From IMG/VR virus record IMGVR_UViG_648276668_000012: a stretch of DNA of 25,312 nucleotides; one strand, written 5' to 3'. This document shows, one piece after another, positions 1 to 25,312 of this stretch. Numbering within the stretch: the first letter of the stretch is position 1; each line of letters starts with the position of its first letter. Under the pieces are notes generated by a model, which saw nothing but the letters and a program-made list of their open reading frames with translations, made no database searches and had not been told where the DNA came from. A program made the translations under genes and the position numbers. Source of the stretch: a virus (lineage: Duplodnaviria; Heunggongvirae; Uroviricota; Caudoviricetes).

Positions 1-1056
1 TTATTGCGGGGTAATGCCAACCGCTGCCGCCACTTTGTCGCCATTTGGTAACGTTGCCAGTGGATTGAAACGGAGCGCCGTTTCCAAATGATCCGGTGCC
101 AGATGCGCATAACGCATAGTCATTTTTATATCGTGGTGTCCGAGAATTTTTTGTAAGGCCAAGATGTTTCCACCCGACATCATGAAGTGCGCCGCAAACG
201 TATGGCGCAGAACGTGTGTCAGTTGACCGCGAGGGAGAACGATAGACGTTTTTTCCATCACGGATAAAAATTGAAAATAGCAGTCTGTGAAGAAATTGAA
301 CCCATCGAGCGCCATGATCTCTTCATAAAGCTCTTTACTGATAGGGATGCTTCTGTTTTTCTTCCCCTTCGTTCTCACAAAGGTGATTCGGTACTTGGTG
401 ACCTGTGAGCGGGTAAGATTGATTGCTTCTCGCCAACGTGCGCCTGTACTTAGACATATTTTTACCACCAGTGCCAGAATTGGGTTCTGACGTTTGCAGT
501 CAGACAGTAATTCGATAATCTGCTCATGTGTAAGCCATGCCATTTCCTTTTCTGCGATAGTGAATTTGCGCATCTTCTCTAATGGGTTTGGAAGTGTCCA
601 TTCACCCAGGCGGGAAAGTTCTCTGAAAACGCTGCTTAGATGGCTTTGCTCCAGGTTAACAGTAACTGGGCTTGCTCCTTTCTTCCATTTTTCACTGAAG
701 TAGATTTCACCAGTAAGGCGTTTATCGCGATAGTGAGCAAACATTTTTGAGGTGAGATCAGTTGCAAGGGGATTTCCCAAGGCGTCAACCATCAACAGCA
801 GCTTGTTGTAGACATGCTGTCCGGCAGTAAGAGATTTGCCATGTAATTTGAACCATAGCTCAACCATATCTTTCAGTGTCCGACGATCCACTGATTCGCC
901 CAGCCAGGGCTTTGCTTCTATTTCCCCCATGGTGTATCGCTCGAAGGCCAGTGCTTCGCCTTTGGTGGCGAATTGTTTACGCACACGGCGTCCGCTACGT
1001 CCGGCGGGGTAACATTCGCAAAGCCATTTCCCTGTGGTTAGTTTTCGTACTGCCAT
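1..1056 (-). CDS. int: Tyrosine site-specific integrase (P2/186 family)
   Basis: 351-aa ORF; C-terminal catalytic region with conserved tyrosine-recombinase residues (HxxR ... MTMRYAHLAP); GGAGGG RBS 8 nt upstream of the ATG; sits at the prophage edge next to the repressor module. Confidence 0.9.
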   Translation of the reverse strand: MAVRKLTTGKWLCECYPAGRSGRRVRKQFATKGEALAFERYTMGEIEAKPWLGESVDRRTLKDMVELWFKLHGKSLTAGQHVYNKLLLMVDALGNPLATDLTSKMFAHYRDKRLTGEIYFSEKWKKGASPVTVNLEQSHLSSVFRELSRLGEWTLPNPLEKMRKFTIAEKEMAWLTHEQIIELLSDCKRQNPILALVVKICLSTGARWREAINLTRSQVTKYRITFVRTKGKKNRSIPISKELYEEIMALDGFNFFTDCYFQFLSVMEKTSIVLPRGQLTHVLRHTFAAHFMMSGGNILALQKILGHHDIKMTMRYAHLAPDHLETALRFNPLATLPNGDKVAAAVGITPQ

Positions 1057-1134
1057 AAAAAATGCCCTCCAATAGAGAGCATTTTTACTGTATGTATAAC
1101 CAGTGTCAATGTATGATGCTTAAGGTTACATACA

Positions 1135-1506
1135 TCATAAGTACCGATATGATTGCGGGGCCGTTATGTTATCACCTAATGAACTTAGATGAAGTGGTTG
1201 GTCATAGATTTTTAGATTACCAATTTCTATAGCAAAGGCCTTTTCTTTGCTATGAAAATATGAGTCAAAAAATTGTTTACTGATACCCGCGTATTGGCTT
1301 GTTTTTTCCCATACAATACTCGGCTTGCCTTCTATAACATCTGCAATGTCAAATTCAGCAACAACTTTACCGACAGGCATTGTTGAATAAATAACCACAG
1401 ATTTTACATCCGGGTTTTTGAAAATACCTTTCCTGAATTCAAACTTCTTTGTTCCATTAAGAATTTTTTCAACAAATTCAGGTTTTATTGACAATAACAC
1501 TTTCAT
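1135..1506 (-). CDS. ASCH-domain (PUA-like fold) protein
   Basis: 123-aa ORF; N-terminal 'LSIKPEFVEKILNGTKKFEFRKG' matches the ASCH-domain signature by recall; AT-rich codon usage unlike the phage backbone. Confidence 0.6.
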   Translation of the reverse strand: MKVLLSIKPEFVEKILNGTKKFEFRKGIFKNPDVKSVVIYSTMPVGKVVAEFDIADVIEGKPSIVWEKTSQYAGISKQFFDSYFHSKEKAFAIEIGNLKIYDQPLHLSSLGDNITAPQSYRYL

Positions 1507-1711
1507 CTACAGCACCAAGTTTAATTATATCGTCAAATTGCTTATCGGTTAATTTAACAACACCCCAACGGTTTTTAGGATTCAAACCAATTTCTTCGAT
1601 TAGTTTAGCACGATTTATTCTTTTAGGTAAAGCTAGATTATATGTAAAACTAATAATGTAAGGGTATCTTTTTGTTTGATAGAATTTTTTTAATTCATTT
1701 TCAGAAAACAC
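1478..1711 (-). CDS. Hypothetical small protein (77 aa), overlaps the ASCH gene by 29 nt
   Basis: ORF with GTG start and no clear Shine-Dalgarno; different frame from the downstream ASCH ORF; could be a separate coupled gene or an artefact. Confidence 0.35.
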   Translation of the reverse strand: MFSENELKKFYQTKRYPYIISFTYNLALPKRINRAKLIEEIGLNPKNRWGVVKLTDKQFDDIIKLGAVDESVIVNKT

Positions 1712-1851
1712 ACTGTATCGTGCACAATACTGTATGAATTCATTTTCACTATGAAAAGAATCAATATATCTAATATCTTCAACTACACATAATGACGTTG
1801 CGACAGAACGATAGTATGCTCTGTTCTCTTCGTCACTTGTTCTGTAAACAA

Positions 1852-2553
1852 CTAATATGTCATGTTTTTTATTTTTGTTACATCATGCATTCTGCATATG
1901 TATATTTTTCTAATGCTGTTAGCATGAGATACATCCGTTATTATATCTGGAGATTCGGTGACGAGTTTTGAATCCGGAAAAAGTTTAGTATGAAATTTAG
2001 GGTATATTGATAATAGATATTTGCTCTCATTATTTTTATTGTTTATATATGGGTAATCAGAAAGAATATCTCCTGTGAGGTGATCTCTATTCATCTCTCT
2101 TACTAAGACATTTTCTATACCATTTGCGGTTTTTTTTGTGCCATGAAGAATGAATCCATAAAGTTTGAATAGTTTTATTAAATATTCATGTTTTTCAAAT
2201 ACAGTAACATAAATATCATTAACTTTTTCTTTTAAAGCATGGTCAAATATTTTTTTAAAAACGTTGTCCTCGTAATGTTTTTTTGTGTTGAACTTAAAAG
2301 TTCCAATTTTCAAATGCTTATCGTTAACGATTGATGGTGTAACATCTGTTATTGTACCGTGCTCAATTTTTAAATACATAAAACCATCAATGGTATTATC
2401 GTCATTATAAAGTACATATGCTTTTTCTTCTGGATTCAGGCTTTTTTTGTTAAACCATTCAATAAAACCGTGTTTATAGTCATTTTTTAATGAATCAAAG
2501 AATATATCATCAAAATTTACTTGACTGAATGGAATAAGCTTTAAATTTTCCAT
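1852..2553 (-). CDS. Hypothetical protein (233 aa), cargo island; possible acyl-transferase-like fold (weak)
   Basis: Uninterrupted 233-aa ORF, AT-rich, co-oriented with flanking genes; C-terminal segment 'EKHEYLIKLFKLYGFILHG' loosely resembles the GNAT motif B region, but no clear motif A. Confidence 0.5.
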   Translation of the reverse strand: MENLKLIPFSQVNFDDIFFDSLKNDYKHGFIEWFNKKSLNPEEKAYVLYNDDNTIDGFMYLKIEHGTITDVTPSIVNDKHLKIGTFKFNTKKHYEDNVFKKIFDHALKEKVNDIYVTVFEKHEYLIKLFKLYGFILHGTKKTANGIENVLVREMNRDHLTGDILSDYPYINNKNNESKYLLSIYPKFHTKLFPDSKLVTESPDIITDVSHANSIRKIYICRMHDVTKIKNMTY

Positions 2554-2580
2554 GTTGCCCCCTGTTTAATTTTTGTGTGA

Positions 2581-3651
2581 TTATCTTCTATAGGTCAAAA
2601 GGTGAATTAATATATATATTGCAATAGCTAGGATTGCTCCACATATATAATATGTGCCTGTCGGTATGAATTTAAGAATAAAAGCAAAGGCGGCACCATA
2701 TATCAAGTATGCGAAAATTTTACTGAATTTTGTTTTCGTGTTTTTAAACTTCACAACAACAGAGAAGTCATTTAGTCTTGCTTTTTTATCATTAACAATC
2801 TTCCAATGGTAAATCATAGGATCGTGATCACCAAATGAAATATCCTTATCGAAATATTTTGTCCATGTTTCAGACTCTAATATTCTACATCCTTTATAAC
2901 TTGAACCAGATGCTGAACATTCATCAACAATATCTCTAATGATAAACAAATGTGTTTTTAAAGGCGTACAAGCGGCGCTCGCCAGAGTTGTAGCGATTTC
3001 TGAAGGTAGGTTTCTTTGTTCATTGATCCTAAAGTCAATAATATCAGAACGCTCAATATTGCTTTTGAGAAAGAGATCTTTGGGATAAAATGTTTTTACT
3101 AAAATACCTATATCATCAATGTTGAGTTTAACGCGAAATCTCAAGTAATGTGGAGCGTCCTCTGAAGATAGGCAATCTTTTAGCTTGAAAACAATAAAAG
3201 TACCATTATGTATTTTAGTTACCTTAACTCTACGGTCAAGTTCACCACCACTAAAAGTTAGCTTTGTATTAACAACTAAATCACCTTTATTCGCGAGTAC
3301 TAATTTTAAATGTCTGACGTCTACAGTTTTGGTATTAATAAGATACTCATTAAAAACAGCCGTTACGAGATCTCGGCTTGACTCGAGATTTTCACTAAGA
3401 TCCGAAAAAAAACAGTTTTCTTTCTCAAATGGTAAAAATATGCATATTGCGCCATGATTTGCAATAGTATCGTCATCGGGTTTTTCAAACGTAATACCAA
3501 AATCTAAATAACCAAATTTATGAGCACTTAGATTCCAAAAGTTTATATGCAACTCATTAATAAAATTCTTGTGTTCAGGGTTATAGGTCGAGCTCGAATC
3601 ACTGCGATAATCCCTGCATCCCCAGACAGCAAAACTTTTTGACATAAACAT
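2581..3651 (-). CDS. Hypothetical protein (356 aa) with C-terminal double transmembrane anchor
   Basis: Long AT-rich ORF; last ~45 residues form two hydrophobic helices (IFAYLIYGAAFAFILKF ... YYICGAILAIAIYILIHLL); no recognisable catalytic motif. Confidence 0.55.
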   Translation of the reverse strand: MFMSKSFAVWGCRDYRSDSSSTYNPEHKNFINELHINFWNLSAHKFGYLDFGITFEKPDDDTIANHGAICIFLPFEKENCFFSDLSENLESSRDLVTAVFNEYLINTKTVDVRHLKLVLANKGDLVVNTKLTFSGGELDRRVKVTKIHNGTFIVFKLKDCLSSEDAPHYLRFRVKLNIDDIGILVKTFYPKDLFLKSNIERSDIIDFRINEQRNLPSEIATTLASAACTPLKTHLFIIRDIVDECSASGSSYKGCRILESETWTKYFDKDISFGDHDPMIYHWKIVNDKKARLNDFSVVVKFKNTKTKFSKIFAYLIYGAAFAFILKFIPTGTYYICGAILAIAIYILIHLLTYRR

Positions 3652-3673
3652 TTCCTTATATCATAGTAAGTTA

Positions 3674-4240
3674 TTATACATCTGATAATATTTTTCGATA
3701 GCATCTTGCGATGGGTTTAATATCGTCAAGCATACAATCAAAAGATGTTTGTCCACTGCTAACTTGCACTCTCCCAACTGGAATTCTAACCAGATCACGA
3801 GAACTTATTTTTCCTTCTATTTCAACAATCCATTTCCCATCAATAATTTCATCAAATTTCATGTCTACTAGATAATTATCTGATAACTCAGAAAATATTG
3901 CGGGGGTAATCATATCCTCCGGGAGCAAATCTTTATCAAAAATGTAAGAGGAATCACCTTGTAGCTTGCCATCTACTATTTTGTAATGTGGCAATTTTAT
4001 ACCTTCTTTCGTTGCCTCAAGACGAGGGGAACCAACACCAGACACTAACCACTCGAGAGACACTCCCGTTTCTAGAGCGCACTGGATTACCCAATCTGCT
4101 GGAAAAATATCACGCATATAGCGCGTTGCCATGGTGCTCTTAGAAACACCTAAATGATCACAGAGAGCCTGACGGGTACCGAACCCATATGCTTCAACTA
4201 AACGTTCTATGGCTTTCTTACCGCCGCTATTGAAATCCAT
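3674..4240 (-). CDS. cI: CI-type immunity repressor (186 CI-like)
   Basis: Protein 'MDFNSGGKKAIERLVEAYGF...CALETGVSLEWLVSGVG' resembles the 186 CI N-terminal DNA-binding domain; chosen start has GGAG RBS 6 nt upstream (the track's longer ORF to 4327 lacks this); position between int and apl/cII. Confidence 0.75.
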   Translation of the reverse strand: MDFNSGGKKAIERLVEAYGFGTRQALCDHLGVSKSTMATRYMRDIFPADWVIQCALETGVSLEWLVSGVGSPRLEATKEGIKLPHYKIVDGKLQGDSSYIFDKDLLPEDMITPAIFSELSDNYLVDMKFDEIIDGKWIVEIEGKISSRDLVRIPVGRVQVSSGQTSFDCMLDDIKPIARCYRKILSDV

Positions 4241-4267
4241 AAGTTCTCCAAAGAAATCCAAAATTCG

Positions 4268-4296
4268 TTGACAGATTCCAAAAGCGATCTTAAAGT
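4268..4296 (+). promoter_or_regulatory. Candidate rightward early promoter (pR-like): TTGACA-N17-TAAAGT
   Basis: Perfect -35 hexamer TTGACA at 4268-4273, 17-nt spacer, -10-like TAAAGT at 4291-4296, about 90 bp upstream of the apl start. Confidence 0.4.
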
Positions 4297-4385
4297 TGAA
4301 CCAGAAGTGTTCTTTTGGAGCCTTCACTACTAATCACGACAAACAACGGCTCGCCACAAGCCATATCTAGAAGGAATGTTGCCTT

Positions 4386-4589
4386 ATGACACCTAACATT
4401 TCAATTACTCTGAATACACCACATGTCACAATCGAACGTTATAGCGAACTGACTGGCCTTTCTATTGATACGATTAACGACATGTTGGCTGATGGCCGAC
4501 TACCTCGTCATCGTCTTCGTAAAGACAAAAAACGTGAAAAGGTAATGATTAACCTGGCTGCTCTGACTGTTGATGCTTTGTCTGCTTAA
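4386..4589 (+). CDS. apl: Apl/Cox-like excisionase and transcriptional regulator
   Basis: 67-aa protein with helix-turn-helix-like segment ([22 protein letters not shown]); first gene of the rightward operon, divergent from cI, as in 186/P2. Confidence 0.6.
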
Positions 4590-4644
4590 TAGACGTCTAT
4601 TTTCGCAATAAGACGCTGAGTTCGATTTTGCGATAAGTTCGGAG

Positions 4645-5163
4645 TTGAAAACCATGTTTGATTACCAAGTTTCCAAACATCCACATTTTGATGAAGCCTG
4701 TCGTGCATTCGCACTGCGCCACAACCTGGTGCAACTGGCAGAATGTGCAGGCATGAATGTACAGATTCTGCGGAACAAGCTGAACCCAGCTCAACCTCAT
4801 TTATTAACCGCACCAGAAATCTGGCTGCTTACCGATCTGACTGAAGATTCAACGCTGGTAGATGGTTTTCTGGCTCAGATTCACTGCCTGCCATGCGTAC
4901 CGATTAATGAGGTGGCAAAAGAGAAACTGCCGCATTACGTCATGAGTGCAACTGCTGAAATTGGGCGTGTCGCGGCAGGTGCGGTTTCTGGCGATGTAAA
5001 AACCAGTGCCGGTCGTCGTGATGCTATCAGCAGCATTAACTCTGTAACACGACTGATGGCGCTGGCCGCTGTTTCATTGCAGGCCCGTTTACAGGCTAAT
5101 CCTGCGATGGCGAGTGCAGTTGATACCGTGACTGGCCTCGGTGCTTCATTCGGTTTGCTGTGA
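4645..5163 (+). CDS. cII: CII-like lysogeny establishment regulator (186 CII family)
   Basis: N-terminus '[20 protein letters not shown]' and C-terminus '...[21 protein letters not shown]' closely match the remembered 186 CII sequence; true start may be the ATG at 4654. Confidence 0.8.
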
Positions 5164-5170
5164 GGTGCTT

Positions 5171-5371
5171 ATGCTGACGAAAGAACCATCATTTGCATCG
5201 CTGCTGGTAAAACAAAGCCCGGCAATGCACTACGGTCACGGCTGGATCATGGGGGAGGATGGTAAACGCTGGCATCCGTGCCGTTCACAAGATGAATTGC
5301 TGGCAGAACTATCTACGAATAAACGGGGGAACAAATGGCTATTGAAGGCGCTGCGGCGACTGTTCCATTAA
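5171..5371 (+). CDS. Hypothetical early protein (position equivalent to 186 fil)
   Basis: ATG at 5171 preceded by GAGG; 66 aa; assignment by position only. Confidence 0.45.
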   Translation: MLTKEPSFASLLVKQSPAMHYGHGWIMGEDGKRWHPCRSQDELLAELSTNKRGNKWLLKALRRLFH

Positions 5372-5676
5372 GCCCCGGTGAACGCCTGAATGGACTTAAT
5401 CACATTGCGGAATTAAGGGCGAAAGTATTTGGCCTGAATATTGAGTCAGAACTTGAGCGGTTTATTAAAGATATGCGTGATCCACGGGATATCAATAATG
5501 AACAAAATAAACGGGCACTGGCTGCCATATTCTTTATGGCAAAAATTCCAGCTGAACGTCATAGCATCAGCATTAATGAGCTGACCACTGACGAAAAGCG
5601 GGAGTTGATTAAAGCAATGAATCATTTTCGTGCAGTGGTGAGCTTATTTCCCAGACGGCTAACCATGCCGAATTAA
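5335..5676 (+). CDS. Hypothetical early protein (113 aa)
   Basis: ORF in the early rightward operon with backbone-like GC; overlaps the upstream ORF by 37 nt. Confidence 0.5.
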   Translation: MAIEGAAATVPLSPGERLNGLNHIAELRAKVFGLNIESELERFIKDMRDPRDINNEQNKRALAAIFFMAKIPAERHSISINELTTDEKRELIKAMNHFRAVVSLFPRRLTMPN

Positions 5677-5743
5677 CCAACTAATGAAATTAATGGCGTA
5701 AACCCGCCGGGTATCCCTTTATCTAAATTCAGGAGAATTGATT

Positions 5744-5977
5744 ATGCGTAATATTGAAACCCTCACGACTAAAACCGGACCGGATGATGCAGGGCTTAAT
5801 ATTTTACTGACAGAGGCTCGTCTGGAAGAACGCCGGGCAAGGGCTGAAGCAATGGCAGCTCGCCTTGATAGCCTGGCGTGTCATATCACATCCCGCCAGC
5901 TAAACCACGTCGAAGCAGCAGAACTACTGCGTGTAACTGCTGAAGCAATCCAGAACGAAGCGCAGGAGATCCACTAA
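5744..5977 (+). CDS. Hypothetical early protein (about 78 aa, alanine-rich coiled-coil-like)
   Basis: AGGAG RBS 8 nt upstream of the ATG at 5744; conserved position before the TraR-like gene in P2-like phages. Confidence 0.5.
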   Translation: MRNIETLTTKTGPDDAGLNILLTEARLEERRARAEAMAARLDSLACHITSRQLNHVEAAELLRVTAEAIQNEAQEIH

Positions 5978-6204
5978 TGGCTGATGCAATGGATCTCGTA
6001 CAGCAGCGCGTTGAAGAAGAACGCCAGCGCCATATCCGTGCTGCCCGTGCCAAAACGCCGGGCGTGTCCCGCGTGCTTTGCATTGAGTGTGAAGCGCCAA
6101 TTCCGCCAGCACGCCGCCGCGCTATTCCAGGTGTGCAGCTTTGCATTACCTGCCAGGAGATCGCAGAGCTGAAAGGCAAACATTACAACGGAGGTGCTGT
6201 ATGA
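5977..6204 (+). CDS. TraR/DksA-family C4 zinc-finger protein
   Basis: CxxC...CxxC motif (CIECEAPIPP...LCITCQ); 75 aa; typical of P2 orf82-like early proteins. Confidence 0.7.
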   Translation: MADAMDLVQQRVEEERQRHIRAARAKTPGVSRVLCIECEAPIPPARRRAIPGVQLCITCQEIAELKGKHYNGGAV

Positions 6205-7058
6205 GCACCATCCTGAAATGGGCGGGTAATAAAACCGTCATTATGCCAGAACTGAAAAAATACCTTCCTGCTGGCCCGCGACTGGTTGAACCTTTCGCGG
6301 GTTCTTGTGCTGTGATGATGGAGACGGATTACCCCAGCTATCTGGTTGCGGATATTAATCCTGATTTAATCAACCTCTATAAAAAGGTTGCCGCTGATTG
6401 TGAATCGTTTATATCTCGCGCCAGAGTTTTATTTGAGAACGCAAACAGGGAGATGGCTTATTACAACATAAGGCAGGAGTTTAATTACTCAACTGAAATT
6501 ACTGATTTCATGAAAGCGGTATATTTCCTGTATCTCAATCGTCACGGTTACCGTGGTTTATGTCGCTATAACAAGAGCGGGCATTTCAACATTCCCTATG
6601 GTAATTATAAAAATCCGTATTTCCCTGAAAAAGAAATTCGCGCATTTGCAGAAAAGGCCCAGCGAGCCACGTTTATCTGCGCCAGCTTTGATGAAACGCT
6701 GGCGATGTTGAAGGCGGGGGATGTGGTGTATTGCGATCCGCCTTATGACGGTGCGTTTTCCGGCTATCACACTGACGGCTTCACTGAAGATGACCAGTAT
6801 CACCTGGCATCCGTTCTTGAACATCGGTCATCAGAAGGACATCCGGTCATTGTTTCTAACAGTGACACATCCCTGATCCGTTCGCTGTATCGCAATTTTA
6901 CTCACCACTACATCAAGGCAAAACGCAGCATTGGCGTGGCAGCTGGTGAGAGTAAATCTGCAACAGAAATCATCGCTGTTTCCGGGCCGCGCTGCTGGGT
7001 AGGATTTGATCCTTCGCGTGGCGTGGATTGTTCCGTCGTGTACGGAGTGCGTGCATGA
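6201..7058 (+). CDS. dam: DNA adenine methyltransferase (Dam family, N6-adenine)
   Basis: N-terminal 'ILKWAGNK' AdoMet-binding motif and catalytic 'DPPY' motif ([10 protein letters not shown]); GGAGG RBS; ATGA overlap with the upstream gene. Confidence 0.85.
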
Positions 7059-9469
7059 GCCATGCTGATATGAACAACTGCAGCGGCTTTAACGAGGTCG
7101 CCGCAGCATTCTCATGGAACAGCCCGAAAAAGGCCATTAACCCTTATCTGGACCCGGCGGAAGTTGCGCCGGTTTCTGCGCTTTCAAACCTGATCACTCT
7201 GTACGCTGCCGATAACGAGCAGGAACAACTGCGCCGCGAGGCACTGAGTGATCAGGTCTGGGAGCGTTATTTCTTTAATGAATCCCATGATCCTGTCCAG
7301 CGCGAAATGAAGCAGGATAAGCTCATTAGCCGGGCAAAGCTGGCGCATGAGCAGCAGCGTTTTAATCCGGATATGGTCATTCTGGCGGACGTCAACGCCC
7401 AGCCTTCCCATATCAGCAAGCCGCTGATGCAACGTATTGAATACTTTAGCAGCCTGGGCAGGCCAAAGGCTTATTCCCGCTATTTACGTGAGACGATTAA
7501 GCCATGTCTGGAACGACTGGAGCATGTACGCGACAGCCAGCTATCTGCATCTTTTCGCTTTATGGCAAGCCATGAAGGGCTGGACGGCCTGCTGATCCTG
7601 CCTGAAATGAGTCAGGATCAGGTGAAGCGCCTGTCTACCCTTGTCGCCGCGCATATGAGCATGTGCCTTGATGCAGCTTGTGGTGATTTGTATGCCACCG
7701 ATGACGTTAAGCCAGAAGAAATCCGCAAGACATGGGAAAAGGTGGCAGCGGAAACCCTGCGTCTGGATGTCATCCCGCCTGCGTTTGAGCAACTCCGCCG
7801 GAAAAGAAACCGCCGTAAACCCGTGCCCTATGAACTCATTCCGGGTTCGCTGGCGCGTATGTTGTGCGCCGACTGGTGGTACCGGAAATTATGGAAGATG
7901 CGTTGCGAATGGCGGGAAGAGCAGTTGCGTGCTGTTTGCCTGGTCAGCAAAAAAGCATCTCCCTATGTCAGCTATGAAGCCGTGATGCATAAACGTGAGC
8001 AGCGCCGTAAGTCGCTGGAGTTTTTCCGTTCTCATGAACTGGTGAACGAAGACGGCGACACGCTGAACATGGAGGATGTGGTAAACGCCAGCAGCAGCAA
8101 CCCGGCGCATCGCCGCAACGAGATGATGGCCTGTGTTAAAGGCCTGGAGCTTATCGCGGAAATGCGTGGTGACTGCGCCGTTTTCTACACCATCACCTGT
8201 CCGTCACGTTTCCATTCCACGCTAAATAACGGCAGGCCCAACCCGACCTGGACAAATGCGACGGTAAGACAAAGCAGCGATTATCTGGTCGGTATGTTTG
8301 CTGCATTTCGTAAGGCGATGCACAAAGCCGGGTTGCGCTGGTATGGCGTGCGGGTGGCTGAGCCGCATCACGACGGCACAGTTCACTGGCACCTGTTGTG
8401 TTTCATGCGCAAAAAAGACCGCCGCGCCATTACTGCATTGTTGCGTAAGTTTGCCATCCGTGAAGACCGCGAGGAGCTGGGCAATAACACGGGGCCACGC
8501 TTTAAGTCTGAGCTGATAAACCCGCGCAAAGGTACGCCAACAAGCTACATCGCGAAATATATCAGCAAGAACATTGACGGGCGTGGTCTGGCTGGCGAGA
8601 TCAGCAAGGAAACGGGTAAATCTCTGCGTGATAACGCTGAATACGTGAATGCCTGGGCGTCTTTGCATCGTGTTCAGCAATTCCGCTTCTTTGGTATTCC
8701 GGGACGTCAGGCTTACCGTGAACTTCGCTTGCTGGCTGGTCAGGCGGCAAGGCAACAGGGTGACAAAAAAGCAGGTGCGCCGGTACTGGATAACCCGTGT
8801 CTTGATGCCATTCTGGCTGCTGCTGATGCTGGTTGTTTTGCCACCTACATCATGAAGCAGGGCGGCGTACTGGTTCCCCGTAAATATCACCTCATCAGAA
8901 CCGCTTATGAAATCAACGAAGAGCCGACCGCCTATGGCGATCACGGTATTCGTATTTATGGCATCTGGTCACCCATTGCAGAGGGCAAGATCTGCACTCA
9001 TTCAGTGAAGTGGAAAATGGTTCGTAAAGCCGTTGACGTTCAGGAGGCGGCAGCCGACCAGGGCGCTTGCGCCCCTTGGACTCGTGGCAATAACTGTCCC
9101 CTTGCTGAAAATTTGAACCAACAGGAGAAAGATAAATCAGCTGATGGGGACACCAGAACGGACATTACCCGCATGGATGACAAGGAGTTGCACGATTACC
9201 TGCACAGTATGAGCAAAAAAGAGCGCCGGGAACTGGCTGCAAGGTTACGCTTGGTGAAACCGAAACGGCGTAAAGACTACAAACAGCGAATTACAGATCA
9301 TCAGCGACAGCAGCTCGTTTATGAGCTGAAGTCCAGAGGATTTGATGGCAGCGAGAAAGAGGTCGATTTACTCCTTCGCGGCGGCAGTATTCCGTCAGGA
9401 GCAGGCCTGCGTATCTTCTATCGGAACCAGCGTCTGCAGGAGGATGATAAATGGCGGAACCTGTATTAA
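7055..9469 (+). CDS. A: Replication initiation protein A (rolling-circle nicking endonuclease, P2 gpA family)
   Basis: About 805 aa; contains the HxH-type motif 'VHWHLLCF' and a tyrosine-rich active-site region 'YIAKYISKN'; start ATG overlaps the dam stop (ATGA). Confidence 0.85.
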
Positions 9470-9562
9470 TTACGCTGGTTAACAATTCGTGCTCTTAATA
9501 ATACCAGGCATATCAGGCTGATGAGCGTAAAAAACGTTTTACATCAGTAAGATTATTATATA

Positions 9563-9578
9563 CTGTAAATATAAACAG
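9563..9578. promoter_or_regulatory. LexA (SOS) box CTGTAAATATAAACAG
   Basis: Exact CTGT-N8-ACAG with AT-rich spacer, 44 bp upstream of the ATG at 9622, overlapping an AT-rich -10-like region (TATACT). Confidence 0.6.
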
Positions 9579-9621
9579 TGGTTATGTGTACAGTATTGCT
9601 TGTGGTGTCATAGGAGGAAAA

Positions 9622-9810
9622 ATGCAGGACTATTTTTTGGAGTCTTTGAAGCTCCAGCGCATTGATTTTTTTCTTAAGCTTGTAGCGGCTAGTGAGTGTA
9701 GTGATGAAGAGAAGGGGCTGGCTCTGCAGTGGGTTTCTGAGTTGACTGATGAACTCATGGCAAAAATCAGAACTCACGAATACAACCGCTCAATGGATGT
9801 CATCAGTTGA
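9622..9810 (+). CDS. Hypothetical protein (62 aa), first gene of an SOS-controlled pair
   Basis: AGGAGG RBS immediately upstream of the ATG; preceded by the LexA box. Confidence 0.5.
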   Translation: MQDYFLESLKLQRIDFFLKLVAASECSDEEKGLALQWVSELTDELMAKIRTHEYNRSMDVIS

Positions 9811-9820
9811 GGTGACTTTT

Positions 9821-10054
9821 ATGCGCATTGAAATAATGATCGATAAAGAGCAGAAGATTAGCCAGTCTACCCTGGACGCCCTTGAATCAGAGCTTTACCG
9901 CAATCTGCGCCCCCTATATCCAAAAACGGTAATTCGCATCCGCAAAGGTAGCTCTAACGGTGTGGAACTGACCGGACTGCAACTGGACGAAGAAAGAAAA
10001 CAAGTGATGAAAATTATGCAGAAGGTGTGGGAAGACGACAGCTGGCTGCATTAA
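9821..10054 (+). CDS. tum: DinI-family protein (Tum-like antirepressor module)
   Basis: 'MRIEIMIDKEQKISQSTLDALESEL...VWEDDSWL' aligns by eye with E. coli DinI (MRIEVTIAK...ETWESADDWF); GAGGTG RBS; LexA box upstream of the pair. Confidence 0.75.
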   Translation: MRIEIMIDKEQKISQSTLDALESELYRNLRPLYPKTVIRIRKGSSNGVELTGLQLDEERKQVMKIMQKVWEDDSWLH

Positions 10055-10213
10055 GAAAAGTTGCTGGCGTCTGAACTTGGTTCTGGCGTCAGCAAGGTTG
10101 AACAACGAGTACAGTGAGGCGTTAGGTGTGGCGTTTATTTGATGAGTGAGCGCCCGTTCTGCGACAGGTTCGGAGATTAAGGTTGAAACTACGGGCAAAA
10201 TACCATCTTTTTC

Positions 10214-10639
10214 CTACTTAATTGAGTCCAGTAACAAGTTACAGTTACTCTCATTGTAGAGAGAACGAGCAATTAGTGTTACCTGCTTTCCATTCATTCC
10301 CGGCTTATCCCATAACACAGCTTCTTGCGACGCCACAAATTCAGCATAATCAATTATGCGTTGTTCGTGATCTGGTTCCTCATAGCCAAAGTATGAGAGC
10401 GCATCGTTGTAAGCGTGGTAAGCTGCTTTCTGTAATATCTTGATATCGGCTGTAGGTACTTGCTCCGTGTAGCTAGGATCTAATTGTGTGCTACTGCCAT
10501 AGAATGCACATGAAAGGTAAGATATTGATTTCTGTTGAGCTTTAGTTCCTTTCTCATAGTTTTTAGCTGTTACCGCCTGAACTGGGACGCTAACAAAGCT
10601 TGCAACCAGAATTAAAATTAATACGTAAAAGCTTTTCAT
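10214..10639 (-). CDS. Hypothetical secreted/periplasmic protein (141 aa) with N-terminal signal peptide
   Basis: N-terminus 'MKSFYVLILILVASFVSVPVQAVTA' is a typical Sec signal peptide; AT-rich; opposite orientation to flanking genes; at the P2 tin/old-equivalent position. Confidence 0.55.
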   Translation of the reverse strand: MKSFYVLILILVASFVSVPVQAVTAKNYEKGTKAQQKSISYLSCAFYGSSTQLDPSYTEQVPTADIKILQKAAYHAYNDALSYFGYEEPDHEQRIIDYAEFVASQEAVLWDKPGMNGKQVTLIARSLYNESNCNLLLDSIK

Positions 10640-10912
10640 TTTGACCTCAGCCGAAACGTTAGAGAGACTATCGAAATTTGTAAAACCCGTGGCGATTCAG
10701 TTTGAGATCCTCCCCCTTACATGATTTTTAATCAAATATATGCTTTTGTAAGCATACCTGTTAACCGAATTATTTATTTTTAGAGATCTTCCGACATACT
10801 GATTATGCCCGCTGAGGAGTTCACCTTGCGTAAAGTCCGATTCGCTTTACTCGTCTGTGCATGCCTATGCTGCATGAGATTGCATGATCGTTTGAGGATC
10901 GTTTTTGCTAAG

Positions 10913-10936
10913 GCCCGCCAGAACTGGCGGGCTTTT
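10913..10936 (+). terminator. Rho-independent terminator (GC hairpin plus T-tract)
   Basis: GCCCGCCAG-AA-CTGGCGGGC perfect 9-bp stem followed by TTTT. Confidence 0.5.
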
Positions 10937-10981
10937 GCGTAGATCATGCACCTGCATGAAAACCACTATATAAAGCGGGCA

Positions 10982-11000
10982 GGCGTGGCGGGGATACGAG
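10982..11000. other. Candidate cos (cohesive-end) site
   Basis: GGCGTGGCGGGGATACGAG matches the first 13 nt of the remembered 186/P2 cos 19-mers (GGCGTGGCGGGGAAAGCAT / GGCGAGGCGGGGAAAGCAC); GGGGATACG repeats 22 bp downstream; lies on the portal-gene side as in P2. Confidence 0.5.
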
Positions 11001-11087
11001 CGCGCGCTGATGGGGATACGGTGTTTTTAGTAAGGTTATGAGGTAGAATTTGACGCGGTTTTTTTAAGCATATTGAGGTGTAAATAG

Positions 11088-11633
11088 ATGGATGCTATTA
11101 CTGGATTATTGGATTTTTTTAGAAAGATTCCAACGGCACTTCTTGTAGCTATTACATGTGGTTTAAGTTTGATCCTTTTTTTGCCAGAATCTTTAGCTTC
11201 TAAAGTTGCGGTTGATGGTTTCCGTAAAGAATATAGAAATTTCATAGGACCAGCATTTTTACTGGCTGTCTCTTTTTTAGTTGCAAGAGTATATCAGTTT
11301 TTTCATGACCTATATGGCGATAGACAAAGGCACAAAGTACGTATCTCTTATTTGGAGAAGCTAACTCCTGAGGAGAAGGGATACCTCTGGTCTTATATAA
11401 TTGATGGCGAAAACTCACTAATGTGTGGTCCTGAAGATGGTGTTATGGGGGGGTTGGTTGCTAAGCGCATAACCTATAGAGCTGCAAACGTGGGCAGTAT
11501 GATTGACGGATTCGCTTTCAATTTGCAGCCGTGGGCTCGCGAGCATTTACAGAACAACACTCATTTATTAGAAGGAGCGGTCGGTAGGGCAATGACACCG
11601 GGTGAGAAACTAGGATTCAGGCGTAGATTTTAA
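11088..11633 (+). CDS. Hypothetical inner-membrane protein (181 aa, two N-terminal TM helices); possibly SieB-like superinfection exclusion
   Basis: Two hydrophobic helices (IPTALLVAITCGLSLILFL; IGPAFLLAVSFLVARVYQFF) followed by a soluble domain; lies between cos and portal gene Q, where P2 has no gene; lower GC than backbone. Confidence 0.5.
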   Translation: MDAITGLLDFFRKIPTALLVAITCGLSLILFLPESLASKVAVDGFRKEYRNFIGPAFLLAVSFLVARVYQFFHDLYGDRQRHKVRISYLEKLTPEEKGYLWSYIIDGENSLMCGPEDGVMGGLVAKRITYRAANVGSMIDGFAFNLQPWAREHLQNNTHLLEGAVGRAMTPGEKLGFRRRF

Positions 11634-11677
11634 CCAGTCGCACACAGGCGATGCTTGACTGGTTAGACAGGGATAAT

Positions 11678-12715
11678 CTATTCAGCGTTCAACTGGTAGG
11701 GGTCAAAAGATATTATTGGCTCATTTAACCATTCGTTAAGTTCTTCAAGTCGCTTTTGTAAAGGAATTAACTCATTTCGCACAAAAACGCGGCTGGCCTT
11801 TTCCACATCCCCAAAACCTCCAACATTATTTGGCATAATCCCCATCATTTGCGGCGGCACGCGGTGCGCCGCCATCATGTCATCCCGGCTCACGTTCTTG
11901 ATGTTTAGAAACTCATCCTTTGCTGCGACCTCTGACAACGGGATGATCTGAAGCCCATCCTTTTTGCCGTTAGGCGAGTACATAAACAGGTTGCGGAAGT
12001 TGCCCGGACCTTTGGCGCTTTTCATCGCGTTGCGGAGGTTGTTTACGTCCTCCTGGTTCTGCGCAGCATCGGTCATGTACATGATGAAGCCTGCATGACT
12101 GCCGTTAATGTAATACTTGCGGCGGAACAGCGTGGCGGACTCGTTGAGCAGGGCTGACGGAATGGCAGAAAGATAACCGGGCAGGCCGTAGATCTCCTGG
12201 TTAATGTCCGGTTCCATCAGATGAAAAATGCTTCCTTTCGTGAACTGATACGGCTGGGTTGTCATACCGTATTGCACAAACCAGTAGGTATCCAGGTCTA
12301 ACCCGCGTCGGGTGTATTTTGCTAGTGCAGGCTCAAGGGCGATAACTTCACCGAAGCGGTTCGTGCGTTTCTCCAGGTAGGCGTTACCAAATACCAGATA
12401 GTCCTGCACAAAACGCGAAAAAGCTTGCTGGCTGAGCAGAGGATGAGGGATATAGGTACTGGTCAGAATGTTGCACTTTACTGCAATCGGGGAACTGTGA
12501 TGCACGGCAGCGCGGAAGGTGCGCGCCAGTCCGTCAAAGCTGACGGGCGGCTCATACCAACGGTCCATCTGTACGCATTCCACATAGTCCAGTAATTCTC
12601 GGCGGTCCAGAACAGGAACGGGATCGCCGAAGCTGAATGCTTCGGCTGAAGTCTGGCTTTTATTCTGGTTCTGGTTCGTCGACGCAGTGCGGTTTTTCTT
12701 ACTCTTTCCCATCAA
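11678..12715 (-). CDS. Q: Portal protein (P2 gpQ family)
   Basis: 345 aa, size and position match P2 Q; 4-nt overlap with upstream terminase ATPase gene; leftward P-Q operon divergent from O-N-M-L. Confidence 0.85.
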   Translation of the reverse strand: MMGKSKKNRTASTNQNQNKSQTSAEAFSFGDPVPVLDRRELLDYVECVQMDRWYEPPVSFDGLARTFRAAVHHSSPIAVKCNILTSTYIPHPLLSQQAFSRFVQDYLVFGNAYLEKRTNRFGEVIALEPALAKYTRRGLDLDTYWFVQYGMTTQPYQFTKGSIFHLMEPDINQEIYGLPGYLSAIPSALLNESATLFRRKYYINGSHAGFIMYMTDAAQNQEDVNNLRNAMKSAKGPGNFRNLFMYSPNGKKDGLQIIPLSEVAAKDEFLNIKNVSRDDMMAAHRVPPQMMGIMPNNVGGFGDVEKASRVFVRNELIPLQKRLEELNEWLNEPIISFDPYQLNAE

Positions 12716-14478
12716 AAAATCTCCACAATATTGCTGGTATTGGCGGACTCGCCCTGCAGCGGTTCGTTAAACAGTGCGTGCATCGTTGCCCAGGCCAGAT
12801 CGGCGTGGCTGGCTTCTTCGCTGCGGCTGGCTTCATAGGTTGGGCGGTTGCCACTGGCGGTGGTTGCGCGACGGATTGCCATGAATGACTGCGCAATGTC
12901 GGTGTGCCCGGCGTCAAACTCCAGACGGCGGTGGCTGATAATGTCGTAGGCCTTGAGTACCAGGGCGTTTTTAACGTTGGGGTTGTAGACAAACTCCCGG
13001 ACGGCAGGAAAGAACGCTTTCACGTTCTCGTAAACCCCGTGACCAACGCCGGTTGAGTCGATACCGATATAAGTCACGTTGTACTGTTCGGTAAGTTTTT
13101 TGATGGCGTCAGCTTGGGCGCGGAAGTCCATCCCGCGCCACTGGTGACGCTCAAGAATGCGGAACTTACCACCCGGCACGGCTGGCGGTGCCACCACCAC
13201 GCATCCAGCGCTGTCGCCGTTTTGCGTACCTTTTGCCGGGTCATAACCGATCCACACTTCGCGCCAGCCAAACGGGCGCAGCGCCAGTGCATGAAAGTCG
13301 GTCCAGACTTCCCAACTGTCCACCATGCACGCCTGCAGCTCGCTGAGCGGAAACACGGACGCGAGATCGTCCACAAACTCGCACATCAGCAGGTTCTGGT
13401 ATTCGTCCGGGCTGTACTCCATGCGTAGCTGGTCGAGGTCGAACAGGTTACAGCCGCCGCGCACCGCATCTTCCACGGTGACTATCTGGCGGTATTGCCC
13501 GTCTGCGCACAGCAGGCCGGGGGCCAGATTGCTGTGGGACAGGTCGATGTCCACCTTATCGGCTTTGTTGCGCCCACGGTTGAACAGCGCACCGGACCAG
13601 AACGGATAAGCACTGTGTGTCAGACTGGATGGCGTGGAAAAATAGGTTTGTCGCCATTTTTTGTGAATAGCCATACCGGAAGCCACTTTGCGCAGCTCCT
13701 GGAATTTCGGTATCCAGAAATATTCATCCAGATACAGGTTGCCGTGGTAACTCTGGGCCGTGCGGGCATTGGTGCCGAGGAAGTAAAGCGTGGCCCCGTT
13801 AGGAAGCACCATCGGATCGCCTTTCAGCTCCACCTCCACTTCTTTGGCAAAGTCGATGATGTACTGTTTAAAGACGTGGGCCTGAGCCTTGCTGGCAGAA
13901 AGGAAAATCTGGTTACGCCCGGTCAGCAGGGCGTCAATCAGGGCTTCACGGGCAAAGTAAAAGGTCGCGCCGATCTGGCGTGACTTCAGCAGGTTGCGGA
14001 TGCGGTTGGTTTTTCCGGCTTCCCACCAGTGGCGCTGGTAGTTGAACATAGAGGAATGGAAGATTTCTTCCAGTTTCTCAATCTGTTCATCGGTAAAAAC
14101 ATTCTTTTCCGGCTGACGACGTGGGCCTTTGTTGCGGTTGGCAACGTTAGGGTTTAAGTCGGCTTCGTTGCCGCCATTGTTAAACTTGCCGATCCGCGCG
14201 TGGCGCTCAGACTGGCGTGCCAGCAGGTCAATTTCTTTGAAATCTTTCCCTTCTTTGTGCTCCTTCATAATGAGCTGGCAGTAGCGTGCGGCGGTGGTGA
14301 GCTGCATCTGATCCAGCGGCCCATAGTCACCCCACTTGTCGCGTTTTTTCCAGCTGTGAACGGTTGCAACTTTCTCGCCCAGCATTTCAGCAATGCGGGC
14401 GACGCGGTATCCCTGAAAGTACAGCAGCATGGCCTGCCGACGGGGATCGAGATCTGCGGGTGTCAGTGTGGTGTTCAT
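12712..14478 (-). CDS. P: Terminase large (ATPase) subunit (P2 gpP family)
   Basis: 588 aa (P2 P is about 590 aa); conserved position and orientation next to the portal gene. Confidence 0.88.
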   Translation of the reverse strand: MNTTLTPADLDPRRQAMLLYFQGYRVARIAEMLGEKVATVHSWKKRDKWGDYGPLDQMQLTTAARYCQLIMKEHKEGKDFKEIDLLARQSERHARIGKFNNGGNEADLNPNVANRNKGPRRQPEKNVFTDEQIEKLEEIFHSSMFNYQRHWWEAGKTNRIRNLLKSRQIGATFYFAREALIDALLTGRNQIFLSASKAQAHVFKQYIIDFAKEVEVELKGDPMVLPNGATLYFLGTNARTAQSYHGNLYLDEYFWIPKFQELRKVASGMAIHKKWRQTYFSTPSSLTHSAYPFWSGALFNRGRNKADKVDIDLSHSNLAPGLLCADGQYRQIVTVEDAVRGGCNLFDLDQLRMEYSPDEYQNLLMCEFVDDLASVFPLSELQACMVDSWEVWTDFHALALRPFGWREVWIGYDPAKGTQNGDSAGCVVVAPPAVPGGKFRILERHQWRGMDFRAQADAIKKLTEQYNVTYIGIDSTGVGHGVYENVKAFFPAVREFVYNPNVKNALVLKAYDIISHRRLEFDAGHTDIAQSFMAIRRATTASGNRPTYEASRSEEASHADLAWATMHALFNEPLQGESANTSNIVEIF

Positions 14479-14524
14479 GGCACAAACCTACAGCCTTGAA
14501 TGAAGGCTTTCCCCGCCTGCGGTT

Positions 14525-14542
14525 TGTGTGGTTGTCGGTACA
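14525..14542. promoter_or_regulatory. Candidate Ogr/Delta-type late-promoter activator site (TGT-N12-ACA)
   Basis: TGTgtggttgtcggtACA in the divergent P/O intergenic region, about 60-90 bp upstream of both start codons, as in P2 late promoters. Confidence 0.4.
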
Positions 14543-14620
14543 AATACCGCGCATTGTTTCACTGCCCCCATCACCGCAACCATAAGGCTCCAGTAAGTTT
14601 TTTCTAACGGAGCACGGCTC

Positions 14621-15454
14621 ATGACAGTGAAAGCAAAGCGTTTTCGCATCGGGGTGGAAGGTGCCACCACCGACGGACGCGAAATCCAGCGTGAATGGCT
14701 GGAACAGATGGCAGCCAGCTACAACCCGGCGGTGTACACCGCGCTGATTAACCTTGAGCACATCAAGTCTTATCTGCCGGACAGCACCTTTAACCGCTAC
14801 GGCAAGGTGACGGCGCTGTTTGCTGAAGAAATCACGGAAGGTCCGCTGGCAGGCAAGATGGCATTGTATGCCGACGTTGAGCCAACGGAGTCCCTGGTGG
14901 AACTGGTGAAAAAAGGCCAGAAATTATTCACCTCTATGGAAGTCAGCCCGAAGTTTGCTGATACGGGCAAAGCCTATCTGGTCGGCCTGGCTGCCACTGA
15001 TGATCCCGCCAGTCTGGGTACGGAAATGCTGACATTCAGCGCCAGTGCAGCCCATAACCCGCTGGCAAACCGCAAGCAGAATCCCGCCAATCTTTTTACC
15101 GCTGCAGAGGAAACGGTGATCGAACTGGAAGAAGTCCAGGACGACAAACCGTCCCTGTTTGCCCGCGTCACGGCGCTGTTTACCAAAAAAGAGCAGTCCG
15201 ATGACGCCCGGTTCTCAGATGTGCATAAGGCCGTGGAGCTGGTCGCCACTGAGCAGCAGAACCTGAGTGCGCGCACCGAAAAATCCCTGTCTGAGCAGGA
15301 AGAACGCCTGTCTGAGCTGGAGACTGCCCTGCAGGCACAGCAAACCGCCTTTAACGAACTGGTGGACAAGCTGAGTCATGAAGACAGCCGCCAGGACTAC
15401 CGCCAGCGTGCAACAGGCGGTAACGCCCCCGCTGACACTCTGACCAATTGCTGA
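14621..15454 (+). CDS. O: Capsid scaffolding protein (P2 gpO family)
   Basis: Blocks of identity with the remembered P2 gpO sequence (FRIGVEG..DGR, INLEH, YLVGLA.TDDPASLGTE, ATGG....TNC C-terminus). Confidence 0.88.
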   Translation: MTVKAKRFRIGVEGATTDGREIQREWLEQMAASYNPAVYTALINLEHIKSYLPDSTFNRYGKVTALFAEEITEGPLAGKMALYADVEPTESLVELVKKGQKLFTSMEVSPKFADTGKAYLVGLAATDDPASLGTEMLTFSASAAHNPLANRKQNPANLFTAAEETVIELEEVQDDKPSLFARVTALFTKKEQSDDARFSDVHKAVELVATEQQNLSARTEKSLSEQEERLSELETALQAQQTAFNELVDKLSHEDSRQDYRQRATGGNAPADTLTNC

Positions 15455-15470
15455 TGGAGCACAAAACCCG

Positions 15471-16529
15471 ATGAAGAAGAATACCCGCTTTGCTTTTAAC
15501 GCTTACCTGCAGCAGCTGGCGCGTCTGAACGGTGTGGCAGTTGAAGAACTGTCCAGCAAATTCACTGTGGAGCCGTCTGTGCAGCAGACGCTGGAAGACC
15601 AGATCCAGCAGTCCGCCGCTTTCCTGACGCTGATTAACGTCACGCCAGTGACTGAGCAGTCCGGTCAGCTGCTGGGGCTGGGTGTTGGCAGCACCATTGC
15701 CGGAACCACTGACACCACCGCGAAAGAGCGTGAACCTGTCGATCCGACGCTGATGGTCGATGTGGAATATAAATGCGAGCAGACCAACTTTGACACGGTG
15801 CTGACCTACGCGAAGCTGGACCTGTGGGCGAAGTTTCAGGATTTCCAGGTGCGTATCCGTGACGCCATCGTGAAACGTCAGGCACTGGACCGCATCATGA
15901 TCGGCTTTAACGGCGTGAAGCGTGCGAAAACCTCCAACCGTAGTGAAAACCCGCTGCTGCAGGATGTGAACAAAGGCTGGCTGCAGAAAATCCGTGAGGA
16001 TGCACCGGATCACGTCATGGGCAGCACCACCACGGGCGGCGAAACCACACCGGGTGCGGTGAAAGTCGGGAAAGGTGGCGAATATGCCAACCTGGACGCT
16101 GTAGTGATGGATGCGGTCAATGAGCTTATCGACGTGGTCTACCAGGATGATGACGATCTGGTGGTGATTTGCGGTCGTGAACTGCTGTCTGACAAGTATT
16201 TCCCGCTGGTCAACAAAGAGCAGGAAAACAGTGAAAAACTGGCTGCCGATATGATCATCAGTCAGAAACGCATGGGTGGCCTGCAGGCCGTGCGTGCGCC
16301 GTTCTTCCCGCCGAATGCGCTGCTGATCACCCGTCTGGATAACCTGTCCATCTACTGGCAGGAAGACACCCGCCGCCGTTCAGTTATCGACAACCCGAAA
16401 CGTGACCGGATTGAAAACTTTGAATCCGTTAATGAAGCCTATGTGGTTGAGGACTACCGCTGCGCCGCACTGGTGGAAAACATCCAGATTGGCGATTTCA
16501 GCGCCGCCGCAGCAGAAACCGGAGCGTAA
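15471..16529 (+). CDS. N: Major capsid protein (P2 gpN family)
   Basis: Strong similarity by recall to P2 gpN (TRFKFNAYL, FTVEPSV.QTL, GFNGVKRA.TS.RS.NP.LQDV, VGKGG.YA.LDA.VMDA). Confidence 0.9.
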   Translation: MKKNTRFAFNAYLQQLARLNGVAVEELSSKFTVEPSVQQTLEDQIQQSAAFLTLINVTPVTEQSGQLLGLGVGSTIAGTTDTTAKEREPVDPTLMVDVEYKCEQTNFDTVLTYAKLDLWAKFQDFQVRIRDAIVKRQALDRIMIGFNGVKRAKTSNRSENPLLQDVNKGWLQKIREDAPDHVMGSTTTGGETTPGAVKVGKGGEYANLDAVVMDAVNELIDVVYQDDDDLVVICGRELLSDKYFPLVNKEQENSEKLAADMIISQKRMGGLQAVRAPFFPPNALLITRLDNLSIYWQEDTRRRSVIDNPKRDRIENFESVNEAYVVEDYRCAALVENIQIGDFSAAAAETGA

Positions 16530-16532
16530 TCC

Positions 16533-17183
16533 ATGAGCCTGAGTCCCGCACGGCAGCATCGCCTGCGCGTTCAGGCTGAACAGGCCGCCCGCGAGGGCGG
16601 CAGTGTTCGCCACGCGTCGGGCTATGACCTGATGCTGCTGCAACTGGCGGAAGACCGCCGCCGTCTCAAGGGCGTTCAGTCCACGGTCAAAAAAGCGGAA
16701 ATCAAGGTGGAGCTGCTGCCGAAGTACGCCGCCTGGGCGGAGGGTGTCCTGGCTGCCGGAGGCGCTCAACAGGATGACGTGCTGATGTACGTGATGCTGT
16801 GGCGTATTGATGCCGGAGATTATGCCGGGGCGCTGGAGATTGGGCGTCATGCCCTGCGTCATGGCTGGGTGATGCCGCTGGGTAACCGCAACGTGCAGAC
16901 CGTGCTGGCAGAGGAAATGGCAGACGCGGCGCAGAGCGCAATGCTTGCCGCCACCGGCTTTGATGCTGATCTGTTGCTGCAGACGCTGGAGCTGACAGAC
17001 GGTCTGGATATGCCGGACCAGTCACGGGCGCGTCTGCATAAAGCGATTGGCGCGGTCCTGAGTGAAAGCAATCCGGCTTCCGCCCTTAATCATCTCAACC
17101 ATGCGTTACAGCTCGATCCCCGCTGTGGCGTGAAAAAAGACAAACAGCAGCTGGAGCGCAGACTGCGCAATGACAGCCGCTGA
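16533..17183 (+). CDS. M: Terminase small (endonuclease) subunit (P2 gpM family)
   Basis: Similarity to P2 gpM (DD.LMYVMLWR.D.GD.AGALEI....L..G; ELTDGLDMPD; LHK); position after N. Confidence 0.85.
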   Translation: MSLSPARQHRLRVQAEQAAREGGSVRHASGYDLMLLQLAEDRRRLKGVQSTVKKAEIKVELLPKYAAWAEGVLAAGGAQQDDVLMYVMLWRIDAGDYAGALEIGRHALRHGWVMPLGNRNVQTVLAEEMADAAQSAMLAATGFDADLLLQTLELTDGLDMPDQSRARLHKAIGAVLSESNPASALNHLNHALQLDPRCGVKKDKQQLERRLRNDSR

Positions 17184-17277
17184 CAGAACGTGCCCCGCGC
17201 ACGGGCGGCACGGGGTGGCGAAAGGCACAGCCACATCAAAACTCCGTCCACCGCCCTCTATTTCAGGAGAAAGCAGC

Positions 17278-17742
17278 ATGAAGTTTGTTGCGCCAGAACA
17301 GGCACCGGAACAGGCGGAAATCATCAGAAATACGCCGTTCTGGCCTGATGTGGACCTGTCGGAGTTTCGCAGTGTCATGCGCACTGACGGCACGGTGACG
17401 CAGCCGCGTTTAAAGCAGGTTGCGCTGTCGGCAATTTCGGAGGTCAACGCAGAGCTGTATGAGTTTCGCAGACGCCAGCAGATGCTGGGGTATGCGTCGC
17501 TGGCAGAGGTTCCGGCGGAACAGCTGGACGGGAAAAGTGAGCGCATTCAGCACTATTTCAACGCGGTTTACTGCTGGGCACGCGCCATGCTCAACGAACG
17601 ATACCAGGACTATGACGCCACGGCATCCGGTGTGAAGCGAGGCGAAGAACTGGCGGAAGCCAGCGGTGATTTGTGGCGTGACGCCCGCTGGGCCATCAGC
17701 CGGGTGCAGGACGCGCCGCACTGCACAGTGGAGCTTATCTGA
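17278..17742 (+). CDS. L: Head completion/stabilisation protein (P2 gpL family)
   Basis: ATG at 17278 with GGAG RBS; similarity to P2 gpL (WP.VD..EFRS..R.DG; GYASLA.VP). Confidence 0.8.
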   Translation: MKFVAPEQAPEQAEIIRNTPFWPDVDLSEFRSVMRTDGTVTQPRLKQVALSAISEVNAELYEFRRRQQMLGYASLAEVPAEQLDGKSERIQHYFNAVYCWARAMLNERYQDYDATASGVKRGEELAEASGDLWRDARWAISRVQDAPHCTVELI

Positions 17743-17945
17743 TGAAAGTGCGTGCGCATCAGTATGACACGGTGGACGCGCTTTGCTGGCGTCATTACGG
17801 GCGCACGCAGGGTGTCACGGAGCAGGTACTGAAGGCAAATCCGGGGCTTGCCGAATACGGCCCCTTTTTACCTCACGGGCTGCAGGTGGAGCTGCCGGAC
17901 ATTCCGACCACCACCACTGTGCAGACCGTCCAGTTATGGGACTGA
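17742..17945 (+). CDS. X: Tail protein X (P2 gpX family)
   Basis: 67 aa; near-identical pattern to P2 gpX (D.LC.R.YGRT.GV.E.VL.ANPGLAE.G..LPHG..VELPD). Confidence 0.85.
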   Translation: MKVRAHQYDTVDALCWRHYGRTQGVTEQVLKANPGLAEYGPFLPHGLQVELPDIPTTTTVQTVQLWD

Positions 17946-17948
17946 ATT

Positions 17949-18164
17949 ATGACGCTTGAGCGAATCAGCGCCTTTATCACGTATTGCATCGCCGTCGTGC
18001 TGGCCTGGCTGGGCGATTTGTCCATCAAGGATGCCTCCACGCTGGGCGGCCTGATGATCGGTGTGCTGATGCTGGCTATCAACTGGTACTACAAACACAA
18101 AGCCTACCAGCTTCTGCGCGACGGGCAGATCTCGCGGGAGGACTATGAATCCATCAATCGTTAA
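17949..18164 (+). CDS. Holin (small 2-TM, pinholin-like)
   Basis: 71 aa with two hydrophobic helices and a charged C-terminus; immediately upstream of and overlapping a SAR-type endolysin. Confidence 0.7.
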   Translation: MTLERISAFITYCIAVVLAWLGDLSIKDASTLGGLMIGVLMLAINWYYKHKAYQLLRDGQISREDYESINR

Positions 18165-18657
18165 AGGCTGCCTTGTCGGGGCCGTGCTGGCTATTGCTGC
18201 CACGCTGCCGGGTTTTCAGCAGCTTCACACCTCCGTGGAGGGGCTGAAACTGATTGCCGATTACGAAGGTTGTCATCTGCAGCCGTATCAGTGCAGCGCG
18301 GGTGTCTGGACCGACGGCATTGGTAATACATCTGGCGTCATTCCAGGCAAAACCATTACGGAACGACAGGCAGCGGAAGGACTGATCTCCAACGTGCTGC
18401 GTGTGGAGCGGTCACTGGAAAGGTGTGTGAAGCAACAGCCACCGCAGAAGGTGTATGACGCGGTGGTGTCATTTGCCTTCAACGTGGGAACGGGCAATGC
18501 CTGCAGCTCCACGCTGGTGAAATTGCTCAATCAGCGGCGCTGGGCGGATGCGTGCCGACAGTTGCCGCGCTGGGTTTATGTAAAAGGTGTGTTTAATCAG
18601 GGGCTGGATAACCGCCGTGCGCGGGAGATGGCCTGGTGTTTACAGGGAGCAAACTGA
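18145..18657 (+). CDS. Endolysin, GH24 lysozyme with N-terminal SAR (signal-anchor-release) domain
   Basis: N-terminal weakly hydrophobic Gly/Ala-rich segment (GCLVGAVLAIAATLPG) followed by the T4-lysozyme-like catalytic triad spacing E-x8-D-x5-T (EGLKLIADYEGCHLQPYQCSAGVWTDGIGNT). Confidence 0.8.
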   Translation: MNPSIVKGCLVGAVLAIAATLPGFQQLHTSVEGLKLIADYEGCHLQPYQCSAGVWTDGIGNTSGVIPGKTITERQAAEGLISNVLRVERSLERCVKQQPPQKVYDAVVSFAFNVGTGNACSSTLVKLLNQRRWADACRQLPRWVYVKGVFNQGLDNRRAREMAWCLQGAN

Positions 18658-18658
18658 A

Positions 18659-19036
18659 ATGAAAAAGAAATTAATCAGCGGACTGTTTCTGATGTTATGG
18701 ATGGCGCTGTTAATCGCAGCAATGGTGTATCCGCAGGGGATTTTTCCGGTACTGGCAGCGTCCGGCGTTTGGGTAGCCTGTTTGCTGACATGGGCGGTAA
18801 TTCCGGTAGCACTGGCTGCGTTAATTAAGAATGGCCCGCTCTGGCAGGAGTTAAGGGCATCTTTGCTGAAGACAATTACCCGAAAAGAAAACGTATTTAC
18901 CAGTTGGGTGATGCGATTGCTGATTGTTGTAAGTCTCGCCTGGACGGGGTGGGCTATTACCCTGGTCTTTTATCTACTGACCGTTATTGCCTTCTGGATC
19001 ACCCGTAATCAGATGGCGCAACAGGTAGCAGCATGA
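18659..19036 (+). CDS. lysA: LysA-like lysis-timing membrane protein (4 TM)
   Basis: 125-aa polytopic membrane protein directly after the endolysin, as in the P2 lysis cassette. Confidence 0.6.
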   Translation: MKKKLISGLFLMLWMALLIAAMVYPQGIFPVLAASGVWVACLLTWAVIPVALAALIKNGPLWQELRASLLKTITRKENVFTSWVMRLLIVVSLAWTGWAITLVFYLLTVIAFWITRNQMAQQVAA

Positions 19037-19461
19037 ACCGGTTGCTGCTGGTTGTGCTGACGTTATTACTGGCGGCGCTGGGCTGGCAGACGTGGCGGCT
19101 GGCTGATGCCAGCCAGACCATCAGCACGCAGGCAGACGAGCTGCAGAGCAAAAGCCAGGCACTGGCAAAGAGCAACAGCCAGCTTATCAGCCTGTCCATT
19201 CTGACTGAAACCAATAACCGGGAGCAGGTGCGGCTCTATGCCGAAGCAGAACAGACCAGCACGCTGCTGAGACAACGACAACACCGGATCGAGGAACTGA
19301 AACGTGAGAACGAGGATTTACGCCGCTGGGCTGATACTCCTTTGCCTGCTGACATTATCCGGCTGCGGAAACGTCCGGCACTCACCGGAGGTATGGCTTA
19401 CCGTCAGTGGTTGTCCGCGAGTGACGCCGTGTCGGCTGGATCAGGCAACGCCGCGCACTAA
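19033..19461 (+). CDS. lysB: LysB, Rz-like inner-membrane spanin
   Basis: N-terminal TM helix, coiled-coil periplasmic domain; overlaps the embedded lipoprotein ORF. Confidence 0.7.
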   Translation: MNRLLLVVLTLLLAALGWQTWRLADASQTISTQADELQSKSQALAKSNSQLISLSILTETNNREQVRLYAEAEQTSTLLRQRQHRIEELKRENEDLRRWADTPLPADIIRLRKRPALTGGMAYRQWLSASDAVSAGSGNAAH

Positions 19462-19594
19462 CGGTGATCTGAACGCGTTGCTGGATGAAACGGAGGCCGC
19501 CTGGGCGGTCTGTGCAGACAAAGTGGACATGATTATTGCGTGTCAGGAGCGAAACAGTGAACAAACCACAATCCCTGCGCCACGCCCTCAATAA
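19304..19594 (+). CDS. lysC: LysC, Rz1-like outer-membrane lipoprotein spanin (overlapping LysB in +1 frame)
   Basis: Signal peptide with lipobox LSGC (MRTRIYAAGLILLCLLTLSGC); starts inside lysB in another frame and extends beyond it. Confidence 0.65.
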   Translation: MRTRIYAAGLILLCLLTLSGCGNVRHSPEVWLTVSGCPRVTPCRLDQATPRTNGDLNALLDETEAAWAVCADKVDMIIACQERNSEQTTIPAPRPQ

Positions 19595-19988
19595 AGCGGT
19601 GCCTTATGTCCGCAATAACCCGGACAAACTGCATCTGTTTGTGGATAACGGTTCGCTGGTTGCCACGGGGGCCAGCTCCATGTCGTGGGAGTACCGTTAC
19701 ACACTGAACGCGGTGATTGAGGATTTCAGCGGCGACCAGAATCTGCTGATGGCCCCGGTTTTGCTGTGGCTGAGGGATAACCAGCCCGATGCCATCAATA
19801 ACCCGGCGTTACGGGAAAAGCTATTCACCTTTGAGGTGGATATTCTGCGCAACGATGTCTGTGATATCAGCCTGAACCTGCAACTGACGGAGCGTGTGCT
19901 GGTCAGCACTGACGGCAGTGTGTCGAGCGTTGAAGCTATAGCGGAACCTGATGCACCTGAAGAAATGTGGACGGTGAAACGTGGCTGA
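19557..19988 (+). CDS. R: Tail completion protein R (P2 gpR family)
   Basis: GTG start at 19557 with AGGAG RBS; similarity to P2 gpR (KP.SLR.AL; FVDNGS; YTLN; PVL.WLR.NQPD). Confidence 0.8.
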   Translation: MNKPQSLRHALNKAVPYVRNNPDKLHLFVDNGSLVATGASSMSWEYRYTLNAVIEDFSGDQNLLMAPVLLWLRDNQPDAINNPALREKLFTFEVDILRNDVCDISLNLQLTERVLVSTDGSVSSVEAIAEPDAPEEMWTVKRG

Positions 19989-20427
19989 ACTGCAGAAGGT
20001 GGACGACTGGCTGAGTGCCTTGCTGGCGAATCTGGAACCAGCCACGAGAAGCCGCATGATGCGCCAGCTGGCGCAGGAACTTCGCCGGACACAGCAGCAG
20101 AACATCAGGATGCAGCGTAATCCTGATGGCAGCAGCTATGAACCGCGAAGGGTAACAGCACGCAGTAAAAAGGGGCGCATCAAACGTCAGATGTTTACAA
20201 AGCTTCGCACCACAAAATACCTGAAAACTGCCGCCAGCGCCGATTCTGCCAGCGTGCAGTTTGAAGGTAAGGTACAGCGCATTGCCCGTGTTCATCACTA
20301 CGGCCTGCGTGATCGCGTCAGTCGTAATGGTCCGCGAGTACACTATGCAGAGAGACGGCTGTTAGGGATAAATGCTGAAGTAATTAAGCTCATTCAAGAT
20401 ATGATATTTAGAGTCGTTACAAATTAA
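19981..20427 (+). CDS. S: Tail completion / virion morphogenesis protein S (P2 gpS family)
   Basis: 148 aa, overlaps the R stop; conserved position before the baseplate genes. Confidence 0.8.
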   Translation: MAELQKVDDWLSALLANLEPATRSRMMRQLAQELRRTQQQNIRMQRNPDGSSYEPRRVTARSKKGRIKRQMFTKLRTTKYLKTAASADSASVQFEGKVQRIARVHHYGLRDRVSRNGPRVHYAERRLLGINAEVIKLIQDMIFRVVTN

Positions 20428-20442
20428 CACTTCGAAGCTAGT

Positions 20443-20473
20443 AAAAATTAGAGTGACATAATTGCCACTCTAA
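20443..20473 (-). terminator. Rho-independent terminator for the reverse-strand cargo gene (possibly bidirectional)
   Basis: Inverted repeat TTAGAGTG-N10-CACTCTAA (20448-20473), 10 bp after the cargo-gene stop, followed on the minus strand by TTTTT (plus-strand A5 at 20443-20447). Confidence 0.5.
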
Positions 20474-20482
20474 TTAATGCGT

Positions 20483-21427
20483 TTAAATTTCGGATTTGGT
20501 TTCAAGGTTTCTCAATGTATTCGGTATCAATGTTTCACTGAATCCAGAAAGCGCACAAATCACATAAATGGAGAATGAGATGTCACTACTATTATTCATA
20601 AACCCGAAGATAATATTCCCCTTGAGCATAAAGTATACAAGTACGCCAGCCATCATTGAAAGGAGTATTCTCTCCGCACCATAGAAGAAATAAGTTTTCT
20701 TTTTTAGTTCTCTGTCTGTATGGAGGCTTTTTATTTTTAGGGATACAGAAATAAACCCCCCGATGGAAGCAAAGGAAGCGGCGTATAACACCACTGGAAT
20801 AAAGTGATTAGCTTTTATGAAATTAGAATCTCTAGCCAAATATGTTATCAATGCAAGGATGATGAATATCAATGCTAAAGTTATGGCTCCTGATTGATAT
20901 AAATTCCTTCCAAGCATTGTGTTTTCATAATCGTTTTTAATGTCTCTATTTATTGCGGCGAAGTTATTTTTGTTTATATCATTTTTTCCAAGTATTGTTG
21001 CTGACATAACTGTTGCTGCTCTTTTTTTATAAATAGAAGAGCAGTTGTATTTGTAGCAATGTGAAATAAACTCATCAAAGTGCTCTTTTGAAGCATGATA
21101 TCTATCAATCTTACTGTCATCCTCCTCAATGATTGAGTCTATGAAAACGAGCATAGACTCATGAGGCGGAAGATTGGCTACTTCATAAATGACATATTCA
21201 TCCCCACGTGAATAAATTTTACTTATGGTGTTTCCACCCAAATCTGTTCCACCAACGACGTATTTGCCAATTCTTTCTTGCTGTTTTTTTTTGTATTCAT
21301 CCCTCTCCTTCTTTGTAGGTGGGGGATTGATGGGATCATTCATTGCATCCATGGGGACAATATTATCTTGCTCAGCTGCTTCTGGGGTATTGGTGTTAGT
21401 TGTCATTTTTTGTGTAGTTAATGTCAC
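20483..21427 (-). CDS. Hypothetical cargo protein (314 aa): N-terminal soluble domain plus four C-terminal TM helices
   Basis: AT-rich ORF on the strand opposite to the tail operon, between S and V; hydrophobic helices at roughly residues 170-300; own terminator. Confidence 0.6.
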   Translation of the reverse strand: MTLTTQKMTTNTNTPEAAEQDNIVPMDAMNDPINPPPTKKERDEYKKKQQERIGKYVVGGTDLGGNTISKIYSRGDEYVIYEVANLPPHESMLVFIDSIIEEDDSKIDRYHASKEHFDEFISHCYKYNCSSIYKKRAATVMSATILGKNDINKNNFAAINRDIKNDYENTMLGRNLYQSGAITLALIFIILALITYLARDSNFIKANHFIPVVLYAASFASIGGFISVSLKIKSLHTDRELKKKTYFFYGAERILLSMMAGVLVYFMLKGNIIFGFMNNSSDISFSIYVICALSGFSETLIPNTLRNLETKSEI

Positions 21428-21474
21428 AAGGAAAGTGGATATAAATATACAAATAGTACAAATAAAATCAACTT

Positions 21475-22053
21475 ATGAACGCACAACTGACTGAAATCAT
21501 GCGCCTTATCACCAATCTGATCCGCACAGGTGTAGTCACCGAAGTGGACCGGGAGAACTGGCTTTGCCGGGTGAAAACGGGCGACCTTGAAACCAACTGG
21601 ATCAGCTGGCTGACCCTGCGTGCCGGGAATGCCCGCACATGGTGGAAACCATCGGAAGGTGAGCAGGTGGTGCTGCTGAGTCTGGGCGGCAATCTGGAGA
21701 CCGCCTTTGCGCTGCCCGCTGTCTATTCGAATCAGTTCGCACCACCGTCGACGTCGGCGGACGCCTGCGTGACAGAACATCCTGACGGTGGCTGGTTTGA
21801 ATACGAACCCGCCACCGGGCGCTGGTATGTCAGGGGCATCAAATCAATGGTCATTGAGGCCGCTGACAACATCACCATGAAAACCAGTGAGTTTGTACTG
21901 GAGGCTGACCGCACGCGCATTAACAGCGAAGTGGTGATCAATGGTGGCGTTAACCAGGGCGGCGGAGCGATGAGTTCTAACGGGATCGTGGTTGATGCGC
22001 ATCAGCATACTGGCGTCCTGAAAGGCGGCGATACAACCGGAGGCCCGGTATGA
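21475..22053 (+). CDS. V: Baseplate spike / assembly protein V (P2 gpV family)
   Basis: Strong similarity by recall to P2 gpV (RTG.V.E.D......CRV.TG...T.W..WLT.RAG..RTWW.PS.GEQV; GG.MS.SSNG). Confidence 0.88.
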   Translation: MNAQLTEIMRLITNLIRTGVVTEVDRENWLCRVKTGDLETNWISWLTLRAGNARTWWKPSEGEQVVLLSLGGNLETAFALPAVYSNQFAPPSTSADACVTEHPDGGWFEYEPATGRWYVRGIKSMVIEAADNITMKTSEFVLEADRTRINSEVVINGGVNQGGGAMSSNGIVVDAHQHTGVLKGGDTTGGPV

Positions 22054-22409
22054 CGCTTTATAGCGGGATGAACAATACCAGCGGCAAAGTCATTACTGAT
22101 ATTGATCATCTGCGCCAGTCGGTGCGGGACATTCTGCTGACACCGCAGGGTAGCCGTATTGCCCGCCGGGAATATGGTTCCCTCCTGTCGGTTTTAATAG
22201 ATCAGCCACAAAATCCGGCATTACGCCTGCAGGTCATGTCGGCAGTGTATGTGGCGCTGAGTCGCTGGGAGCCACGGCTGACGCTGGATTCCATCACCAT
22301 CAACAGCAACTTTGACGGTTCTATGGTGGTGGAGCTGACCGGGCGGCGGAATAACGGTGTGCCTGTGTCCCTTTCCGTATCAACAGGAGCAGAGAATGGC
22401 AGTGATTGA
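22050..22409 (+). CDS. W: Baseplate protein W (gp25-like lysozyme fold)
   Basis: 119 aa; ATGA overlap with V; conserved position. Confidence 0.85.
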   Translation: MTLYSGMNNTSGKVITDIDHLRQSVRDILLTPQGSRIARREYGSLLSVLIDQPQNPALRLQVMSAVYVALSRWEPRLTLDSITINSNFDGSMVVELTGRRNNGVPVSLSVSTGAENGSD

Positions 22410-23304
22410 CCTTTCGCAGTTGCCTGCACCGCAGATTGTGGATGTGCCGGACTTTGAGACGCTGCTTGCCGAACGCAAGGCAGAATTTGTGGCGCTTCAT
22501 CCGAAAGATGAGCAGGAAGCCGTGATCCGAACGCTGGAACTGGAATCTGAACCCGTCACTAAATTGTTGCAGGAGAACGCTTACCGTGAGTTGCTTCTGC
22601 GCCAGCGCATTAACGAAGCCGCGCAGGCGGTGATGGTGGCTTACGCGATGGGCGGCGATCTTGACCAGCTCGCTGCCAACTACAACGTGACACGCCTGAC
22701 GGTGACGCCTGCTGATAATGATGCTGTGCCGCCCGTTGCAGCTGTGATGGAAAGCGATGAAGCGTTACGCCTGCGTGTGCCTGCAGCCTTTGAAGGGCTT
22801 TCTGTTGCGGGGCCAACTGCAGCTTATGAATTTCATGCCCGAAGCGCCGACGGTCGGGTGGCGGATGCCAGTGCAACCAGCCCGGCACCTGCAGAGGTGG
22901 TGCTGACTGTCCTTAGCCGCGAAGGCGATGGAACTGCAGAAAAAGACCTGCTGGACGTGGTGGAAAAAGCTCTGAACAGTGAGAACGTCCGCCCGGTGGC
23001 TGACCGGCTGACGGTTCGCAGCGCAGAAATCATCCCGTATCGCGTGGAAGCCACCATTTTTCTCTATCCGGGACCGGAAGCAGAGCCGGTAATGGCAGCG
23101 GCAAAAGCCAGCCTGCAGAAGTACATCGCCAGTCAGACGCGTCTTGGTCGGGATATTCGCCGTAGCGCCATCTTTGCCGCCCTGCATGTTGAGGGTGTGC
23201 AGCGTGTGGAGCTGGCTTCTCCTCTGGCGGATGTGGTCCTGAACAAAACACAGGCGGCATCATGTACGCAGTGGAGCGTAACCAACGGAGGAACGGATGA
23301 ATAG
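22396..23304 (+). CDS. J: Baseplate assembly protein J (P2 gpJ family)
   Basis: ATG at 22396 with GGAG RBS; N-terminus 'IDLSQLPAP..V...DFE..LAERKA' and C-terminal 'LGRDIR.SAI.AALHVEGVQRVELA.PLADVVLN.TQA' match P2 gpJ. Confidence 0.88.
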   Translation: MAVIDLSQLPAPQIVDVPDFETLLAERKAEFVALHPKDEQEAVIRTLELESEPVTKLLQENAYRELLLRQRINEAAQAVMVAYAMGGDLDQLAANYNVTRLTVTPADNDAVPPVAAVMESDEALRLRVPAAFEGLSVAGPTAAYEFHARSADGRVADASATSPAPAEVVLTVLSREGDGTAEKDLLDVVEKALNSENVRPVADRLTVRSAEIIPYRVEATIFLYPGPEAEPVMAAAKASLQKYIASQTRLGRDIRRSAIFAALHVEGVQRVELASPLADVVLNKTQAASCTQWSVTNGGTDE

Positions 23305-23902
23305 TCTGCTGCCACCGGGTTCAACTTCACTGGAGCGCCGACTGGCGCAAACCTGTAGCGGGATTTCTGATCTGCAGGTGCCGCTGCGTGACTTGTGGAA
23401 TCCGGCTACCTGTCCGGTCAGTTTCCTGCCTTATCTCGCCTGGGCGTTCTCTGTGGATCGCTGGGACGAGGGCTGGACAGAAAGCGTCAAACGCCAGGTA
23501 GTGAAGGATGCTTTTTATATTCATCAGCATAAAGGAACCACCAGTGCCGTGCGGCGGGTGGTGGAACCGTTCGGATTCCTGATCCGCATTATTGAGTGGT
23601 GGCAGACCGGAGAAACACCGGGCACGTTTCGCCTGGATATCGGCGTGCAGGACCAGGGCATCACTGAAGATACCTATCTGGAACTTGAGCGGCTGATAAG
23701 CGATGCCAAACCATGTAGCCGTCACATGAGCGGCATGTCCATCAATCTGCAGACCAGCGGTCCGCATTGGGTGGGGGCTGCCAGCTATCTTGGTGAAGAA
23801 ATCACGATCTATCCGTATATCAACGAAACAATTATTTCCGGCGGCACCGCGCATGAAGGTGGGGCGGTCCATGTTATTGACACAATGAGAGTGAATCCAT
23901 GA
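23297..23902 (+). CDS. I: Tail/baseplate protein I (P2 gpI family)
   Basis: Similarity to P2 gpI (LWNP.TCP...LP.LAWAFSVDRWDE.W; GTFRLDIGV; DAKP.SRH). Confidence 0.85.
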   Translation: MNSLLPPGSTSLERRLAQTCSGISDLQVPLRDLWNPATCPVSFLPYLAWAFSVDRWDEGWTESVKRQVVKDAFYIHQHKGTTSAVRRVVEPFGFLIRIIEWWQTGETPGTFRLDIGVQDQGITEDTYLELERLISDAKPCSRHMSGMSINLQTSGPHWVGAASYLGEEITIYPYINETIISGGTAHEGGAVHVIDTMRVNP

Positions 23903-25312
23903 GCACAAAATTTTATACCCTGCTGACGGATATTGGCGCGGCGAAACTTGCCAGCGCCGCCGCGCTCGGTGTGCCTTTAAAAAATTACCCATATGGCGGT
24001 CGGCGATGGCGGCGGAACATTGCCAACGCCGGACGCAAAGCAGACAGCATTGGTAAATGAGAAACGCCGGGCTGCGCTGAATATGCTCTATATCGACCCG
24101 CAGAACAGCAGCCAGATTATTGCTGAACAGGTGATCCCTGAAAACGAGGGCGGTTGGTGGATACGTGAAGTGGGCCTGTTTGATGAGTCCGGGGCATTGA
24201 TTGCCGTGGGCAACTGCCCGGAAAGCTATAAGCCGCAACTGGCTGAAGGCAGCGGGCGCACCCAGACCGTGCGCATGGTGCTGATTACCAGCAGCACGGA
24301 CAATATCACCCTGAAAATCGACCCTGCCGTCGTGCTGGCAACCCGCAAGTATGTGGATGACAAGGTACTGGAGCTGAAGGTGTACGTGGATGATAAGATG
24401 GCAAAACATCTTGCCGCACCGGACCCGCATTCACAGTATGCACCCAAAGAAAGCCCGACATTGACCGGAACACCCAAAGCGCCAACGCCAGCGGAGGGGA
24501 ATAACACCACGCAGATTGCGACCACCGCGTTTGTTCAGGCGGCACTGACGGCCCTTATTAATGGTGCGCCAGCCACACTGGATACGCTGAAAGAAATTGC
24601 CGCTGCCATTAATAATGACCCGAAATTCAGTACCACCATTAACAATGCGCTGGCACTAAAAGCACCGCTGTCGAGTCCGGCACTCACCGGAACGCCAACA
24701 GCCCCCACGGCGGCGCAGTCGGTCAACAATACACAGATTGCCACTACGGCTTTTGTGAAATCGGCGATTGCGGCAATGGTGGGTTCTGCACCTGCGGCAC
24801 TGGATACACTGAATGAACTGGCTGCGGCGCTGGGGAATGACCCGAACTTTGCCACGACAATGCTTAATGCGCTGGCAGGCAAACAACCGCTGGACAATAC
24901 GTTGACTAATTTGAGTGGAAAAGATGTTGCTGGTCTTCTCGCATACCTTGGTTTGGGAGAAGGTGCTCCAGCTATTGGCGTTCCGTTCTTCTGGCCCTCC
25001 GCGGCAATGCCAAATACTGTAATCGACAGCTGGTCCGGTATGGTGTTTTTGAAGTTCAACGGGGCGAAATTTTCTGCCTCTGATTACCCTGTGCTGGCGA
25101 AAGTGTTTCCTGCGCTGGTATTACCTGAAGCCCGCGGTGATTTCATTCGTATCTGGGATGACGGGCGAGGTGTAGACGGTGGTCGCATGTTGTTAAGCGC
25201 ACAGGACTTTGCTCAGCAGCGTATAACAGGGGATTTCATGGGGGGAGCTATGGGTAGCTCTGGCTCAATAAAAGCGGGTGCACTTGTTAATTCTTACACC
25301 AATTACGGTGCT
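23899..25312 (+). pseudogene. H: Tail fibre protein H (P2 gpH family), frameshifted at an A6 run; 3' end lies beyond the window
   Basis: Frame from the ATG at 23899 gives 'MSTKFYTLLTDIGAAKLASAAALGVPLK' then stops at 24058-24060; the +1 frame from 23984 continues with 'ITHMAVGDGGG...' (matching the P2 H N-terminal region) and stays open to 25312; the frames join at the A-run 23979-23984. Confidence 0.75.
24461..24906 (+). repeat. Imperfect tandem duplication (two units of about 222 bp / 74 aa) inside the tail-fibre gene
   Basis: Protein repeats 'LTGTPKAPTPAEGNNTTQIATTAFVQAAL...DTLKEIAAAINNDPKFSTTINNALA' and 'LTGTPTAPTAAQSVNNTQIATTAFVKSAI...DTLNELAAALGNDPNFATTMLNALA'. Confidence 0.7.

Follow-up and report, generated by a model that had tools for sequence, protein, structure and literature searches.

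A candidate toxin-antitoxin-type cassette with a conserved membrane protein between cI and int of a 186-like prophage

The window (the whole 25,312-nt stretch of phage DNA analyzed here) carries an AT-rich island between a 186-type cI repressor gene and a tyrosine integrase gene (Table 1). The strong AT richness claimed in the original prediction was confirmed by measurement, with a GC content of 26-34% in 300-nt windows over positions 1201-3900 versus 41-57% in flanks of up to 8 kb. Likewise, the four open reading frames (ORFs) predicted between cI and int were all present, with the sizes given for them and on the minus strand. In the annotation of phage 186, cI (22433-23011) and int (21423-22433) share one base, in agreement with the claim that these genes are essentially adjacent in such phages. 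As they overlap in phage 186, about 2.6 kb of extra DNA must have been inserted in this prophage.

Table 1. Features of the cI-int region (positions in the window)
Feature	Position	Strand	Description
int, tyrosine integrase	1-1056	minus	Pfam Int_N and Phage_integrase; downstream boundary of the island
GevA-like / PDC-M11B gene	1135-1506	minus	123-aa ASCH-domain protein, ZmASCH family; putative antitoxin
GevT-like / PDC-M11A gene	1478-2553	minus	N-terminal GNAT acetyltransferase and C-terminal domain; disrupted
GNAT gene fragment, 77-aa ORF	1478-1711	minus	
GNAT gene fragment, 233-aa ORF	1852-2553	minus	
GNAT lesion 2	1864-1865	minus	A-run contraction by 1 base (A7 to A6); frameshift, stop at 1852-1854
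GNAT lesion 1	2256-2277	minus	2-base loss at 2256 (T6A8 to T5A7, coding strand) and 1-base loss at 2277 (A8 to A7)
Gene X	2581-3651	minus	356 aa; beta-rich soluble domain (about residues 1-305) and C-terminal two-helix membrane hairpin
cI repressor, 186-type	3674-4327	minus	Pfam Phage_CI_repr and Phage_CI_C, E about 1e-30

In phage 186, cI and int belong to one annotated lysogenic operon with the promoters pL and pE. By analogy, cI, which bounds the island upstream, would be the first gene of such an operon here, and transcription of int would run through the island. The island genes all lie on the same strand, with intergenic gaps of 22, 27, and 78 nt, and a terminator scan revealed no convincing terminator inside the island. 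As the promoter and terminator scans gave results at or below chance, they were not counted as signal evidence. The shared strand, the short gaps, and the phage 186 operon annotation suggest that the island is cotranscribed with cI and int. Being placed inside this operon, its products would be made in the lysogen along with the repressor.

The number of island genes, predicted to be three or four, is three, as the 233-aa and 77-aa ORFs are parts of one broken gene. Both fragments match the profile PDLC04419 (PDC-M11A), the former over profile positions 11-231 of 357 (E 6.3e-79) and the latter over positions 284-357 of 357 (E 3.9e-22), and both match phrog_6345. Furthermore, relatives that are 99.3% identical at the DNA level have one uninterrupted ORF of 359 aa, so that a reading as four separate genes was ruled out. 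The reading frame of the C-terminal part really extends from 1876 to 1481. The C-terminal domain is possibly EVE/PUA-like, judging from weak profile matches (Pfam EVE, E 0.017 in 3 of 14 members; hhalign probability 2.9%).

Three or four homopolymer contraction events separate the window copy from an intact gene, and every one of them lies within the GNAT gene. The losses that make up lesion 1 together restore the reading frame but change TLRGQRFLKK to HYEDNVF-KK. Residues R95, G96, and R98 of the GNAT protein are invariant across 40 homologues, and in the predicted structure the rewritten stretch is located between a strand (residues 75-88) and a helix (residues 96-109). In GNATs, the acetyl-CoA-binding loop is found between such a strand and helix. 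As the gene has lost an invariant loop and is frameshifted further downstream, the cassette in this copy is probably inactive as a toxin-antitoxin pair; as sequenced, X and the putative antitoxin gene alone are intact.

The lesions could be sequencing errors, since all of them shorten long A/T runs by one base; the GNAT gene contains 5 of the 13 runs of at least 7 nt in the window. However, no frame-broken backbone gene was found across about 21 kb. Backbone frameshifts that would have shown a poor assembly were thus not seen, and the indel at 17192 is intergenic. If the lesions are real, the island could be a decaying remnant in this prophage, with a dead toxin gene and with an antitoxin gene and X that persist by inertia or anti-addiction and confer no present phenotype. 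We regard this as quite possible, though short of an even chance. In addition to the split ORF and the destroyed loop, it is favored by independent GNAT lesions in two other lineages. Among distinct P2-like loci, the long GNAT gene was damaged in 3 of 12 (the window, L003, and L004/L023, the last with W33*), while damage was found in 0 of 11 copies of the equally long gene X and 0 of 12 ASCH genes. The 242-aa "partial" protein P0088 was rejected as a common truncated allele, as a contig end cuts the protein. In contrast, the same island is present with an intact GNAT gene in seven Escherichia coli genomes, a near-identical intact allele being that of E. coli strain A30 (NZ_CP092500.1, 2911993-2915189). 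The gene is also intact in L001, L002, and other loci, and X and the ASCH gene are intact in the window itself, which argues against general decay.

The ASCH domain predicted for the 123-aa product was recovered by Pfam (ASCH, E 2.6e-6) and, with far stronger support, by the PADLOC profile PDLC04425 (PDC-M11B, E 3.9e-49); the protein also matches phrog_3136. Its gene lies directly downstream of the GNAT gene on the same strand, and the two overlap by 29 nt in intact relatives. Purifying selection was detected on all three island genes (dN/dS 0.035-0.12), with a value of 0.035 for the ASCH gene, which encodes a basic protein (pI 9.0). A family profile built from 14 partners matched ZmASCH (ZMO0922; PDB 5GUQ/5GUS) over its full length (for 5GUS, E 4.7e-28, positions 2-127 of 130), and the island protein is thus a full-length family member of the GKER octapeptide group, ASCH family 2. 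The octapeptide GxKxxExR reads GTKKFEFR in the window. In the partner alignment, K20, E23, R25, Y40, P117, and Q118 are invariant and the octapeptide G18 is nearly so (at least 90%). Of the ZmASCH residues required for binding or cleaving RNA, Tyr47 corresponds to Y40 and Ser128 to S119, while Lys53 corresponds to G46 with K47 adjoining and is only partly conserved.

ASCH proteins have been reported to remove ac4C from tRNA. ZmASCH itself has been described as binding single-stranded RNA and as a weak RNase in vitro, but tRNA ac4C was unchanged in vivo and free ac4C was not a substrate. The YqfB-type amidohydrolases, which act on free ac4C, differ in having Thr instead of the octapeptide Glu. 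ZmASCH also differs from the island protein in context, as it was studied alone and without a link to a toxin.

Gene X encodes a protein with the C-terminal double-transmembrane anchor that had been predicted. The helices span residues 309-327 and 333-355 in the AF2 model and residues 311-330 and 331-355 by Kyte-Doolittle analysis. Neither X nor 61 diverse relatives matched any entry in Pfam, PADLOC, PHROGs, or NCBIfam. A UbiA hit (E 0.038) was discarded, since it was far below threshold and covered the transmembrane tail alone. Comparison with the PDB returned generic beta-sandwich fold matches only, with no informative structural or sequence homologue, and relatedness to the ASCH protein or the GNAT C-terminal domain was rejected at hhalign probabilities of at most 0.5%. 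The family is large and unnamed, comprising 1,304 representatives. In a genome scan, a narrow X alignment found matches in only 3 species genomes. As X has no informative homologue, any role assigned to it is a guess.

The original prediction did not recognize the island as a named system, which no longer holds for two of its three genes. The GNAT and ASCH genes correspond to the PADLOC candidate PDC-M11, one of 145 phage-defense candidates proposed by Payne et al. (bioRxiv 10.1101/2024.01.29.577857), and to the genes annotated as GevT toxin and GevA antitoxin in Escherichia phage PhiR47_2 (GenBank PV340567.1). Components A (both GNAT fragments) and B (ASCH) of PDC-M11 are strongly matched, adjacent, and on the same strand. 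The island departs from the two-gene PADLOC model in that the A gene of the window copy is disrupted by the frameshift and the rewritten loop, and in that a conserved gene, X, is added that is absent from PADLOC. In PhiR47_2, gevT is followed by gevA with overlapping ends, the same order as in the island, directly after cI at a position expressed in the lysogen. GevT is 57% identical to the intact GNAT allele over the full length (E 1e-140), and GevA is 62.6% identical to the window ASCH protein over 100% of the query. However, PhiR47_2 is lambdoid and has no X gene. The GevT and GevA roles come from the GenBank annotation alone, and no paper was found in the literature searched that contains "GevT" together with "antitoxin". 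One further mention of PDC-M11 was found in the literature, in a PADLOC hit list; no paper was found that ties ASCH plus GNAT to defense, nor any experiment on a member.

Two further kinds of toxin-antitoxin system share or may share features with the pair. TacAT, AtaRT, ItaRT, and KacAT have single-domain GNAT-fold toxins of about 160-175 aa, preceded by an upstream gene for an RHH/DUF1778 DNA-binding antitoxin. The GNAT fold is shared, and aminoacyl-tRNA acetylation is a plausible kind of target for the island protein. In contrast, the predicted island toxin is 359 aa long, carries an additional domain, and would be paired with a downstream ASCH antitoxin. No RHH or DUF1778 match was found in the island, and beyond generic GNAT similarity no match to these systems was obtained in PADLOC, Pfam, or NCBIfam; on its protein families and gene order, the set is not a member of the GNAT/RHH type II group. 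In DarT/DarG, a transferase toxin ADP-ribosylates DNA, an enzymatic antitoxin reverses the modification, and the outcome is abortive infection. The island may share this writer/eraser logic, but the chemistry would be acetylation rather than ADP-ribosylation of DNA, the folds are unrelated, and reversal by the ASCH protein is suggested by what has been reported for other ASCH proteins.

It is somewhat more probable than not that the island is a three-gene X-GNAT-ASCH accessory cassette of the cI-int operon that functions in abortive infection or exclusion in the manner of a toxin-antitoxin system. The toxin would be the GNAT protein, which would transfer the acetyl group of acetyl-CoA to an RNA-linked target (e.g., cytidine or the amine of an aminoacyl-tRNA), and its putative C-terminal PUA/EVE-like domain may help to hold nucleic acid. 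The antitoxin would be the ASCH protein, small and basic, which could act either by binding to the toxin or to the RNA on which the toxin works, or by removing the modification or the modified RNA. X might be a cytoplasmic partner tethered to the membrane, linking the pair either to a trigger or to an output at the level of the membrane. The suggestion that the island is a defense module thus stands in part. The linkage of the membrane protein with the ASCH protein is conserved far beyond this phage, and the genes form one module, probably of a defense or toxin-antitoxin kind. However, the membrane protein was cast as the putative effector, which is one possibility among others, and both the GevT annotation and the gene-decay pattern point to the GNAT protein as the toxin.

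The antitoxin role of the ASCH protein is supported indirectly by transposon sequencing of Dickeya dadantii 3937, in which the homologous prophage ASCH gene (Dda3937_01763) was classed as essential. This gene adjoins a GNAT gene and lies two genes from an essential cI. However, the Dickeya GNAT gene was classed as "growth defect" and not as "non-essential". Were the GNAT protein the only toxin, this would be surprising, unless insertions had polar effects on the ASCH gene and a still active fragment remained, or a second toxic protein, e.g., X, were present. We considered whether X is a toxic membrane effector neutralized by the ASCH protein, with the GNAT protein as a regulator or sensor that acetylates a partner or a phage product. 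X is membrane anchored and was never found damaged, a close relative of Dickeya 3937 has X upstream of the pair, and the Dickeya classes could be explained if polar effects abolish ASCH expression while a toxin gene farther upstream stays in place. Nevertheless, this arrangement appears unlikely, as phages without an X gene also carry an ASCH protein annotated as antitoxin, decay affects the GNAT gene, the locus tags of Dickeya 3937 leave no room for a further gene between cI and GNAT, and no pore-forming or enzymatic homologue of X was found.

The three-gene cassette reading also requires that X belong with the other two genes, for which its genomic neighborhoods provide the evidence. Twelve distinct prophage loci, representing at least 5 genera, share the order cI-X-GNAT-ASCH-int, with X falling to 49% identity. 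All 9 distant X homologues (21-38% identity) adjoin an ASCH gene of the PDC-M11B type (E 1e-26 to 1e-44) and a short GNAT gene. These counts cover loci with usable flanks, two loci having been left out because of contig ends. The distant loci come from Cedecea, Vibrio, Propionispira, Prolixibacteraceae, and metagenomes, i.e., from several phyla, and usually consist of overlapping ASCH-X-GNAT genes. Some of the surroundings are defense-like, as one locus lies directly behind the type I restriction-modification genes hsdM/hsdS (L013), one near a KAP NTPase gene with DUF4917 (L029), and one near DUF4231 (L030). Another locus is found among polysaccharide-synthesis genes (L028). Among X loci with adequate flanks, none lacked the partners, and X is therefore a conserved third partner of the ASCH-GNAT module.

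The converse does not hold. Lambdoid phages and SopEPhi carry the ASCH-GNAT pair but no X, the SopEPhi pair lying at a different P2 cargo site, and three sampled E. coli relatives (L003, L037, and L038) have the layout cI-260aa-GNAT-ASCH-int, with a 260-aa gene unrelated to X. Partial matches to the region were present in 1,084 of 5,426 complete genomes, about a fifth, and most of them share coverage and about 77% identity with these three relatives, which suggests that the 260-aa gene occupies the X slot in most E. coli relatives. As the pair is common without it, X is not required. X could then be a stand-alone membrane protein for exclusion or single-gene defense, placed beside a GevTA/PDC-M11 pair in a stacking hotspot. 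The two-gene PADLOC model would agree with such separate units, as would the SieB-family exclusion gene that is present at another cargo site of the same prophage. However, separate units are distinctly improbable given that even remote X homologues, outside prophages and in other phyla, are flanked by both partners in 9 of 9 loci with usable flanks, and that gene order there differs, with frames that often overlap.

Comparison with related prophages, which had been suggested as a check, showed that the island is accessory cargo at a site of variable content. The cI-int site is empty in phage 186, holds X-GNAT-ASCH in the window and seven E. coli genomes, and holds the 260-aa gene with GNAT-ASCH in the sampled common relatives. 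The cassette is therefore of the prophage cargo-hotspot kind, with a fixed position between backbone genes and differing content, here within the lysogenic operon. A cI-int cargo hotspot is known in P2-related K139-like Vibrio prophages (Rousset et al. 2022, PMC9122126), although those are phages of Vibrionaceae and neither ASCH nor GNAT occurs in the text of that paper. The lambda RexAB genes are a further parallel as accessory exclusion genes cotranscribed with the repressor. Indeed, gevTA is found at the rexAB position in PhiR47_2, but the island proteins have no homology to RexA or RexB.

A set without any role in conflict, serving RNA modification as writer and eraser (e.g., of acetylcytidine) or lysogenic conversion by cell-surface modification, would suit the tRNA ac4C removal reported for ASCH proteins, the role of GNATs as acetyl writers, and the triad amid polysaccharide-synthesis genes, but it is highly improbable in view of the patchy occurrence on mobile elements in AT-rich DNA, the restriction-modification, KAP NTPase, DUF4917, and DUF4231 neighbors, the essential prophage ASCH gene, the existing toxin/antitoxin annotation, and the lack of effect of ZmASCH on ac4C in vivo.

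Returning to the X-GNAT-ASCH cassette, a broader proposal can be made, which we offer tentatively and consider doubtful as it stands. ASCH-X-GNAT might be a newly recognized, widespread three-component conflict system, comprising about 1,300 X clusters and extending from Enterobacterales as far as Bacteroidota and Negativicutes. X, tethered to the membrane and of a new fold family, would link phage sensing, or an output at the membrane, to a toxin that acetylates RNA and to an antitoxin that is an ASCH "eraser" or RNase. GevTA/PDC-M11, with its two genes, would represent a reduced version in which X has been replaced by the EVE/PUA-like domain of the toxin. If the cassette model holds, a function would be provided for a PADLOC candidate found very commonly in E. 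coli, for the ZmASCH branch of the ASCH superfamily, and for a large protein family that has neither name nor annotation. Furthermore, RNA acetylation and deacetylation would join the chemistries of toxin-antitoxin immunity, and the cI-int junction of 186-like coliphages would be a slot for lysogen-expressed exclusion genes, like the rexAB position of lambda. The intact allele of strain A30 makes the cassette hypothesis directly testable. In the sampled E. coli relatives from the partial-match group, the pair is located in a prophage adjoining rcdA, and the window integrase is 95% identical to the integrases of rcdA-adjacent E. coli prophages.

The AT-rich island between cI and int very probably carries a homologue of the GNAT-ASCH pair PDC-M11/GevTA together with a linked third gene, which encodes the membrane-anchored protein X. 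The block itself was as originally predicted: GC content was 26-34% against 41-57% in the flanks (sliding 300-nt windows, 1201-3900), and four minus-strand open reading frames (ORFs; 356, 233, 77 and 123 aa) lie between cI and int. Because these two genes overlap by one base in phage 186, within its annotated lysogenic operon (pL, pE), about 2.6 kb of foreign-looking DNA is an insertion inside this operon. That the island is co-transcribed with cI in lysogens is a reasonable inference from the strand shared with cI and int, the short intergenic gaps (22, 27 and 78 nt) and a pattern scan that gave no convincing terminator within the island; promoter-like matches in the island were below shuffled expectation and were not counted as evidence. 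A cI-int cargo hotspot is known from K139-like Vibrio prophages (Rousset et al. 2022, PMC9122126), and the island occupies the same kind of site, here in a 186-like coliphage.

Features of the window and of homologous loci
Sequence	Coordinates	Strand	Feature
Window	1-1056	-	Integrase
Window	1135-1506	-	ASCH gene, 123 aa
Window	1478-2553	-	GNAT gene (233- and 77-aa ORFs)
Window	2581-3651	-	Protein X, 356 aa
Window	3674-4327	-	186-type cI repressor
Window	9749-10054	+	DinI-like protein
Window	10129-11726		Second variable cargo site
Window	10214-10639	-	141-aa ORF; no Pfam or PADLOC match
Window	11088-11633	+	SieB-family superinfection-exclusion protein, 181 aa; Pfam E 2e-22
L006 (Vibrio locus)	5000-5563		AAA_17/AAA_18 kinase-like gene
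L012 (metagenomic triad)	2099-2644		AAA_17/AAA_18 kinase-like gene
L003	5559-7298		Stretch with enlarged cI and 260-aa gene between cI and GNAT
L037	4058-5740		Stretch with enlarged cI and 260-aa gene between cI and GNAT
L038	4066-5739		Stretch with enlarged cI and 260-aa gene between cI and GNAT
L035 (SopEPhi, AY319521.1)	2914-4378		orf12/orf13, annotated "unknown"; GevT/GevA-like pair

Three or four genes had been proposed for the island; we found three, as the 233- and 77-aa ORFs belong to one GNAT gene. They aligned to positions 11-231 and 284-357 of the 357-position PDC-M11A profile (PADLOC), both matched phrog_6345, and in the annotated relatives L001 and L002 the site is occupied by one undivided "N-acetyltransferase" gene of 359 aa. 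The whole island is present in seven complete E. coli genomes, with 99.2-99.3% identity in six, and an intact, nearly identical allele of the cassette is available. Compared with the prophage of one such strain, A30, the island lacks four bases; each is missing from the GNAT gene and shortens a long A/T run by one base. Those lost at 2256 and 2277 jointly restore the frame and change TLRGQRFLKK to HYEDNVF-KK, removing R95, G96 and R98. These residues do not vary among 40 homologues and, in the structure model, fall between a strand and the following helix, the place of the acetyl-CoA-binding loop in GNAT enzymes. A further loss at ~1864 causes a frameshift with a stop at 1852. The window's copy thus looks broken and may be a decayed remnant; over ~21 kb aligned to the A30 prophage, no backbone gene was frame-broken, and the sole other homopolymer contraction (17192) is intergenic. 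Yet 5 of the window's 13 runs of at least 7 nt fall within the GNAT gene, so the lesions may be either those of a true pseudogene or errors of homopolymer sequencing.

The 123-aa ASCH protein matched Pfam ASCH and, in PADLOC, PDC-M11B (E 4e-49). The PDC-M11 system belongs to a set of 145 "phage defence candidates," which derives from a guilt-by-embedding analysis of BREX, DISARM and type I restriction-modification (RM) loci and which its authors call untested (Payne et al., bioRxiv 10.1101/2024.01.29.577857); the only further mention found in the literature was one PADLOC hit list. A tblastn search of phage records identified a homologous pair in the lambdoid Escherichia phage PhiR47_2 (PV340567.1), whose 357-aa and 125-aa members are annotated "GevT toxin" and "GevA antitoxin", respectively, and which is located directly downstream of cI, at the rexAB position of lambda. 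Across its entire length, GevT shared 57% identity with the undamaged allele of the window's GNAT gene, and GevA was 62.6% identical to the window's ASCH protein. As our literature search found no paper behind these names, the assigned roles rest on annotation. The original view that the combination is not a named system holds only in part, since the pair is catalogued as PDC-M11 and bears the name GevTA in one GenBank record. In SopEPhi, a Salmonella phage, the pair occupies another P2 cargo site, flanked by a DinI-like gene and the portal gene, and so moves from one phage hotspot to another. Classical GNAT/RHH toxin-antitoxin families differ in antitoxin type, gene order and toxin architecture, placing the island outside them. 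Four longer PDC-M11A profiles (PDLC04417, 04418, 04421 and 04422; 444-501 positions) aligned with the window protein only from position ~90-165 onward, indicating that the N terminus is extended by ~90-165 residues in other branches of the toxin family.

The linkage of X to this pair is the new part; no earlier description of the X family or of its obligate ASCH and GNAT association was found anywhere. The order cI-X-GNAT-ASCH-int was constant in 12 distinct P2/186-like prophage loci (Escherichia, Raoultella, Scandinavium, Brenneria, Dickeya and viral contigs), with X identity down to 49%. Nine distant X homologues (21-38% identity) were picked by available sequence length and taxon rather than by neighbours, and all nine adjoined a PDC-M11B-type ASCH gene (E 1e-26 to 1e-44 in the four scanned by PADLOC) and a short GNAT gene of 155-208 aa, with weak similarity to the GNAT domain of PDC-M11A; two further X loci are cut off by the end of the contig and give no information on partners. 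The commonest distant layout was ASCH-X-GNAT with overlapping genes, and ASCH was divergently oriented in Cedecea and Vibrio. Two distant loci add a kinase-like gene (181-187 aa) whose end overlaps ASCH; one branch may thus have four components. Short GNATs, which lack the additional C-terminal domain, were always accompanied by X, as was the long form in the P2-like prophage loci with X. That X and the pair are independent cargo units is an unlikely reading, though compatible with the occurrence of the pair without X in lambdoid phages, SopEPhi and the sampled E. coli relatives L003, L037 and L038; given the constant neighbourhood elsewhere, we regard X as an optional yet tightly linked partner. 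These three relatives, in which the locus adjoins rcdA, have an unrelated soluble 260-aa protein in place of X, weakly similar in PADLOC to DUF3644 (E 2e-5) and HEC-08 (E 2e-3), and an enlarged cI (299-318 aa) with the N-terminal HTH region in two copies. The region had at least a partial match in 1,084 of 5,426 complete genomes; among the matches listed, most share coverage and ~77% identity with L003, L037 and L038.

Protein X matched nothing in Pfam, PADLOC, PHROGs or NCBIfam, nor did 61 diverse family members in Pfam or PADLOC. Its confident AF2 model (pLDDT 85, pTM 0.80) consists of a beta-rich domain and a C-terminal pair of hydrophobic helices, with lysines before the first helix and arginines at the very C terminus; fold searches returned generic beta-sandwich matches only. 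A word-index search yielded 34 family clusters, while an exhaustive profile search yielded 1,304 representatives (514 at E <=1e-30), extending to Bacteroidota and Negativicutes and absent from isolated phage records. Sixteen residues are invariant, five of them arginines. The association with ASCH and GNAT gives this large unnamed family a testable context.

Purifying selection acts on each of the three genes (dN/dS of 0.12, 0.10 and 0.035 for X, GNAT and ASCH, respectively, in L001 versus L002, an unsaturated pair). In a set of 12 distinct P2-like loci, damage to the long GNAT arose in three independent ways: in the window, by a +1 insertion in L003, and by W33* at an otherwise invariant residue in a Dickeya undicola prophage (L004 ~7205-7207, L023 ~6211-6213), where gene callers give a 311-aa product from an internal start and X and ASCH are intact. 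No damage was found in ASCH (0/12) or the equally long X (0/11). Furthermore, a Tn-seq study of Dickeya dadantii 3937 classed the prophage ASCH gene Dda3937_01763 as essential, alongside the GNAT gene 01764 ("growth defect") and cI 01765 (essential); its curation limited the essential class to promoter-distal genes, against polar artefacts. ASCH essentiality and GNAT-restricted decay fit a GNAT toxin and an ASCH antitoxin. The "growth defect" class is not predicted for a sole toxin and leaves some room for the never-damaged X as the toxin, a role that sits poorly with the decay of the GNAT. Overall, we lean towards a lysogen-expressed toxin-antitoxin-type exclusion or abortive-infection module. 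A non-conflict function seems unlikely; it could be argued from one distant triad among polysaccharide genes, but other X genes have defence-like surroundings, lying directly behind type I RM hsdM/hsdS, near a KAP NTPase and DUF4917, or near DUF4231.

Mechanistically, and quite speculatively, the GNAT might acetylate an RNA-linked target, ASCH might reverse or counter this acetylation, and X might serve as a membrane-tethered sensor or output. NCBIfam PRK12279 ("50S ribosomal protein L22/unknown domain fusion protein") matched the window's ASCH protein (E 1e-13) over the model's C-terminal 120 residues, indicating that relatives of this subfamily are fused to L22. Ribosomal protein L22 is located at the ribosomal exit tunnel, and the fusion hints at a ribosome-linked substrate for ASCH.

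Elsewhere in the window, another variable cargo site separates the portal gene from the replication/DinI-like genes. It does not align with the A30 prophage, which is otherwise 96-97% identical and has ~3.1 kb of other genes there.

Follow-up and report, generated by a model that had tools for sequence, protein, structure and literature searches.

The window, a 25,312-nt stretch of a tailed-virus record (IMG/VR IMGVR_UViG_648276668_000012), carries on its minus strand, at positions 1135–2553, a two-gene cassette consisting of an acetyltransferase gene (gene A) and an ASCH gene (gene B). It belongs to the lysogenic operon of a 186/P2-like prophage and sits within an island of 28–33% GC that is bordered by the cI repressor on one side and the integrase on the other. 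The same prophage encodes a Dam methylase, as a preliminary description of this DNA had noted; it is of the D12 class and occupies positions 6141–7058. A scan for promoters and terminators across positions 1000–4700 returned no more sites than shuffled sequence did, and a megablast search of the island against a phage collection gave zero matches.

Gene B (1135–1506, minus strand) starts with ATG, encodes 123 aa and appears intact. The identification of its product as an ASCH protein is borne out by profile searches: the Pfam ASCH model (PF04266) matched residues 5–95 with 28.5 bits (E = 2.6e-6), above the gathering cut-off of 21.2 bits, and the PADLOC profile PDC-M11B matched the full length (E = 3.9e-49), as well as a match to phrog_3136 (E = 7.5e-53). 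The closest solved relative is ZmASCH (PDB 5GUS; E = 4.8e-10, residues 3–119, 117 of 123 aligned), and this homology predicts a PUA-like beta-barrel fold for the protein. Using the motif definition given in a recent preprint (bioRxiv 10.64898/2026.02.27.708502), we read the ASCH octapeptide as G18-T-K20-K-F-E23-F-R25, which is of the Glu type (GxKxxExR, or GKER). Among 80 homologues, G18, K20, E23 and R25 are kept at 95–100%, the octapeptide Lys, Glu and Arg reaching 100%, and the C-terminal PQS..Y motif is also conserved; the gene itself shows zero differences from the copy in E. coli A30 (WP_000866322.1). The earlier comparison with the amidohydrolase YqfB is sound at the level of the superfamily but not below it, given the Glu-type rather than Thr-type (GKTR) octapeptide and the closer resemblance to ZmASCH. 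ZmASCH has been reported to have weak, metal-dependent ribonuclease activity on ssRNA (PMC5615036), and the preprint describes the octapeptide Lys and Glu as essential in TthASCH, EOLA1 and TRIP4, the Glu-type (GKER) members for which mutants were made (bioRxiv 10.64898/2026.02.27.708502).

Upstream of gene B, the open reading frame list contains a 77-aa ORF (1478–1711, minus strand), which, as initially described, begins with GTG and is preceded by no purine-rich Shine-Dalgarno sequence. This ORF is not a gene but the tail of an acetyltransferase gene of 359 codons (PDC-M11A). The 77-aa ORF is simply the stretch that follows the first in-frame GTG: its frame stays open upstream to position 1882, has no start codon before 1711 and overlaps the end of a 233-aa ORF (1852–2553, minus strand), which covers the GNAT domain plus the initial third of a PUA-like domain and is terminated by a premature TAG resulting from a frameshift. 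Translation from 1882 is free of stops and matches residues 229–359 of an intact relative, so that the segment 1478–1882 (minus strand, frame −1 relative to the 5′ portion) represents the 3′ portion of the gene, with residues ~232–359 and part of the PUA-like domain. The 233-aa ORF and the 77-aa ORF align with successive parts of one PADLOC profile (PDC-M11A positions 11–231 of 357, E = 6.3e-79, and positions 284–357 of 357, E = 3.9e-22, respectively), and the two are pieces of one split gene.

The pair had initially been viewed either as a small gene coupled to the ASCH gene or as a single gene, encompassing the 77-aa and 123-aa ORFs, broken by a frameshift. A 29-nt overlap is indeed typical of coupled genes, but the match of the 77-aa sequence is restricted to the final 74 of the 357 profile positions, and its homologues occur only as the C-terminus of proteins of 350–362 aa. 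The 77 residues correspond to positions 283–359, the last two-fifths of the PUA-like domain (~166–357), which could not fold alone, and the GTG lacks a ribosome-binding site. The ASCH gene is a separate gene of ~117–135 aa in 80 of 80 loci, and on the opposite strand in four of them. An alignment check proposed at the outset, for homologues in which the 77-aa and 123-aa sequences are fused, thus came out against fusion, and a single broken gene made up of the two is ruled out. Overall, we regard both forms of this earlier view as having next to no chance of being correct. A frameshift is involved, as had been suspected, though it joins the 233-aa ORF to the 77-aa frame and not the 77-aa ORF to the 123-aa ORF. 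For annotation, the two ORFs should give way to one gene flagged as frameshifted, and the 77-aa ORF should no longer count as a candidate small protein.

Intact versions of gene A are found in close relatives. The island is present in seven E. coli genomes, with 99.3–99.4% identity in six and 93.6% in one, and all seven match over 2645 nt against 2641 nt in the window, i.e., they are four bases longer. The four relatives whose annotation was examined have a single intact gene of 1080 nt and 359 aa (WP_096838308.1, ‘N-acetyltransferase’), and the best 120 of 1688 homologues of gene A are almost all single proteins of 350–362 aa. Gene A normally spans 359 codons and encodes an N-terminal GNAT acetyltransferase domain and a C-terminal PUA-like beta-barrel of the EVE/ASCH type, the domains being indicated by an AF2 model (pLDDT 87.8, pTM 0.86) and a match of its profile to the GNAT protein PaiA (E = 1e-4). 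The Pfam EVE model did not match the gene A product, and a profile comparison (hhalign) of the C-terminal domain with the gene B protein gave a weak, 21-residue N-terminal match (probability 17%), too little to establish paralogy by sequence; assignment of the PUA-like domain to a subclass therefore follows the modelled fold alone.

The overlap between the two genes (1478–1506, minus strand) is a real feature of the cassette. An ASCH ORF with 29 nt of out-of-frame overlap by an upstream ORF had been described at this site and is present there on the minus strand: read both from the sequence and from the intact relatives, the upstream frame stops at a TGA at 1480–1478, 29 nt within the ASCH ORF and in another frame. 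The four intact relatives with examined annotation show an identical overlap. More broadly, 76 of 80 homologous loci, drawn from several phyla, have an out-of-frame overlap in which the ASCH start codon lies 23–92 nt before the upstream gene ends (23 nt in 34 loci, 29 nt in 17 and 38 nt in nine, with longer overlaps besides). The overlap length modulo 3 equals 2 in every overlapping locus, so the frame offset is constant, and the overlap DNA is conserved (ATGAAAGTnTTATTnTCnATTAA). Because the overlap recurs in 76 of 80 loci with a constant frame offset and conserved DNA, comparison of these sequences indicates that it did not arise by chance. A GGTG element resembling a Shine-Dalgarno sequence (1513–1516, minus strand, read from the sequence) lies 6 nt 5′ of the ASCH ATG, within Leu-Gly codons of the upstream gene, and most of the 76 loci with an overlap have GG(T/A)G or GGAG at the equivalent position. 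Since the start codon of gene B sits 29 nt inside the end of gene A in another frame, the two are predicted to be co-translated; the earlier proposal that the ASCH gene is translationally coupled to the overlapping frame is thus well supported by the recurrence of the overlap, with the upstream partner being gene A.

Gene A in the window differs from its relatives by three substitutions only and by four bases fewer than the 99.4%-identical sequences, each of them a one-base homopolymer contraction. The break site (1865–1870, minus strand) is a coding-strand contraction from A7 to A6, ATAAAAAAACAT to ATAAAAAACAT in alignments to four relatives (L001, L002, L004 and L005); in the 0 frame this run reads A AAA AAC, and loss of one A causes the split. 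The other three contractions (2250–2284, minus strand; coding strand A8 to A7, T6 to T5 and A8 to A7, from alignments to relatives) have a net effect of −3 and scramble seven codons, converting TLRGQRFL to HYEDNVF in the acetyl-CoA loop between beta4 and alpha3 of the GNAT fold, as placed, with the helix, from the AF2 model. T93, G96 and R98 of this loop are at least 95% conserved among 80 homologues. Given both the frameshift split and the scrambled acetyl-CoA loop, gene A as written is predicted to be non-functional, with gene B left intact. Only a single assembly (GCA_000176615.2, scaffold GL884207.1) is recorded as having the split allele and its 233-aa product. A 242-aa ‘partial’ homologue (P0054) was considered as a repeat of the truncation and ruled out: its sequence is truncated where a contig stops, and it stays in frame across the site.

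Whether the lesions exist in the strain depends on how these contractions are explained. One explanation is that homopolymers were under-called in an old draft assembly and that the strain really has an intact PDC-M11 cassette; from its accession series, we take GCA_000176615.2 to be a draft from about 2010, probably produced by pyrosequencing. All four length differences are one-base contractions of A/T runs of 6–8 nt, three of them within 35 nt, in a gene separated from its relatives by just three substitutions and with a truncated product known from this assembly alone. Four independent slippage events would be improbable at this divergence, given E. coli slippage rates. However, such errors would need to be confined to gene A. 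When all comparable runs of 7 nt or more in the window were audited, seven of seven runs outside gene A (A8, G7, T9 and four T7) agree with other complete genomes, and the only other two contractions in the window (at 9529 and 17193) are natural, being common to two and seven other genomes, respectively. A general homopolymer error across the window is accordingly not supported, since an error-prone assembly is disfavoured by seven correct long runs that include a T9. A Fisher test calculated by hand on contracted runs (3/6 versus 0/7) gave ~0.07. The 1149 bp of flanking chromosome in the same assembly contain zero indels, with long runs too few there to be informative.

The clustering of contractions in gene A, together with the accuracy of long runs elsewhere, fits with a break that is real, in which gene A, presumed to be toxic or costly, was inactivated by slippage in A-runs and is decaying, leaving the ASCH gene as an orphan. 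Gene A carries two independent lesions (the frameshift and the destroyed acetyl-CoA loop) and gene B is unchanged, a pattern expected if the toxin were lost first. Against decay, the allele appears in one assembly only, four indels to three substitutions is a large excess, every indel is a −1 contraction, and a net change of −3 inside 35 nt resembles correlated read errors more. We therefore lean towards sequencing error, which we consider the probable cause of the break, and give real decay a smaller though appreciable chance.

The sequence at the break also raises the idea that the split is functional, through programmed −1 frameshifting or slippage of transcription at A AAA AAC, or through phase variation of the A-run that would turn the system on or off. 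A canonical X XXY YYZ heptamer is present in the 0 frame at 1870–1864, the downstream frame is −1, and the gene contains five or six runs of 7 or more A. Nevertheless, all relatives examined read through in one frame, the A-run at the break site is limited to the close E. coli lineage (other homologues have mixed sequence there), and the acetyl-CoA loop would remain scrambled even with the frame restored. Runs of six or seven A are, moreover, short for efficient phase variation. We rejected programmed frameshifting and slippage because site and split alike lack conservation, and we consider a functional split of any kind very improbable. The reading we prefer for the break remains under-calling of homopolymers in the draft.

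Profile matches and gene order identify the cassette as an already known arrangement, the GNAT-EVE + ASCH operon of Bell et al. (2020), which corresponds to the PADLOC candidate system PDC-M11. The A and B profiles were matched in adjacent genes on the same strand, the A match being split over two ORFs. PDC-M11 calls for both genes to be intact; here gene A is frameshifted at 1865–1870 and scrambled at 2250–2284. In all 80 loci, which come from several phyla, the ASCH gene adjoins gene A, and homologues at ~45–60% identity occur in Proteobacteria, Bacteroidota, Firmicutes, Verrucomicrobiota and Campylobacterota. An AAA_17 gene (PF13207, E = 1.3e-17) is adjacent in 17 of 81 loci and is absent from the window, and the neighbours of the cassette in other genomes include HipA, PIN, a resolvase and a PAAR/VRR-NUC/TsiV cluster. 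The study of Bell et al. describes the operon computationally, crediting Iyer et al. [quoted passage not shown] It also lists HTH-ASCH and HsdS-ASCH fusions in related operons and describes GNAT-EVE proteins without a PIN domain as mainly prophage-borne (PMC7641849). A literature search found no experiment on any member of the GNAT-EVE + ASCH system; within it, the term ‘GNAT-EVE’ occurred only in Bell et al. and its preprint, and PDC-M11 appeared, in the accessible text of a genome survey, as a bare listing. The cassette is widespread and has been computationally predicted as a conflict system since at least 2020. The defence context that had been raised speculatively agrees with both the PADLOC candidate and this published comparative genomics.

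Next to gene A, positions 2581–3651 of the minus strand encode a 356-aa protein that has a beta-rich body and, at its C-terminus, two transmembrane helices. PADLOC contains no profile for this protein. Its family is confined to the neighbourhood of ASCH and GNAT genes, which makes the protein a probable optional third component of the cassette, and this exclusive association of a membrane protein family represents a small new lead.

These features allow a tentative model in which the intact cassette is a writer-eraser toxin-antidote module expressed from the lysogenic operon. The PUA-like domain of the gene A protein would select a nucleic-acid target (tRNA or another RNA, or possibly DNA with a particular base), which the GNAT domain would acetylate. 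The gene B protein, as an amidohydrolase-type ASCH protein with an intact Lys/Glu dyad, would remove or limit this acetylation, and phage infection could tip the pair towards toxicity or towards modification of the invader. A more specific version is more speculative still: the GNAT-PUA protein may acetylate a nucleic-acid base or an aminoacyl-tRNA chosen through its PUA-like domain, a mark that the co-translated ASCH protein would erase, with phage tipping the balance to toxicity and, in one subtype, to which that of the window belongs, the 356-aa membrane-anchored beta-sandwich of an as yet undescribed family serving as sensor or effector. Less likely still, the many A-runs of the E. coli allele could expose the toxin gene to frequent inactivation that is reversible.

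An alternative role follows from Bell et al. (2020), who proposed that ASCH binds modified DNA or regulates expression (PMC7641849). On this account, the prophage GNAT-EVE protein would help the phage to withstand restriction by the host; its substrates might be aminoacyl-tRNA or modified nucleic acid of either host or phage, which it would acetylate. The ASCH protein would be a reader of modified DNA or an expression regulator and not an eraser. The location of the present cassette in the lysogenic operon of a prophage is in line with this, as are the HTH-ASCH and HsdS-ASCH fusions and the mostly prophage-borne GNAT-EVE proteins without PIN. Yet the 100% conserved octapeptide Lys, Glu and Arg of gene B fit an enzyme better than a passive reader, and the family is also common outside prophages, beside toxin-antitoxin and defence genes. 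The abstract of the preprint further reports removal of ac4C from tRNA by all 19 ASCH proteins tested, ZmASCH included (bioRxiv 10.64898/2026.02.27.708502). We consider the reader or regulator role rather unlikely and prefer, tentatively, the writer-eraser module. Our explanation as a whole, combining the identity of the cassette and the split with the mechanism as its tentative part, is one in which we have good confidence. With a conserved overlap, an intact ASCH motif and reported ac4C deacetylation by ASCH proteins, an experiment is easy to design.

Among known systems, the cassette most resembles the Bell operons and PDC-M11: the GNAT domain is fused to a C-terminal PUA-like domain, the ASCH gene shares the operon and AAA_17 is often adjacent (the 80/80 and 17/81 loci above), the location is a gamma-proteobacterial prophage, and both PADLOC profiles are matched at full length. 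It differs in that the GNAT gene of the window is split and its acetyl-CoA loop scrambled, and in that the window subtype has the 356-aa membrane protein, which the accessible text of Bell et al. does not mention. ZmASCH of Zymomonas mobilis (PDB 5GUS/5GUQ) shares the Glu-type octapeptide with the gene B protein, to which its similarity is moderate only; it is longer (147 versus 123 aa), and the activities reported are its own. The E. coli N4-acetylcytidine amidohydrolase YqfB belongs to the same superfamily, shares the conserved octapeptide Lys and offers an amidohydrolase precedent for the fold, but it is a Thr-type (GKTR) protein of 103 aa, whereas that of the window is Glu-type, has 123 aa and ends with the PQS..Y motif. 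In the toxin-antitoxin pairs TacT/TacA and AtaT/AtaR, as here, a GNAT enzyme is part of a two-gene mobile cassette, and by analogy acetylation of a translation-related nucleic acid would be a plausible toxic activity for the GNAT of the window. Membership in this type II group (TacAT/AtaRT) was nonetheless rejected, as the partner is a downstream ASCH gene and not an upstream RHH/DUF1778 DNA-binding antitoxin (profile searches detected no RHH/DUF1778 domain in the island); the GNAT of the window also carries a PUA-like domain. Finally, DarT/DarG may offer a parallel to the proposed logic only, in which nucleic acid is modified by one enzyme and restored by a second that is expressed along with it, with ADP-ribosylation as its chemistry and other folds.

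Although the 77-aa ORF next to the ASCH gene was taken in the preliminary description as possibly a small gene of its own, our data indicate that it is the tail of a broken acetyltransferase gene. Its neighbour, the 123-aa ORF (1135-1506, minus strand, ATG start), was correctly recognized as ASCH: it scored 28.5 bits against the Pfam ASCH profile (threshold 21.2) and gave a full-length match to PADLOC PDC-M11B (E 3.9e-49). Also as described, the 77-aa ORF (1478-1711, minus strand) starts with GTG, ends in TGA at 1480-1478 and overlaps the ASCH gene by 29 nt out of frame, no ribosome-binding site was found before its GTG, and the same prophage encodes a Dam methylase (6141-7058, D12 class). The 77-aa translation, however, matched only positions 284-357 of the 357 in PDC-M11A (E 3.9e-22), while a 233-aa ORF upstream of it (1852-2553, minus strand) matched positions 11-231 (E 6.3e-79). 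The 77-aa frame, open upstream to 1882 with its first start codon at 1711, runs into the last part of the 233-aa ORF, in relative frame -1.

The same island occurs in seven complete E. coli genomes (six at 99.3-99.4% identity, one at 93.6%), where the match spans 2645 nt versus 2641 nt in the window and is thus four bases longer. In all four of those genomes for which annotation was retrieved, a single 1080-nt gene covers both ORFs and the 29-nt ASCH overlap is identical; its product is 'N-acetyltransferase' WP_096838308.1 in three and 'hypothetical protein' in strain C2. Three of the four annotations list the ASCH gene as WP_000866322.1; between the window and E. coli A30, a strain with an intact cassette, this gene shows no difference. 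The best 120 of 1688 acetyltransferase homologues in the database were nearly all single proteins of 350-362 aa, and PHROG family 6345 matched across all 359 aa of the intact protein. The earlier suspicion of a frameshift was therefore right in kind but misplaced: the junction lies between the 233-aa and 77-aa ORFs, not between the 77-aa and 123-aa ORFs, and the 77-aa piece belongs to a single longer protein beside a separate ASCH gene. Some phage protein families cover just one half of it, either GNAT (phrog_13728, 144 positions) or PUA-like (phrog_30943, 193 positions), indicating natural splits of this gene at the domain boundary near residue 165; the window's break falls elsewhere, at residue 231.

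Alignment to the relatives showed four missing bases, each a one-base homopolymer contraction. At 1865-1870 the coding strand reads ATAAAAAACAT in place of ATAAAAAAACAT, which shifts the frame and yields the 233-aa and 77-aa ORFs. Three more contractions at 2250-2284 (coding strand A8 to A7, T6 to T5 and A8 to A7; net -3) convert TLRGQRFL to HYEDNVF. An AlphaFold2 model (pLDDT 87.8, pTM 0.86), computed from 39 aligned sequences with an 84%-identical homologue at their head, has two domains and places this patch in the GNAT beta4-alpha3 loop, the acetyl-CoA pyrophosphate-binding region, where T93, G96 and R98 (each at least 95% conserved in 80 homologues) are lost. Since the 77-aa piece comprises only the last two-fifths of the second domain, it could not fold alone; with both the frameshift and the altered loop, the acetyltransferase gene as written is inactivated twice. 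The ASCH gene is untouched.

We lean towards a homopolymer sequencing or assembly artefact as the source of the break. All four contractions are -1, three fall within 35 nt, and only three substitutions separate the gene from its relatives, so that, given known slippage rates, four independent real events are unlikely. The truncated 233-aa product is on record from a single assembly, the one from which the window comes (GCA_000176615.2, scaffold GL884207.1); its accession series suggests a draft of the pyrosequencing era. A generally poor assembly would fit less well: three of six comparable runs (at least 7 nt) inside the gene are contracted, but all seven outside it (A8 at 3404; T7 at 9665, 11114, 11176 and 21022; G7 at 11447; T9 at 21284) agree with other complete genomes. 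The window's other two contractions, both intergenic, are likewise natural polymorphisms rather than errors, since they recur identically in other complete E. coli genomes (A7 to A6 versus most relatives at 9529, in two; C5 to C4 versus most relatives at 17193, in seven). Real decay of the acetyltransferase gene, for which such an otherwise accurate sequence leaves room, is a less probable though still plausible account. Recoding or phase variation is very improbable: the 0-frame A AAA AAC fits the canonical slippery heptamer, but all relatives examined are read in a single frame across it, and the A-run is confined to the close E. coli lineage, other homologues having mixed sequence there, and we rejected programmed frameshifting for these reasons.

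The linkage of the two genes is conserved. A scan of one genome per species gave 80 loci with an acetyltransferase homologue, spanning Enterobacterales, Vibrionales, Pasteurellales, Pseudomonadales, Burkholderiales, Bacteroidota, Firmicutes, Verrucomicrobiota and Campylobacterota, and an ASCH homologue adjoins it in every one. In 76 the ASCH start lies within the end of the acetyltransferase gene (34 loci overlap by 23 nt, 17 by 29 nt, nine by 38 nt and the rest by more, up to 92 nt); in the remaining four the ASCH gene lies close by on the other strand. The overlapping loci differ only in where the upstream stop codon falls, and overlap length modulo 3 is always 2. The overlap DNA ATGAAAGTnTTATTnTCnATTAA (window 1478-1506; equivalent position in L007-L086, homologous loci from other genomes) is conserved across bacterial phyla and codes doubly, for the acetyltransferase C-terminus (..ESxIxN) and the ASCH N-terminus (MKVLLSIKPE), both conserved, with a GGTG- or GGAG-like element ~6-8 nt upstream of the ASCH start. 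As a family feature, this out-of-frame overlap implies that translation of the two genes is coupled.

Two families recurred when the neighbouring genes of 81 loci were clustered: an AAA_17 kinase-like protein of ~175 aa (PF13207, 1.3e-17) is adjacent in 17, and the family of a 356-aa protein (2581-3651, minus strand), whose body is rich in beta structure and whose C-terminus carries two transmembrane helices, in eight. Besides the window, loci with the latter include Scandinavium, Brenneria, Raoultella, Vibrio, Methylophilus, Aggregatibacter and Paraburkholderia (family members also at L007-L009, L027, L046, L050, L080 and L087-L092). The family has only 106 database members, and searches of Pfam, PADLOC, PHROG and NCBIfam gave no match to the 356-aa protein. 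It forms an operon with ASCH and GNAT genes in 8/8 genome loci and 4/4 database look-ups; in these four further contexts it lies between an ASCH and a GNAT gene, three having the order GNAT-PUA, ASCH, 356-aa-family protein, small GNAT. The 356-aa protein is probably an undescribed accessory component of one PDC-M11 subtype.

The prophage is 186/P2-like and sits beside rcdA; its lysogenic segment, running from cI to int, holds the cassette within a 27-34% GC island. A second E. coli allele (~77% DNA identity; strain WP5-W18-ESBL-11, 3076-6180 of its locus) is found between int and cI as well, in at least 23 further complete genomes; its partners there are another hypothetical protein, of 260 aa, and a longer CI repressor (299 aa), in place of the 356-aa protein. 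Elsewhere in the prophage, a variable cargo hotspot of P2-like phages (9470-11677), between the replication (7028-9469) and portal (11678-12715) genes, holds a SieB-like gene for superinfection exclusion (11088-11633; PF14163 at 2e-22), together with a DinI-like gene (9749-10054) and, on the minus strand, a 141-aa ORF without assigned function (10214-10639). In close relatives this site is filled either by a SEFIR-domain protein or by a DUF4145 protein together with one that has an RNA-binding domain.

The ASCH protein, strictly linked to the acetyltransferase, retains its predicted catalytic motif, the octapeptide G18-x-K20-x-x-E23-x-R25 (95-100% conserved in 80 homologues). The nearest relative with a solved structure is ZmASCH (E 4.8e-10), a weak ssRNA ribonuclease (PMC5615036); YqfB belongs to the Thr-type branch, outside which the window's protein falls. 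According to a 2026 preprint (10.64898/2026.02.27.708502), all 19 ASCH proteins tested, including ZmASCH, strip ac4C from tRNA, and mutants of Glu-type members (TthASCH, EOLA1, TRIP4) show the octapeptide Lys and Glu to be essential. A PUA-like domain is joined to the GNAT domain, and in other proteins this fold binds nucleic acid or modified bases. The GNAT-PUA protein might acetylate a nucleic-acid target and the ASCH protein reverse or limit that acetylation, the pair acting in phage infection as a writer-eraser toxin-antidote module; though the likeliest account, this mechanism taken whole is tentative and less probable than not. Two less probable alternatives come from Bell et al.: ASCH may read modified DNA or act as a regulator, or the system may have a pro-phage counter-restriction role. 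The conserved overlap, intact ASCH motif and exclusive ASCH/GNAT association of the 356-aa family offer modest leads for testing PDC-M11.

The finding is a mis-split gene within an already known, computationally described candidate system. PADLOC lists the acetyltransferase-ASCH pair as candidate PDC-M11; one of the papers naming it merely includes it in a genome survey, and in the literature searched we found no experimental work on GNAT-EVE with ASCH or on PDC-M11. The window's cassette, with a PUA-like domain in the position of EVE, matches the architecture of the '(PIN-)GNAT-EVE' operons of Bell, Wolf and Koonin (2020), who (PMC7641849) credit Iyer et al. (2013) with an earlier account, predict roles in toxin-antitoxin or virus-host conflict, with none characterized as of 2020, and place EVE at the C-terminus of GNAT, with an ASCH gene in almost all operons, an AAA_17 ATPase in many, and PIN-less forms common in prophages of beta- and gamma-proteobacteria.

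Follow-up and report, generated by a model that had tools for sequence, protein, structure and literature searches.

We find that the protein encoded on the minus strand at 2581-3651 of an E. coli prophage, here called X, is very probably a component of the GNAT-EVE/ASCH module that lies next to it, and probably an unrecognised third part of that module. The assignment comes from sequence comparison and gene neighbourhood: homologues of PDC-M11A and PDC-M11B, the two genes of the module, stand beside X in every locus examined. The window, by which we mean the whole 25,312-nt stretch of DNA analysed, is a 186/P2-like E. coli prophage, and five of its minus-strand genes follow each other in the order cI, X, GNAT-EVE, ASCH and int. 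Their features are given below, with the residues of X numbered from the methionine codon at 3645.

3674 to 4327, minus strand: 186-type CI repressor (Pfam Phage_CI_repr and Phage_CI_C, E about 1e-30)
2581 to 3645, minus strand: X coding sequence, 354 aa plus stop; an alternative upstream ATG at 3651 gives 356 aa
2728 to 3645, minus strand: predicted beta-sandwich domain of X, residues 1-306, cytoplasmic in the predicted topology; its polar-face residues are H33/N35/W37, Y167/R169/R171, D204/R206/N208/R211, H232, R254/E257/W261 and H280/K282
2668 to 2727, minus strand: predicted transmembrane helix 1 of X, residues 307-326 (Kyte-Doolittle 1.87; modelled as a helix)
2587 to 2655, minus strand: predicted transmembrane helix 2 of X, residues 331-353, followed by the basic YRR C-terminus (Kyte-Doolittle 2.27; modelled as a helix)
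1478 to 2553, minus strand: GNAT-EVE acetyltransferase (PADLOC PDC-M11A), similar to the 'GevT toxin'; split in this assembly
1135 to 1506, minus strand: ASCH-domain gene (Pfam ASCH, E 2.6e-6; PADLOC PDC-M11B, E 3.9e-49), similar to the 'GevA antitoxin'
1 to 1056, minus strand: phage integrase, the last gene of the strand block (Pfam Int_N and Phage_integrase)

The original prediction took the open reading frame at 2581-3651 as a gene, and the gene is real, being kept end to end in 24 enterobacterial homologues (49-99% identity) that we find with a word-indexed protein search; the same search returns one further homologue at 26% identity. The second ATG, at 3645, is the likely start. It has an AAGGA Shine-Dalgarno sequence at 3653-3657, 7 nt upstream, and the RefSeq length of 1065 nt agrees with it. 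The exact 354-aa product is recorded on 111 contigs and is labelled 'hypothetical protein' by every source. That X has no recognisable motif, as first stated from the letters alone, is borne out by scans of Pfam, PADLOC, PHROGs and NCBIfam, none of which gives a match. An Rfam scan of the window and a search for repeats around the X gene both come back empty.

A profile search covering 1.84 billion cluster representatives shows that X belongs to a large family. Counted in clusters at 50% identity, it includes at least 1019 at E <= 1e-3, 772 of them at E <= 1e-10. Among the matches listed, the relatives are 272-446 aa long, and the extra N-terminal length of some of them consists of low-complexity inserts with no fused domain. 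A word-indexed search with the diverse alignment A2 adds only 3 relatives, and tblastn of X against phage genomes gives no match. Scans of 82 family members against Pfam, PHROG and PADLOC return only scattered single chance matches. Column identity averages 18% over these 82 diverse members, and 12 residues are invariant (H33, N35, P72, F98, Y167, R169, D204, R206, N208, R254, E257 and W261), eight of them polar; about 15 more are near-invariant. The conserved residues are mostly spaced at i and i+2 on predicted strands, as in H33/N35/W37, Y167/R169/R171, D204/R206/N208, H232/F234 and H280/K282, and thus appear to line one face of a sheet. In the model, this conserved polar face is a candidate ligand-binding, partner-binding or active site.

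The soluble part of X is confidently modelled. AlphaFold2 gives a pLDDT of 83.4 in a first run, and with the 82 diverse sequences a pLDDT of 92.6 and a pTM of 0.89, with all five models at or above 91.4. The structural neighbours are the luminal domain of OST1/ribophorin I and the N-terminal beta-domain of M1 aminopeptidases and LTA4 hydrolase (Foldseek E about 1e-3, TM-score about 0.33), with 185-210 of the approximately 305 soluble residues aligned at 5-11% identity. X differs from both in having no sequence relationship to them, in being cytoplasmic in our predicted topology rather than luminal or extracellular, and in having no peptidase domain. The fold searches return no catalytic neighbour, and profile searches of PDB sequences with both family alignments (A1 and A2) are empty at E <= 10. 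A search of the BFVD viral structures gives a single weak giant-virus match and no phage structural protein, so the fold searches point to no structural phage family. Since the neighbours are non-catalytic scaffolding domains, the fold reveals no function of X. We considered and rejected a peptidase, as only the non-catalytic beta-domain of the M1 enzymes resembles X and the HExxH motif is absent from its sequence. A holin or structural protein was likewise rejected, since X sits in the cI-int interval, outside any lysis or morphogenesis cassette, and the fold searches match no such protein.

The original prediction described a large soluble N-terminal region followed by about 45 hydrophobic residues that form a two-helix anchor at the extreme C-terminus, and both parts of this description stand. 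By Kyte-Doolittle windows X has two hydrophobic segments only, at approximately residues 309-328 (maximum 1.87) and 331-353 (maximum 2.27), after about 305 soluble residues. The two AlphaFold runs place helices at 304-325 and 331-353 and at 307-326 and 331-353, respectively. No N-terminal signal sequence is found in X. Helix 1 is preceded by KFKNTKTKFSK and the protein ends in YRR; the family mean charges are +1.0 before the first helix, -0.4 in the loop and +2.5 after the second helix. These positive-inside flanks suggest an N-in/C-in topology, with the domain of about 305 residues in the cytoplasm and the helices paired in a hairpin whose short loop faces outside. As modelled, then, X consists of a beta-sandwich on the cytoplasmic side and a C-terminal helical hairpin that holds it in the inner membrane.

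The anchor is a property of the family. Of the 150 best distant relatives, 146 carry a hydrophobic anchor at the C-terminus. Counting C-terminal hydrophobic segments in the best 150 of the 1019 clusters, we find two in 59, one in 87, three in 1 and none in 3, and relatives with a single segment often end in a hydrophilic tail. Given these counts, we regard one anchoring helix as a universal family feature and the second as a trait of a subfamily (about 40%). The X family therefore has the family-wide conserved helix (at least one) expected of a transmembrane effector. Helix 1 carries a small-residue motif, which is GxxGS in most relatives and YGAAFAF in X.

Downstream of X lie two genes that clearly belong to the system listed as PDC-M11 or GevTA. 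GNAT-EVE homologues combine a GNAT domain with a C-terminal EVE domain (a Rhizobium homologue matches both Pfam EVE and GNAT), with an N-terminal PIN domain as well in the longer ones. An HTH is present in some of the ASCH partners. At some loci there are five-gene versions, in which an AAA_17/dNK-like P-loop kinase-like protein and a second small GNAT join the other three. In the window, the start of the ASCH gene overlaps the end of the GNAT-EVE gene. Operons of GNAT-EVE and ASCH genes were reportedly described by Iyer et al. in 2013, before Bell et al. in 2020. The (PIN)-GNAT-EVE and ASCH operons, with or without AAA_17, are predicted toxin-antitoxin or defence systems (Bell et al. 2020, PMC7641849). 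They are common in prophages of beta- and gammaproteobacteria and were experimentally uncharacterised as of 2020 (PMC7641849); the gammaproteobacterial prophage setting of our window matches that description. No experimental paper turned up in our literature search on PDC-M11, GNAT-EVE, GevT, GevA and GevTA. In the lambdoid phage PhiR47_2 (GenBank PV340567.1), the pair is annotated as 'GevT toxin' and 'GevA antitoxin' and lies directly after cI. PADLOC lists GNAT-EVE and ASCH as a two-gene candidate. This candidate module is what the original prediction had called the 'downstream genes' of X, without recognising it.

Two lines of published work bear on the roles of the pair. In a prophage of Dickeya dadantii, according to a Tn-seq preprint, an ASCH gene is essential and lies two locus tags away from cI, which is essential too. 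We infer that the intervening gene encodes GNAT-EVE, and the essentiality of the ASCH gene fits an antitoxin role. ASCH proteins are N4-acetylcytidine amidohydrolases, or erasers of ac4C in tRNA (PMC6972931; bioRxiv 10.64898/2026.02.27.708502). Because ASCH proteins remove the acetyl group of ac4C, a GNAT writer coupled to an ASCH eraser would be a reasonable logic for the pair.

The association of X with this pair extends well beyond E. coli prophages. Using HMMs built here for homologues of PDC-M11A and PDC-M11B to identify neighbours, we find X and the pair together in 11 of 11 IMG/VR viral contigs, in all 3 loci that a scan of GTDB genomes with alignment A1 found, and in 6 of 6 plasmid loci (Paracoccus, Pseudomonas, two in Rhizobium, Methylobacterium and Paenibacillus). 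They are also together in prophages of E. fergusonii, Serratia, Yersinia and Dickeya and in all the Logan/ENA/JGI loci that we looked up. The plasmids are those of Alphaproteobacteria, Gammaproteobacteria and Bacillota. Homologues 24-28% identical to X are found in metagenomic polysaccharide-biosynthesis loci, not in prophages, where X is followed by a PIN-GNAT-EVE protein of 495-501 aa and then by ASCH, with overlapping stop and start codons. The gene order varies from X-A-B to A-B-X to HTH-ASCH/PIN-GNAT/kinase/X, and in some loci X is convergent with the rest; start and stop codons of the genes in X loci often overlap. The co-occurring homologues include one-helix and two-helix forms. Such varying gene order together with overlapping codons argues for a functional rather than an accidental linkage.

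The dependence runs one way. X is carried by 9 of the best 79 viral GNAT-EVE loci and by 6 of 32 plasmid GNAT-EVE records, and the whole island is present in 7 of 5426 complete E. coli genomes. As the pair is mostly found without X and X, in the loci examined, never without the pair, X looks like an optional addition: it depends on the two genes, and they do not depend on it. A PADLOC scan of X and its 82 relatives gives no match to any model, so X is a recurrent accessory and not a defined member of the module. Position alone is weak evidence in phages, since unrelated genes occupy the same slot elsewhere. In prophages without X, the repressor is directly upstream of GNAT-EVE in 48 of 79 viral loci, and other genes found in the slot encode a 261-aa helical protein (9 loci), a 194-aa multi-helix membrane protein (6 loci) and several singletons. 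Two alternative slot proteins have no tblastn match in phages.

Within the prophage, X was originally called the first gene of an island, and it does lie directly after cI in a low-GC stretch, starting 28 nt past the cI stop codon on the same strand. X, GNAT-EVE and ASCH are the three genes of this island; the GC content is 0.29-0.33 at 1500-3500, as compared to about 0.47-0.55 across most of the remaining window. The window also encodes CII (CP76), Fil, a Dam methylase and replication protein A, and it has large open reading frames that resemble the P2 portal and terminase genes by placement and size alone. A SieB-like gene is a separate open reading frame, at 11088-11633. Near-identical prophage DNA adjoins rcdA/ybjJ in E. 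coli chromosomes. The window itself comes from assembly GCA_000176615.2. The lysogenic transcript of phage 186 runs through cI to int. We predict no intrinsic terminator on the minus strand from downstream of cI to int, and for that reason the lysogen probably expresses X, GNAT-EVE and ASCH from the transcript of the repressor, like rexAB in lambda. The interval from int to gpA is a minor defence hotspot of P2-like prophages (PMC13586616).

What X does within the module is less certain than that it belongs there. Tentatively, and at somewhat less than an even chance, we read it as an effector, not a sensor, adaptor or enzyme, that provides a putative membrane-acting abortive-infection output. 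The conserved polar face would bind a ligand or partner tied to the activity of GNAT-EVE/ASCH, and infection would change the state of X. The transmembrane helices would then self-associate through the small-residue motif into oligomers that compromise membrane integrity, which would give the module an abortive-infection output at the membrane. The original prediction had likewise proposed a membrane-disrupting effector of abortive infection, a role with which the data are compatible. On the side of this reading we count the strict co-occurrence with the pair, the membrane anchor and its topology, the invariant polar residues, and a confident, reproducible model that has no catalytic structural neighbour. 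Several observations weigh against it. The pair lacks X in about 80-90% of the sampled viral and plasmid loci and in nearly all E. coli genomes; the module has its own output in the GNAT toxin, sometimes with a PIN nuclease, which leaves no need for a second effector. Helix 2 is confined to about 40% of the relatives, and the single helix with a hydrophilic tail seen in many of them is more anchor-like than pore-like. The strong conservation of polar residues would equally suit an enzyme, and the OST1 and M1 N-domain neighbours, as scaffolding, are uninformative on killing.

Some of the same facts sit comfortably with a protein that does not kill. Nearly as likely as the effector, although still on the doubtful side, is a membrane-tethered sensor, adaptor or regulator that would tether toxin or antitoxin (GNAT-EVE or ASCH, respectively) to the inner membrane or let it go and so set the time of firing, triggered for example by the entry of phage DNA or by events at the envelope. 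Co-occurrence and one-way dependence are the same under both readings. The pair works without X, which makes X look like an add-on regulator; in most relatives one helix does the anchoring, and a hydrophilic tail often follows it; beta-sandwich folds are typical of binding and scaffolding domains; and overlapping or tightly spaced genes suggest that X is translated together with its partners. However, sensors of phage components usually evolve fast, and X keeps 12 invariant residues at 18% mean identity, while the small-residue motif of helix 1 goes beyond what simple anchoring calls for. We consider it unlikely that X serves the same pathway as an enzyme or ligand binder at the membrane, acting on a nucleotide, a nucleic acid or a lipid. 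This reading would account for the face of conserved His, Arg, Asp, Asn, Glu and Lys on adjacent strands, and it agrees with the kinase-like AAA_17/dNK protein and extra GNAT of the five-gene versions and with the small-molecule or nucleic-acid chemistry that the ac4C amidohydrolase activity of ASCH proteins suggests for the module.

The least probable reading, which we regard as very unlikely, makes X a prophage moron in its own right, for instance a superinfection-exclusion protein that acts at the inner membrane, whose only tie to the GNAT-EVE/ASCH pair would be a common variable slot. X does lie immediately downstream of cI in a low-GC island, and the slot holds unrelated genes elsewhere, several of them for membrane proteins; Sie proteins of prophages are often small inner-membrane proteins, and the window encodes a SieB-like protein elsewhere. 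Against it, X is never found without GNAT-EVE and ASCH in the loci examined, including those on plasmids and the chromosomal polysaccharide loci of distant phyla, gene orders are shuffled and genes overlap across the X loci, and X matches neither SieB nor any PHROG. A more specific form of the effector reading is a long shot: X may be a ligand-gated effector that reads an acetylated nucleotide or nucleic-acid signal written by GNAT-EVE and erased by ASCH. If true, the module would run immune signalling on acetyl groups, X would be both its receptor and its executioner, and in five-gene versions the kinase-like protein and the extra GNAT could optionally feed into this axis.

Two groups of known systems are useful for comparison. 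In phage lambda, the abortive-infection genes rexA and rexB are co-transcribed with cI, and RexB is a polytopic membrane protein. The rexAB genes sit directly after cI, in the slot that GevTA has in PhiR47_2. Like rexAB, the X island lies downstream of the repressor on the same strand, is presumably expressed in the lysogen and includes a membrane protein. In contrast to rexAB, there is no similarity in sequence or fold, X has a large predicted cytoplasmic domain with a C-terminal hairpin instead of four helices, and in place of RexA it is accompanied by an acetyltransferase and an ASCH protein. The second group is that of ligand-gated transmembrane defence effectors, such as the CBASS Cap15-type proteins with a beta-barrel and two transmembrane helices, the Pycsar transmembrane effectors and the SLATT proteins with two transmembrane helices. 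X shares with these a soluble beta-rich domain joined to one or two helices, a conserved pocket-like face, and the position of an accessory to a defence module. It differs in its domain order, which is reversed so that the anchor is C-terminal, and in that no nucleotide cyclase is present. Effectors of the Cap15, Pycsar and SLATT types are absent among the fold-search neighbours of X, and we find no sequence or fold homology between X and the known families of transmembrane abortive-infection effectors (Cap15-like, RexB-like and SLATT).

The module itself is already known as a prediction (Bell et al. 2020, PDC-M11, GevTA), and X is unnamed in all databases searched. X matches no system model and is missing from most instances of the module. 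It goes unmentioned in Bell et al. 2020 (PMC7641849), a paper in which the word 'transmembrane' does not occur (0 occurrences); X may have been noticed earlier elsewhere. By its co-occurrence with the pair, X would define a three-component, membrane-linked subtype of the GNAT-EVE/ASCH module. A family of 'hypothetical' membrane-anchored proteins thereby gains a first functional context. GNAT-EVE/ASCH operons occur widely, on prophages and plasmids and in defence islands, and are characterised by prediction only, and X offers a handle on how the module senses or kills, through its polar face, its membrane anchor and the natural comparison of loci with and without X. Including the X family would also improve annotation models for defence systems.

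A last observation concerns the GNAT-EVE gene of the window, which is in two pieces, at 1852-2553 (233 aa, PDC-M11A E 6e-79) and at 1478-1711 (77 aa, E 4e-22). Six E. coli genomes with 99% identity carry it intact, encoding a 359-aa protein annotated 'N-acetyltransferase'. Relative to these genomes the gene has four 1-nt deletions, one at 1864, two at 2256 and one at 2277, all within T7, T8 or A6 homopolymers, and there are no other small indels in 1000-4400. The truncated 233-aa product is confined to a single assembly, as compared to the 111 contigs that carry X. Homopolymer deletions and a truncated product found in one assembly make assembly errors the most likely origin of the frameshifts, and on both grounds we rejected a genuine GNAT-EVE pseudogene. 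The cassette is thus probably intact in the organism.

In the GNAT-EVE/ASCH pair, the acetyltransferase gene (GNAT-EVE, similar to the GevT toxin) has an interrupted reading frame in the window and in a Dickeya prophage.

window 1478-2553, minus strand: GNAT-EVE gene (PADLOC PDC-M11A), reading frame broken by 1-nt deletions
L016:7078-8182: GNAT-EVE gene with a nonsense codon, in a Dickeya undicola prophage

The window deletions are at 1864, 2256 (two) and 2277, all in T7/T8/A6 homopolymers, and the only recorded source of the truncated product is assembly GCA_000176615.2; these frameshifts are probably homopolymer sequencing errors and not the mark of a true pseudogene. In the Dickeya prophage, the invariant Trp33 is replaced by TAG (GFVE*FEKK), as it also is in L038 and L052. 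Because the TAG change is a substitution, the putative toxin is likely truly inactivated there. Both ASCH (the partner gene, similar to the GevA antitoxin) and X (the membrane-anchored protein) are intact beside it.

In prophages that carry the pair without X, the gene position just upstream of GNAT-EVE differs from one to another (IMG/VR loci L048-L118; L003:5559-6341). Nine loci have there a helical protein of 261 aa that ends in a Cys cluster at its C-terminal side and gives a weak DUF3644 match, and six have a 194-aa multi-helix membrane protein. Other occupants are coiled-coil proteins of 315 aa and 431 aa, both with two membrane helices. These proteins could be either alternative partners or independent morons. 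Two named phages, also without X, carry the pair at different cargo sites: directly after cI, the position of lambda rexAB, in the lambdoid PhiR47_2 (L028, PV340567.1), and as orf12/orf13 in the gpA-gpQ hotspot of the P2-like SopEPhi (L122, AY319521.1). A distant GNAT-EVE-like match (25 % identity; hits H88/H89) is found in the archaeal virus Methanothermobacter phage psiM100 (8716-9594), within "inserted fragment IFa".

Distant cassettes of X, ASCH and PIN-GNAT-EVE, the longer form with an N-terminal PIN domain, sit not in prophages but in polysaccharide biosynthesis loci of capsule or O-antigen type in metagenomic bacteria (L011, L014, L119, L120), some adjoined by IS66 elements. In a Rhizobium anhuiense plasmid (L027:3273-9075), a single X gene lies between an upstream GNAT-EVE and ASCH module and a downstream module of HTH-ASCH, PIN-GNAT and a P-loop kinase-like gene. 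Extended versions (L022, L023, L025, L026, L027, L119) include two extra recurrent genes: a second small GNAT, and a small AAA_17/AAA_18/dNK-like P-loop protein, in appearance a nucleoside/nucleotide kinase and not an AAA+ ATPase.

Elsewhere, the window prophage has the gpA-to-portal hotspot (9749-11633; GC 0.41-0.44) and a second low-GC island (0.35-0.42) within the late region.

9749-10054, plus strand: DinI-like gene, hotspot
10214-10639, minus strand: 141-aa ORF of unknown function, hotspot
11088-11633, plus strand: SieB-like superinfection-exclusion gene (Pfam E 2e-22), hotspot
within 20483-21780, minus strand: two ORFs in the same orientation (314 aa and 118 aa), whose neighbours lie on the other strand

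No match in Pfam or PADLOC is seen for either island ORF. The island is candidate cargo, a moron or defence genes, at this additional low-GC site of the late region.

What the first reader, a model, noticed from the sequence alone, without database searches (positions are those of the whole stretch)
6201..7058. Prophage-encoded orphan Dam methyltransferase in the early operon
A complete Dam-family N6-adenine methyltransferase (ILKWAGNK and DPPY motifs) is translationally coupled between the TraR-like gene and the replication gene. There is no adjacent restriction endonuclease, so it is probably an orphan methylase used for anti-restriction or regulation.
Basis: partly seen in the sequence, partly recalled or inferred. 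Interest (0 to 1): 0.4.

Follow-up and report, generated by a model that had tools for sequence, protein, structure and literature searches.

The report
Ordinary phage Dam methylase, P2-like prophage
This is an intact, well-known type of phage DNA adenine methylase, almost certainly acting on GATC, that sits just before the replication gene of a very common P2/186-like E. coli prophage; it is real but ordinary.

Summary
Window 6201-7058 (+) is an intact 285-aa Dam-family N6-adenine DNA methyltransferase (Pfam D12 class 5e-76; TIGR00571 'dam' 8.6e-96; 47% identical to E. coli Dam). It has the ILKWAGNK and DPPY motifs. It is joined by 4-nt ATGA overlaps to the TraR/DksA-like gene upstream and to replication gene A downstream.

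The window is a Felsduovirus-type (Fels-2 / RE-2010 / 186-like) prophage. The gene is 96.6% identical in nucleotides to gp10 of Salmonella phage RE-2010. It occurs in 1239 of 5426 complete E. coli genomes and is already annotated 'DNA adenine methylase'.

I found no restriction endonuclease in the window or in the complete RE-2010 genome, and the best PADLOC model is 'orphan methyltransferase'. Seven of eight E. coli Dam DNA-contact residues are kept, so GATC specificity is likely but untested.

The gene lies in the CI-repressed early lytic operon. It is therefore probably made together with the replication protein and methylates replicating phage DNA; this step is inferred. In relatives the same position also collects C5-methylase, DpdA-like and PAPS-reductase-like genes, which favours a DNA-modification or anti-restriction role.

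The proposed lysogen-versus-cured methylome comparison would be uninformative in a Dam+ host. Verdict: already known, low interest.

The parts
6201..7058 (+). dam: 285-aa Dam-family (D12 class) N6-adenine DNA methyltransferase CDS, stop codon included
   Evidence: ORF and sequence. PF02086 5e-76. TIGR00571 8.6e-96. PADLOC oMTase 1.2e-110. 47% identity to E. coli Dam. dN/dS 0.13-0.17.
6190..6194 (+). GGAGG Shine-Dalgarno for dam, lying inside the end of the TraR-like gene
   Evidence: Read from the sequence. It sits 6 nt before the ATG at 6201.
6210..6233 (+). ILKWAGNK motif (aa 4-11). It contains K6, the counterpart of E. coli Dam K9.
   Evidence: Role of K9 taken from PMC4417163.
6291..6308 (+). 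Motif I region, PFAGSC (E. coli Dam has PFVGAG): AdoMet-binding loop. The first Gly is kept; the second Gly is Cys in this clade.
   Evidence: Alignments; coordinates.
6549..6611 (+). DNA-recognition hairpin, YRGLCRYN...NIPYGNYK. Counterparts of E. coli Dam residues: Y117 (Y119), R118 (N120, changed), L120 (L122), R122 (R124), P132 (P134), Y136 (Y138).
   Evidence: Alignment, residue roles from PMC4417163, clade comparison.
6735..6746 (+). Catalytic motif IV, DPPY (aa 179-182). A clade-specific 5-residue deletion follows it relative to E. coli Dam.
6981..7055 (+). Clade-specific C-terminal tail (aa 261-285) that has no counterpart in E. coli Dam or P1 Dmt. It ends at the gene A start.
   Evidence: Alignment. 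tblastn covers residues 1-285 only in relatives at 72% identity or more.
5977..6204 (+). TraR/DksA-family C4 zinc-finger gene (homologue of 186 orf81). Its stop overlaps the dam start as ATGA.
   Evidence: PF01258 3.1e-11 and TIGR02419 3.9e-18; sequence.
5738..5977 (+). DUF2732 gene (homologue of 186 orf80). Its stop overlaps the TraR-like start as TAATG.
   Evidence: PF10809 3.2e-29; sequence; 186 annotation.
7055..9469 (+). Gene A: rolling-circle replication initiator / nicking endonuclease. Its ATG overlaps the dam stop as ATGA, with GGAG at 7044-7047.
   Evidence: PF05840 Phage_GPA 3.5e-127; sequence; annotated 'replication endonuclease' in relatives.
7150..7176 (+). Hairpin (CCGGCG / CGCCGG) followed by a U-rich stretch, about 95 nt into gene A. 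It could be a counterpart of the 186 tM1 terminator. This is weak.
   Evidence: Conserved in RE-2010 and a Gegavirus. Fold energy -13.8 kcal/mol but z-score only -0.36. Position of 186 tM1.
3674..4327 (-). CI-type immunity repressor, expected to keep the early lytic operon (including dam) off in the lysogen
   Evidence: PF07022 and PF16452. By analogy with the 186 annotation of pR repressed by CI.
4386..5676 (+). Start of the early lytic operon: Apl/Cox-like (4386-4589), CII (4645-5163), Fil (5141-5371), DUF5347 (5335-5676)
   Evidence: phrog_575; PF06892, PF10893, PF17282. Same gene order in Ec1120, RE-2010 and 186.

Best explanation
The gene encodes a solitary (orphan) Dam-family N6-adenine DNA methyltransferase that most likely writes G(m6A)TC. 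It belongs to the core early lytic operon of a Felsduovirus-type (Fels-2 / RE-2010 / 186-like, P2-related) temperate phage.

Shown here: the enzyme family, intact catalytic and DNA-contact residues, purifying selection, 4-nt overlaps chaining DUF2732, TraR-like, dam and A, the absence of a partner nuclease, and the very wide occurrence of the same arrangement.

Inferred: the operon is silent in the lysogen because CI represses it. After induction or infection, ribosomes read TraR-like, dam and A in one coupled train, so the methylase appears together with the replication initiator. It then methylates the roughly 86 GATC sites per 25 kb of rapidly replicating phage DNA, for which host Dam is limiting. 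Packaged genomes therefore leave fully methylated. That would protect them from methylation-sensitive GATC-cutting restriction in the next host. It would also spare replicating DNA from proteins that act on hemimethylated GATC (SeqA, MutH).

A secondary, structural role is likely. Whichever gene occupies this last position before A must be translated to its end for A to be translated, as recorded for orf84 of phage 186.
For: Family membership:
- PF02086 5e-76 over the full profile.
- TIGR00571 at 320.7 bits against a cut-off of 114.85.
- E. coli Dam structures at E 2e-72, 47% identity.

GATC specificity:
- The E. coli Dam base and phosphate contacts K9, Y119, L122, R124, P134, Y138 and R249 are all kept (roles from PMC4417163).
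- REBASE-based tables list a second GATC methylase only in the S. Typhimurium types that carry the RE-2010 prophage (PMC4661946).

Functional gene:
- dN/dS is 0.17 against RE-2010 and 0.135 against a Gegavirus copy.
- dam is intact with identical motifs in 73 of 76 related viral contigs.

Orphan status:
- The best PADLOC model is 'orphan methyltransferase', E 1.2e-110.
- No nuclease family turns up in any window ORF.
- The two unknown cargo proteins are membrane proteins with no nuclease-like fold.
- The complete RE-2010 genome has no REase annotated.

Operon logic:
- Gene order is the same in E. coli Ec1120, A30 and RE-2010.

DNA-modification context. The same position before A holds:
- Dam plus a C5-cytosine methylase in SEN5 and SW5.
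- Dam plus a DpdA-like phrog_887 protein in 9 loci.
- Dam plus a PAPS-reductase-like protein in 4 loci.

Host Dam is reported to be rate-limiting for high-copy DNA (bioRxiv 10.1101/2020.06.22.160242).
Against: No activity or specificity was measured.

Three features are clade-specific and could change specificity or kinetics:
- One contact residue differs (E. coli Dam N120 is R118 here).
- The loop after DPPY is 5 residues shorter.
- Motif I reads AGSC rather than GAG.

GATC is not unusual in the window (86 observed against 99-104 expected, ratio 0.82, within the range of other 4-bp palindromes). So there is no sequence signature of selection by GATC restriction.

Relatives without Dam (P2, 186) grow in the same Dam+ hosts (PMC3091744), and 3 of 76 relatives carry a disrupted dam. 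The enzyme is therefore dispensable at least in some settings.

Reviews say that the role of phage Dam enzymes is still not well understood (PMC7556043; PMC12707154).
Confidence: 0.6

Rival explanations
1. Replication or packaging helper rather than anti-restriction. On this reading GATC methylation is needed for the phage's own DNA transactions. It could keep SeqA and MutH off hemimethylated replicating DNA, or condition nicking at ori or cutting at cos, as P1 Dam does for pac.
For: Dam is translationally chained to the replication initiator A. P1 needs Dam methylation at pac (PMC12707154). Host Dam is limiting for high-copy DNA.
Against: P2 and 186 use the same A-type replication and cos packaging without a Dam. 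GATC sites are not clustered in gene A, where the 186 record places ori. Three of 76 relatives have a broken dam. The neighbouring slot contents (C5 methylase, DpdA-like) point to general DNA modification.
Confidence: 0.2
2. Epigenetic regulator in the lysogen. The prophage methylase would change host or prophage gene expression, or the lysis-lysogeny switch. This is the 'regulation' half of the first reader's idea.
For: Host Dam regulates several Salmonella prophages (PMC7380047; PMC12455584).
Against: The gene is far downstream in the operon that CI represses in 186-type phages. No strong internal promoter was found; promoter-like hits are not above the shuffle expectation. The host already methylates about 99.9% of GATC sites, so an extra GATC methylase adds little in a lysogen (PMC6602927).
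Confidence: 0.08
3. The enzyme has a different or relaxed specificity, not plain GATC, because of the clade-specific N120R change, the shortened post-DPPY loop and the extra C-terminal tail.
For: These three features are fixed in the clade (73/73 intact copies have Y-R-GLCRYN). Some phage adenine methylases are known to have relaxed specificity (PMC7556043).
Against: R124, L122, P134, K9, Y138 and Y119 carry GATC discrimination in E. coli Dam, and all are conserved. The REBASE prediction for the RE-2010-associated enzyme is GATC.
Confidence: 0.1
4. The ORF matters mainly as a translated spacer that delivers ribosomes to gene A, and its methylase activity is incidental.
For: The 186 record notes that orf84 must be translated to its end for A to be translated. 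Two relatives (L045, L080) carry an in-frame DUF2732::dam fusion. It loses Dam residues 1-39, including the ILKWAGNK motif, but keeps the reading frame through to the A start.
Against: Purifying selection acts along the whole catalytic core (dN/dS 0.13 for aa 1-260). All motifs are invariant in 73 of 76 copies. A spacer would not conserve these.
Confidence: 0.04
5. It is the methylase half of a restriction-modification system whose nuclease lies elsewhere in the prophage.
For: Two cargo genes in the window have no known family: 2581-3651 (-) and 20483-21427 (-).
Against: Both are predicted membrane proteins. One is a beta-rich domain plus 2 C-terminal helices; the other appears to have about four C-terminal hydrophobic segments. 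No nuclease profile or fold matches either one. These cargo slots differ between relatives while dam stays constant. The best PADLOC model is orphan MTase.
Confidence: 0.02

Closest known systems
gp10 'DNA (adenine) methyltransferase' of Salmonella phage RE-2010 (Felsduovirus, Peduoviridae), and the identical slot in Fels-2-like prophages of E. coli and Klebsiella
   Same: 96.6% nucleotide and 96.5% amino-acid identity. Same length (285 aa), same neighbours (DUF2732, TraR/DksA-like, dam, gene A) and the same overlapping junctions. The gene is in 1239 of 5426 complete E. coli genomes, annotated 'DNA adenine methylase'.
   Different: Only point substitutions. The nearest E. coli copy (strain Ec1120) differs by 1 nt.
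E. coli chromosomal Dam (EcoDam; PDB 2G1P, 4GOL, 4RTJ)
   Same: Same D12 / alpha-group architecture aligned end to end. DPPY, the AdoMet-binding ADIN region and 7 of 8 DNA-contact residues are conserved.
   Different: Only 47% identical. It scores below the cut-off of the chromosomal Dam equivalog model NF008152 (287 against 441 bits). N120 is replaced by R, there is a 5-residue deletion after DPPY, and there is a 25-aa C-terminal tail. It is phage-borne and expressed from a lytic operon.
Other phage-borne Dam enzymes: P1 Dmt (Dam domain), T4/T2 Dam, VT2-Sa/933W Dam, M.EcoGV, HP1 Dam
   Same: They are solitary GATC adenine methylases carried by phages of Dam+ hosts (PMC7556043; PMC6602927; PMC12707154). 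P1 Dmt aligns at 36% identity.
   Different: The lineages and genome positions differ. P1 Dmt is a fusion protein with a defined packaging role at pac. No specific role has been shown for the Felsduovirus enzyme.
Phage 186 orf82-orf84, the non-essential genes between the DksA-like orf81 and gene A
   Same: They occupy the same operon position, and the last gene is translationally linked to A. The orf84-type PAPS-reductase-like gene sits next to dam in 4 related contigs.
   Different: The 186 slot holds an RNase T-like exonuclease, DUF5405 and a PAPS-reductase-like protein rather than a methylase.

Membership tests
D12-class / Dam-family N6-adenine DNA methyltransferases (PF02086, TIGR00571) | Profile score above the curated cut-off over the whole domain | tested here: met
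   PF02086 scores 256.2 bits (cut-off 22) over profile positions 1-253 of 253. TIGR00571 scores 320.7 bits (cut-off 114.85).
D12-class / Dam-family N6-adenine DNA methyltransferases (PF02086, TIGR00571) | Catalytic motif IV, (D/N)PP(Y/F) | tested here: met
   DPPY at aa 179-182, aligned to DPPY 181-184 of E. coli Dam.
D12-class / Dam-family N6-adenine DNA methyltransferases (PF02086, TIGR00571) | AdoMet-binding motif I (FxGxG-like) and the acidic residue in the ADIN segment | tested here: met
   PFAGSC aligns to PFVGAG. The Phe and first Gly are kept; the second Gly is Cys, as also in the Yersinia phage copy. ADIN is conserved. The variant has been fixed under purifying selection.
GATC-specific Dam enzymes (EcoDam-like recognition) | Residues that read GATC in EcoDam: K9, Y119, N120, L122, R124, P134, Y138 (plus R249) | tested here: inconclusive
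   K6, Y117, L120, R122, P132, Y136 and R242 are conserved, while N120 is R118 (roles from PMC4417163). This points strongly to GATC but is not proof.
GATC-specific Dam enzymes (EcoDam-like recognition) | Demonstrated m6A at GATC (DpnI-sensitive, MboI-resistant, or SMRT motif) | not testable with these tools
   Only indirect evidence: a REBASE-derived table lists a GATC methylase unique to strains carrying the RE-2010 prophage (PMC4661946).
Chromosomal housekeeping Dam (NCBIfam equivalog NF008152 / PRK10904) | Score above the equivalog cut-off | tested here: not met
   287 bits against a cut-off of 441. It is a Dam-family paralogue, not the host dam orthologue.
Type II restriction-modification system | A cognate restriction endonuclease gene adjacent or in the same element | tested here: not met
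   No nuclease family appears in any window ORF. The unknown cargo proteins have no nuclease fold. None is annotated in the complete RE-2010 genome.
Orphan (solitary) methyltransferases as modelled in PADLOC-DB | Best match to an oMTase model rather than an R-M-linked MTase model | tested here: met
   PDLC03729 oMTase at E 1.2e-110 is the top hit, ahead of MTase_II at 4.3e-87.
186 / Fels-2-type (Peduoviridae) early lytic operon | Divergent CI repressor and Apl/Cox, then CII, Fil, then the DUF2732, DksA-like, accessory slot and gene A order | tested here: met
   Family hits. The gene order matches the 186 record and RE-2010.
186 / Fels-2-type (Peduoviridae) early lytic operon | Repression by CI in the lysogen, and translational coupling of the last slot gene to A | not testable with these tools
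   Inferred from the 186 annotation and from the ATGA overlaps.

The most novel reading that the evidence does not exclude
The clade-specific features would make this a replication-coupled methylase with altered kinetics or relaxed specificity. Those features are the R118 substitution for the base-contacting Asn of E. coli Dam, the 5-residue shorter loop after DPPY, and the conserved 25-aa C-terminal tail that ends at the gene A start. The tail might, for instance, tether the enzyme to the gpA replication complex. The position just upstream of gene A would then be a dedicated 'DNA-modification slot' of P2-like phages that swaps Dam, C5-methylase, DpdA-like and PAPS-reductase-like genes as counter-defence cargo.
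Probability: 0.1. Interest if true: 0.45.

Novelty: already known. Interest (0 to 1): 0.1.

Why it matters
It matters little on its own. This gene is already annotated in hundreds of phage and bacterial records, and phage-borne Dam homologues have been described for decades.

Its modest value is as context. About a quarter of complete E. coli genomes carry this second Dam. That is relevant when interpreting GATC methylomes, dam-mutant phenotypes, and defence systems that sense phage Dam activity, such as retron-Sen2.

The biological role of Dam enzymes in phages of Dam+ hosts is still unsettled. This very common prophage would be a convenient system for testing it.

Tried and rejected
- **Partner nuclease.** I scanned every sizeable non-structural ORF in the window with Pfam, PADLOC and PHROGs. 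Nothing nuclease-like turned up.
- **The 356-aa unknown next to cI (2581-3651, -).** It has only 'hypothetical' homologues in Enterobacterales. The AlphaFold model (pLDDT 69.8) is a beta-rich domain plus two C-terminal helices, and it has no significant PDB fold match (best E 0.035). I rejected it as a restriction enzyme.
- **The ORF in the S-V slot (20483-21427, -).** It is AT-rich and, by reading its translation, appears to have about four C-terminal hydrophobic, probably membrane-spanning, segments. Rejected as well.
- **GATC avoidance or clustering as a sign of selection.** The observed/expected ratio of 0.82 is unremarkable among 4-bp palindromes, and there is no cluster in gene A.
- **Structured RNAs.** Rfam at gathering thresholds found no match in the window.
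- **Counterpart of the 186 tM1 terminator inside gene A.** A conserved hairpin exists at 7150-7176, but its folding energy is not better than shuffled sequence (z -0.36), and it does not align with 186. Left as a weak note.
- **Internal promoters or terminators around dam.** Hits were no more frequent than in shuffles.
- **The E. coli Dam structure paper.** I tried to fetch it by PubMed id and by a guessed PMC id; it is not held. I used PMC4417163 instead.
- I did not use the large protein-database searches on Dam itself, because the annotated collections already answered the question.
Full report
**1. What is in the sequence**

An ORF runs from ATG 6201 to TGA 7056-7058 on the + strand, giving 285 codons. 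The longer TTG-initiated ORF listed from 6141 is not needed. A GGAGG sits at 6190-6194, six bases before the ATG.

That ATG overlaps the stop of the upstream gene as ATGA (upstream gene 5977-6204). The dam stop overlaps the ATG of the downstream gene in the same way (7055-9469, with GGAG at 7044-7047). One gene further up, the DUF2732 gene (5738-5977) ends in TAATG at the start of the TraR-like gene. Four genes are therefore chained by overlapping stop and start codons.

ILKWAGNK is aa 4-11 (nt 6210-6233) and DPPY is aa 179-182 (nt 6735-6746).

**2. What the protein is**

| Search | Result |
|---|---|
| Pfam PF02086 (D12-class N6-adenine MTase) | E 5e-76, whole profile 1-253/253 |
| NCBIfam TIGR00571 (Dam family) | 320.7 bits, cut-off 114.85 |
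| NCBIfam NF008152 (chromosomal Dam equivalog) | 287 bits, cut-off 441: not met |
| PDB sequence search | E. coli Dam chains 2G1P, 4GOL, 4RTJ at E 2e-72, then DpnM, then T4 Dam |
| Identity to E. coli Dam | 47% over 257 aligned residues |

The protein is thus a Dam-family paralogue and not the host gene.

PMC4417163 gives the roles of the E. coli Dam residues:
- R124 reads the G of the fourth base pair.
- L122 and P134 contact the third base pair.
- Y119 intercalates.
- N120 hydrogen-bonds to a base.
- K9 and Y138 read the first base pair.
- R249 makes a minor-groove contact.

The alignment shows K6, Y117, L120, R122, P132, Y136 and R242 conserved here. N120 is replaced by R118.

Three further differences from E. 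coli Dam are visible:
- A five-residue deletion directly after DPPY.
- Motif I reading PFAGSC in place of PFVGAG.
- A 25-residue C-terminal tail (aa 261-285).

A comparison with other phage copies shows where these differences occur. R118, the deletion and the tail are shared with a Gegavirus copy at 72% identity. They are absent from the SEN5, SW5, P1 Dmt and Yersinia phage enzymes, which keep Asn at that position.

I conclude that GATC specificity is very likely. It is not demonstrated.

**3. The gene is functional and very common**

dN/dS is 0.17 against RE-2010 and 0.135 against the Gegavirus copy. The value for the catalytic core (aa 1-260) is about 0.13-0.14.

The gene is 96.6% identical in nucleotides to gp10 of Salmonella phage RE-2010 and to many Klebsiella phages. 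It is found in 1239 of 5426 complete E. coli genomes. There it is annotated 'DNA adenine methylase' and flanked by 'TraR/DksA family transcriptional regulator' and 'replication endonuclease'. The closest copy, in strain Ec1120, differs by one nucleotide.

I also sampled 80 IMG/VR contigs whose gpA is 87-99% identical to the window's. These are the best hits and are therefore biased towards close relatives. Of these, 76 hold the full upstream region.
- 73 of the 76 carry an intact dam with identical [12 protein letters not shown] and Y-R-GLCRYN motifs.
- 3 carry a disrupted copy.

**4. The element around it**

The window is a 186/Fels-2-type member of the Peduoviridae. Genes identified, in window order:

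| Coordinates | Strand | Gene or product |
|---|---|---|
| 1-1056 | - | integrase |
| 1135-3651 | - | cargo genes |
| 3674-4327 | - | CI repressor |
| 4386-4589 | + | Apl/Cox-like |
| 4645-5163 | + | CII |
| 5141-5371 | + | Fil |
| 5335-5676 | + | DUF5347 |
| 5738-5977 | + | DUF2732 |
| 5977-6204 | + | TraR-like |
| 6201-7058 | + | dam |
| 7055-9469 | + | gene A |
| ends at 10054 (longest listed ORF starts at 9749; the copy annotated in Ec1120 corresponds to a start at 9821) | + | DinI/Tum-like |
| 10214-10639 (-), 11088-11633 (+) | -, + | cargo (phrog_7437 gene, sieB) |
| from 11678 | both | portal and terminase (-), then capsid, lysis, tail and baseplate genes (+) |

These assignments rest.

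Close relatives are integrated next to rcdA in E. coli chromosomes, so 'prophage' is reasonable. The window itself shows no host flank.

The curated record of phage 186 gives the operon logic:
- pR is repressed by CI and drives apl, cII, fil, dhr and onward through anti-terminated terminators to gene A.
- The genes between the DksA-like orf81 and A (orf82-84) are 'not essential'.
- The record notes that 'translation to end of orf84 appears necessary for translation of A protein'.
- A terminator (tM1) early in A stops untranslated transcripts.

In the window, dam occupies exactly that last position before A. By analogy, dam is silent in the lysogen and is made together with gpA at the onset of lytic growth. 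Its translation probably also serves to load ribosomes onto A. These steps are inferred.

**5. Is it an orphan?**

PADLOC's best model is 'orphan methyltransferase' at E 1.2e-110. No ORF in the window matches a nuclease family. Two cargo genes had no family, so I examined them.

The 356-aa protein next to cI has only hypothetical homologues. Its model is a beta-rich domain with two C-terminal helices and has no significant fold match in the PDB.

The AT-rich ORF between tail genes S and V appears, from its translation, to have about four C-terminal hydrophobic, probably membrane-spanning, segments. Neither protein looks like a restriction enzyme.

These cargo positions carry different genes in Ec1120, A30 and RE-2010, while dam stays constant. 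The complete RE-2010 genome has no restriction enzyme annotated. The refutation condition 'a cognate restriction endonuclease nearby' is therefore not met.

**6. What it most likely does**

The most informative new evidence is what else occupies this position in relatives:
- Nine of the 80 contigs have a 276-aa phrog_887 protein between dam and A. PHROGs calls it 'queuine tRNA-ribosyltransferase'. From my own knowledge, this is the family of the DpdA enzymes of 7-deazaguanine DNA modification.
- Four contigs have a PAPS-reductase-domain protein there, homologous to 186 orf84.
- Twelve to thirteen contigs have a DUF3850/ASCH gene between the TraR-like gene and dam.
- The more distant Peduoviridae SEN5 and SW5 have Dam followed by a C5-cytosine methylase just before A.

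These results come, with counts. In the loci whose sequence was examined (L056, L064, L087, L013), the inserted genes are joined to their neighbours by 4-nt overlaps.

The position just upstream of the replication gene therefore collects DNA-modification genes. That favours the view that dam modifies the phage's own replicating DNA.

Host Dam is reported to be limiting for high-copy DNA (bioRxiv 10.1101/2020.06.22.160242). Reviews list anti-restriction as the usual rationale for phage Dam, while stressing that the in vivo role is unclear. The exception is P1, where packaging requires Dam methylation (PMC12707154; PMC7556043).

Some evidence argues against a strong requirement:
- P2 and 186 lack Dam (PMC3091744).
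- GATC is neither avoided nor clustered in the window: 86 sites against 99-104 expected.
- A few relatives have a broken dam.

Two of those relatives (L045, L080) are in-frame DUF2732::dam fusions. They lose the first 39 residues but keep the frame down to gene A. This fits the idea that translation into the A start is the part that cannot be lost.

A regulatory role in the lysogen is the least likely reading. The gene sits in the repressed operon, and about 99.9% of GATC sites are already methylated by the host. PMC6602927 notes explicitly that prophage Dam homologues cannot be distinguished from Dam in a methylome.

**7. Comparison with what is known, and verdict**

The gene is a member of a known, annotated family: the Felsduovirus Dam, RE-2010 gp10-like. 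It belongs to the long-known class of phage-borne Dam homologues, which includes P1, T4/T2, VT2-Sa, M.EcoGV and HP1.

It is not the chromosomal Dam orthologue, and it is not part of an R-M system. It is already known.

The only mildly new points are descriptive. One is the clade-specific R118, short loop and C-terminal tail combination. The other is the recurrent pairing of dam with other DNA-modification genes just upstream of gene A.

**Caveat on sequence quality**

Relative to a 97%-identical prophage in E. coli A30, the window shows only deletions in A/T homopolymer runs in the AT-rich cargo region. This may reflect homopolymer sequencing errors. The dam ORF is unaffected.

Noticed in passing
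L064:3162-3992, L087:3153-3983, L056:2922-3932, L013:2848-3150 (relatives of window 6201-7058): In related viral contigs the position just upstream of replication gene A accumulates further DNA-modification-type genes beside dam, chained to their neighbours by 4-nt overlaps in the loci examined. Nine of the 80 loci have a DpdA-like phrog_887 'queuine tRNA-ribosyltransferase' with no Pfam hit. Four have a PAPS-reductase-domain protein like 186 orf84. Twelve to thirteen have a DUF3850/ASCH gene. SEN5 and SW5 have a C5-cytosine methylase (L006:2486-3475, L007:2705-3628). This looks like a counter-defence or DNA-modification slot in P2-like phages.
   Followed up: partly
L045:3039-4004 and L080 (relatives): Two contigs carry an in-frame DUF2732::dam fusion. 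It deletes the TraR-like gene and Dam residues 1-39, so the ILKWAGNK motif is lost, but it keeps the reading frame to the gene A start. L057 has a frameshifted dam. This is consistent with translation into the A start being the indispensable feature of this position.
   Followed up: partly
window 1135-2553 (-): A PADLOC candidate defence pair, PDC-M11, lies between the integrase and cI. It consists of an ASCH protein (M11B, 1135-1506) and an N-acetyltransferase-like protein (M11A). The M11A gene is broken in the window by a 1-nt deletion in an A-run near 1870. It is intact (359 aa) in E. coli A30. Compensating homopolymer deletions also occur near 2256 and 2284. All the indels are in A/T runs, so they may be sequencing errors.
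   Followed up: yes
window 2581-3651 (-): A 356-aa protein of unknown function lies between the PDC-M11 pair and cI. It has no Pfam, PADLOC or PHROG family. Its 25 close homologues (plus one marginal hit) are all 'hypothetical' or unnamed, and the named ones are from Enterobacterales. The predicted structure is a beta-rich domain with two C-terminal helices and has no PDB fold match. It may be an uncharacterised membrane-anchored defence or exclusion gene.
   Followed up: partly
window 20483-21427 (-): An AT-rich (34-36% GC) 314-aa ORF is inserted on the opposite strand between tail genes S and V. Read from its translation, its C-terminal half appears to contain about four hydrophobic, probably membrane-spanning, segments. 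It has no known family. RE-2010 has a different hypothetical gene at the same spot, so this is another cargo slot.
   Followed up: partly
window 9563-9578, with ORFs 9586-9810 and 9821-10054 (+): A perfect LexA-box consensus, CTGTAAATATAAACAG, lies just upstream of a small ORF and a DinI-family gene. The layout matches the SOS-controlled p95-tum antirepressor operon of phage 186.
   Followed up: partly
window 10706-10942: Five GATC sites fall within 237 bp of the intergenic region between the phrog_7437 secreted-protein gene (10214-10639, -) and sieB (11088-11633, +). A terminator-like hairpin lies at about 10911-10938. The clustering is only marginally unusual. It could be a Dam-sensitive control region for these lysogenic-conversion genes.
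   Followed up: no
window 7150-7176 (+): A conserved GC hairpin followed by a U-rich stretch lies about 95 nt into gene A. It sits at a position similar to the tM1 terminator annotated in phage 186. It is conserved in RE-2010 and a Gegavirus but is not thermodynamically distinctive (z -0.36).
   Followed up: partly
L004:1501-2280 (Yersinia phage vB_YenM_42.18, OM046624.1): An apparently intact Dam ORF, 54% identical to the window protein, lies just upstream of gpA. The record annotates only two short hypothetical ORFs there, so this looks like an annotation gap in the public record.
   Followed up: partly

Follow-up and report, generated by a model that had tools for sequence, protein, structure and literature searches.

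The question raised by this locus is whether two small open reading frames (ORFs) lying behind a LexA-box-like sequence make a prophage inducible by DNA damage and, if so, which of the two is responsible. The window (the whole 25,312-nt stretch of DNA analyzed here, from a Caudoviricetes virus, IMG/VR record IMGVR_UViG_648276668_000012) holds a P2-family prophage of the Fels-2/186 type, and we read positions 9538–10054 as its SOS induction operon, with a probability of roughly 0.9. [quoted passage not shown] The unit formed by the LexA box, tumA, and tumB is a known DNA-damage switch, ordinary and very common, and its genetics have been done on a near-identical prophage of Escherichia coli HS. 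For 186, Fels-2, and PSP3, inducibility of the tum type is textbook knowledge, and genetic verification comes from E. coli HS; the module accounts for the DNA-damage inducibility expected of the window prophage, unlike P2 itself.

The surrounding genes place the unit in a 186-type arrangement. The integrase (1–1056, minus strand) is followed by a 217-aa ORF for a 186-type CI repressor (3674–4327, minus strand; Pfam Phage_CI_repr and Phage_CI_C). Homologues align from Met30 of this ORF, and the immunity repressor proper, the presumed target of TumA, would accordingly span 3674–4240 (minus strand). An Apl/Cox-like gene (4386–4589) adjoins CI, CII (4645–5163) adjoins the CI/Apl region, and the Dam methylase (6141–7058) and the replication protein A (gpA; 7028–9469; Pfam Phage_GPA, E 3.6e-127) follow. 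The tum unit lies directly 3′ of gpA, and the same order is found in 186, PSP3, Fels-2, and E. coli HS; this position after gene A, together with the CI/Apl/CII switch that the window has in common with 186, is that of a 186-type Tum module. At the DNA level, the two genes and their Fels-2 counterparts are 97% identical, and the tum module shares 98% identity with that of the P2-like prophage in E. coli HS. The module was found in 1126 of 5426 complete E. coli genomes (about 21%), and also in many Klebsiella and Salmonella phage records. For comparative purposes, a set of 40 orthologous loci was used, comprising the window, E. coli HS, and 38 loci each from a different bacterial species of the Enterobacterales.

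As originally predicted, a 62-aa ORF precedes a 77-aa ORF, and each has a Shine-Dalgarno sequence of its own. The first gene, tumA (9622–9810, plus strand, with its ATG at 9622), encodes an acidic helical-hairpin protein; its Shine-Dalgarno sequence, AGGAGG (9612–9617, plus strand), can be read directly from the DNA, and AGGAGG or a GGAGG-containing variant occurs before the ATG in most orthologous loci. The second gene, tumB (9821–10054, plus strand), begins 10 nt after tumA in a different frame. The GAGGTGA motif read ahead of it (9809–9815, plus strand) overlaps the tumA stop codon, and a G-rich Shine-Dalgarno sequence is kept at this junction in other loci.

The TumA protein is 98.4% identical to STM2728 of Fels-2, shares 61 of its 62 residues with ECHS_RS04495 of E. 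coli HS, and is 100% identical in many Klebsiella P2-like phages. A comparison of ORF1 with 186 Tum by BLASTP gave no alignment, and homology is detected only by profile–profile comparison: a profile built from 28 diverse ORF1 relatives matched the family of the 186 Tum N-terminal half in hhalign with 96.8% probability (E 2.2e-10) over residues 1–46 of both. TumA is thus a homologue of the N-terminal (antirepressor) half of Tum. Relatives of the 186-type N-terminal half also occur as stand-alone proteins of 63–78 aa, which are named ‘Tum protein’. AlphaFold predicts that ORF1 folds as a two-helix hairpin (pLDDT 88), for which a fold search returned generic hairpins only (best E 0.89). When PDB sequences were searched with a profile of the ORF1 family, no match came up, and PADLOC, Pfam, and NCBIfam likewise gave none for ORF1 itself. 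In the annotated genome of E. coli as well as in the phage records examined, the 62-aa protein is called a ‘hypothetical protein’. The practical gain of this analysis is therefore one of annotation, in that a key induction gene carries that label and has no Pfam or NCBIfam model.

The product of the second gene is recognized far more readily. The claim that it is clearly DinI-like is confirmed by a full-length match to Pfam DinI (PF06183; E 6.6e-23, 81.3 bits against a cut-off of 24.2, profile positions 1–63 of 63), which places it within the family, and by a match to the E. coli DinI structure 1GHH (E 2.7e-6). It also aligns with residues 71–145 of 186 Tum, the DinI-like C-terminal half, at 41% identity (BLASTP, E 3e-24). 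Against the NCBIfam equivalog model for chromosomal DinI (NF007893), it scores 42.7 bits, well below the cut-off of 111; judged by these model scores, TumB is a phage paralogue of DinI and not an orthologue of the host dinI. It is 100% identical to STM2726.1 of Fels-2 and 78% identical to TumB of PSP3.

The alignment with 186 Tum that had been proposed as a check therefore gives a consistent result, with ORF1 corresponding to the N-terminal half (hhalign) and ORF2 to the C-terminal half (BLASTP, 41%). The suggestion that the two ORFs might differ from the single-protein Tum of 186 holds insofar as the split is real, but the arrangement is not new, being that of tumA and tumB in PSP3 and Fels-2; tum has been described as split in two in these phages (Bunny et al., 2002, as cited in Lemire et al., 2011, PMC3121763). 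The halves of tum are encoded here by neighboring genes, each translated on its own, and the window belongs to this PSP3/Fels-2 split variant and not to the type with a single 146-aa polypeptide seen in 186. One could suppose instead that a single tum gene has been broken by a sequencing error or is joined by programmed frameshifting, given that the ORFs are only 10 nt apart, that the tumB frame is open back to 9749, and that 186 Tum is one 146-aa protein. Against this, the strong Shine-Dalgarno sequence of each ORF points to separate translation, and the same split recurs in Fels-2, in E. coli HS, in many phage records, and in about a thousand E. coli genomes, which also speaks against any expectation that the ORFs would fuse on re-sequencing. 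Moreover, across the 22 loci with both genes, the gap ranges from 8 to 13 nt and all three relative frames occur, which excludes a sequencing artifact and a frameshift fusion; a search with ORF1 among 1.84 billion protein representatives found no fused ORF1–DinI protein. The one-gene explanation is, to our minds, scarcely credible, and tumA and tumB are treated below as separate genes.

Which of the two genes causes induction can be addressed from published genetics. In 186, Tum is expressed under LexA control from p95 and inactivates CI by sequestration, blocking its binding to the operator (PMC7708051; PMC3121763). In E. coli HS, an in-frame deletion of ‘tum’ abolishes lysis and the formation of virion foci after mitomycin C, and a lexA(Ind-) allele likewise abolishes both (PMC11195241); the comparison of mitomycin C induction in wild type and lexA(Ind-) has thus already been made on a module 98% identical to that of the window. 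We mapped the deletion primers on the HS chromosome and found that they fuse the ATG (10620) to the TGA (10806–10808) of ECHS_RS04495. The deletion therefore covers the 62-aa ORF only, and leaves the DinI-like gene and its ribosome-binding site intact. Because only the 62-aa ORF is removed, the upstream gene is the induction factor in HS and, by homology, tumA rather than the DinI-like gene is the antirepressor gene in the window. The annotations of related phages agree with this assignment: in the PSP3 record, tumA is described as ‘similar to 5′ end 186 tum; UV induction of prophage’ and tumB as ‘similar to dinI and 3′ end of 186 tum’, and in the Fels-2 record STM2728 is a hypothetical protein while STM2726.1 is of the DinI family and ‘similar to TumB of PSP3’. 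Antirepressor activity has also been attributed to the upstream gene of PSP3, although this is a personal communication available second-hand (PMC3121763).

These results modify the original prediction of a DinI-like Tum antirepressor: the module should make the prophage inducible, but the activity resides in the upstream 62-aa gene, as indicated by the HS deletion and the note on PSP3. The opposite assignment would make ORF2, as a minimal Tum, the antirepressor and reduce ORF1 to an unrelated small leader ORF. It draws on the fact that ORF2 is the only part with a recognizable family, and on the 186 record, where truncated products of Tum that are DinI-like are said to ‘modulate SOS induction’. 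It is difficult to reconcile with the homology of ORF1 to the N-terminal half of Tum, with the loss of induction in HS when ORF1 alone is deleted and tumB is kept with its Shine-Dalgarno sequence, and with the annotation of PSP3 tumA for UV induction. In addition, the gene for TumB is absent from 18 of the 40 loci, and ESSI-2-type phages carry a tumA-like gene behind a LexA box without a DinI-like gene. We consider this assignment very improbable, and retain TumA as the antirepressor. Since tumA is kept in those loci and in the ESSI-2-type phages, TumB is accessory, and dispensable for the architecture of the module. The role of TumB is likely modulation of RecA filaments, as for DinI, to judge from family membership.

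The predicted CTGT-N8-ACAG LexA box is indeed present, and occurs once in the window, at 9563–9578. The 16-mer core alone is weak evidence, as at least one match arises in 30 of 100 shuffled sequences. The full 20-mer, TACTGTAAATATAAACAGTG (LexA box 1; 9561–9580, plus strand), agrees with the LexA consensus TACTGTATATATATACAGTA at 17 of 20 positions, a level reached by none of 100 shuffles, and is a predicted LexA site. A LexA-like box lies upstream of the small ORF in 39 of the 40 orthologous loci. The claim that this box overlaps a promoter also stands: a −35 hexamer, TTTACA (9538–9543, plus strand), is located 17 bp upstream of a predicted −10 hexamer, TACTGT (9561–9566, plus strand), which lies within LexA box 1 and is homologous to the annotated −10 of 186 p95. 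In 186 (p95-tum-orf97), the first six bases of the LexA site likewise form the −10 TACTGT, and the layout is the same in the window except that the −35 is TTTACA instead of TTCACA. Among the 39 loci with a recognizable box, 30 have TTTACA or TTCACA exactly 17 bp before it, the −10 TACTGT is conserved, and the sequence of the spacer diverges. A generic sigma-70 promoter scan did not flag the tum promoter because TACTGT matches TATAAT at only three of six positions. That the box and the −35 are kept while the spacer varies constitutes a phylogenetic footprint, and is strong evidence for a functional promoter and operator of the p95-like SOS type. By sequence, then, the module has the LexA operator over the promoter −10 that is characteristic of the 186-type Tum module, and LexA is predicted to bind box 1.

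It might be argued that the match to the LexA box is fortuitous, and that transcription of the unit comes from the early operon by read-through, without SOS control. The frequency of the 16-mer core among shuffles (30%) would allow for such a coincidence, and no clear terminator was detected between gpA and the promoter. This explanation would nonetheless have to account for a 20-mer match of a level never seen in shuffles, for a box in 39 of 40 loci and a −35 spacing kept in 30 of 39 despite divergent flanks, and for the loss of induction of the HS prophage, with its 98% identical module, in a lexA(Ind-) background (PMC11195241). We regard it as highly improbable, even more so than an antirepressor role for ORF2, and take SOS control of the tum promoter as the working interpretation.

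The operator departs from the original prediction in one respect: box 1 is real, but two overlapping boxes are present and not one. A second putative box, CAGTGGTTATGTGTACAGTA (LexA box 2; 9576–9595, plus strand), matches the consensus at 14 of 20 positions and overlaps box 1 at an offset of 15 bp, with a CAGTGG junction; its left half is poor, with GTGG instead of CTGT. The same offset and junction recur in 18 of the 40 loci by the strict pattern, and about six more have a one-base variant of the junction. Loci with the double box come mostly from the Enterobacteriaceae (Escherichia, Citrobacter, Enterobacter, and relatives) and in a few cases from neighboring families (Serratia and Pantoea stewartii, for example), while a single box is found in most Pantoea and Erwinia loci, and in 186, PSP3, and ESSI-2.

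Double SOS boxes of this kind are known from bacteriocin genes, and the 15-bp offset, the CAGTGG junction, and the sharing of inner ends identify the window operator, by sequence, as one of the colicin-type double overlapping SOS boxes. The resemblance to colicin and klebicin operators amounts to ~90% identity over ~40 bp (a 39-bp operator), including an identical 22-bp run, CAGTGGTTATGTGTACAGTATT, and is confined to the operator, as the promoter hexamers and downstream genes are unrelated. A 51-bp stretch around the operator (9552–9602) matches 834 plasmid records, mostly of small mobilizable plasmids, and in the two records inspected the match immediately precedes bacteriocin genes, those for colicin N and a klebicin-like tRNase. 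For colicin operators, binding of two LexA dimers has been reported (PMC2994835); by analogy with these, and given its conservation, box 2 may bind LexA as well. A full-text literature search for the operator string CAGTGGTTAT returned unrelated papers only, and no mention of a double box in tum operators was found in the literature searched, which did not cover Bunny et al. (2002). If the double box does bind two LexA dimers, then induction could have a higher damage threshold or a later onset than in 186 and PSP3 with their single boxes, and the identical 22-bp core could reflect an exchange of operators between Col plasmids and P2-like prophages. The colicin-like double operator is thus a modest, testable lead on induction thresholds.

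The target of TumA is presumed to be CI, and here the prophages resemble each other much less. The window CI is 50% identical to that of HS, 37% to that of Fels-2, and 47–53% to the CIs of Klebsiella phages; none of the CIs in the phage collection or the 38 loci reaches 60% identity to it, the best standing at 59%. Near-identical TumA proteins (98–100%) are therefore paired with CI repressors that are only 37–59% identical. By homology, TumA of the window would be the antirepressor of the window CI, and direct contact between the two is suggested by analogy with 186; given the CI identities of 37–50% for Fels-2 and HS, transfer of this interaction assumes that TumA recognizes a conserved feature of CI. 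Within the TumA family, the N-terminal DNA-binding domain of CI has a mean identity of 65%, compared to 41% for the C-terminal domain, and the value for the N-terminal domain falls to 38–46% in the two phages with other Tum types, 186 and PSP3. In the window CI, the N-terminal domain takes up approximately residues 30–101 of the 217-aa ORF. No co-variation of TumA and CI was found at fine scale across 27 loci (Mantel r 0.06, p 0.24, and r −0.08, for the two CI domains). The pattern is a coarse one only, of an N-terminal domain conserved within the TumA family and diverged outside of it, in 186 and PSP3.

The pairing of one TumA with many CIs could also mean that TumA induces by a route other than direct CI sequestration, for example through another component of the switch or a recruited host factor. 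The 98–100% identity of TumA alongside such divergent CIs and the lack of fine-scale co-variation would both fit, and the HS experiment establishes necessity rather than mechanism. Conversely, 186 Tum reportedly keeps CI off its operators by binding it (PMC3121763; PMC7708051), TumA is homologous to the CI-binding half of 186 Tum, and the CI N-terminal domain offers a candidate surface, being better conserved than the C-terminal domain (65% versus 41%) and dropping to 38–46% where other Tum types are found (186 and PSP3). A route that bypasses CI seems unlikely to us, though less so than the other alternatives weighed here. With CI retained as the presumed target, the data would fit recognition by TumA of a conserved surface on the CI N-terminal domain, which would also allow heteroimmune relatives to be cross-induced. 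If this is correct, a single TumA could serve heteroimmune Fels-2-like prophages in common and induce them together, much as in the crosstalk of Gifsy prophages. The occurrence of one TumA alongside many CIs is a modest, testable lead on prophage cross-talk. The joint reading, in which tum of the Fels-2 branch differs from that of 186 and PSP3 both by a double operator for two LexA dimers and by a shared TumA that co-induces heteroimmune prophages, is offered tentatively, and we would put it at somewhat less than even odds.

A scheme for induction of the window prophage can be proposed from these elements. In the lysogen, LexA would occupy the two overlapping boxes (9561–9595), an operator that lies over both the −10 and start region of the p95-like promoter, and would thereby keep tumA and tumB silent. 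Upon DNA damage, active RecA would promote self-cleavage of LexA and the promoter would fire. TumA would then bind the non-cleavable 186-type CI and end its hold on the lytic promoter, leading to lytic growth, and TumB, as a separately translated DinI homologue, would most likely bind RecA filaments and tune the SOS signal.

Compared with known systems, the closest are Fels-2 and E. coli HS (ECHS_RS04495/ECHS_RS04500), which have the same position after gpA, the same promoter and double operator, and proteins with 98.4% (TumA) and 100% (TumB) identity to those of the window within DNA that is 97–98% identical, but a different CI (37% and 50% identity, respectively). In PSP3, tum is also split into two genes behind a LexA box after the A gene, and TumB is 78% identical, but TumA is of another sequence type (~21% identity, and no more than 8.6% probability in hhalign when set against the ORF1 family). 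PSP3 furthermore has a single LexA box, with tumA and tumB in the same frame and a stop codon between them, whereas the window has two boxes and different frames. The window ORFs have their homologues in the two halves of 186 Tum; 186 differs in having one 146-aa Tum, a single LexA box, and orf97 next, in place of two genes, two boxes, and no orf97. More distantly, the LexA-controlled operons of the Gifsy prophages (GfoA/GftA) similarly combine a small antirepressor with a dinI homologue and target a non-cleavable repressor, but there dinI comes first (the reverse order), the phages are lambdoid, and the antirepressor and repressor belong to unrelated families (PMC3121763).

A 6-bp hairpin at the tumA/tumB junction (9799–9816) was considered as an attenuator or coupling element. 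It was the sole terminator-like match of the terminator scan (one match versus 1.5 expected from shuffles), its structure is not conserved in 18 other loci, and it was rejected.

At the other end of the unit, homology to Fels-2 ceases at the tumB stop codon, and the cargo beyond it differs, with an orf97-like gene in Fels-2 and a convergent 141-aa gene and a SieB-like gene in the window. Just 3′ of tumB is a 15-bp, G+C-rich hairpin (10061–10095), which appears in both the minimum-energy and the centroid RNA structures; the fold of the whole 171-nt stretch that contains it is no better than that of shuffled sequences (z −0.37). No U-tract comes after this hairpin on the plus strand; on the minus strand, CTTTTCTT does. 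It is probably the terminator of the convergent 141-aa gene (10214–10639, minus strand), and may stop the tum transcript as well, which would make it the likely end of the unit.

The first gene of the tum unit, tumA, encodes a 62-aa antirepressor (9622-9810 in the window, 10620-10808 in E. coli HS and 3153-3341 in the related locus L001) for which neither Pfam nor NCBIfam offers a model. Its label in the phage records and E. coli genomes examined is "hypothetical protein" or, occasionally, "levan regulatory protein." In 18 of the 40 loci compared (38 orthologous loci, each from different species, together with the window and E. coli HS), a tumA-like gene lies behind a LexA box with no DinI-like gene after it, and this is also seen in ESSI2_ev040 (403-663 of its locus) and Cronobacter ESSI-2 (about 451-618). 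The tumB partner is therefore optional, given that tumA is kept without a DinI-like gene in many P2-like prophages.

The tum operator (window 9552-9602) has ∼90% identity over ∼40 bp to operators with a double SOS box that belong to colicin N and klebicin genes, including a 22-bp run that is identical between the tum and the colicin/klebicin operators. It is matched in 834 plasmid records, mostly from small mobilizable plasmids. This likeness may reflect either shared ancestry or convergence. Between the end of gene A and the tum promoter (9470-9537), no recognizable terminator was found; this interval holds just a 10-nt palindrome, AAAACGTTTT, and early lytic transcription might continue into the tumA-tumB unit.

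The CI repressor, the presumed target of TumA, is encoded at 3674-4327 on the minus strand, and shares less than 60% identity with each CI from the phage collection or the 38 genome loci, whereas the remaining early region has 95-98% identity to known phages, which together suggest that the window carries a rare immunity type. The alignment of CI homologs begins at Met30 (4240), and the annotated GTG start of cI probably over-extends the gene. As annotated, the CI genes of three relatives, 4LV2017 (23-964 of its locus), ST11-VIM1phi8.4 (500-1273), and PSP3 (125-985), encode a tandem, duplicated N-terminal helix-turn-helix domain followed by the C-terminal domain; these long forms may be either genuine or over-extended ORFs.

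Between the integrase and cI, two genes on the minus strand (1135-1506 and 1852-2553) match the candidate anti-phage defense system PDC-M11. The PDC-M11B match has an E-value of 3.9e-49, with an ASCH domain also present in that protein, and the PDC-M11A match 6.3e-79. These genes adjoin a 356-aa ORF (2581-3651, minus strand) that has no match in Pfam, PHROGs, PADLOC, or NCBIfam.

The region from tumB to the portal gene is occupied by variable cargo. It holds a minus-strand gene (10214-10639), whose 141-aa product is hydrophobic at its N-terminus and belongs to phrog_7437 (function unassigned), and a plus-strand gene (11088-11633) for a SieB-like superinfection-exclusion protein (Pfam SieB, E-value 2.2e-22); where Fels-2 and 186 have an orf97-like gene, the window has these two genes instead.

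What the first reader, a model, noticed from the sequence alone, without database searches (positions are those of the whole stretch)
10214..10639. Secreted cargo protein at the tin/old-equivalent hotspot
The slot between the replication/Tum region and cos is where P2 carries the tin and old exclusion genes, a recognised variable hotspot. Here it holds a single AT-rich, oppositely oriented gene for a 141-aa protein with a clear Sec signal peptide. An exported prophage protein could act in superinfection exclusion at the envelope or as a host-interaction factor.
Basis: partly seen in the sequence, partly recalled or inferred. Interest (0 to 1): 0.55.

Follow-up and report, generated by a model that had tools for sequence, protein, structure and literature searches.

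The report
Exported orphan protein in P2 hotspot
A P2-like prophage of E. coli carries, exactly where phage P2 keeps its old/tin exclusion genes, a real optional gene for a small exported helical protein of unknown function. It is a reasonable but untested candidate for blocking other phages at the cell envelope.

Summary
ORF 10214-10639 (-) is a real 141-aa gene: GAGG ribosome site, dN/dS 0.14-0.27 against homologs, RefSeq WP_000834899.1, phrog_7437. It has a typical Sec signal peptide (MK / 18-residue hydrophobic core / VQA|V). The mature part is a 13.4-kDa all-helical protein with two conserved cysteines.

It lies in a 731-bp, 40% GC cassette (10126-10856) between the DinI/Tum-like gene and cos. 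This is the position and orientation of the P2 old-tin operon. The slot is empty in phage 500465-1 and holds other genes in Fels-2 and many E. coli prophages. Only 101 of 5426 complete E. coli genomes carry this gene.

Function is therefore inferred only. The best guess is a stand-alone periplasmic binder that protects the lysogen at the envelope by superinfection exclusion (about 0.35). Rivals are an orphan toxin or lysozyme inhibitor, and a host-fitness factor.

The gene was already catalogued as "hypothetical" in the published P2 hotspot survey. Interest is moderate to low.

The parts
10126..10856 (-). Accessory cassette of 731 bp and about 40% GC, inserted between the DinI/Tum-like gene and cos. 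It holds ORF141 and its upstream region.
   Evidence: blastn against phage 500465-1: backbone identity (about 96%) stops at 10125 and resumes at 10857, with only 7 bp between those points in that phage. In Fels-2 the same gap holds an unrelated 243-aa gene.
10214..10639 (-). ORF141 coding sequence: 141-aa precursor, identical to RefSeq WP_000834899.1, family phrog_7437.
   Evidence: dN/dS 0.14-0.27. AlphaFold model with mean pLDDT 88.7: helices 25-50, 63-83, 91-110, 120-130 and 133-140.
10574..10639 (-). Codons 1-22: predicted Sec/SPase I signal peptide MKSFYVLILILVASFVSVPVQA, cleaved before V23.
   Evidence: Heuristic n/h/c analysis, and the same layout in all 16 family members. Low pLDDT for residues 1-24. 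Not checked with SignalP.
10645..10648 (-). GAGG ribosome-binding site, 5 nt upstream of the ATG.
   Evidence: Read directly from the sequence.
10735..10764 (-). Sigma-70 promoter-like site (TTAACA, 18 nt, TATATT; 10 of 12 matches). An inverted repeat TATGCTT-ACAA-AAGCATA spans its spacer and -10 element. Candidate own promoter of ORF141.
   Evidence: consensus match only; the number of sites in the region is as expected by chance. Sequence and fold. Function is inferred.
10061..10095 (.). Backbone hairpin just after the DinI-like stop codon. On the minus strand it is followed by CUUUUCUU, so it could terminate leftward cargo transcripts. This is weak evidence.
   Evidence: Fold on the + strand -25.7 kcal/mol, z -1.8. 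On the minus strand -14 kcal/mol, z -0.8. Present in the empty-slot phage 500465-1.
9821..10054 (+). Left flank (context): DinI-like (Tum-type) gene, the last backbone gene of the early operon.
   Evidence: PF06183 E 1.3e-22. RefSeq annotation of the identical stretch.
10981..10999 (+). Right flank (context): cos cohesive-end sequence GGCGTGGCGGGGATACGAG. Backbone conservation ends at about 11008.
   Evidence: Alignment with P2 cosR (GGCGAGGCGGGGAAAGCAC), Fels-2 and 500465-1.

Best explanation
ORF141 is an autonomous accessory ('moron' or lysogenic-conversion) gene. It sits in the old/tin position of a 186/Fels-2-type P2-like prophage.

Proposed working: it is transcribed leftward from its own AT-rich upstream region, independently of the lytic early operon. 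It is exported by Sec and its signal peptide is cleaved after A22. The result is a soluble 119-residue (13.4 kDa, pI about 5) all-helical periplasmic protein, probably locked by a C44-C133 disulfide.

The most likely job is that of a stand-alone periplasmic binder that protects the lysogen at the envelope. It would block a post-adsorption step of entry by superinfecting phages: cell-wall penetration, or passage of DNA across the periplasm or inner membrane. It would do so by binding a conserved host entry component or a phage tail-tip protein. That is analogous in logic, but not related, to T4 Spackle or P1 Sim.

Shown here: a real gene under purifying selection; an optional cassette at the hotspot; signal-peptide architecture; a helical fold; restriction to mobile elements; no partner gene.

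Inferred: expression in the lysogen, periplasmic location, the disulfide, and the anti-phage function itself.
For: Position and orientation match the P2 old-tin operon, inside the published cos-adjacent defence hotspot.

The gene is a discrete, low-GC cassette that is present or absent in otherwise 95-98% identical backbones:
- 101 of 5426 complete E. coli genomes carry it, against 1264 that carry the backbone segment.
- The slot is empty in phage 500465-1.
- Elsewhere the slot holds HNH, DUF2971, DUF4145, ComF, GNAT or other genes.

It stays while the neighbouring post-cos cargo swaps between SieB, a HIRAN pair, DUF262/DUF1524 and others. It therefore acts alone.

Family members sit in classic moron positions of unrelated temperate elements, with no shared neighbour:
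- the P2-like S-V slot in Hafnia;
- a lambdoid-type prophage end, after the tail fibre;
- a prophage end next to a tail spike in Citrobacter;
- next to the integrase of a small Klebsiella prophage;
- IncFIB plasmids of about 105-115 kb that carry phage-type genes.

Export signal and two conserved cysteines. Confident helical-bundle model. Purifying selection.

As a prior, 3 of the 8 additional P2-hotspot systems cloned by Rousset et al. were defensive.
Against: - The protein is nearly invariant: at least 99% DNA identity in all 101 E. coli genomes and dN/dS 0.14-0.27. There is no sign of the diversification expected if it bound fast-evolving phage proteins.
- The hotspot also carries non-defence cargo, including secreted cytolethal distending toxin.
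- One distant member sits on a Salmonella plasmid between IS elements and a mer operon, with no phage genes among the called neighbours.
- Promoter evidence is only a consensus match at chance frequency.
Confidence: 0.35

Rival explanations
1. Orphan periplasmic inhibitor or immunity protein. It would neutralise a cell-wall-targeting enzyme that reaches the periplasm, such as a T6SS amidase or muramidase effector, a colicin M- or pesticin-type bacteriocin, or host lysozyme. The lysogen would gain an advantage in competition between bacteria or in the host, not against phages.
Confidence: 0.2
2. Lysogenic-conversion fitness or host-interaction factor unrelated to phages and toxins. Examples would be a periplasmic stress-protection, chaperone or ligand-binding protein, or a colonisation factor.
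For: Prophage morons for exported proteins are commonly of this type. The same P2 hotspot carries secreted cytolethal distending toxin in about 2% of elements. The protein is highly conserved, and the carriers listed come from humans, cattle, poultry, dogs, pigs and wastewater. A distant member lies on a resistance-type plasmid.
Against: There is no similarity to any known virulence, chaperone or binding-protein family. No pathotype or host-source pattern stands out among the 30 carriers listed (not tested statistically). The family is tied to phage cargo slots and is never found in chromosomal core genes.
Confidence: 0.2
3. A function in the phage's own lytic cycle, for example a periplasmic lysis-timing regulator (antiholin-like, as T4 RI) or an inhibitor of its own endolysin.
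For: Small periplasmic helical regulators of lysis are known from T4. This comparison rests on general knowledge and was not tested here.
Against: The gene is absent from most otherwise near-identical phages, so it is dispensable for growth. It is far from the lysis cassette and runs convergent to the early operon. It occurs in elements with unrelated lysis systems and on plasmids.
Confidence: 0.05
4. A spurious or decaying ORF with no function.
For: It has no annotated function, and a truncated 125-aa version exists in Enterobacter.
Against: dN/dS is 0.14-0.27. The full length is conserved across genera down to 24-40% identity, with invariant C44 and W110. The AlphaFold model is confident. 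A ribosome-binding site is present.
Confidence: 0.02

Closest known systems
P2 old-tin operon (lysogenic-conversion exclusion genes of phage P2)
   Same: Same genomic slot, between the end of the early/replication operon and cosR. Same leftward orientation from a cos-proximal promoter. Both are optional AT-rich cargo.
   Different: There is no sequence relationship (hhalign against Tin: probability 0.4%; no Pfam or PADLOC hit). Old and Tin carry no exported-protein annotation in the P2 record (AAA-family ATPase/exonuclease; blocks T-even growth) and, from general knowledge, act in the cytoplasm. ORF141 is exported.
T4 Spackle (Sp): periplasmic superinfection-exclusion protein that inhibits the gp5 tail lysozyme
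   Same: Annotated as periplasmic in the T4 record. From general knowledge, it is a small, signal-peptide-bearing, all-helical, disulfide-containing protein that acts alone at the envelope.
Receptor- or entry-blocking prophage proteins (Cor of phi80/N15, Llp of T5, Sim of P1, Ltp of TP-J34)
   Same: Single exported proteins encoded in moron positions of temperate phages. One ORF141 homolog sits downstream of the tail-fibre genes of a lambdoid-type prophage, where cor-type genes lie (the location of cor is from general knowledge).
   Different: Cor, Llp and Ltp are lipoproteins. ORF141 has no lipobox, although the Enterobacter homolog P0005 has an LSAC motif. No homology was detected to anything annotated.
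Periplasmic T6SS immunity proteins Tai4 / Rap2a
   Different: The scores are unspecific. ORF141 has no adjacent effector gene in any context. There is no sequence similarity.
phrog_7437 / WP_000834899.1 ('hypothetical protein', listed in Table S5A of Rousset et al. 2022)
   Same: This is the same protein.
   Different: No function or experiment is attached to it in any source searched.

Membership tests
P2-like gpA-gpQ (cos-adjacent) cargo hotspot (Rousset et al. 2022) | Lies between replication gene gpA and portal gene gpQ, next to cos | tested here: met
   gpA 7028-9469 (PF05840, E 4e-127); cos 10981-10999; ORF 11678-12715 (-) corresponds to the gene annotated as portal protein in the near-identical RefSeq prophage. 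ORF141 lies between them. WP_000834899 is listed 32 times in the stored part of that paper's Table S5A.
P2-like gpA-gpQ (cos-adjacent) cargo hotspot (Rousset et al. 2022) | Variable presence among closely related backbones | tested here: met
   101 of 5426 genomes carry it, against 1264 with the backbone. The slot is empty in phage 500465-1 and holds other genes elsewhere.
P2-like gpA-gpQ (cos-adjacent) cargo hotspot (Rousset et al. 2022) | Confers anti-phage defence | not testable with these tools
   Needs plaque and entry assays. No PADLOC model matches.
Sec-exported soluble periplasmic protein (SPase I substrate) | Tripartite signal peptide with small residues at -3 and -1, and no further membrane segment | tested here: met
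   MK / 18-residue hydrophobic core / VQA|V. Only one hydrophobic stretch. The layout is conserved in 16 of 16 family members. This is a heuristic; SignalP was not available.
Sec-exported soluble periplasmic protein (SPase I substrate) | Not a lipoprotein: no lipobox cysteine at +1 | tested here: met
   The only cysteines are C44 and C133. The Enterobacter homolog P0005 does have LSAC.
T4 Spackle family | Sequence or profile homology to Sp | tested here: not met
   hhalign probability 0.7%, four aligned signal-peptide columns.
T4 Spackle family | Shared fold with the solved Spackle structures (6x6o, 7cn6) | tested here: not met
SieB (PF14163) | Match to the Pfam model | tested here: not met
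   ORF141 has no Pfam hit. The neighbouring gene at 11088-11633 does match (E 2e-22).
P2 Tin / Old | Sequence homology | tested here: not met
   hhalign against Tin gives probability 0.4%. No Pfam or PADLOC domain was found in ORF141.
T6SS periplasmic immunity proteins (Tai4 / Rap) | Specific fold match | tested here: inconclusive
T6SS periplasmic immunity proteins (Tai4 / Rap) | Encoded next to a cognate effector | tested here: not met
   No effector-like neighbour in about ten contexts. An orphan immunity gene is not excluded.
Periplasmic lysozyme inhibitors (Ivy, MliC/PliC, LprI/DUF1311) | Match to the family model | tested here: not met
   No Pfam or NCBIfam hit for ORF141 or any of 16 family members. 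hhalign against an LprI-family protein aligns the signal peptide only.

The most novel reading that the evidence does not exclude
ORF141 founds a previously unrecognised family of single-protein periplasmic entry blockers with no fold match in the PDB or in BFVD. Very different temperate elements of Enterobacterales carry it as portable cargo: P2-like and lambdoid prophages, and plasmids with phage-type genes. It would stop superinfecting phages after adsorption by binding a conserved host envelope component.
Probability: 0.3. Interest if true: 0.6.

Novelty: new member of a known kind. Interest (0 to 1): 0.33.

Why it matters
Envelope-level defences that act before phage DNA enters the cell are much less well catalogued than cytoplasmic ones. 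Current defence finders did not flag this gene; PADLOC gave no hit.

If this small exported protein blocks phage entry, it would add a new, compact, single-gene exclusion module. It would also show that the sub-slot between DinI and cos in 186/Fels-2-type phages tends to carry envelope proteins. Fels-2 has a lipoprotein-like gene at the same site.

If it is instead a toxin or lysozyme inhibitor, or a fitness factor, it would be one more example that the P2 'defence' hotspot also carries non-antiviral cargo.

Either way the gene is cheap to test: 426 bp, no partner gene, and about 2% of complete E. coli genomes carry it. As it stands it is an ordinary uncharacterised prophage cargo gene that was already listed as 'hypothetical' in the published hotspot survey.

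Tried and rejected
- **Family libraries.** Pfam, NCBIfam and PADLOC gave nothing for ORF141. The only NCBIfam matches were noise (PepQ E 0.08, LolA E 0.23). Pfam on all 16 family members also gave nothing.
- **PDB sequence searches.** Profiles A1 and A2 gave nothing.
- **Phage records (INPHARED).** No copy by megablast or tblastn.
- **Species-representative genomes.** A2 was too diverse to search with. With A3, 56 pattern matches were found but none was confirmed.
- **Rfam.** No RNA family in 9400-11800.
- **Literature.** No paper mentions WP_000834899, phrog_7437 or A0A0K5BM55. The protein sequence is not in the stored part of Rousset Table S5B.
- **Specific homology hypotheses rejected.** T4 Spackle, LprI lysozyme inhibitor, P2 Tin, and the Fels-2 occupant of the same slot, STM2726.
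- **Pesticin or colicin immunity genes on plasmids.** tblastn at E up to 1 returned 12 plasmid records, all from Escherichia, Enterobacter or Citrobacter.
- **Conserved partner gene.** Rejected: neighbours differ in every context.
- **Terminators.** A canonical terminator downstream of ORF141 was not found. There is only a weak hairpin followed by CUUUUCUU.

Full report
**1. What is there**

The window is a P2-like prophage of the 186/Fels-2 type. Its layout is:
- integrase at 1-1056 (-);
- gpA replication gene at 7028-9469 (+; PF05840, E 4e-127);
- a small phrog_698 ORF;
- a DinI-like (Tum-type) gene ending at 10054 (+; PF06183, E 1e-22);
- ORF141 at 10214-10639 (-);
- a SieB-family gene at 11088-11633 (+; PF14163, E 2e-22);
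- portal Q at 11678-12715 (-) and terminase P, followed by the late genes.

A cos sequence, GGCGTGGCGGGGATACGAG, lies at 10981-10999. It aligns with P2 cosR and is conserved in Fels-2 and phage 500465-1.

It is 141 aa, on the minus strand, and AT-rich: GC 40.4% and GC3 38.7%, against 53.3% and 58.5% for gpA.

**2. It is a real gene**

- A GAGG ribosome site lies 5 nt before the ATG.
- RefSeq annotates the identical CDS as WP_000834899.1, 'hypothetical protein'.
- It matches phrog_7437 (unknown function) over its full length, E 4e-99.
- The exact protein has been seen on at least 1000 contigs, always named hypothetical. One automatic 'lipoprotein-sorting protein' label exists; the only related signal I found is a noise-level LolA match.
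- Against homologs from other P2-like lineages, Hafnia and a lambdoid-type prophage, dN/dS is 0.14-0.27. The first 22 codons change about twice as fast at non-synonymous sites as the rest, as expected for a signal peptide.

**3. It is exported**

Residues 1-22 (MKSFYVLILILVASFVSVPVQA) have a basic n-region and an 18-residue uncharged core with mean Kyte-Doolittle 2.42. VQA occupies positions -3 to -1. This is the only hydrophobic segment, and there is no lipobox.

All 16 aligned family members share the same architecture, although this stretch is poorly conserved in sequence. They also share two cysteines: C44 is invariant, and C133 is missing only from a truncated member. That fits an oxidising compartment.

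AlphaFold with the 16-sequence alignment gives mean pLDDT 88.7. Confidence is above 90 through most of the mature part and 56-62 for residues 1-24. The mature protein is a bundle of helices at 25-50, 63-83, 91-110, 120-130 and 133-140. It is 119 residues, 13.4 kDa, with pI 5.1.

SignalP could not be run, and the disulfide geometry could not be measured. Export and the disulfide are therefore strong inferences, not demonstrations.

**4. It is an optional cassette in the old/tin position**

- Against phage 500465-1, backbone identity (about 96%) stops at 10125 and resumes at 10857, with only 7 bp between those points in that phage.
- Fels-2 has an unrelated 243-aa gene in the same gap.
- The cassette is therefore 10126-10856. 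It consists of the ORF plus 217 bp of AT-rich upstream DNA.
- That upstream DNA contains a promoter-like site (TTAACA, 18 nt, TATATT at 10764-10735) with an inverted repeat across its spacer and -10 element. This is a consensus match only.
- In P2 itself, tin and old lie between orf91 and cosR on the minus strand, with mapped transcript starts about 150 bp from cos. ORF141 has the same placement and orientation.

In complete E. coli genomes, 1264 of 5426 match the backbone segment but only 101 carry ORF141. All 101 copies are at least 99% identical and all are chromosomal. Other occupants of the sub-slot include HNH, DUF2971, DUF4145, ComF-like, GNAT and DUF8087 genes, or nothing.

The published surveys define the gpA-gpQ interval as the main P2 defence hotspot (PMC9122126; PMC13586616). 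WP_000834899 appears 32 times in the stored part of Table S5A of the first paper as 'hypothetical', beside different neighbours.

**5. It works alone**

In 29 IMG/VR P2-like contigs the stretch from gpA through ORF141 to cos is collinear, mostly at about 97% identity. The cargo between cos and Q differs in length and sequence. In E. coli LR-71-1 that second slot holds a HIRAN pair instead of SieB. Only one complete genome combines ORF141 with this SieB gene.

**6. The family**

An exhaustive HMM search of 1.84 billion representatives found 17 hits, of which about 14 are true members. They are 125-145 aa long. Those whose source is named are all from Enterobacterales: Escherichia, Klebsiella, Hafnia, Enterobacter, Siccibacter, Scandinavium and Salmonella. 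Plasmid tblastn hits add Citrobacter.

Contexts examined:
- a Hafnia P2-like prophage, but between the S and V tail genes;
- the end of a lambdoid-type prophage, after the gpJ and tail-spike genes;
- the end of a Citrobacter prophage, near tail spike, UmuDC and DinI genes;
- two genes downstream of the integrase of a small Klebsiella prophage;
- a small integrase island in Enterobacter;
- IncFIB plasmids of about 105-115 kb that carry phage-type genes;
- a Salmonella plasmid, between IS elements and a mer operon.

No neighbour is shared between these contexts, and none is a toxin or effector. This is the signature of a portable single-gene moron.

**7. Comparison with known proteins**

Nothing specific was found:
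- no Pfam, NCBIfam or PADLOC match;
- no PDB sequence match;
- BFVD with nothing at E below 0.5.

Direct profile tests against T4 Spackle, an LprI-family lysozyme inhibitor, P2 Tin and Fels-2 STM2726 align at most the signal peptide.

**8. Most likely mechanism and rivals**

What is shown: a conserved, exported, helical, partner-less protein, carried as optional cargo in lysogenic-conversion slots of diverse temperate elements.

The leading inference (about 0.35) is a periplasmic binder that protects the lysogen from superinfecting phages at a post-adsorption entry step. It rests on:
- the hotspot's record: old-tin, plus 3 of 8 further cloned systems defensive;
- the old/tin-like placement;
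- the moron positions of the family, which are also typical of receptor-blocking genes.

Its near-invariance suggests that, if it binds anything, the target is a conserved host component and not a fast-evolving phage protein.

Against the leading inference:
- there is no link to any known exclusion protein;
- current defence models do not recognise it;
- the hotspot also holds non-defence cargo, including secreted cytolethal distending toxin.

Rivals:
- an orphan inhibitor of periplasm-acting wall hydrolases or toxins (about 0.2);
- a phage-unrelated fitness or host-interaction factor (about 0.2);
- a role in the phage's own lysis (about 0.05);
- a meaningless ORF (about 0.02, effectively excluded).

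**9. Verdict**

The structural reading is right: an exported cargo gene at the tin/old-equivalent hotspot. The functional reading is plausible but untested.

The gene is already catalogued as a hypothetical hotspot gene. It belongs to a known kind of feature, prophage hotspot cargo for an exported protein, while its protein family and fold are uncharacterised. It is a cheap and reasonable candidate for an envelope-level exclusion assay, but there is no evidence yet that it is unusual.

Noticed in passing
window 11088-11633 (+): A 181-aa SieB-family gene (PF14163, E 2e-22; GC 40.8%) occupies a second variable slot between cos (backbone ends at about 11008) and portal gene Q. Relatives hold a HIRAN pair, a TIR gene or other cargo there. 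Only 1 of 5426 complete E. coli genomes combines it with ORF141. PADLOC and PHROGs do not recognise it.
   Followed up: partly
window 1135-2553 (-): Next to the integrase lies a PADLOC candidate system, PDC-M11. The B component, ASCH-like, is at 1135-1506 (E 4e-49). The A component is at 1852-2553 (E 6e-79), but it covers only positions 11-231 of a 357-position profile. A separate 77-aa ORF at 1478-1711 suggests that the A gene is split or truncated.
   Followed up: partly
L003 (Fels-2) 3215-3946, the same DinI-to-cos slot: The unrelated Fels-2 occupant of this slot (STM2726, 243 aa) also begins with a signal peptide, here with a lipobox (LAVILTGC). The sub-slot may tend to hold envelope proteins.
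   Followed up: no
window 10910-10937 (+): A strong intrinsic terminator (GGCCCGCCAG...CTGGCGGGC followed by TTTTG; -27.6 kcal/mol, z -4.3) lies in the conserved backbone just left of cos. Any rightward read-through from the early operon would therefore cross ORF141 in antisense before terminating.
   Followed up: partly
window 10735-10764 (-): An inverted repeat, TATGCTT-ACAA-AAGCATA, sits across the spacer and -10 element of the promoter-like site upstream of ORF141. It could be an operator for an unknown regulator.
   Followed up: no
L006 6001-6378 (Enterobacter roggenkampii homolog P0005): This 125-aa homolog has an LSAC lipobox-like motif in its signal peptide and a divergent, shortened C-terminus that lacks the second conserved cysteine. 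It may be a lipoprotein variant or a decaying copy.
   Followed up: no
L011 / L012 (IncFIB plasmids of 105-113 kb): Distant ORF141 homologs (27-32% identity) lie on non-mobilisable plasmids that carry a phage-type N-6-adenine methyltransferase. They sit beside a DUF4942 gene and about 3 kb from an LprI-family lysozyme-inhibitor gene.
   Followed up: partly

Follow-up and report, generated by a model that had tools for sequence, protein, structure and literature searches.

Exclusion by SieB is among the oldest known prophage exclusion functions, and its genetics goes back to the 1970s. Superinfecting P22-like phages are arrested by the SieB protein of P22 in the middle of their lytic cycle, when macromolecular synthesis comes to a halt (PMC10883804). 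P22 itself escapes SieB by two devices: (i) Esc, a shortened protein that is translated in the SieB frame, lacks the N-terminus, and inhibits SieB, and (ii) the sas antisense RNA, which switches translation from SieB to Esc. Two further exclusion proteins serve here as points of comparison, SieA, which blocks injection, and RexB, which requires the sensor RexA (PMC10883804).

In P2-like phages, a defense hotspot adjacent to cos and located between gpA and gpQ was defined by Rousset et al. 2022 (PMC9122126), and the same hotspot is documented by Vassallo et al. 2022 (PMC9519451) and by a 2026 NAR study (PMC13586616). The label 'SieB' occurs among the Pfam labels of the E. coli hotspot arrangements in the supplementary table of Rousset et al. 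2022 (PMC9122126), and word searches of the main texts of PMC9122126, PMC9519451, and PMC13586616 found no mention of SieB. In the P2 genome, cos is found at bases 1-19 and the end of Q at base 187, directly beside cos as the first-pass annotation of our locus had stated; the 167 nt between them contain no gene.

The window analyzed here, i.e., the whole stretch of 25,312 nucleotides of the IMG/VR virus record IMGVR_UViG_648276668_000012, carries a P2-like prophage of the Fels-2/PsP3 type with the following layout:

1-1056, minus strand: integrase
3674-4327, minus strand: CI repressor
between the CI repressor and gpA in gene order: CII/CP76, then Dam methylase
7028-9469, plus strand: replication gene gpA
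9749-10054, plus strand: DinI-like gene
10982-11000, plus strand: cos 19-mer, located by alignment to P2 cosL/cosR GGCGAGGCGGGGAAAGCAC (14/19 identical)
11008-11677, no strand: variable cargo cassette, cos to Q stop, delimited by the similarity break and its GC content of 0.41
11075-11080, plus strand: Shine-Dalgarno-like GAGGTG, read from the sequence
11088-11633, plus strand: SieB-family (PF14163) gene, 181 aa, from the ORF, Pfam, hhalign, and the RefSeq annotation
11629-11667, no strand: hairpin between the convergent stops of the SieB-like gene and Q, from RNA folding
11678-12715, minus strand: portal gene Q, by which the slot is bounded on its conserved right side, from the PF04860 portal annotation in identical loci
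12712-14478, minus strand: terminase gene P, followed by head, lysis, and tail genes

The cos 19-mer of the window (GGCGTGGCGGGGATACGAG) belongs to a block of about 150 nt that is conserved across 45 P2-like phage records. Between cos and the Q stop (11678) there are 677 nt, and most of this gap is occupied by the ORF 11088-11633, which is convergent with the portal gene. The placement of this ORF between cos and Q on the strand opposite to Q, as described in the first-pass annotation, thus holds, and the order gpA, cos, ORF, Q puts it at the position by which the hotspot is defined.

Between gpA and cos, the listed ORF 9586-9810 (plus strand; 74 aa from a GTG start, PHROG 698) overlaps the longest reading of the DinI-like gene (9749-10054, plus strand). 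Annotated relatives use shorter starts at this place, encoding a 62-aa hypothetical protein and a 77-aa DinI, and therefore the true starts of both ORFs are probably downstream of those listed.

The ORF 11088-11633 begins with an ATG located 3' of the Shine-Dalgarno-like stretch, and this start agrees with the aligned N-termini of 40 homologs. Its GC content of 0.408 (GC3 0.335) is lower than that of the window (0.494), of Q (0.51), and of P (0.56), in agreement with the lower GC originally ascribed to the 181-aa gene. The exact protein was found on at least 1000 contigs, mostly of Salmonella enterica; among 5426 complete E. coli genomes, it occurs in 3. A profile of its relatives, run against a library of 1.84 billion proteins, retrieved 2088 clusters at 50% identity (E<=1e-3). 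In RefSeq the exact protein is named 'MULTISPECIES: super-infection exclusion protein B [Enterobacteriaceae]'. Because of its occurrence on so many contigs, its large and strongly conserved family, and its confident fold prediction (see below), we conclude that the ORF is a genuine gene rather than a chance reading frame.

A segment of the protein, LTPEEKGYL, had been described very tentatively in the first-pass annotation as reminiscent of SieB-type proteins, and an HMM search against the Pfam SieB family had been proposed. This suggestion proved correct. The Pfam scan returned a single match, SieB (PF14163), with an E-value of 2.2e-22. The score of 79.7 bits exceeds the cut-off (26), and the match extends over profile positions 5-146 of 147; on the same profile, the experimentally defined members, lambda SieB and P22 SieB, score 103 and 101 bits, respectively. 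PF14163 was present in all 120 homologs among the matches listed. Comparison by hhalign of a 40-sequence alignment of close relatives with a 21-sequence alignment of P22/lambda SieB gave a probability of 94.5%, and a 142-sequence alignment compared with the P22/lambda SieB family gave 97.8% (E 9e-13), with residues 22-135 aligned and the LTxEE helix included. The hhalign alignment spans the N-terminal helix, both transmembrane (TM) helices, the linker, and the LTPEEKGYL helix; it pairs LLDFFRK with ELMRFFLQ of P22 SieB, and LTPEEKGYL with LTLGERAYL of the same protein. The negative controls, P22 SieA and lambda RexB, obtained 3% and 0.3%. In the viral structure library BFVD, the top match is again P22 SieB (Q38660; probability 1.0, E 0.018). 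At the levels of sequence, profile, and fold, the ORF 11088-11633 encodes a divergent member of the SieB family.

The extent of the divergence is seen in pairwise searches. BLASTP of the 181-aa protein against lambda SieB was not significant, and a tblastn search of 50,697 phage records found no homolog in enterobacterial phages, its only hits being YopH of phage SPbeta and an unannotated Akkermansia phage (29% identity over 87% of the query), which together account for three phage records. The protein thus represents a distant clade of SieB. Searches of NCBIfam, PHROGs, and PADLOC yielded no useful match for the ORF. The PADLOC result is uninformative, since with PADLOC-DB v2.0.0 no match was obtained for P22 SieB and lambda SieB either (queries L006:2259-2834 and L004:183-734), the library being without a SieB model; consequently, automated defense surveys that rely on PADLOC overlook SieB cargo. 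The identification itself is already known, since RefSeq names the protein and Rousset et al. 2022 list SieB cargo in the hotspot.

Hydropathy analysis (Kyte-Doolittle) revealed hydrophobic segments at residues ~14-32 (2.38) and ~51-70 (1.59), which supports the two N-terminal TM helices reported from the first reading of the sequence. A structural model was built with AlphaFold2 from 142 diverse homologs (pLDDT 96.5, pTM 0.81); it replaced a run on a shallow 40-sequence alignment, for which pLDDT was 63.7 overall and below 50 at the C-terminus. The predicted elements are a helix at residues 2-13, a TM helix at 16-31, a short loop with two small helices at 34-48, a continuous helix at 50-90, and a compact C-terminal alpha/beta domain at 94-161, in which the order is helix, strand, helix, strand, strand, helix. 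The corresponding parts of the gene are as follows:

11091-11126, plus strand: predicted N-terminal cytoplasmic helix, aa 2-13 (LLDFFRK), from the AlphaFold2 helix and hhalign, matching the part of P22 SieB that is missing from Esc
11133-11183, plus strand: predicted TM helix 1, aa 16-32, from hydropathy (2.38) and the AlphaFold2 helix 16-31
11235-11357, plus strand: predicted TM helix 2, aa 50-72, with a basic cytoplasmic stalk to aa 90, from hydropathy and the AlphaFold2 helix 50-90
11361-11570, plus strand: predicted cytoplasmic winged-helix-like domain, aa 92-161, with the conserved motifs LTPEEKGYL, DGVMxGL, and GFAFNLQPWAREYL

The stalk contains 5 K/R residues, and the charge distribution places the stalk and the C-terminus in the predicted cytoplasmic compartment. 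The topology is confidently predicted to be a two-helix TM hairpin with both ends in the cytoplasm. A Foldseek search of the PDB with the AlphaFold2 model gave no significant match, and a PDB sequence search with the 181-aa protein found nothing. The residues that are invariant across the wider family (L92, T93, E96, L100, G118, L123, W149, and A150) are mostly in the core or in helix-capping positions, and the winged-helix-like domain is slightly acidic, with a net charge of -3. For these two reasons DNA binding would seem to fit the domain less well than the recognition of proteins through a variable surface.

We consider it likely that this gene, an accessory gene of a P2-like prophage and a divergent SieB member in the gpA-gpQ hotspot, aborts infection by heterologous phages, as suggested by its homology to P22 and lambda SieB. 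By the same homology, the protein would be made in the lysogen and would reside in the inner membrane; once a heterologous phage had reached the middle of its cycle, macromolecular synthesis would be shut down and no progeny would be released. The winged-helix domain may sense a phage product, which, given the slight acidity of the domain, would more likely be a protein than DNA. The TM hairpin and the N-terminal helix may then carry out the shut-down, for instance through damage to the inner membrane.

The same architecture could in principle serve to exclude phages at entry, by an inner-membrane protein that stops DNA injection in the manner of P22 SieA, HK97 gp15, and T4 Imm. Many prophage membrane proteins act at injection (PMC10883804), and a small inner-membrane protein made by the prophage and exposing only a short periplasmic loop, as is predicted here, would be in keeping with such a role. 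However, the homology detected by hhalign is to SieB and not to SieA, the folded cytoplasmic domain, which is predicted to make up over half of the protein, is easier to reconcile with an intracellular signal than with a block at entry, and the action of P22 SieB falls in the middle of the lytic cycle (PMC10883804). We regard an entry block as unlikely for this protein.

For the distribution of the gene, we compared P2-like prophages from species-representative genomes, retrieved with the portal protein as the query; cos was located in 62 of these relatives. Similarity between the window and its relatives stops just past cos (~11008) at ...GCGCGCGC and resumes inside Q, which delimits a cassette of ~11008-11677. 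The distance between the Q stop and cos in the 62 relatives varies from 101 to 3499 nt, and in 10 of them (101-249 nt) the slot is empty, as it is in P2. Neither family HMM detected SieB in the slot of any of the 62 relatives. The SieB-like gene is also absent from P2, Fels-2, and phage 500465-1; the slot is occupied by an AIPR protein in Fels-2 and by a TIR/SEFIR protein in phage 500465-1. Cargo sampled from the slots of relatives includes TIR/SEFIR proteins, Schlafen AlbA_2 with HATPase_c_4, KAP NTPase, an OLD-like ATPase-TOPRIM protein, subtilase, and DUF4145, and in Citrobacter prophages the same slot holds a 70%-identical SieB variant. A check of presence and absence across related prophages had been suggested at the outset, and its result is clear: the SieB-like gene is accessory cargo of a slot in P2-like prophages.

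The cargo appears to consist of one gene. Across cos from an identical SieB allele, six different cargos occur, namely the 141-aa secreted protein of the present window, an acetyltransferase with DUF8087, KAP NTPase, HipA_C with HIRAN, HEPN_LA2681, and DUF4145. Homologs from Pseudomonas and Vibrio (55-60% identity) lie in integrase/IS islands, and those of their upstream neighbors that were examined are unrelated to each other. A two-gene system was rejected on both of these grounds, and the SieB-like gene is thus a single-gene unit.

The left-hand cargo of the window, on the gpA side of cos at 10214-10639 (minus strand), has a low GC content of 0.40, and its 141-aa product starts with a signal peptide (...VPVQA). 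The protein matches PHROG 7437, a group without an assigned function (E 4e-99), and nothing else, Pfam and PADLOC included.

The slot comparison also bears on the suggestion that the membrane protein has no anti-phage role and serves lysogenic conversion or the phage's own use, by acting on envelope physiology, lysis timing, or membrane state. Two observations agree with it: SieB and Esc, as a pair encoded in one frame, resemble the dual starts of holin and antiholin (a comparison of our own), and the clade is unusually conserved for a defense gene, with 50-60% identity from Salmonella to Pseudomonas, Vibrio, and Methylophaga. However, the alternative occupants of the slot are overwhelmingly defense-type genes, most relatives do without the gene, including P2, Fels-2, and the 62 species-representative prophages, the lysis cassette of the prophage is complete away from the slot (holin, lysozyme, LysA/B/C), and the non-phage homologs reside in integrase/IS islands. 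A function of this kind is, in our judgment, quite improbable. That the gene is a conserved structural or packaging component of the phage lineage, as its adjacency to cos and to the portal/terminase operon might suggest, or else a spurious ORF, is hardly credible, since the slot is empty in 10 of the 62 relatives and filled with unrelated genes, without any SieB match, in the rest, P2 lacks the gene, and this distribution refutes the structural reading, whereas the large, strongly conserved family and the confident fold prediction speak against the spurious one.

Other parts of the prophage also show signs of variable content. The interval from the integrase to the CI repressor contains three ORFs (1135-1506, 1852-2553, and 2581-3651), all on the minus strand. 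A 123-aa ASCH-domain protein from this interval matches the PADLOC candidate PDC-M11B (E 4e-49), and a 233-aa protein matches PDC-M11A (E 6e-79); since the latter match covers only profile positions 11-231 of 357, the 233-aa protein may be truncated. For the 356-aa ORF of the same interval, no match was found in Pfam or PADLOC. The three ORFs look like a second defense-cargo site of the prophage. Between the tail gene S and the baseplate gene V, a 314-aa ORF without a match in Pfam or PADLOC is encoded on the opposite strand (20483-21427, minus strand), in the place where P2 carries its non-essential orf30. In a Citrobacter relative, the gene between S and V is another one, of 252 aa (L019 11239-11997), and the S-V interval may be a third variable slot.

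The regulation of the SieB-like gene was analyzed with the P22 devices in mind. An Esc-type internal start was not found: codons 1-70 include, after the start codon, neither ATG nor GTG in frame, the TTG codons 8, 28, and 32 are not accompanied by a Shine-Dalgarno sequence, and the alignment of the clade contains no conserved Met column in its first 60 positions, whereas Met25, the start of Esc, is present in 95% of the P22/lambda-type SieB sequences. Without an Esc start, the resident P2-like phage must be either naturally insensitive to the protein or able to silence the gene in another way. In the former case, the resident phage might simply not make the trigger. In the latter, and this is speculation, transcription of the convergent late genes P and Q could extend across the SieB-like gene and yield an antisense RNA.

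No sigma-70 consensus promoter was found upstream of the gene on the plus strand. The best hexamers on this strand, TAGAAT (11044-11049) and TTGACG (11050-11055), cannot belong to one promoter, and hence expression of the SieB-like protein in the lysogen is assumed here. On the minus strand, a promoter-like site runs from 11133 to 11105 (TTGGAA, 17 nt, AATAAT), antisense to the 5' end of the gene, and recalls the sas antisense RNA of P22 sieB; it may be due to chance, as the count of promoter-like sites in the region (3 found vs 2.4 expected in shuffled controls) is in effect no higher than in shuffled sequence. The hairpin at 11629-11667 has a folding energy of -16.5 kcal/mol (z -2.0 on the plus strand and -2.7 on the minus strand) and no U-tract in either direction; a consensus scan for intrinsic terminators, which gave no match on the plus strand, did not classify it as a terminator.

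We put forward a tentative and still rather doubtful proposal for the family as a whole. SieB proteins might be membrane-tethered winged-helix sensors, in which a phage product appearing in mid-cycle would be recognized by the cytoplasmic winged-helix domain and would switch the N-terminal helix and the hairpin to a membrane-poisoning state. The Esc-less clade, which shows 50-60% identity across Gammaproteobacteria, would then be a self-contained abortive-infection system made of a single protein, and its self-immunity would be unlike that of P22, relying for instance on antisense read-through out of the convergent late P-Q operon, for which no terminator is evident. If this proposal is true, an exclusion system with a genetic record going back to the 1970s would have its first mechanistic model.

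Independently of that proposal, three points define the interest of the locus: (i) the P2-type defense hotspot is a site where a divergent clade of SieB circulates, as cargo of a single gene, (ii) this clade is without the Esc device for self-immunity, and (iii) the SieB family is confidently predicted to consist of a TM hairpin that bears a cytoplasmic winged-helix-like domain. The finding is of value for its confident structural model and because a single gene gives simple access to a mechanism that has long been puzzling. A concrete construct follows from it, together with testable hypotheses on the sensor domain and the effector.

Comparison of the SieB-like protein with P22 SieB (192 aa; NP_059604) and lambda SieB (184 aa; NP_597779) revealed several common features: (i) the three proteins are of similar size and belong to the same Pfam family, (ii) their parts come in a like order, with an N-terminal helix, two TM helices, a linker, and a domain with the LTxEE helix, and (iii) each is encoded by a prophage-borne single gene that forms its own transcription unit. 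Among viral proteins, the best structural match of the SieB-like protein is P22 SieB. The differences concern both ends of the protein and the genomic position. The C-terminal ~45 residues (GFAFNLQPWAREYL...TP..K) cannot be aligned with P22 SieB, and the N-terminal leader comprises 15 aa, compared with 24 aa in P22 and lambda SieB. The Esc-type Met25 is missing from the present clade. The SieB-like gene lies beside cos and Q of a P2-like myovirus, whereas sieB of P22 and lambda belongs to the PL operon of a lambdoid phage, where its neighbors are N/gene 24 on one side and ral on the other.

The other exclusion proteins used for comparison, lambda RexB and P22 SieA, are likewise inner-membrane proteins expressed by the prophage, and their homology to the SieB-like protein is not detectable by hhalign. 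YopH of the Bacillus phage SPbeta, annotated as 'superinfection exclusion B family protein', comes from a distant host and a different genome context, and with it the family reaches prophages of Gram-positive bacteria. Within the P2-like phages, the hotspot cargo of P2 itself, old and tin, is on the gpA side of cos, whereas the SieB-like gene is on the Q side, which in P2 is empty. The cargo genes of the hotspot in the studies of Rousset et al. 2022 and of Vassallo et al. 2022 resemble the SieB-like gene in that they occupy the same slot, have low GC content, and are swapped between near-identical prophages.

Follow-up and report, generated by a model that had tools for sequence, protein, structure and literature searches.

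The window analysed here is the whole 25,312-nucleotide stretch of DNA. It belongs to a P2-like prophage in which a single gene, referred to below as the cargo gene, lies between the tail genes S and V on the strand opposite to both (Table 1). This location had been given in an initial annotation made from the sequence alone, and it is borne out by Pfam matches on both flanks, which agree with the RefSeq annotation.

Table 1 Features of the S|V junction, in positions of the whole window.
Feature	Position	Strand	Basis
Gene S, tail completion/virion morphogenesis, at the end of the O late operon	19981-20427	+	PF05069, E 8e-41; operon structure from PMC3931495
Whole AT-rich exchanged cassette	20340-21474		Composition; alignments to an insert-free phage and to other alleles
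Predicted hairpin terminator with U run	20441-20475	-	Fold z = -4.4; P2 annotation
Cargo gene, 307-aa predicted inner-membrane protein	20483-21406	-	ORF list, RefSeq model, homologue alignment, dN/dS
C-terminal predicted cytoplasmic helix, residues 295-307	20486-20524	-	Alignment, AlphaFold2, charge counts
Predicted four-TM domain, residues ~171-294	20525-20896	-	Hydropathy, loop charge counts, conservation
Predicted cytoplasmic N-terminal part	20912-21406	-	AlphaFold2, conservation, no signal peptide, K/R-rich before TM1
TGT-N12-ACA dyad, putative late-activator (Ogr-type) box of the V operon	21411-21428	+	Position, spacing, allele conservation, P2 annotation
Predicted sigma70-like promoter of the cargo gene	21444-21471	-	Consensus scan; upstream alignment
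Gene V, baseplate spike, at the start of the V late operon	21475-22053	+	PF04717 and Apex motif

In a six-frame list, a long open reading frame at the locus (20483-21427, reverse strand) starts at a GTG and encodes 314 aa, and it had been taken as the gene. The frame stands, while its start is revised. The E. coli W prophage, which is 99.9% identical to the window across the cargo region, has a RefSeq counterpart of 307 aa (WP_001350048.1, 'hypothetical protein') whose ATG matches window position 21406, and all homologues in our alignment begin at the equivalent ATG. The GTG at 21427 would add 7 residues and is located within a TGT-N12-ACA dyad. Since the homologues align from the ATG and the GTG falls inside the dyad, 20483-21406 is the better gene model. 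From these alignments we judge the conserved ATG (21406-21404) to be the likelier start of the cargo gene, which ends in a TAA at 20485-20483. We found no mention of WP_001350048 in the literature, and an Rfam scan of the window returned no RNA family.

When compared with the allele at a second locus (L038; 92% protein identity), the cargo gene has a dN/dS of 0.044 (dN 0.039, dS 0.9), with synonymous sites near saturation. The gene is under strong purifying selection, and this value together with hundreds of homologues argues that the open reading frame has not arisen by chance. A decaying or silent remnant without current function in its host would be in keeping with the rarity of the gene in E. 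coli, where it is present in 11 of 5426 complete genomes (several of these being E. coli W or its derivative KO11FL), and with the reported proneness of AT-rich DNA to H-NS silencing. Such a remnant is nevertheless extremely improbable, given an intact reading frame, so low a dN/dS at a dS of 0.9, and a promoter site, dyad and protein motifs that are all conserved across alleles, as described below.

The AT-rich cassette has a size of ~1.1 kb. The GC content varies from 0.32 to 0.38 along the cargo gene (0.36 overall), in contrast to 0.55-0.60 in the flanks on either side, and a markedly lower GC had indeed been noted at the outset. Relatives within the Peduoviridae, including Escherichia phage 500465-1 and many Klebsiella prophages, align on both sides of the cargo gene but not across it. 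In phage 500465-1 the S-V gap is 68 bp with no insert, and in phage Wphi it is ~66 nt. The left junction of the cassette is located within S, at ~20335-20350: the S proteins of the window and the insert-free phage are 90% identical, yet the final 25-30 codons have been recoded with AT-rich sequence. The right end coincides with the V start codon, and the 68 bp separating the cargo ATG from V are likewise AT-rich, differing from the insert-free phage in all but the dyad. Junctions inside S and at the start of V suggest that the cassette moves via recombination within these two genes, as opposed to precise insertion; the alignments establish it as foreign AT-rich DNA exchanged in this manner. 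A comparison with one E. coli prophage reveals flanks 94-97% identical to the window, around a cargo allele with 69% DNA and 58% protein identity. This pair indicates an exchange of alleles on a single prophage backbone. The locus had been read as a moron, and this reading holds: the gene is AT-rich and antisense, it is accompanied by a hairpin and a conserved sigma70-like promoter site, and it is absent in close relatives with the 68-bp S-V gap. Taken together, the comparisons establish the locus as a genuine, selected and horizontally mobile single-gene moron cassette.

The S|V region is one of three known moron regions in P2-like phages (PMC6823313). In the P2 RefSeq record, gene S is followed by a 'putative rho-independent terminator for O operon', the antisense Orf30 (NP_046770, 261 aa, annotated 'nonessential'), a pV activator binding site and V, whose start codon is marked as the site where V-operon transcription begins. 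P2 orf30 and the window cassette agree in slot, orientation and regulatory layout, in line with the small-moron slot originally suggested for it, and by this layout the cassette is the positional equivalent of P2 orf30. Inspection of the Orf30 sequence by eye reveals several hydrophobic TM-like stretches, as in the window protein. However, the two proteins differ in length (261 vs 307 aa) and domain plan, and homology between them was rejected (hhalign probability 0.2%, BLASTP E 7).

We surveyed the slot in 5426 complete E. coli genomes, using the joined flanks without the cassette as the query. The joined flanks match 1060 of these genomes, P2-like prophages being present in about a fifth of them, and the slot was found to be empty in most of 60 evenly spaced sampled records. 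Where occupied, it contains a single gene in each case, encoding a SIR2-family protein, an FRG-domain protein, DUF5677, DUF6216 or one of two unrelated hypothetical proteins. The DUF6216 cargo is also found in C43(DE3) and Rosetta2(DE3), both derivatives of BL21(DE3), and in a Klebsiella phage the slot is occupied by a protein of 503 aa that contains a Walker-A-like motif. Slot cargoes have a GC content of 0.32-0.37 and are mostly antisense; like the window cargo, they are single AT-rich genes in the same junction. In contrast, they have no sequence kinship with the window family (homology to DUF6216 and to a 288-aa slot cargo was examined and rejected), and only the SIR2 and FRG cargoes have defence-type annotation, the former matching LmuA/ThsA-type PADLOC models and the latter the PADLOC defence candidate PDC-S15. 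Two variable regions of P2-like phages have already been the source of several new defence systems. Two large hotspot studies treat old/tin, Z/fun and a tail-cI region, and S|V is absent from both.

Downstream of the cargo gene, a hairpin at 20446-20475 (13-bp stem, 4-nt loop) begins 7 nt past the stop codon and, on the reverse strand, runs into five U, two within the stem and three beyond. The hairpin has a predicted folding energy of -15.9 kcal/mol (z = -4.4), which was not reached by any of 200 shuffles. Inverted repeats occur at the equivalent site after the stop in the other cassette alleles, as read by eye from the alignment. A terminator dedicated to the cargo gene had been proposed at 20443-20473. 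The hairpin itself is supported, with slightly shifted limits, whereas its dedication to the cargo gene is not: it coincides with the site where the P2 record marks the O-operon terminator, and by this analogy it probably serves gene S too, terminating the S transcript.

Upstream of the cargo gene, a consensus scan predicts a -35 element TTGATT (21471-21466) and a -10 element TATATT (21449-21444) separated by a 16-nt spacer. This is a 9/12 match to the consensus, and such matches are no commoner in the region than in shuffles, so the case for the promoter rests on conservation. In an upstream alignment of 10 cassette alleles, with proteins 58-100% identical, the heptamer GTATATT, which holds the predicted -10 on the cargo strand, is invariant though the alleles have otherwise diverged. 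A TTGAxx-like -35 directly after the V start codon is kept in the aligned alleles, and a TTGT-N12-ACAA dyad is conserved in the same alignment. The position of the promoter places the predicted transcription start of the cargo gene near 21437, so that the dyad falls within the predicted 5' leader. TGT-N12-ACA sites are borne by P2 late promoters, the O operon ending with S and the V operon starting with V (PMC3931495). Across the window, five such sites are observed where seven are expected by chance; three of the five lie in the P|O divergent promoter region (14467, 14525) or ahead of V (21411). As the count is not above chance, we credit the dyad only on the basis of its position, its conservation across alleles and its conserved spacing, with a distance to the V ATG of 46 nt that is identical in the window and the insert-free phage.

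The predicted cargo promoter overlaps the core of the divergent late promoter PV. From this arrangement we infer that the cargo gene is transcribed in the lysogen from its own predicted promoter, which would be of the sigma70 type, with H-NS possibly dampening transcription as at other AT-rich loci. In lytic growth, the late activator would bind the leader box and recruit polymerase to PV, so that the cargo promoter would be occluded and the cargo gene switched off.

The layout also bears on whether the protein could be an accessory of the phage life cycle, acting in lysis timing or membrane remodelling during the phage's own lytic growth. It is a membrane protein encoded ~1 kb downstream of the holin, endolysin, LysB and LysC genes, with the tail genes R and S between. 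However, the gene is opposite in orientation to both late operons, and no late-activator box precedes its start, the one within its leader being directed toward V; most related phages, viable ones included, are without the gene, and the family also occurs outside phages. Holins are typically under 150 aa, encoded within a lysis cassette and expressed from a late promoter. Holin identity was rejected for the window protein, given its 307 aa, its antisense orientation to the late operon and its location outside the lysis gene run, and a cytoplasmic domain of 165 aa is equally unlike holins. A role in the phage's own lytic growth is thus very unlikely.

Hydropathy, the positive-inside count and AlphaFold2 concur on the architecture that had been described for the protein, a soluble N-terminal domain of ~165 residues followed by four TM helices. 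Hydropathy identifies four TM segments. Over 44 homologues, the K+R count is 3.9 before TM1, 3.2 in the TM2-TM3 loop and 2.3 in the C-terminal tail, with 0.75 and 0.43 in the remaining two loops. This distribution suggests an N-in/C-in topology with a cytoplasmic N-terminal domain, in which the two periplasmic loops are merely 10-12 residues each. There is no signal peptide in the window protein. The AlphaFold2 model has a pLDDT of 81.9 for the full protein and 86.4 for the N-terminal domain alone. Residues 1-25 are disordered in the model, while residues 30-165 form an alpha/beta domain with a three-stranded sheet that is preceded by one helix and followed by three, and a long helix (residues 150-190) continues straight into TM1.

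Conservation was analysed over 169 full-length family members with a median identity of 26%. Near-invariant positions in the N-terminal domain are G52, D55, G58 and Y74. In the membrane domain, TM2 has a GG..S signature with G216, G217 and S220 near-invariant, TM3 starts with E245-R246, of which R246 is near-invariant, and TM4 ends in G288-F-S-E291-T-L-x-P295, where G288, F289, S290, E291 and P295 are near-invariant. Within the C-terminal helix, P295 and E302 are invariant. According to the predicted topology, the conserved positions of the membrane domain all lie toward the cytoplasmic leaflet. Among prophage alleles, the N-terminal domain diverges faster than the TM domain, with a median identity of 56% vs 75%.

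A single prophage gene that encodes an inner-membrane protein and has a lysogeny-type predicted promoter might provide superinfection exclusion without cell death, blocking entry of the incoming genome at the inner membrane in the manner of T4 Imm or P22 SieA. The same prophage also has a SieB-family gene (PF14163, 11088-11633) in another hotspot, consistent with selection for such cargo. In kind, T4 Imm, P22 SieA and SieB are akin to the window protein, being small phage-borne single-gene inner-membrane protectors. In contrast, the window protein has no sequence relation to them and does not resemble the Imm, SieA or SieB models; nearly all of its mass is predicted to be cytoplasmic, its periplasmic exposure is minimal, and its invariant residues lie at the cytoplasmic face. 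The family is moreover found in genomes and contexts lacking visible phage. For these reasons we regard exclusion at the point of genome entry as improbable.

Searches with the window protein gave nothing above noise in Pfam, NCBIfam, PHROGs or PADLOC, and the defence-system HMM scan that had been suggested as a check returned 0 matches at E <= 1 in PADLOC-DB 2.0. Over 44 aligned family members, PADLOC gave one stray match and none that recurred, while Pfam and other curated models gave scattered noise with nothing recurrent; a weak LydA-holin match in one of the 44 (E 0.0024) was treated as noise. A profile search against PDB sequences gave no meaningful match, and a fold comparison gave no informative structural match to solved folds. 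No recognisable extra domain could be found in fusion proteins of the family (P0068, P0072 and others).

In a word-indexed search of a 5.8-billion-protein collection, the single sequence retrieved 45 clusters and a profile retrieved 106. The 106 clusters have no family domain on record, the sole Pfam match being an IS66 C-terminal element on P0029, and the names, where given, are 'hypothetical' or 'uncharacterized', with the exception of one stray JGI 'RatA' label. An exhaustive profile search of 1.84 billion representatives, with family clusters counted at 50% identity, gave 2656 matches at E <= 1e-3 and 1049 at E <= 1e-10. Nearly all profile matches are 250-310 aa in length and align end to end. 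Family loci are found in Gammaproteobacteria, Betaproteobacteria, Alphaproteobacteria, Bacteroidota, Campylobacterota, Acidobacteriota, Spirochaetota and Armatimonadota. By tblastn there was no match in 50,697 deposited phages or 72,556 plasmids. On the evidence of these searches, the protein belongs to a large, widespread and so far undescribed family.

All enterobacterial homologues examined (Citrobacter, E. coli, Pantoea and viral contigs; 58-100% identity) occupy the S|V slot of P2-like prophages in antisense orientation. The family is not confined to structural contexts, as homologues are also found outside phages. At 27 of 30 loci, the family gene is lower in GC than the flanking DNA; the median difference is -0.09. 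Clustering of the neighbours at 39 loci identified no conserved partner gene apart from the P2 tail genes, and the 144 pooled neighbours are heterogeneous, mostly with unrelated functions. Response-regulator domains are the commonest Pfam match among the neighbours, and one neighbour cluster (c17) recurs at seven loci in varying positions.

Outside the P2 slot, nine loci have Pfam-annotated neighbours. A Burkholderia island has the family gene between integrases, adjoining a type II restriction-modification (RM) system; in Bowmanella the gene is part of an integrative element with T4SS and replication genes; one locus adjoins an IS110 transposase, and another is a prophage end with Mu-type tail genes. 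At a Chitinophagaceae locus the gene is flanked by a type III RM system and an OLD-like ATPase on one side and an integrase on the other, while a further locus is near TIR, PIN toxin-antitoxin and DUF4062 NTPase genes. In Tolumonas, the gene comes immediately after a putAbiC gene, and the array also includes CcdAB, a KAP NTPase and ParE. The remaining two loci have ordinary-looking chromosomal neighbourhoods. In total, RM, OLD-like, TIR, putAbiC or toxin-antitoxin genes are located within 5 genes at four of the nine loci, and integrase, transposase, prophage or conjugation genes accompany the family gene at five.

Some homologues adjoin ion-channel, Band_7 or bestrophin genes amid ordinary chromosomal genes, which would suit a membrane protein that serves host fitness or lysogenic conversion, for example as an immunity protein against a membrane-acting toxin, as an envelope-stress factor, or as a small transporter or channel. 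The conserved charged TM residues R246 and E291 would fit a channel or transporter, and the lack of any defence-model match points the same way. Set against this, there is no conserved toxin or pathway partner, the patchy distribution and AT-rich genes are typical of horizontal transfer, alleles are swapped on a single prophage backbone, and the slot is common to cargo matching defence or defence-candidate models. Overall, we consider a host-fitness function unlikely.

The cargo protein had been put forward at the outset as a candidate abortive-infection or exclusion factor. An anti-phage role is plausible, on circumstantial grounds, since the same slot elsewhere holds SIR2 and FRG cargo that matches PADLOC models, and since distant homologues are found at a prophage end, in islands with integrases, and close to RM, OLD-like, putAbiC and toxin-antitoxin genes. 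Several observations weigh against a defence function: there is no defence HMM match, either for the protein alone or recurrently over the 44 members; two of the nine annotated distant contexts are ordinary, and the functions in the neighbour pool are mostly unrelated; the slot is mostly empty in the lineage, and the gene itself is confined to 11 of the 5426 E. coli genomes. Location is also weak evidence, as prophage morons encode virulence and fitness factors too.

With this in mind, our main reading, to which we assign a probability of roughly 40%, is that the cargo gene, as a moron in the P2-like S|V junction, encodes an abortive anti-phage factor that combines a sensor with a membrane effector. 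The cytoplasmic domain would sense a cue of infection, and the TM domain would then compromise the membrane, leading to abortive infection or exclusion. An abortive mechanism is favoured by the predicted location of the mass and conserved residues in or facing the cytoplasm, by the rigid coupling of a variable N-terminal domain to a conserved TM domain, and by the defence-like company of the family both in the slot and in islands.

The lambda RexA/RexB proteins form an abortive pair expressed in lysogeny, in which a 4-TM inner-membrane component is thought to collapse the membrane potential upon a trigger from a cytoplasmic sensor. The window protein would act like such a sensor and channel fused in one chain. 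In the case of RexA/RexB, the cytoplasmic and 4-TM parts are encoded by two genes, in contrast to the single chain proposed here, and the window protein has no Pfam match at E <= 1. In CBASS, Pycsar and similar systems, TM effectors consist of a sensor domain and a TM domain that damages the membrane once activated. The sensor and TM plan proposed for the window protein would be alike, although it has no PADLOC match, and its neighbourhood lacks a conserved partner gene such as a cyclase.

A more far-reaching proposal must be put tentatively. The window protein may represent a new family of single-gene anti-phage factors, of which it would be the first to be recognised; in this family, a fast-evolving cytoplasmic sensor would be linked by a continuous helix to a conserved 4-TM effector. 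The family would have been spread across phyla by prophages, integrative islands and cassette arrays; S|V would constitute a further defence hotspot, and the cargo gene would be shut off by the late activator via promoter overlap.

The window and the survey show that S|V, the third classical P2 moron site, bears interchangeable single-gene cargoes that include SIR2, FRG and an undescribed membrane family. The overlap between the predicted cargo promoter and the leaderless PV would suggest a simple way for a prophage to keep a potentially toxic cargo silent in its own lytic growth. If the cargo gene is not a defence gene, it is an ordinary uncharacterised moron. If it is, it would represent a compact one-gene system, with R246 and E291 as a mutational handle, and would give a name to a currently unannotated family of >1000 protein clusters.

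The S/V slot, the junction between tail genes S and V that corresponds in position to P2 orf30, was found to be polymorphic among E. coli genomes, with the majority of prophages having an empty slot. Where the slot is occupied, in E. coli (L051-L057) and in Klebsiella phage Kp4865-2, a single AT-rich gene is present, the products of which are listed in the table. The slot of E. coli locus L057 holds an insert of approximately 1 kb in which no gene is annotated. A comparison of the window with the prophage of E. coli GCA_049931005.2 points, at the level of sequence, to allele replacement within one slot and one family, because the backbones share 94-97% identity but the cargo alleles only 69% DNA and 58% protein identity.

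In the prophage of the window, three genes occupy the classical old/tin hotspot (window 9470-11678), which is flanked by replication gene A on one side and portal gene Q on the other.

Features of the window and cargo genes of the S/V slot in other genomes
Feature	Location	Strand	Match or context
DinI-like gene	window 9749-10054	+	PF06183
141-aa protein, N-terminus signal-peptide-like	window 10214-10639	-	no family match
SieB-family superinfection-exclusion gene	window 11088-11633	+	PF14163, E 2e-22
TGT-N12-ACA dyad	window 14467-14484		divergent P/O promoter region
TGT-N12-ACA dyad	window 14525-14542		divergent P/O promoter region
S/V cargo, SIR2			E. coli prophage
S/V cargo, FRG (PDC-S15)			E. 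coli prophage
S/V cargo, DUF5677			E. coli prophage
S/V cargo, DUF6216			E. coli prophage; also in C43(DE3) and Rosetta2(DE3)
S/V cargo, two unknowns			E. coli prophages
S/V cargo, 503-aa protein, Walker-A-like motif	L002 2034-3545		Klebsiella phage Kp4865-2

The start codon of P lies 46 nt from the TGT-N12-ACA dyad at 14525, a spacing identical to that between the V dyad (21411-21428) and the V ATG. This shared spacing, together with the annotation of the V-operon transcript start at the V start codon in the P2 record and the lack of any Shine-Dalgarno sequence seen by eye before V in the window, suggests that the late transcripts are leaderless.

A 99.9%-identical copy of the cargo gene occurs, as in E. 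coli W, in NZ_CP026085.1 and NZ_CM135829.1, both 4.83 Mb assemblies labelled 'DH5alpha'; as DH5alpha is a K-12 strain, these labels may be wrong. The E. coli W annotation places an IS3-family transposase beside the prophage tail-fibre genes (L001 10881-12058, just past the right end of the window), and the prophage may therefore be defective in this strain.

A family member from an uncultured Tolumonas (L065, about 1-16882) is located within a run of genes lying mostly on one strand, which includes putAbiC, KAP NTPase, NUDIX, GNAT, PLDc_2 and NADAR genes, with CcdAB and ParE on the opposite strand. In its gene content, the run is similar to the cassette array of a chromosomal integron or to a defence island.

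Follow-up and report, generated by a model that had tools for sequence, protein, structure and literature searches.

An apparent frameshift in tail-fibre gene H of a P2-like Escherichia coli prophage as a probable homopolymer miscall

Tail-fibre gene H of a P2-like (Peduoviridae) prophage appears to be broken by a frameshift at a short run of adenines, and the question raised by this locus is whether the break belongs to the prophage, as a lesion or as a functional tract, or to the assembly in which it was read. The window, by which we mean the whole stretch of 25,312 nucleotides analysed here, extends from an integrase gene at its left end (1–1056, minus strand) through the late genes of the prophage.

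Reading frame and run length of gene H

The baseplate genes V, W, J and I, assigned from Pfam matches and the called-gene tables, occupy the open reading frames from 21475 to 23902, and with H directly behind them the late-operon order V-W-J-I-H is found. Gene I (baseplate or tail protein I; 23297–23902, plus strand), placed in the V-W-J-I order by Pfam, is intact, and a 100% identical protein is encoded in at least 65 public-collection blocks; the stop codon of gene I is overlapped by the start codon of H (ATGA). As written, the 5' fragment of H (23899–24060, plus strand) is comprised of 28 correct codons, 25 out-of-frame codons and a stop. The initial annotation had described a run of six A's at 23979–23984, an H frame that ends after 53 codons and a +1 frame that continues, all of which were borne out; the sequence holds exactly six A's, the frame from the ATG at 23899 runs into a stop at 24058–24060, and the +1 frame reads ...KITHMAVGDGGGTLPTPDAKQ... 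with no stop before the last base of the window. It was also right in recognising a P2 gpH-type tail fibre and in placing the break.

The rest of H is read in the +1 frame (23993–25312, plus strand); it opens with an internal ATG and runs off the window end. The shift cuts through PF12571, the N-terminal domain of tail-collar fibres; by Pfam, the 53-aa product corresponds to profile positions 1–28 and the open reading frame from ATG 23993 to positions 32–150, whilst H repaired to A5 gives a full match (1–150 of 150, E 1.6e-65, 220 bits). Rescue by re-initiation at ATG 23993 was considered and rejected, because no Shine-Dalgarno sequence is found upstream of this codon in GCCTTTAAAAAATTACCCATATG and the product would be missing profile positions 1–31 of the attachment domain.

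To find which run length gives a continuous gene, H was rebuilt in silico with 5, 6, 7 and 8 A's at 23979–23984. The A5 version reads PLKITHMAVGDGGG and is continuous as ...GVPLKITHMAVGDGGG..., the A6 version, which is the window as it stands, stops after 53 codons, the A7 version gives PLKKLPIWRSAM... followed by a stop, and the A8 version contains ...PLKKITHMAVGDGGG.... It had been proposed that a single extra A (A7) would yield a continuous PLKKITHMAVGDGGG, which is wrong; that peptide needs A8, and the frame is restored by A5 or A8 only.

Relatives were collected with a pattern permitting A5 to A8, which matched in at least 120 contigs of IMG/VR and 2 genomes of species representatives, and the run was counted in 126 loci. 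This comparison of the A-run across related prophages, which the initial annotation had suggested, gave A5 in 126 of 126 loci; since every relative carries A5, the length to be expected of an intact gene on re-sequencing is A5 and not the A7 named there. The scan of species representatives gave two matches only (Citrobacter sp. FP75 and Escherichia sp. MOD1-EC7003), both A5, which are too few for a census. Neither +1 allele, T3A6 or T4A5, came up in dedicated scans of IMG/VR, against at least 120 A5 contigs. Amongst complete E. coli genomes, a 76-nt probe across the H site was identical in 0 of 952 matching records, and all 30 matches listed span 75 nt and are therefore A5. The sequence CT(A/T)AAAAATTACC, which is A5 and accompanied by an intact H, is found in phage Cartapus, E. 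coli 08-00022, Klebsiella phage KP12 and E. coli LF82. As all relatives have A5, the window therefore carries a one-base insertion (one A extra) and not a deletion; judged from these sequences, the ancestral state of the run is A5.

In its surroundings the gene bears a close similarity to the P2 gpH-type fibres of Cartapus (CARTA_19), KP12 (KP12_309) and LF82 (WP_000104761.1), which likewise come after V-W-J-I with a start overlapping the stop of I. The DNA is 96–98% identical to that of these relatives near the H start, and the full PF12571 domain is found in the repaired protein of the window. However, the relatives are all intact, whereas the window has an extra A at codons 28–29 and consists of 53 codons and a separate open reading frame.

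Homopolymer changes elsewhere in the source assembly

Amongst 153 billion gene positions, the exact 53-aa H product was found on one contig only, GL884207.1 (E. coli GCA_000176615.2, 1.25 Mb), of which the window is bases 672152–697463. This scaffold is a gapped draft assembly; a gap of 692 N opens two bases past the window end, within the invertible tail-fibre region. Near-identical relatives were fetched with the integrase and gene I proteins of the window and represent independent assemblies of the same prophage at the same site, adjoining rcdA. The stretches compared were L136 and L142 from the source, L138 and L143 from GCA_016760575.1, L145 from GCA_020300365.1, L146 from GCA_029820345.1 and L147 from SRR31884592.

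The H run was A5 in L143, L145, L146 and L147, and the A6 allele is private to one assembly. L145 and L146 match the source with 0 substitutions over 11.65 kb whose end lies in H, the only difference being one indel, the extra A, and over 11.67 kb L143 and L147 differ from the source by 1 substitution each and the same single indel. In the left part of the prophage (11 kb) the source differs from L138 by 0 substitutions and 5 one-base deletions, in the adjoining host DNA (10 kb) by 2 substitutions and 0 indels, and past the window end (7.1 kb) it differs from L143 by 0 substitutions and 1 indel (A7 to A6). Against the near-identical assemblies, approximately 30 kb of the source prophage shows seven one-base homopolymer changes versus 0–1 ordinary substitutions. 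This comparison turned up no nonsense mutation, and every indel fell within a homopolymer.

The last approximately 370 nt of the window, the 3' end of H (about 24945–25312), lie inside an invertible segment. L142 11649–12017 corresponds to L143 13495–13127 in reverse orientation, the invertible stretch spans L142 11649–13081 and a resolvase/invertase gene is located downstream; besides ordinary substitutions, one base differs at each end of the inverted segment. The assembler probably met both orientations here, hence an N gap within the segment. Caudo_TAP genes, for tail-fibre assembly, are found 3' of H in L143, and the same place in the source is the N gap.

Of the six further homopolymer changes, four fall in a 359-aa gene similar to the candidate defence gene PDC-M11A. 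At 1865–1870 (minus strand) the window has T6 where relatives have T7, a frameshift of the same class as that at the H site; at 2250–2261 (minus strand) it has T7A5 in place of T8A6, with one base lost per run, and at 2278–2284 (minus strand), in the same gene, T7 in place of T8. The three losses at 2250–2284 put 9 codons out of frame, after which the frame is regained, but the fourth, at 1865–1870, breaks the gene. The fifth change, A6 in place of A7 at 9529–9534, is intergenic, downstream of replication gene A; the run is A7 in 7 of 7 more distant E. coli relatives and in the near-identical L138. The sixth lies about 2.2 kb past the window end, at L142 14177–14183, where A6 in place of A7 splits the tail-sheath gene FI into 112 and 278 aa. 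When L136 is set against L138, the five deletions in the left part sit in runs of T7, A8, T6, A8 and A7.

Seven E. coli relatives of 3.4–5% divergence agree against the window at the H site, 2257 and 9529, and 6 of the 7 do so at 1871 and 2285, L133 being locally too divergent for base-for-base alignment. The further six changes are private to the source against these 6–7 E. coli relatives; they depend on run length and are far more numerous than substitutions. In counts that were scripted, except that the H site was entered by hand, changes in the source affected 0 of 351 runs with a reference length of 4, 1 of 145 of length 5 (the H site), 1 of 44 of length 6, 3 of 10 of length 7 and 2 of 5 of length 8. 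Three genes are apparently broken, each by homopolymer changes alone: the PDC-M11A-like gene, H and FI. The lengths of the remaining called genes equal those in the near-identical assemblies, except for a different start call for CI. A C4 run at 17193–17196 was considered as an extra private change and excluded; the window differs here from the seven more distant relatives too, but the run is C5 in 22 of 43 relatives and identical in the near-identical L143. This run is intergenic, between terminase gene M and head-completion gene L, and represents a natural polymorphism that is not private to the source.

Cargo genes and variable slots

Between the integrase and CI repressor genes lies a candidate defence pair, PDC-M11B/PDC-M11A. 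Within 1135–2553 (minus strand), an ASCH-domain gene (1135–1506) matches the PADLOC candidate PDC-M11B (E 4e-49), and the 359-aa gene, labelled 'N-acetyltransferase' in relatives, matches the candidate PDC-M11A, with E 1e-134 on the intact copy in L138; in the window the latter gene is broken by the four homopolymer losses. No match to the PDC-M11A region was found in phage records. Beside the pair is a gene of 354–356 aa (2581–3651) which belongs to no known family.

A variable slot between a DinI-like gene and portal gene Q holds a protein of the SieB superinfection-exclusion family (11088–11633, plus strand; PF14163, E 2e-22) and a 141-aa gene (10214–10639, minus strand) of no family; the cargo of this slot differs in relatives, in which SEFIR-domain, DUF4145, HIRAN-domain, GTP pyrophosphokinase and DUF6236 genes are found. 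Between tail gene S and baseplate gene V there is an AT-rich gene of 307–314 aa with a hydrophobic C-terminal half (20483–21427, minus strand), for which no Pfam or PADLOC match was obtained. Most E. coli relatives lack it, with about 70 bp in its place, and some gene occupies this position in E. coli strain C2. In this same strain (L132, NZ_CP010117.1; 6705–9984), the genes for DNA adenine methylase and replication endonuclease carry a frameshift annotation, with indels relative to the window of 10 nt (window 6998) and 1 nt (window 8153), which provides another example of an assembly-specific break in this prophage family.

Miscall, decay or functional tract

We regard it as very probable that the H frameshift arose in the draft GCA_000176615.2 through faulty base calling or consensus building, as one of a family of homopolymer miscalls. 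A homopolymer-prone sequencing chemistry, flow-based or other, would have added one A to the A5 run of H, and the other six run-length changes of the assembly would have arisen by the same miscalling. That the chemistry was the cause is something we infer; the accession style and the N-gapped scaffold fit an assembly drafted around 2010. Homopolymer miscalling has the signature seen here, namely private changes that occur in mononucleotide runs only, depend on run length and come without the substitutions which true divergence would have brought. The window is also alike to the miscalls of draft assemblies known from pyrosequencing, semiconductor and long-read consensus data, both in its private one-base run changes and in its N gaps. 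In a survey of homopolymeric tracts, lengths which followed the clade were authentic and sporadic outliers which did not were likely sequencing errors (PMC4746626). Several observations count against this reading. In H a base was gained, and in a short run (A5), whilst at the other six sites one was lost, from runs of 6–8; runs of at least 7 were changed in 0 of 4 cases in the 10-kb host flank versus 5 of 12 in the prophage, numbers too few for significance; the A7 to A6 allele of the sheath gene may be real in some strains; and real slippage at the H tract is possible, given two other public contigs with a +1 allele.

It is unlikely that the insertion is instead a genuine and very recent mutation in a decaying prophage, possibly of a mismatch-repair-deficient lineage, in which the fibre, the sheath and a cargo gene were lost by homopolymer slippage. 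Replication slippage at mononucleotide runs is the main natural origin of one-base indels, and all seven changes are in the prophage with none in the 10-kb host flank, matching what relaxed selection would predict. An identical truncated sheath fragment of 112 aa is moreover found on 69 contigs, of which one measures 5.2 Mb, and the H tract shows independent +1 alleles in two further data sets, ERR10498185 and ERR4405724. However, decay has to account for seven indels against 0–1 ordinary substitutions in approximately 30 kb, an excess not expected even of a mismatch-repair mutant; in E. coli mutation-accumulation studies such mutants show more substitutions than indels genome-wide. None of the seven changes is common to any relative, the A6 allele of H is present in 0 of 952 and the A6 sheath allele on the same background in 0 of 714 complete E. 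coli genomes, and the frame-restoring losses at 2250–2284 would need three independent events in one gene. An inherited lesion was not found, and the nonsense mutations and non-repeat indels that accompany a pseudogene are likewise missing. Named sources of the 112-aa sheath fragment include E. coli 1827-70, with a variant in Shigella boydii 4444-74, and the sheath A-run looks like a recurrent site of miscalling or slippage. Should the lesion be true, it would mean that one E. coli strain has a P2-like prophage unable to build tail fibres and sheath, which is common and unremarkable for prophages.

That the A-run is a functional site, at which a programmed frameshift or transcriptional slippage yields full-length H from the A6 template or a tail-fibre switch is phase variable, appears extremely improbable. 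The tract is alike to programmed sites such as the A AAA AAG of dnaX, the G/GT-type E/E' chaperone site of P2 and the A-runs of insertion sequences in being an A-rich run, here inside a tail gene, at which two frames would have to be joined; the T3A6 tract holds a slippery heptamer of the U UUA AAA type, a hairpin is possible 11 nt downstream, and three independent +1 alleles at the tract are present in public data. Unlike those sites, the out-of-frame arrangement is missing from the relatives of the window, the direction of the shift is unsuited to the heptamer and no significant downstream structure is found. The single-frame A5 arrangement in 126 of 126 relatives largely refutes this reading, and the frame would be regained by a shift of +1 or -2, but the heptamer favours -1, which leads to a stop. 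The fold downstream (23985–24075) has an energy of -31.5 kcal/mol (z = -1.5), but 10 of 200 shuffled sequences fold equally well; neither a conserved two-frame arrangement nor a motif for the required shift with a stimulatory structure is present. Appreciable slippage or phase variation occurs in tracts of about 8–9 or more, and A5/A6 is below this length. The tract is 5 nt in all relatives, and each frameshifted allele is a singleton on one contig, the OFF alleles coming from three unrelated data sets. Two of these, each on a single short contig, give a 53-aa product in the same wrong frame: L149 (ERR10498185; 2548–2709) has T4A5 (+1) at the H tract, and L150 (ERR4405724; 176–337) has an extra base on a CTG-AAAA background, the tract sequences being CCTTTTAAAAATT and CTGAAAAATT, respectively. 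A comparison of the 53-aa product with 5.8 billion clustered proteins found short H starts broken at scattered points, nearly all on single contigs, as sporadic errors or mutations would give. It is very unlikely, too, that T3A5 at codons 27–29 of H is a real slippage hot spot, at which an OFF switch occurs in a minority of cells or lineages and the three +1 alleles are genuine; were this true, the alleles of the scaffold, ERR10498185 and ERR4405724 would be genuine tail-fibre OFF variants of a widespread E. coli P2-like prophage.

Of the three readings offered by the initial annotation, a sequencing or assembly error is strongly favoured, whereas an inactivating mutation and a slippage-prone tract are poorly supported. 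Its title, which made the break a property of the prophage, does not stand; the same draft holds six more private one-base homopolymer changes and almost no substitutions. With the homopolymer miscall as the preferred explanation, the organism itself most likely does not have the H frameshift; the comparison with relatives suggests that in the actual prophage the run is most likely A5 and H an intact gene for a P2 gpH-type tail fibre. The scaffold should be considered with caution, because three genes in one 33-kb prophage look broken through homopolymer length changes alone, and GL884207.1 is thus unsuitable for calling prophage genes defective.
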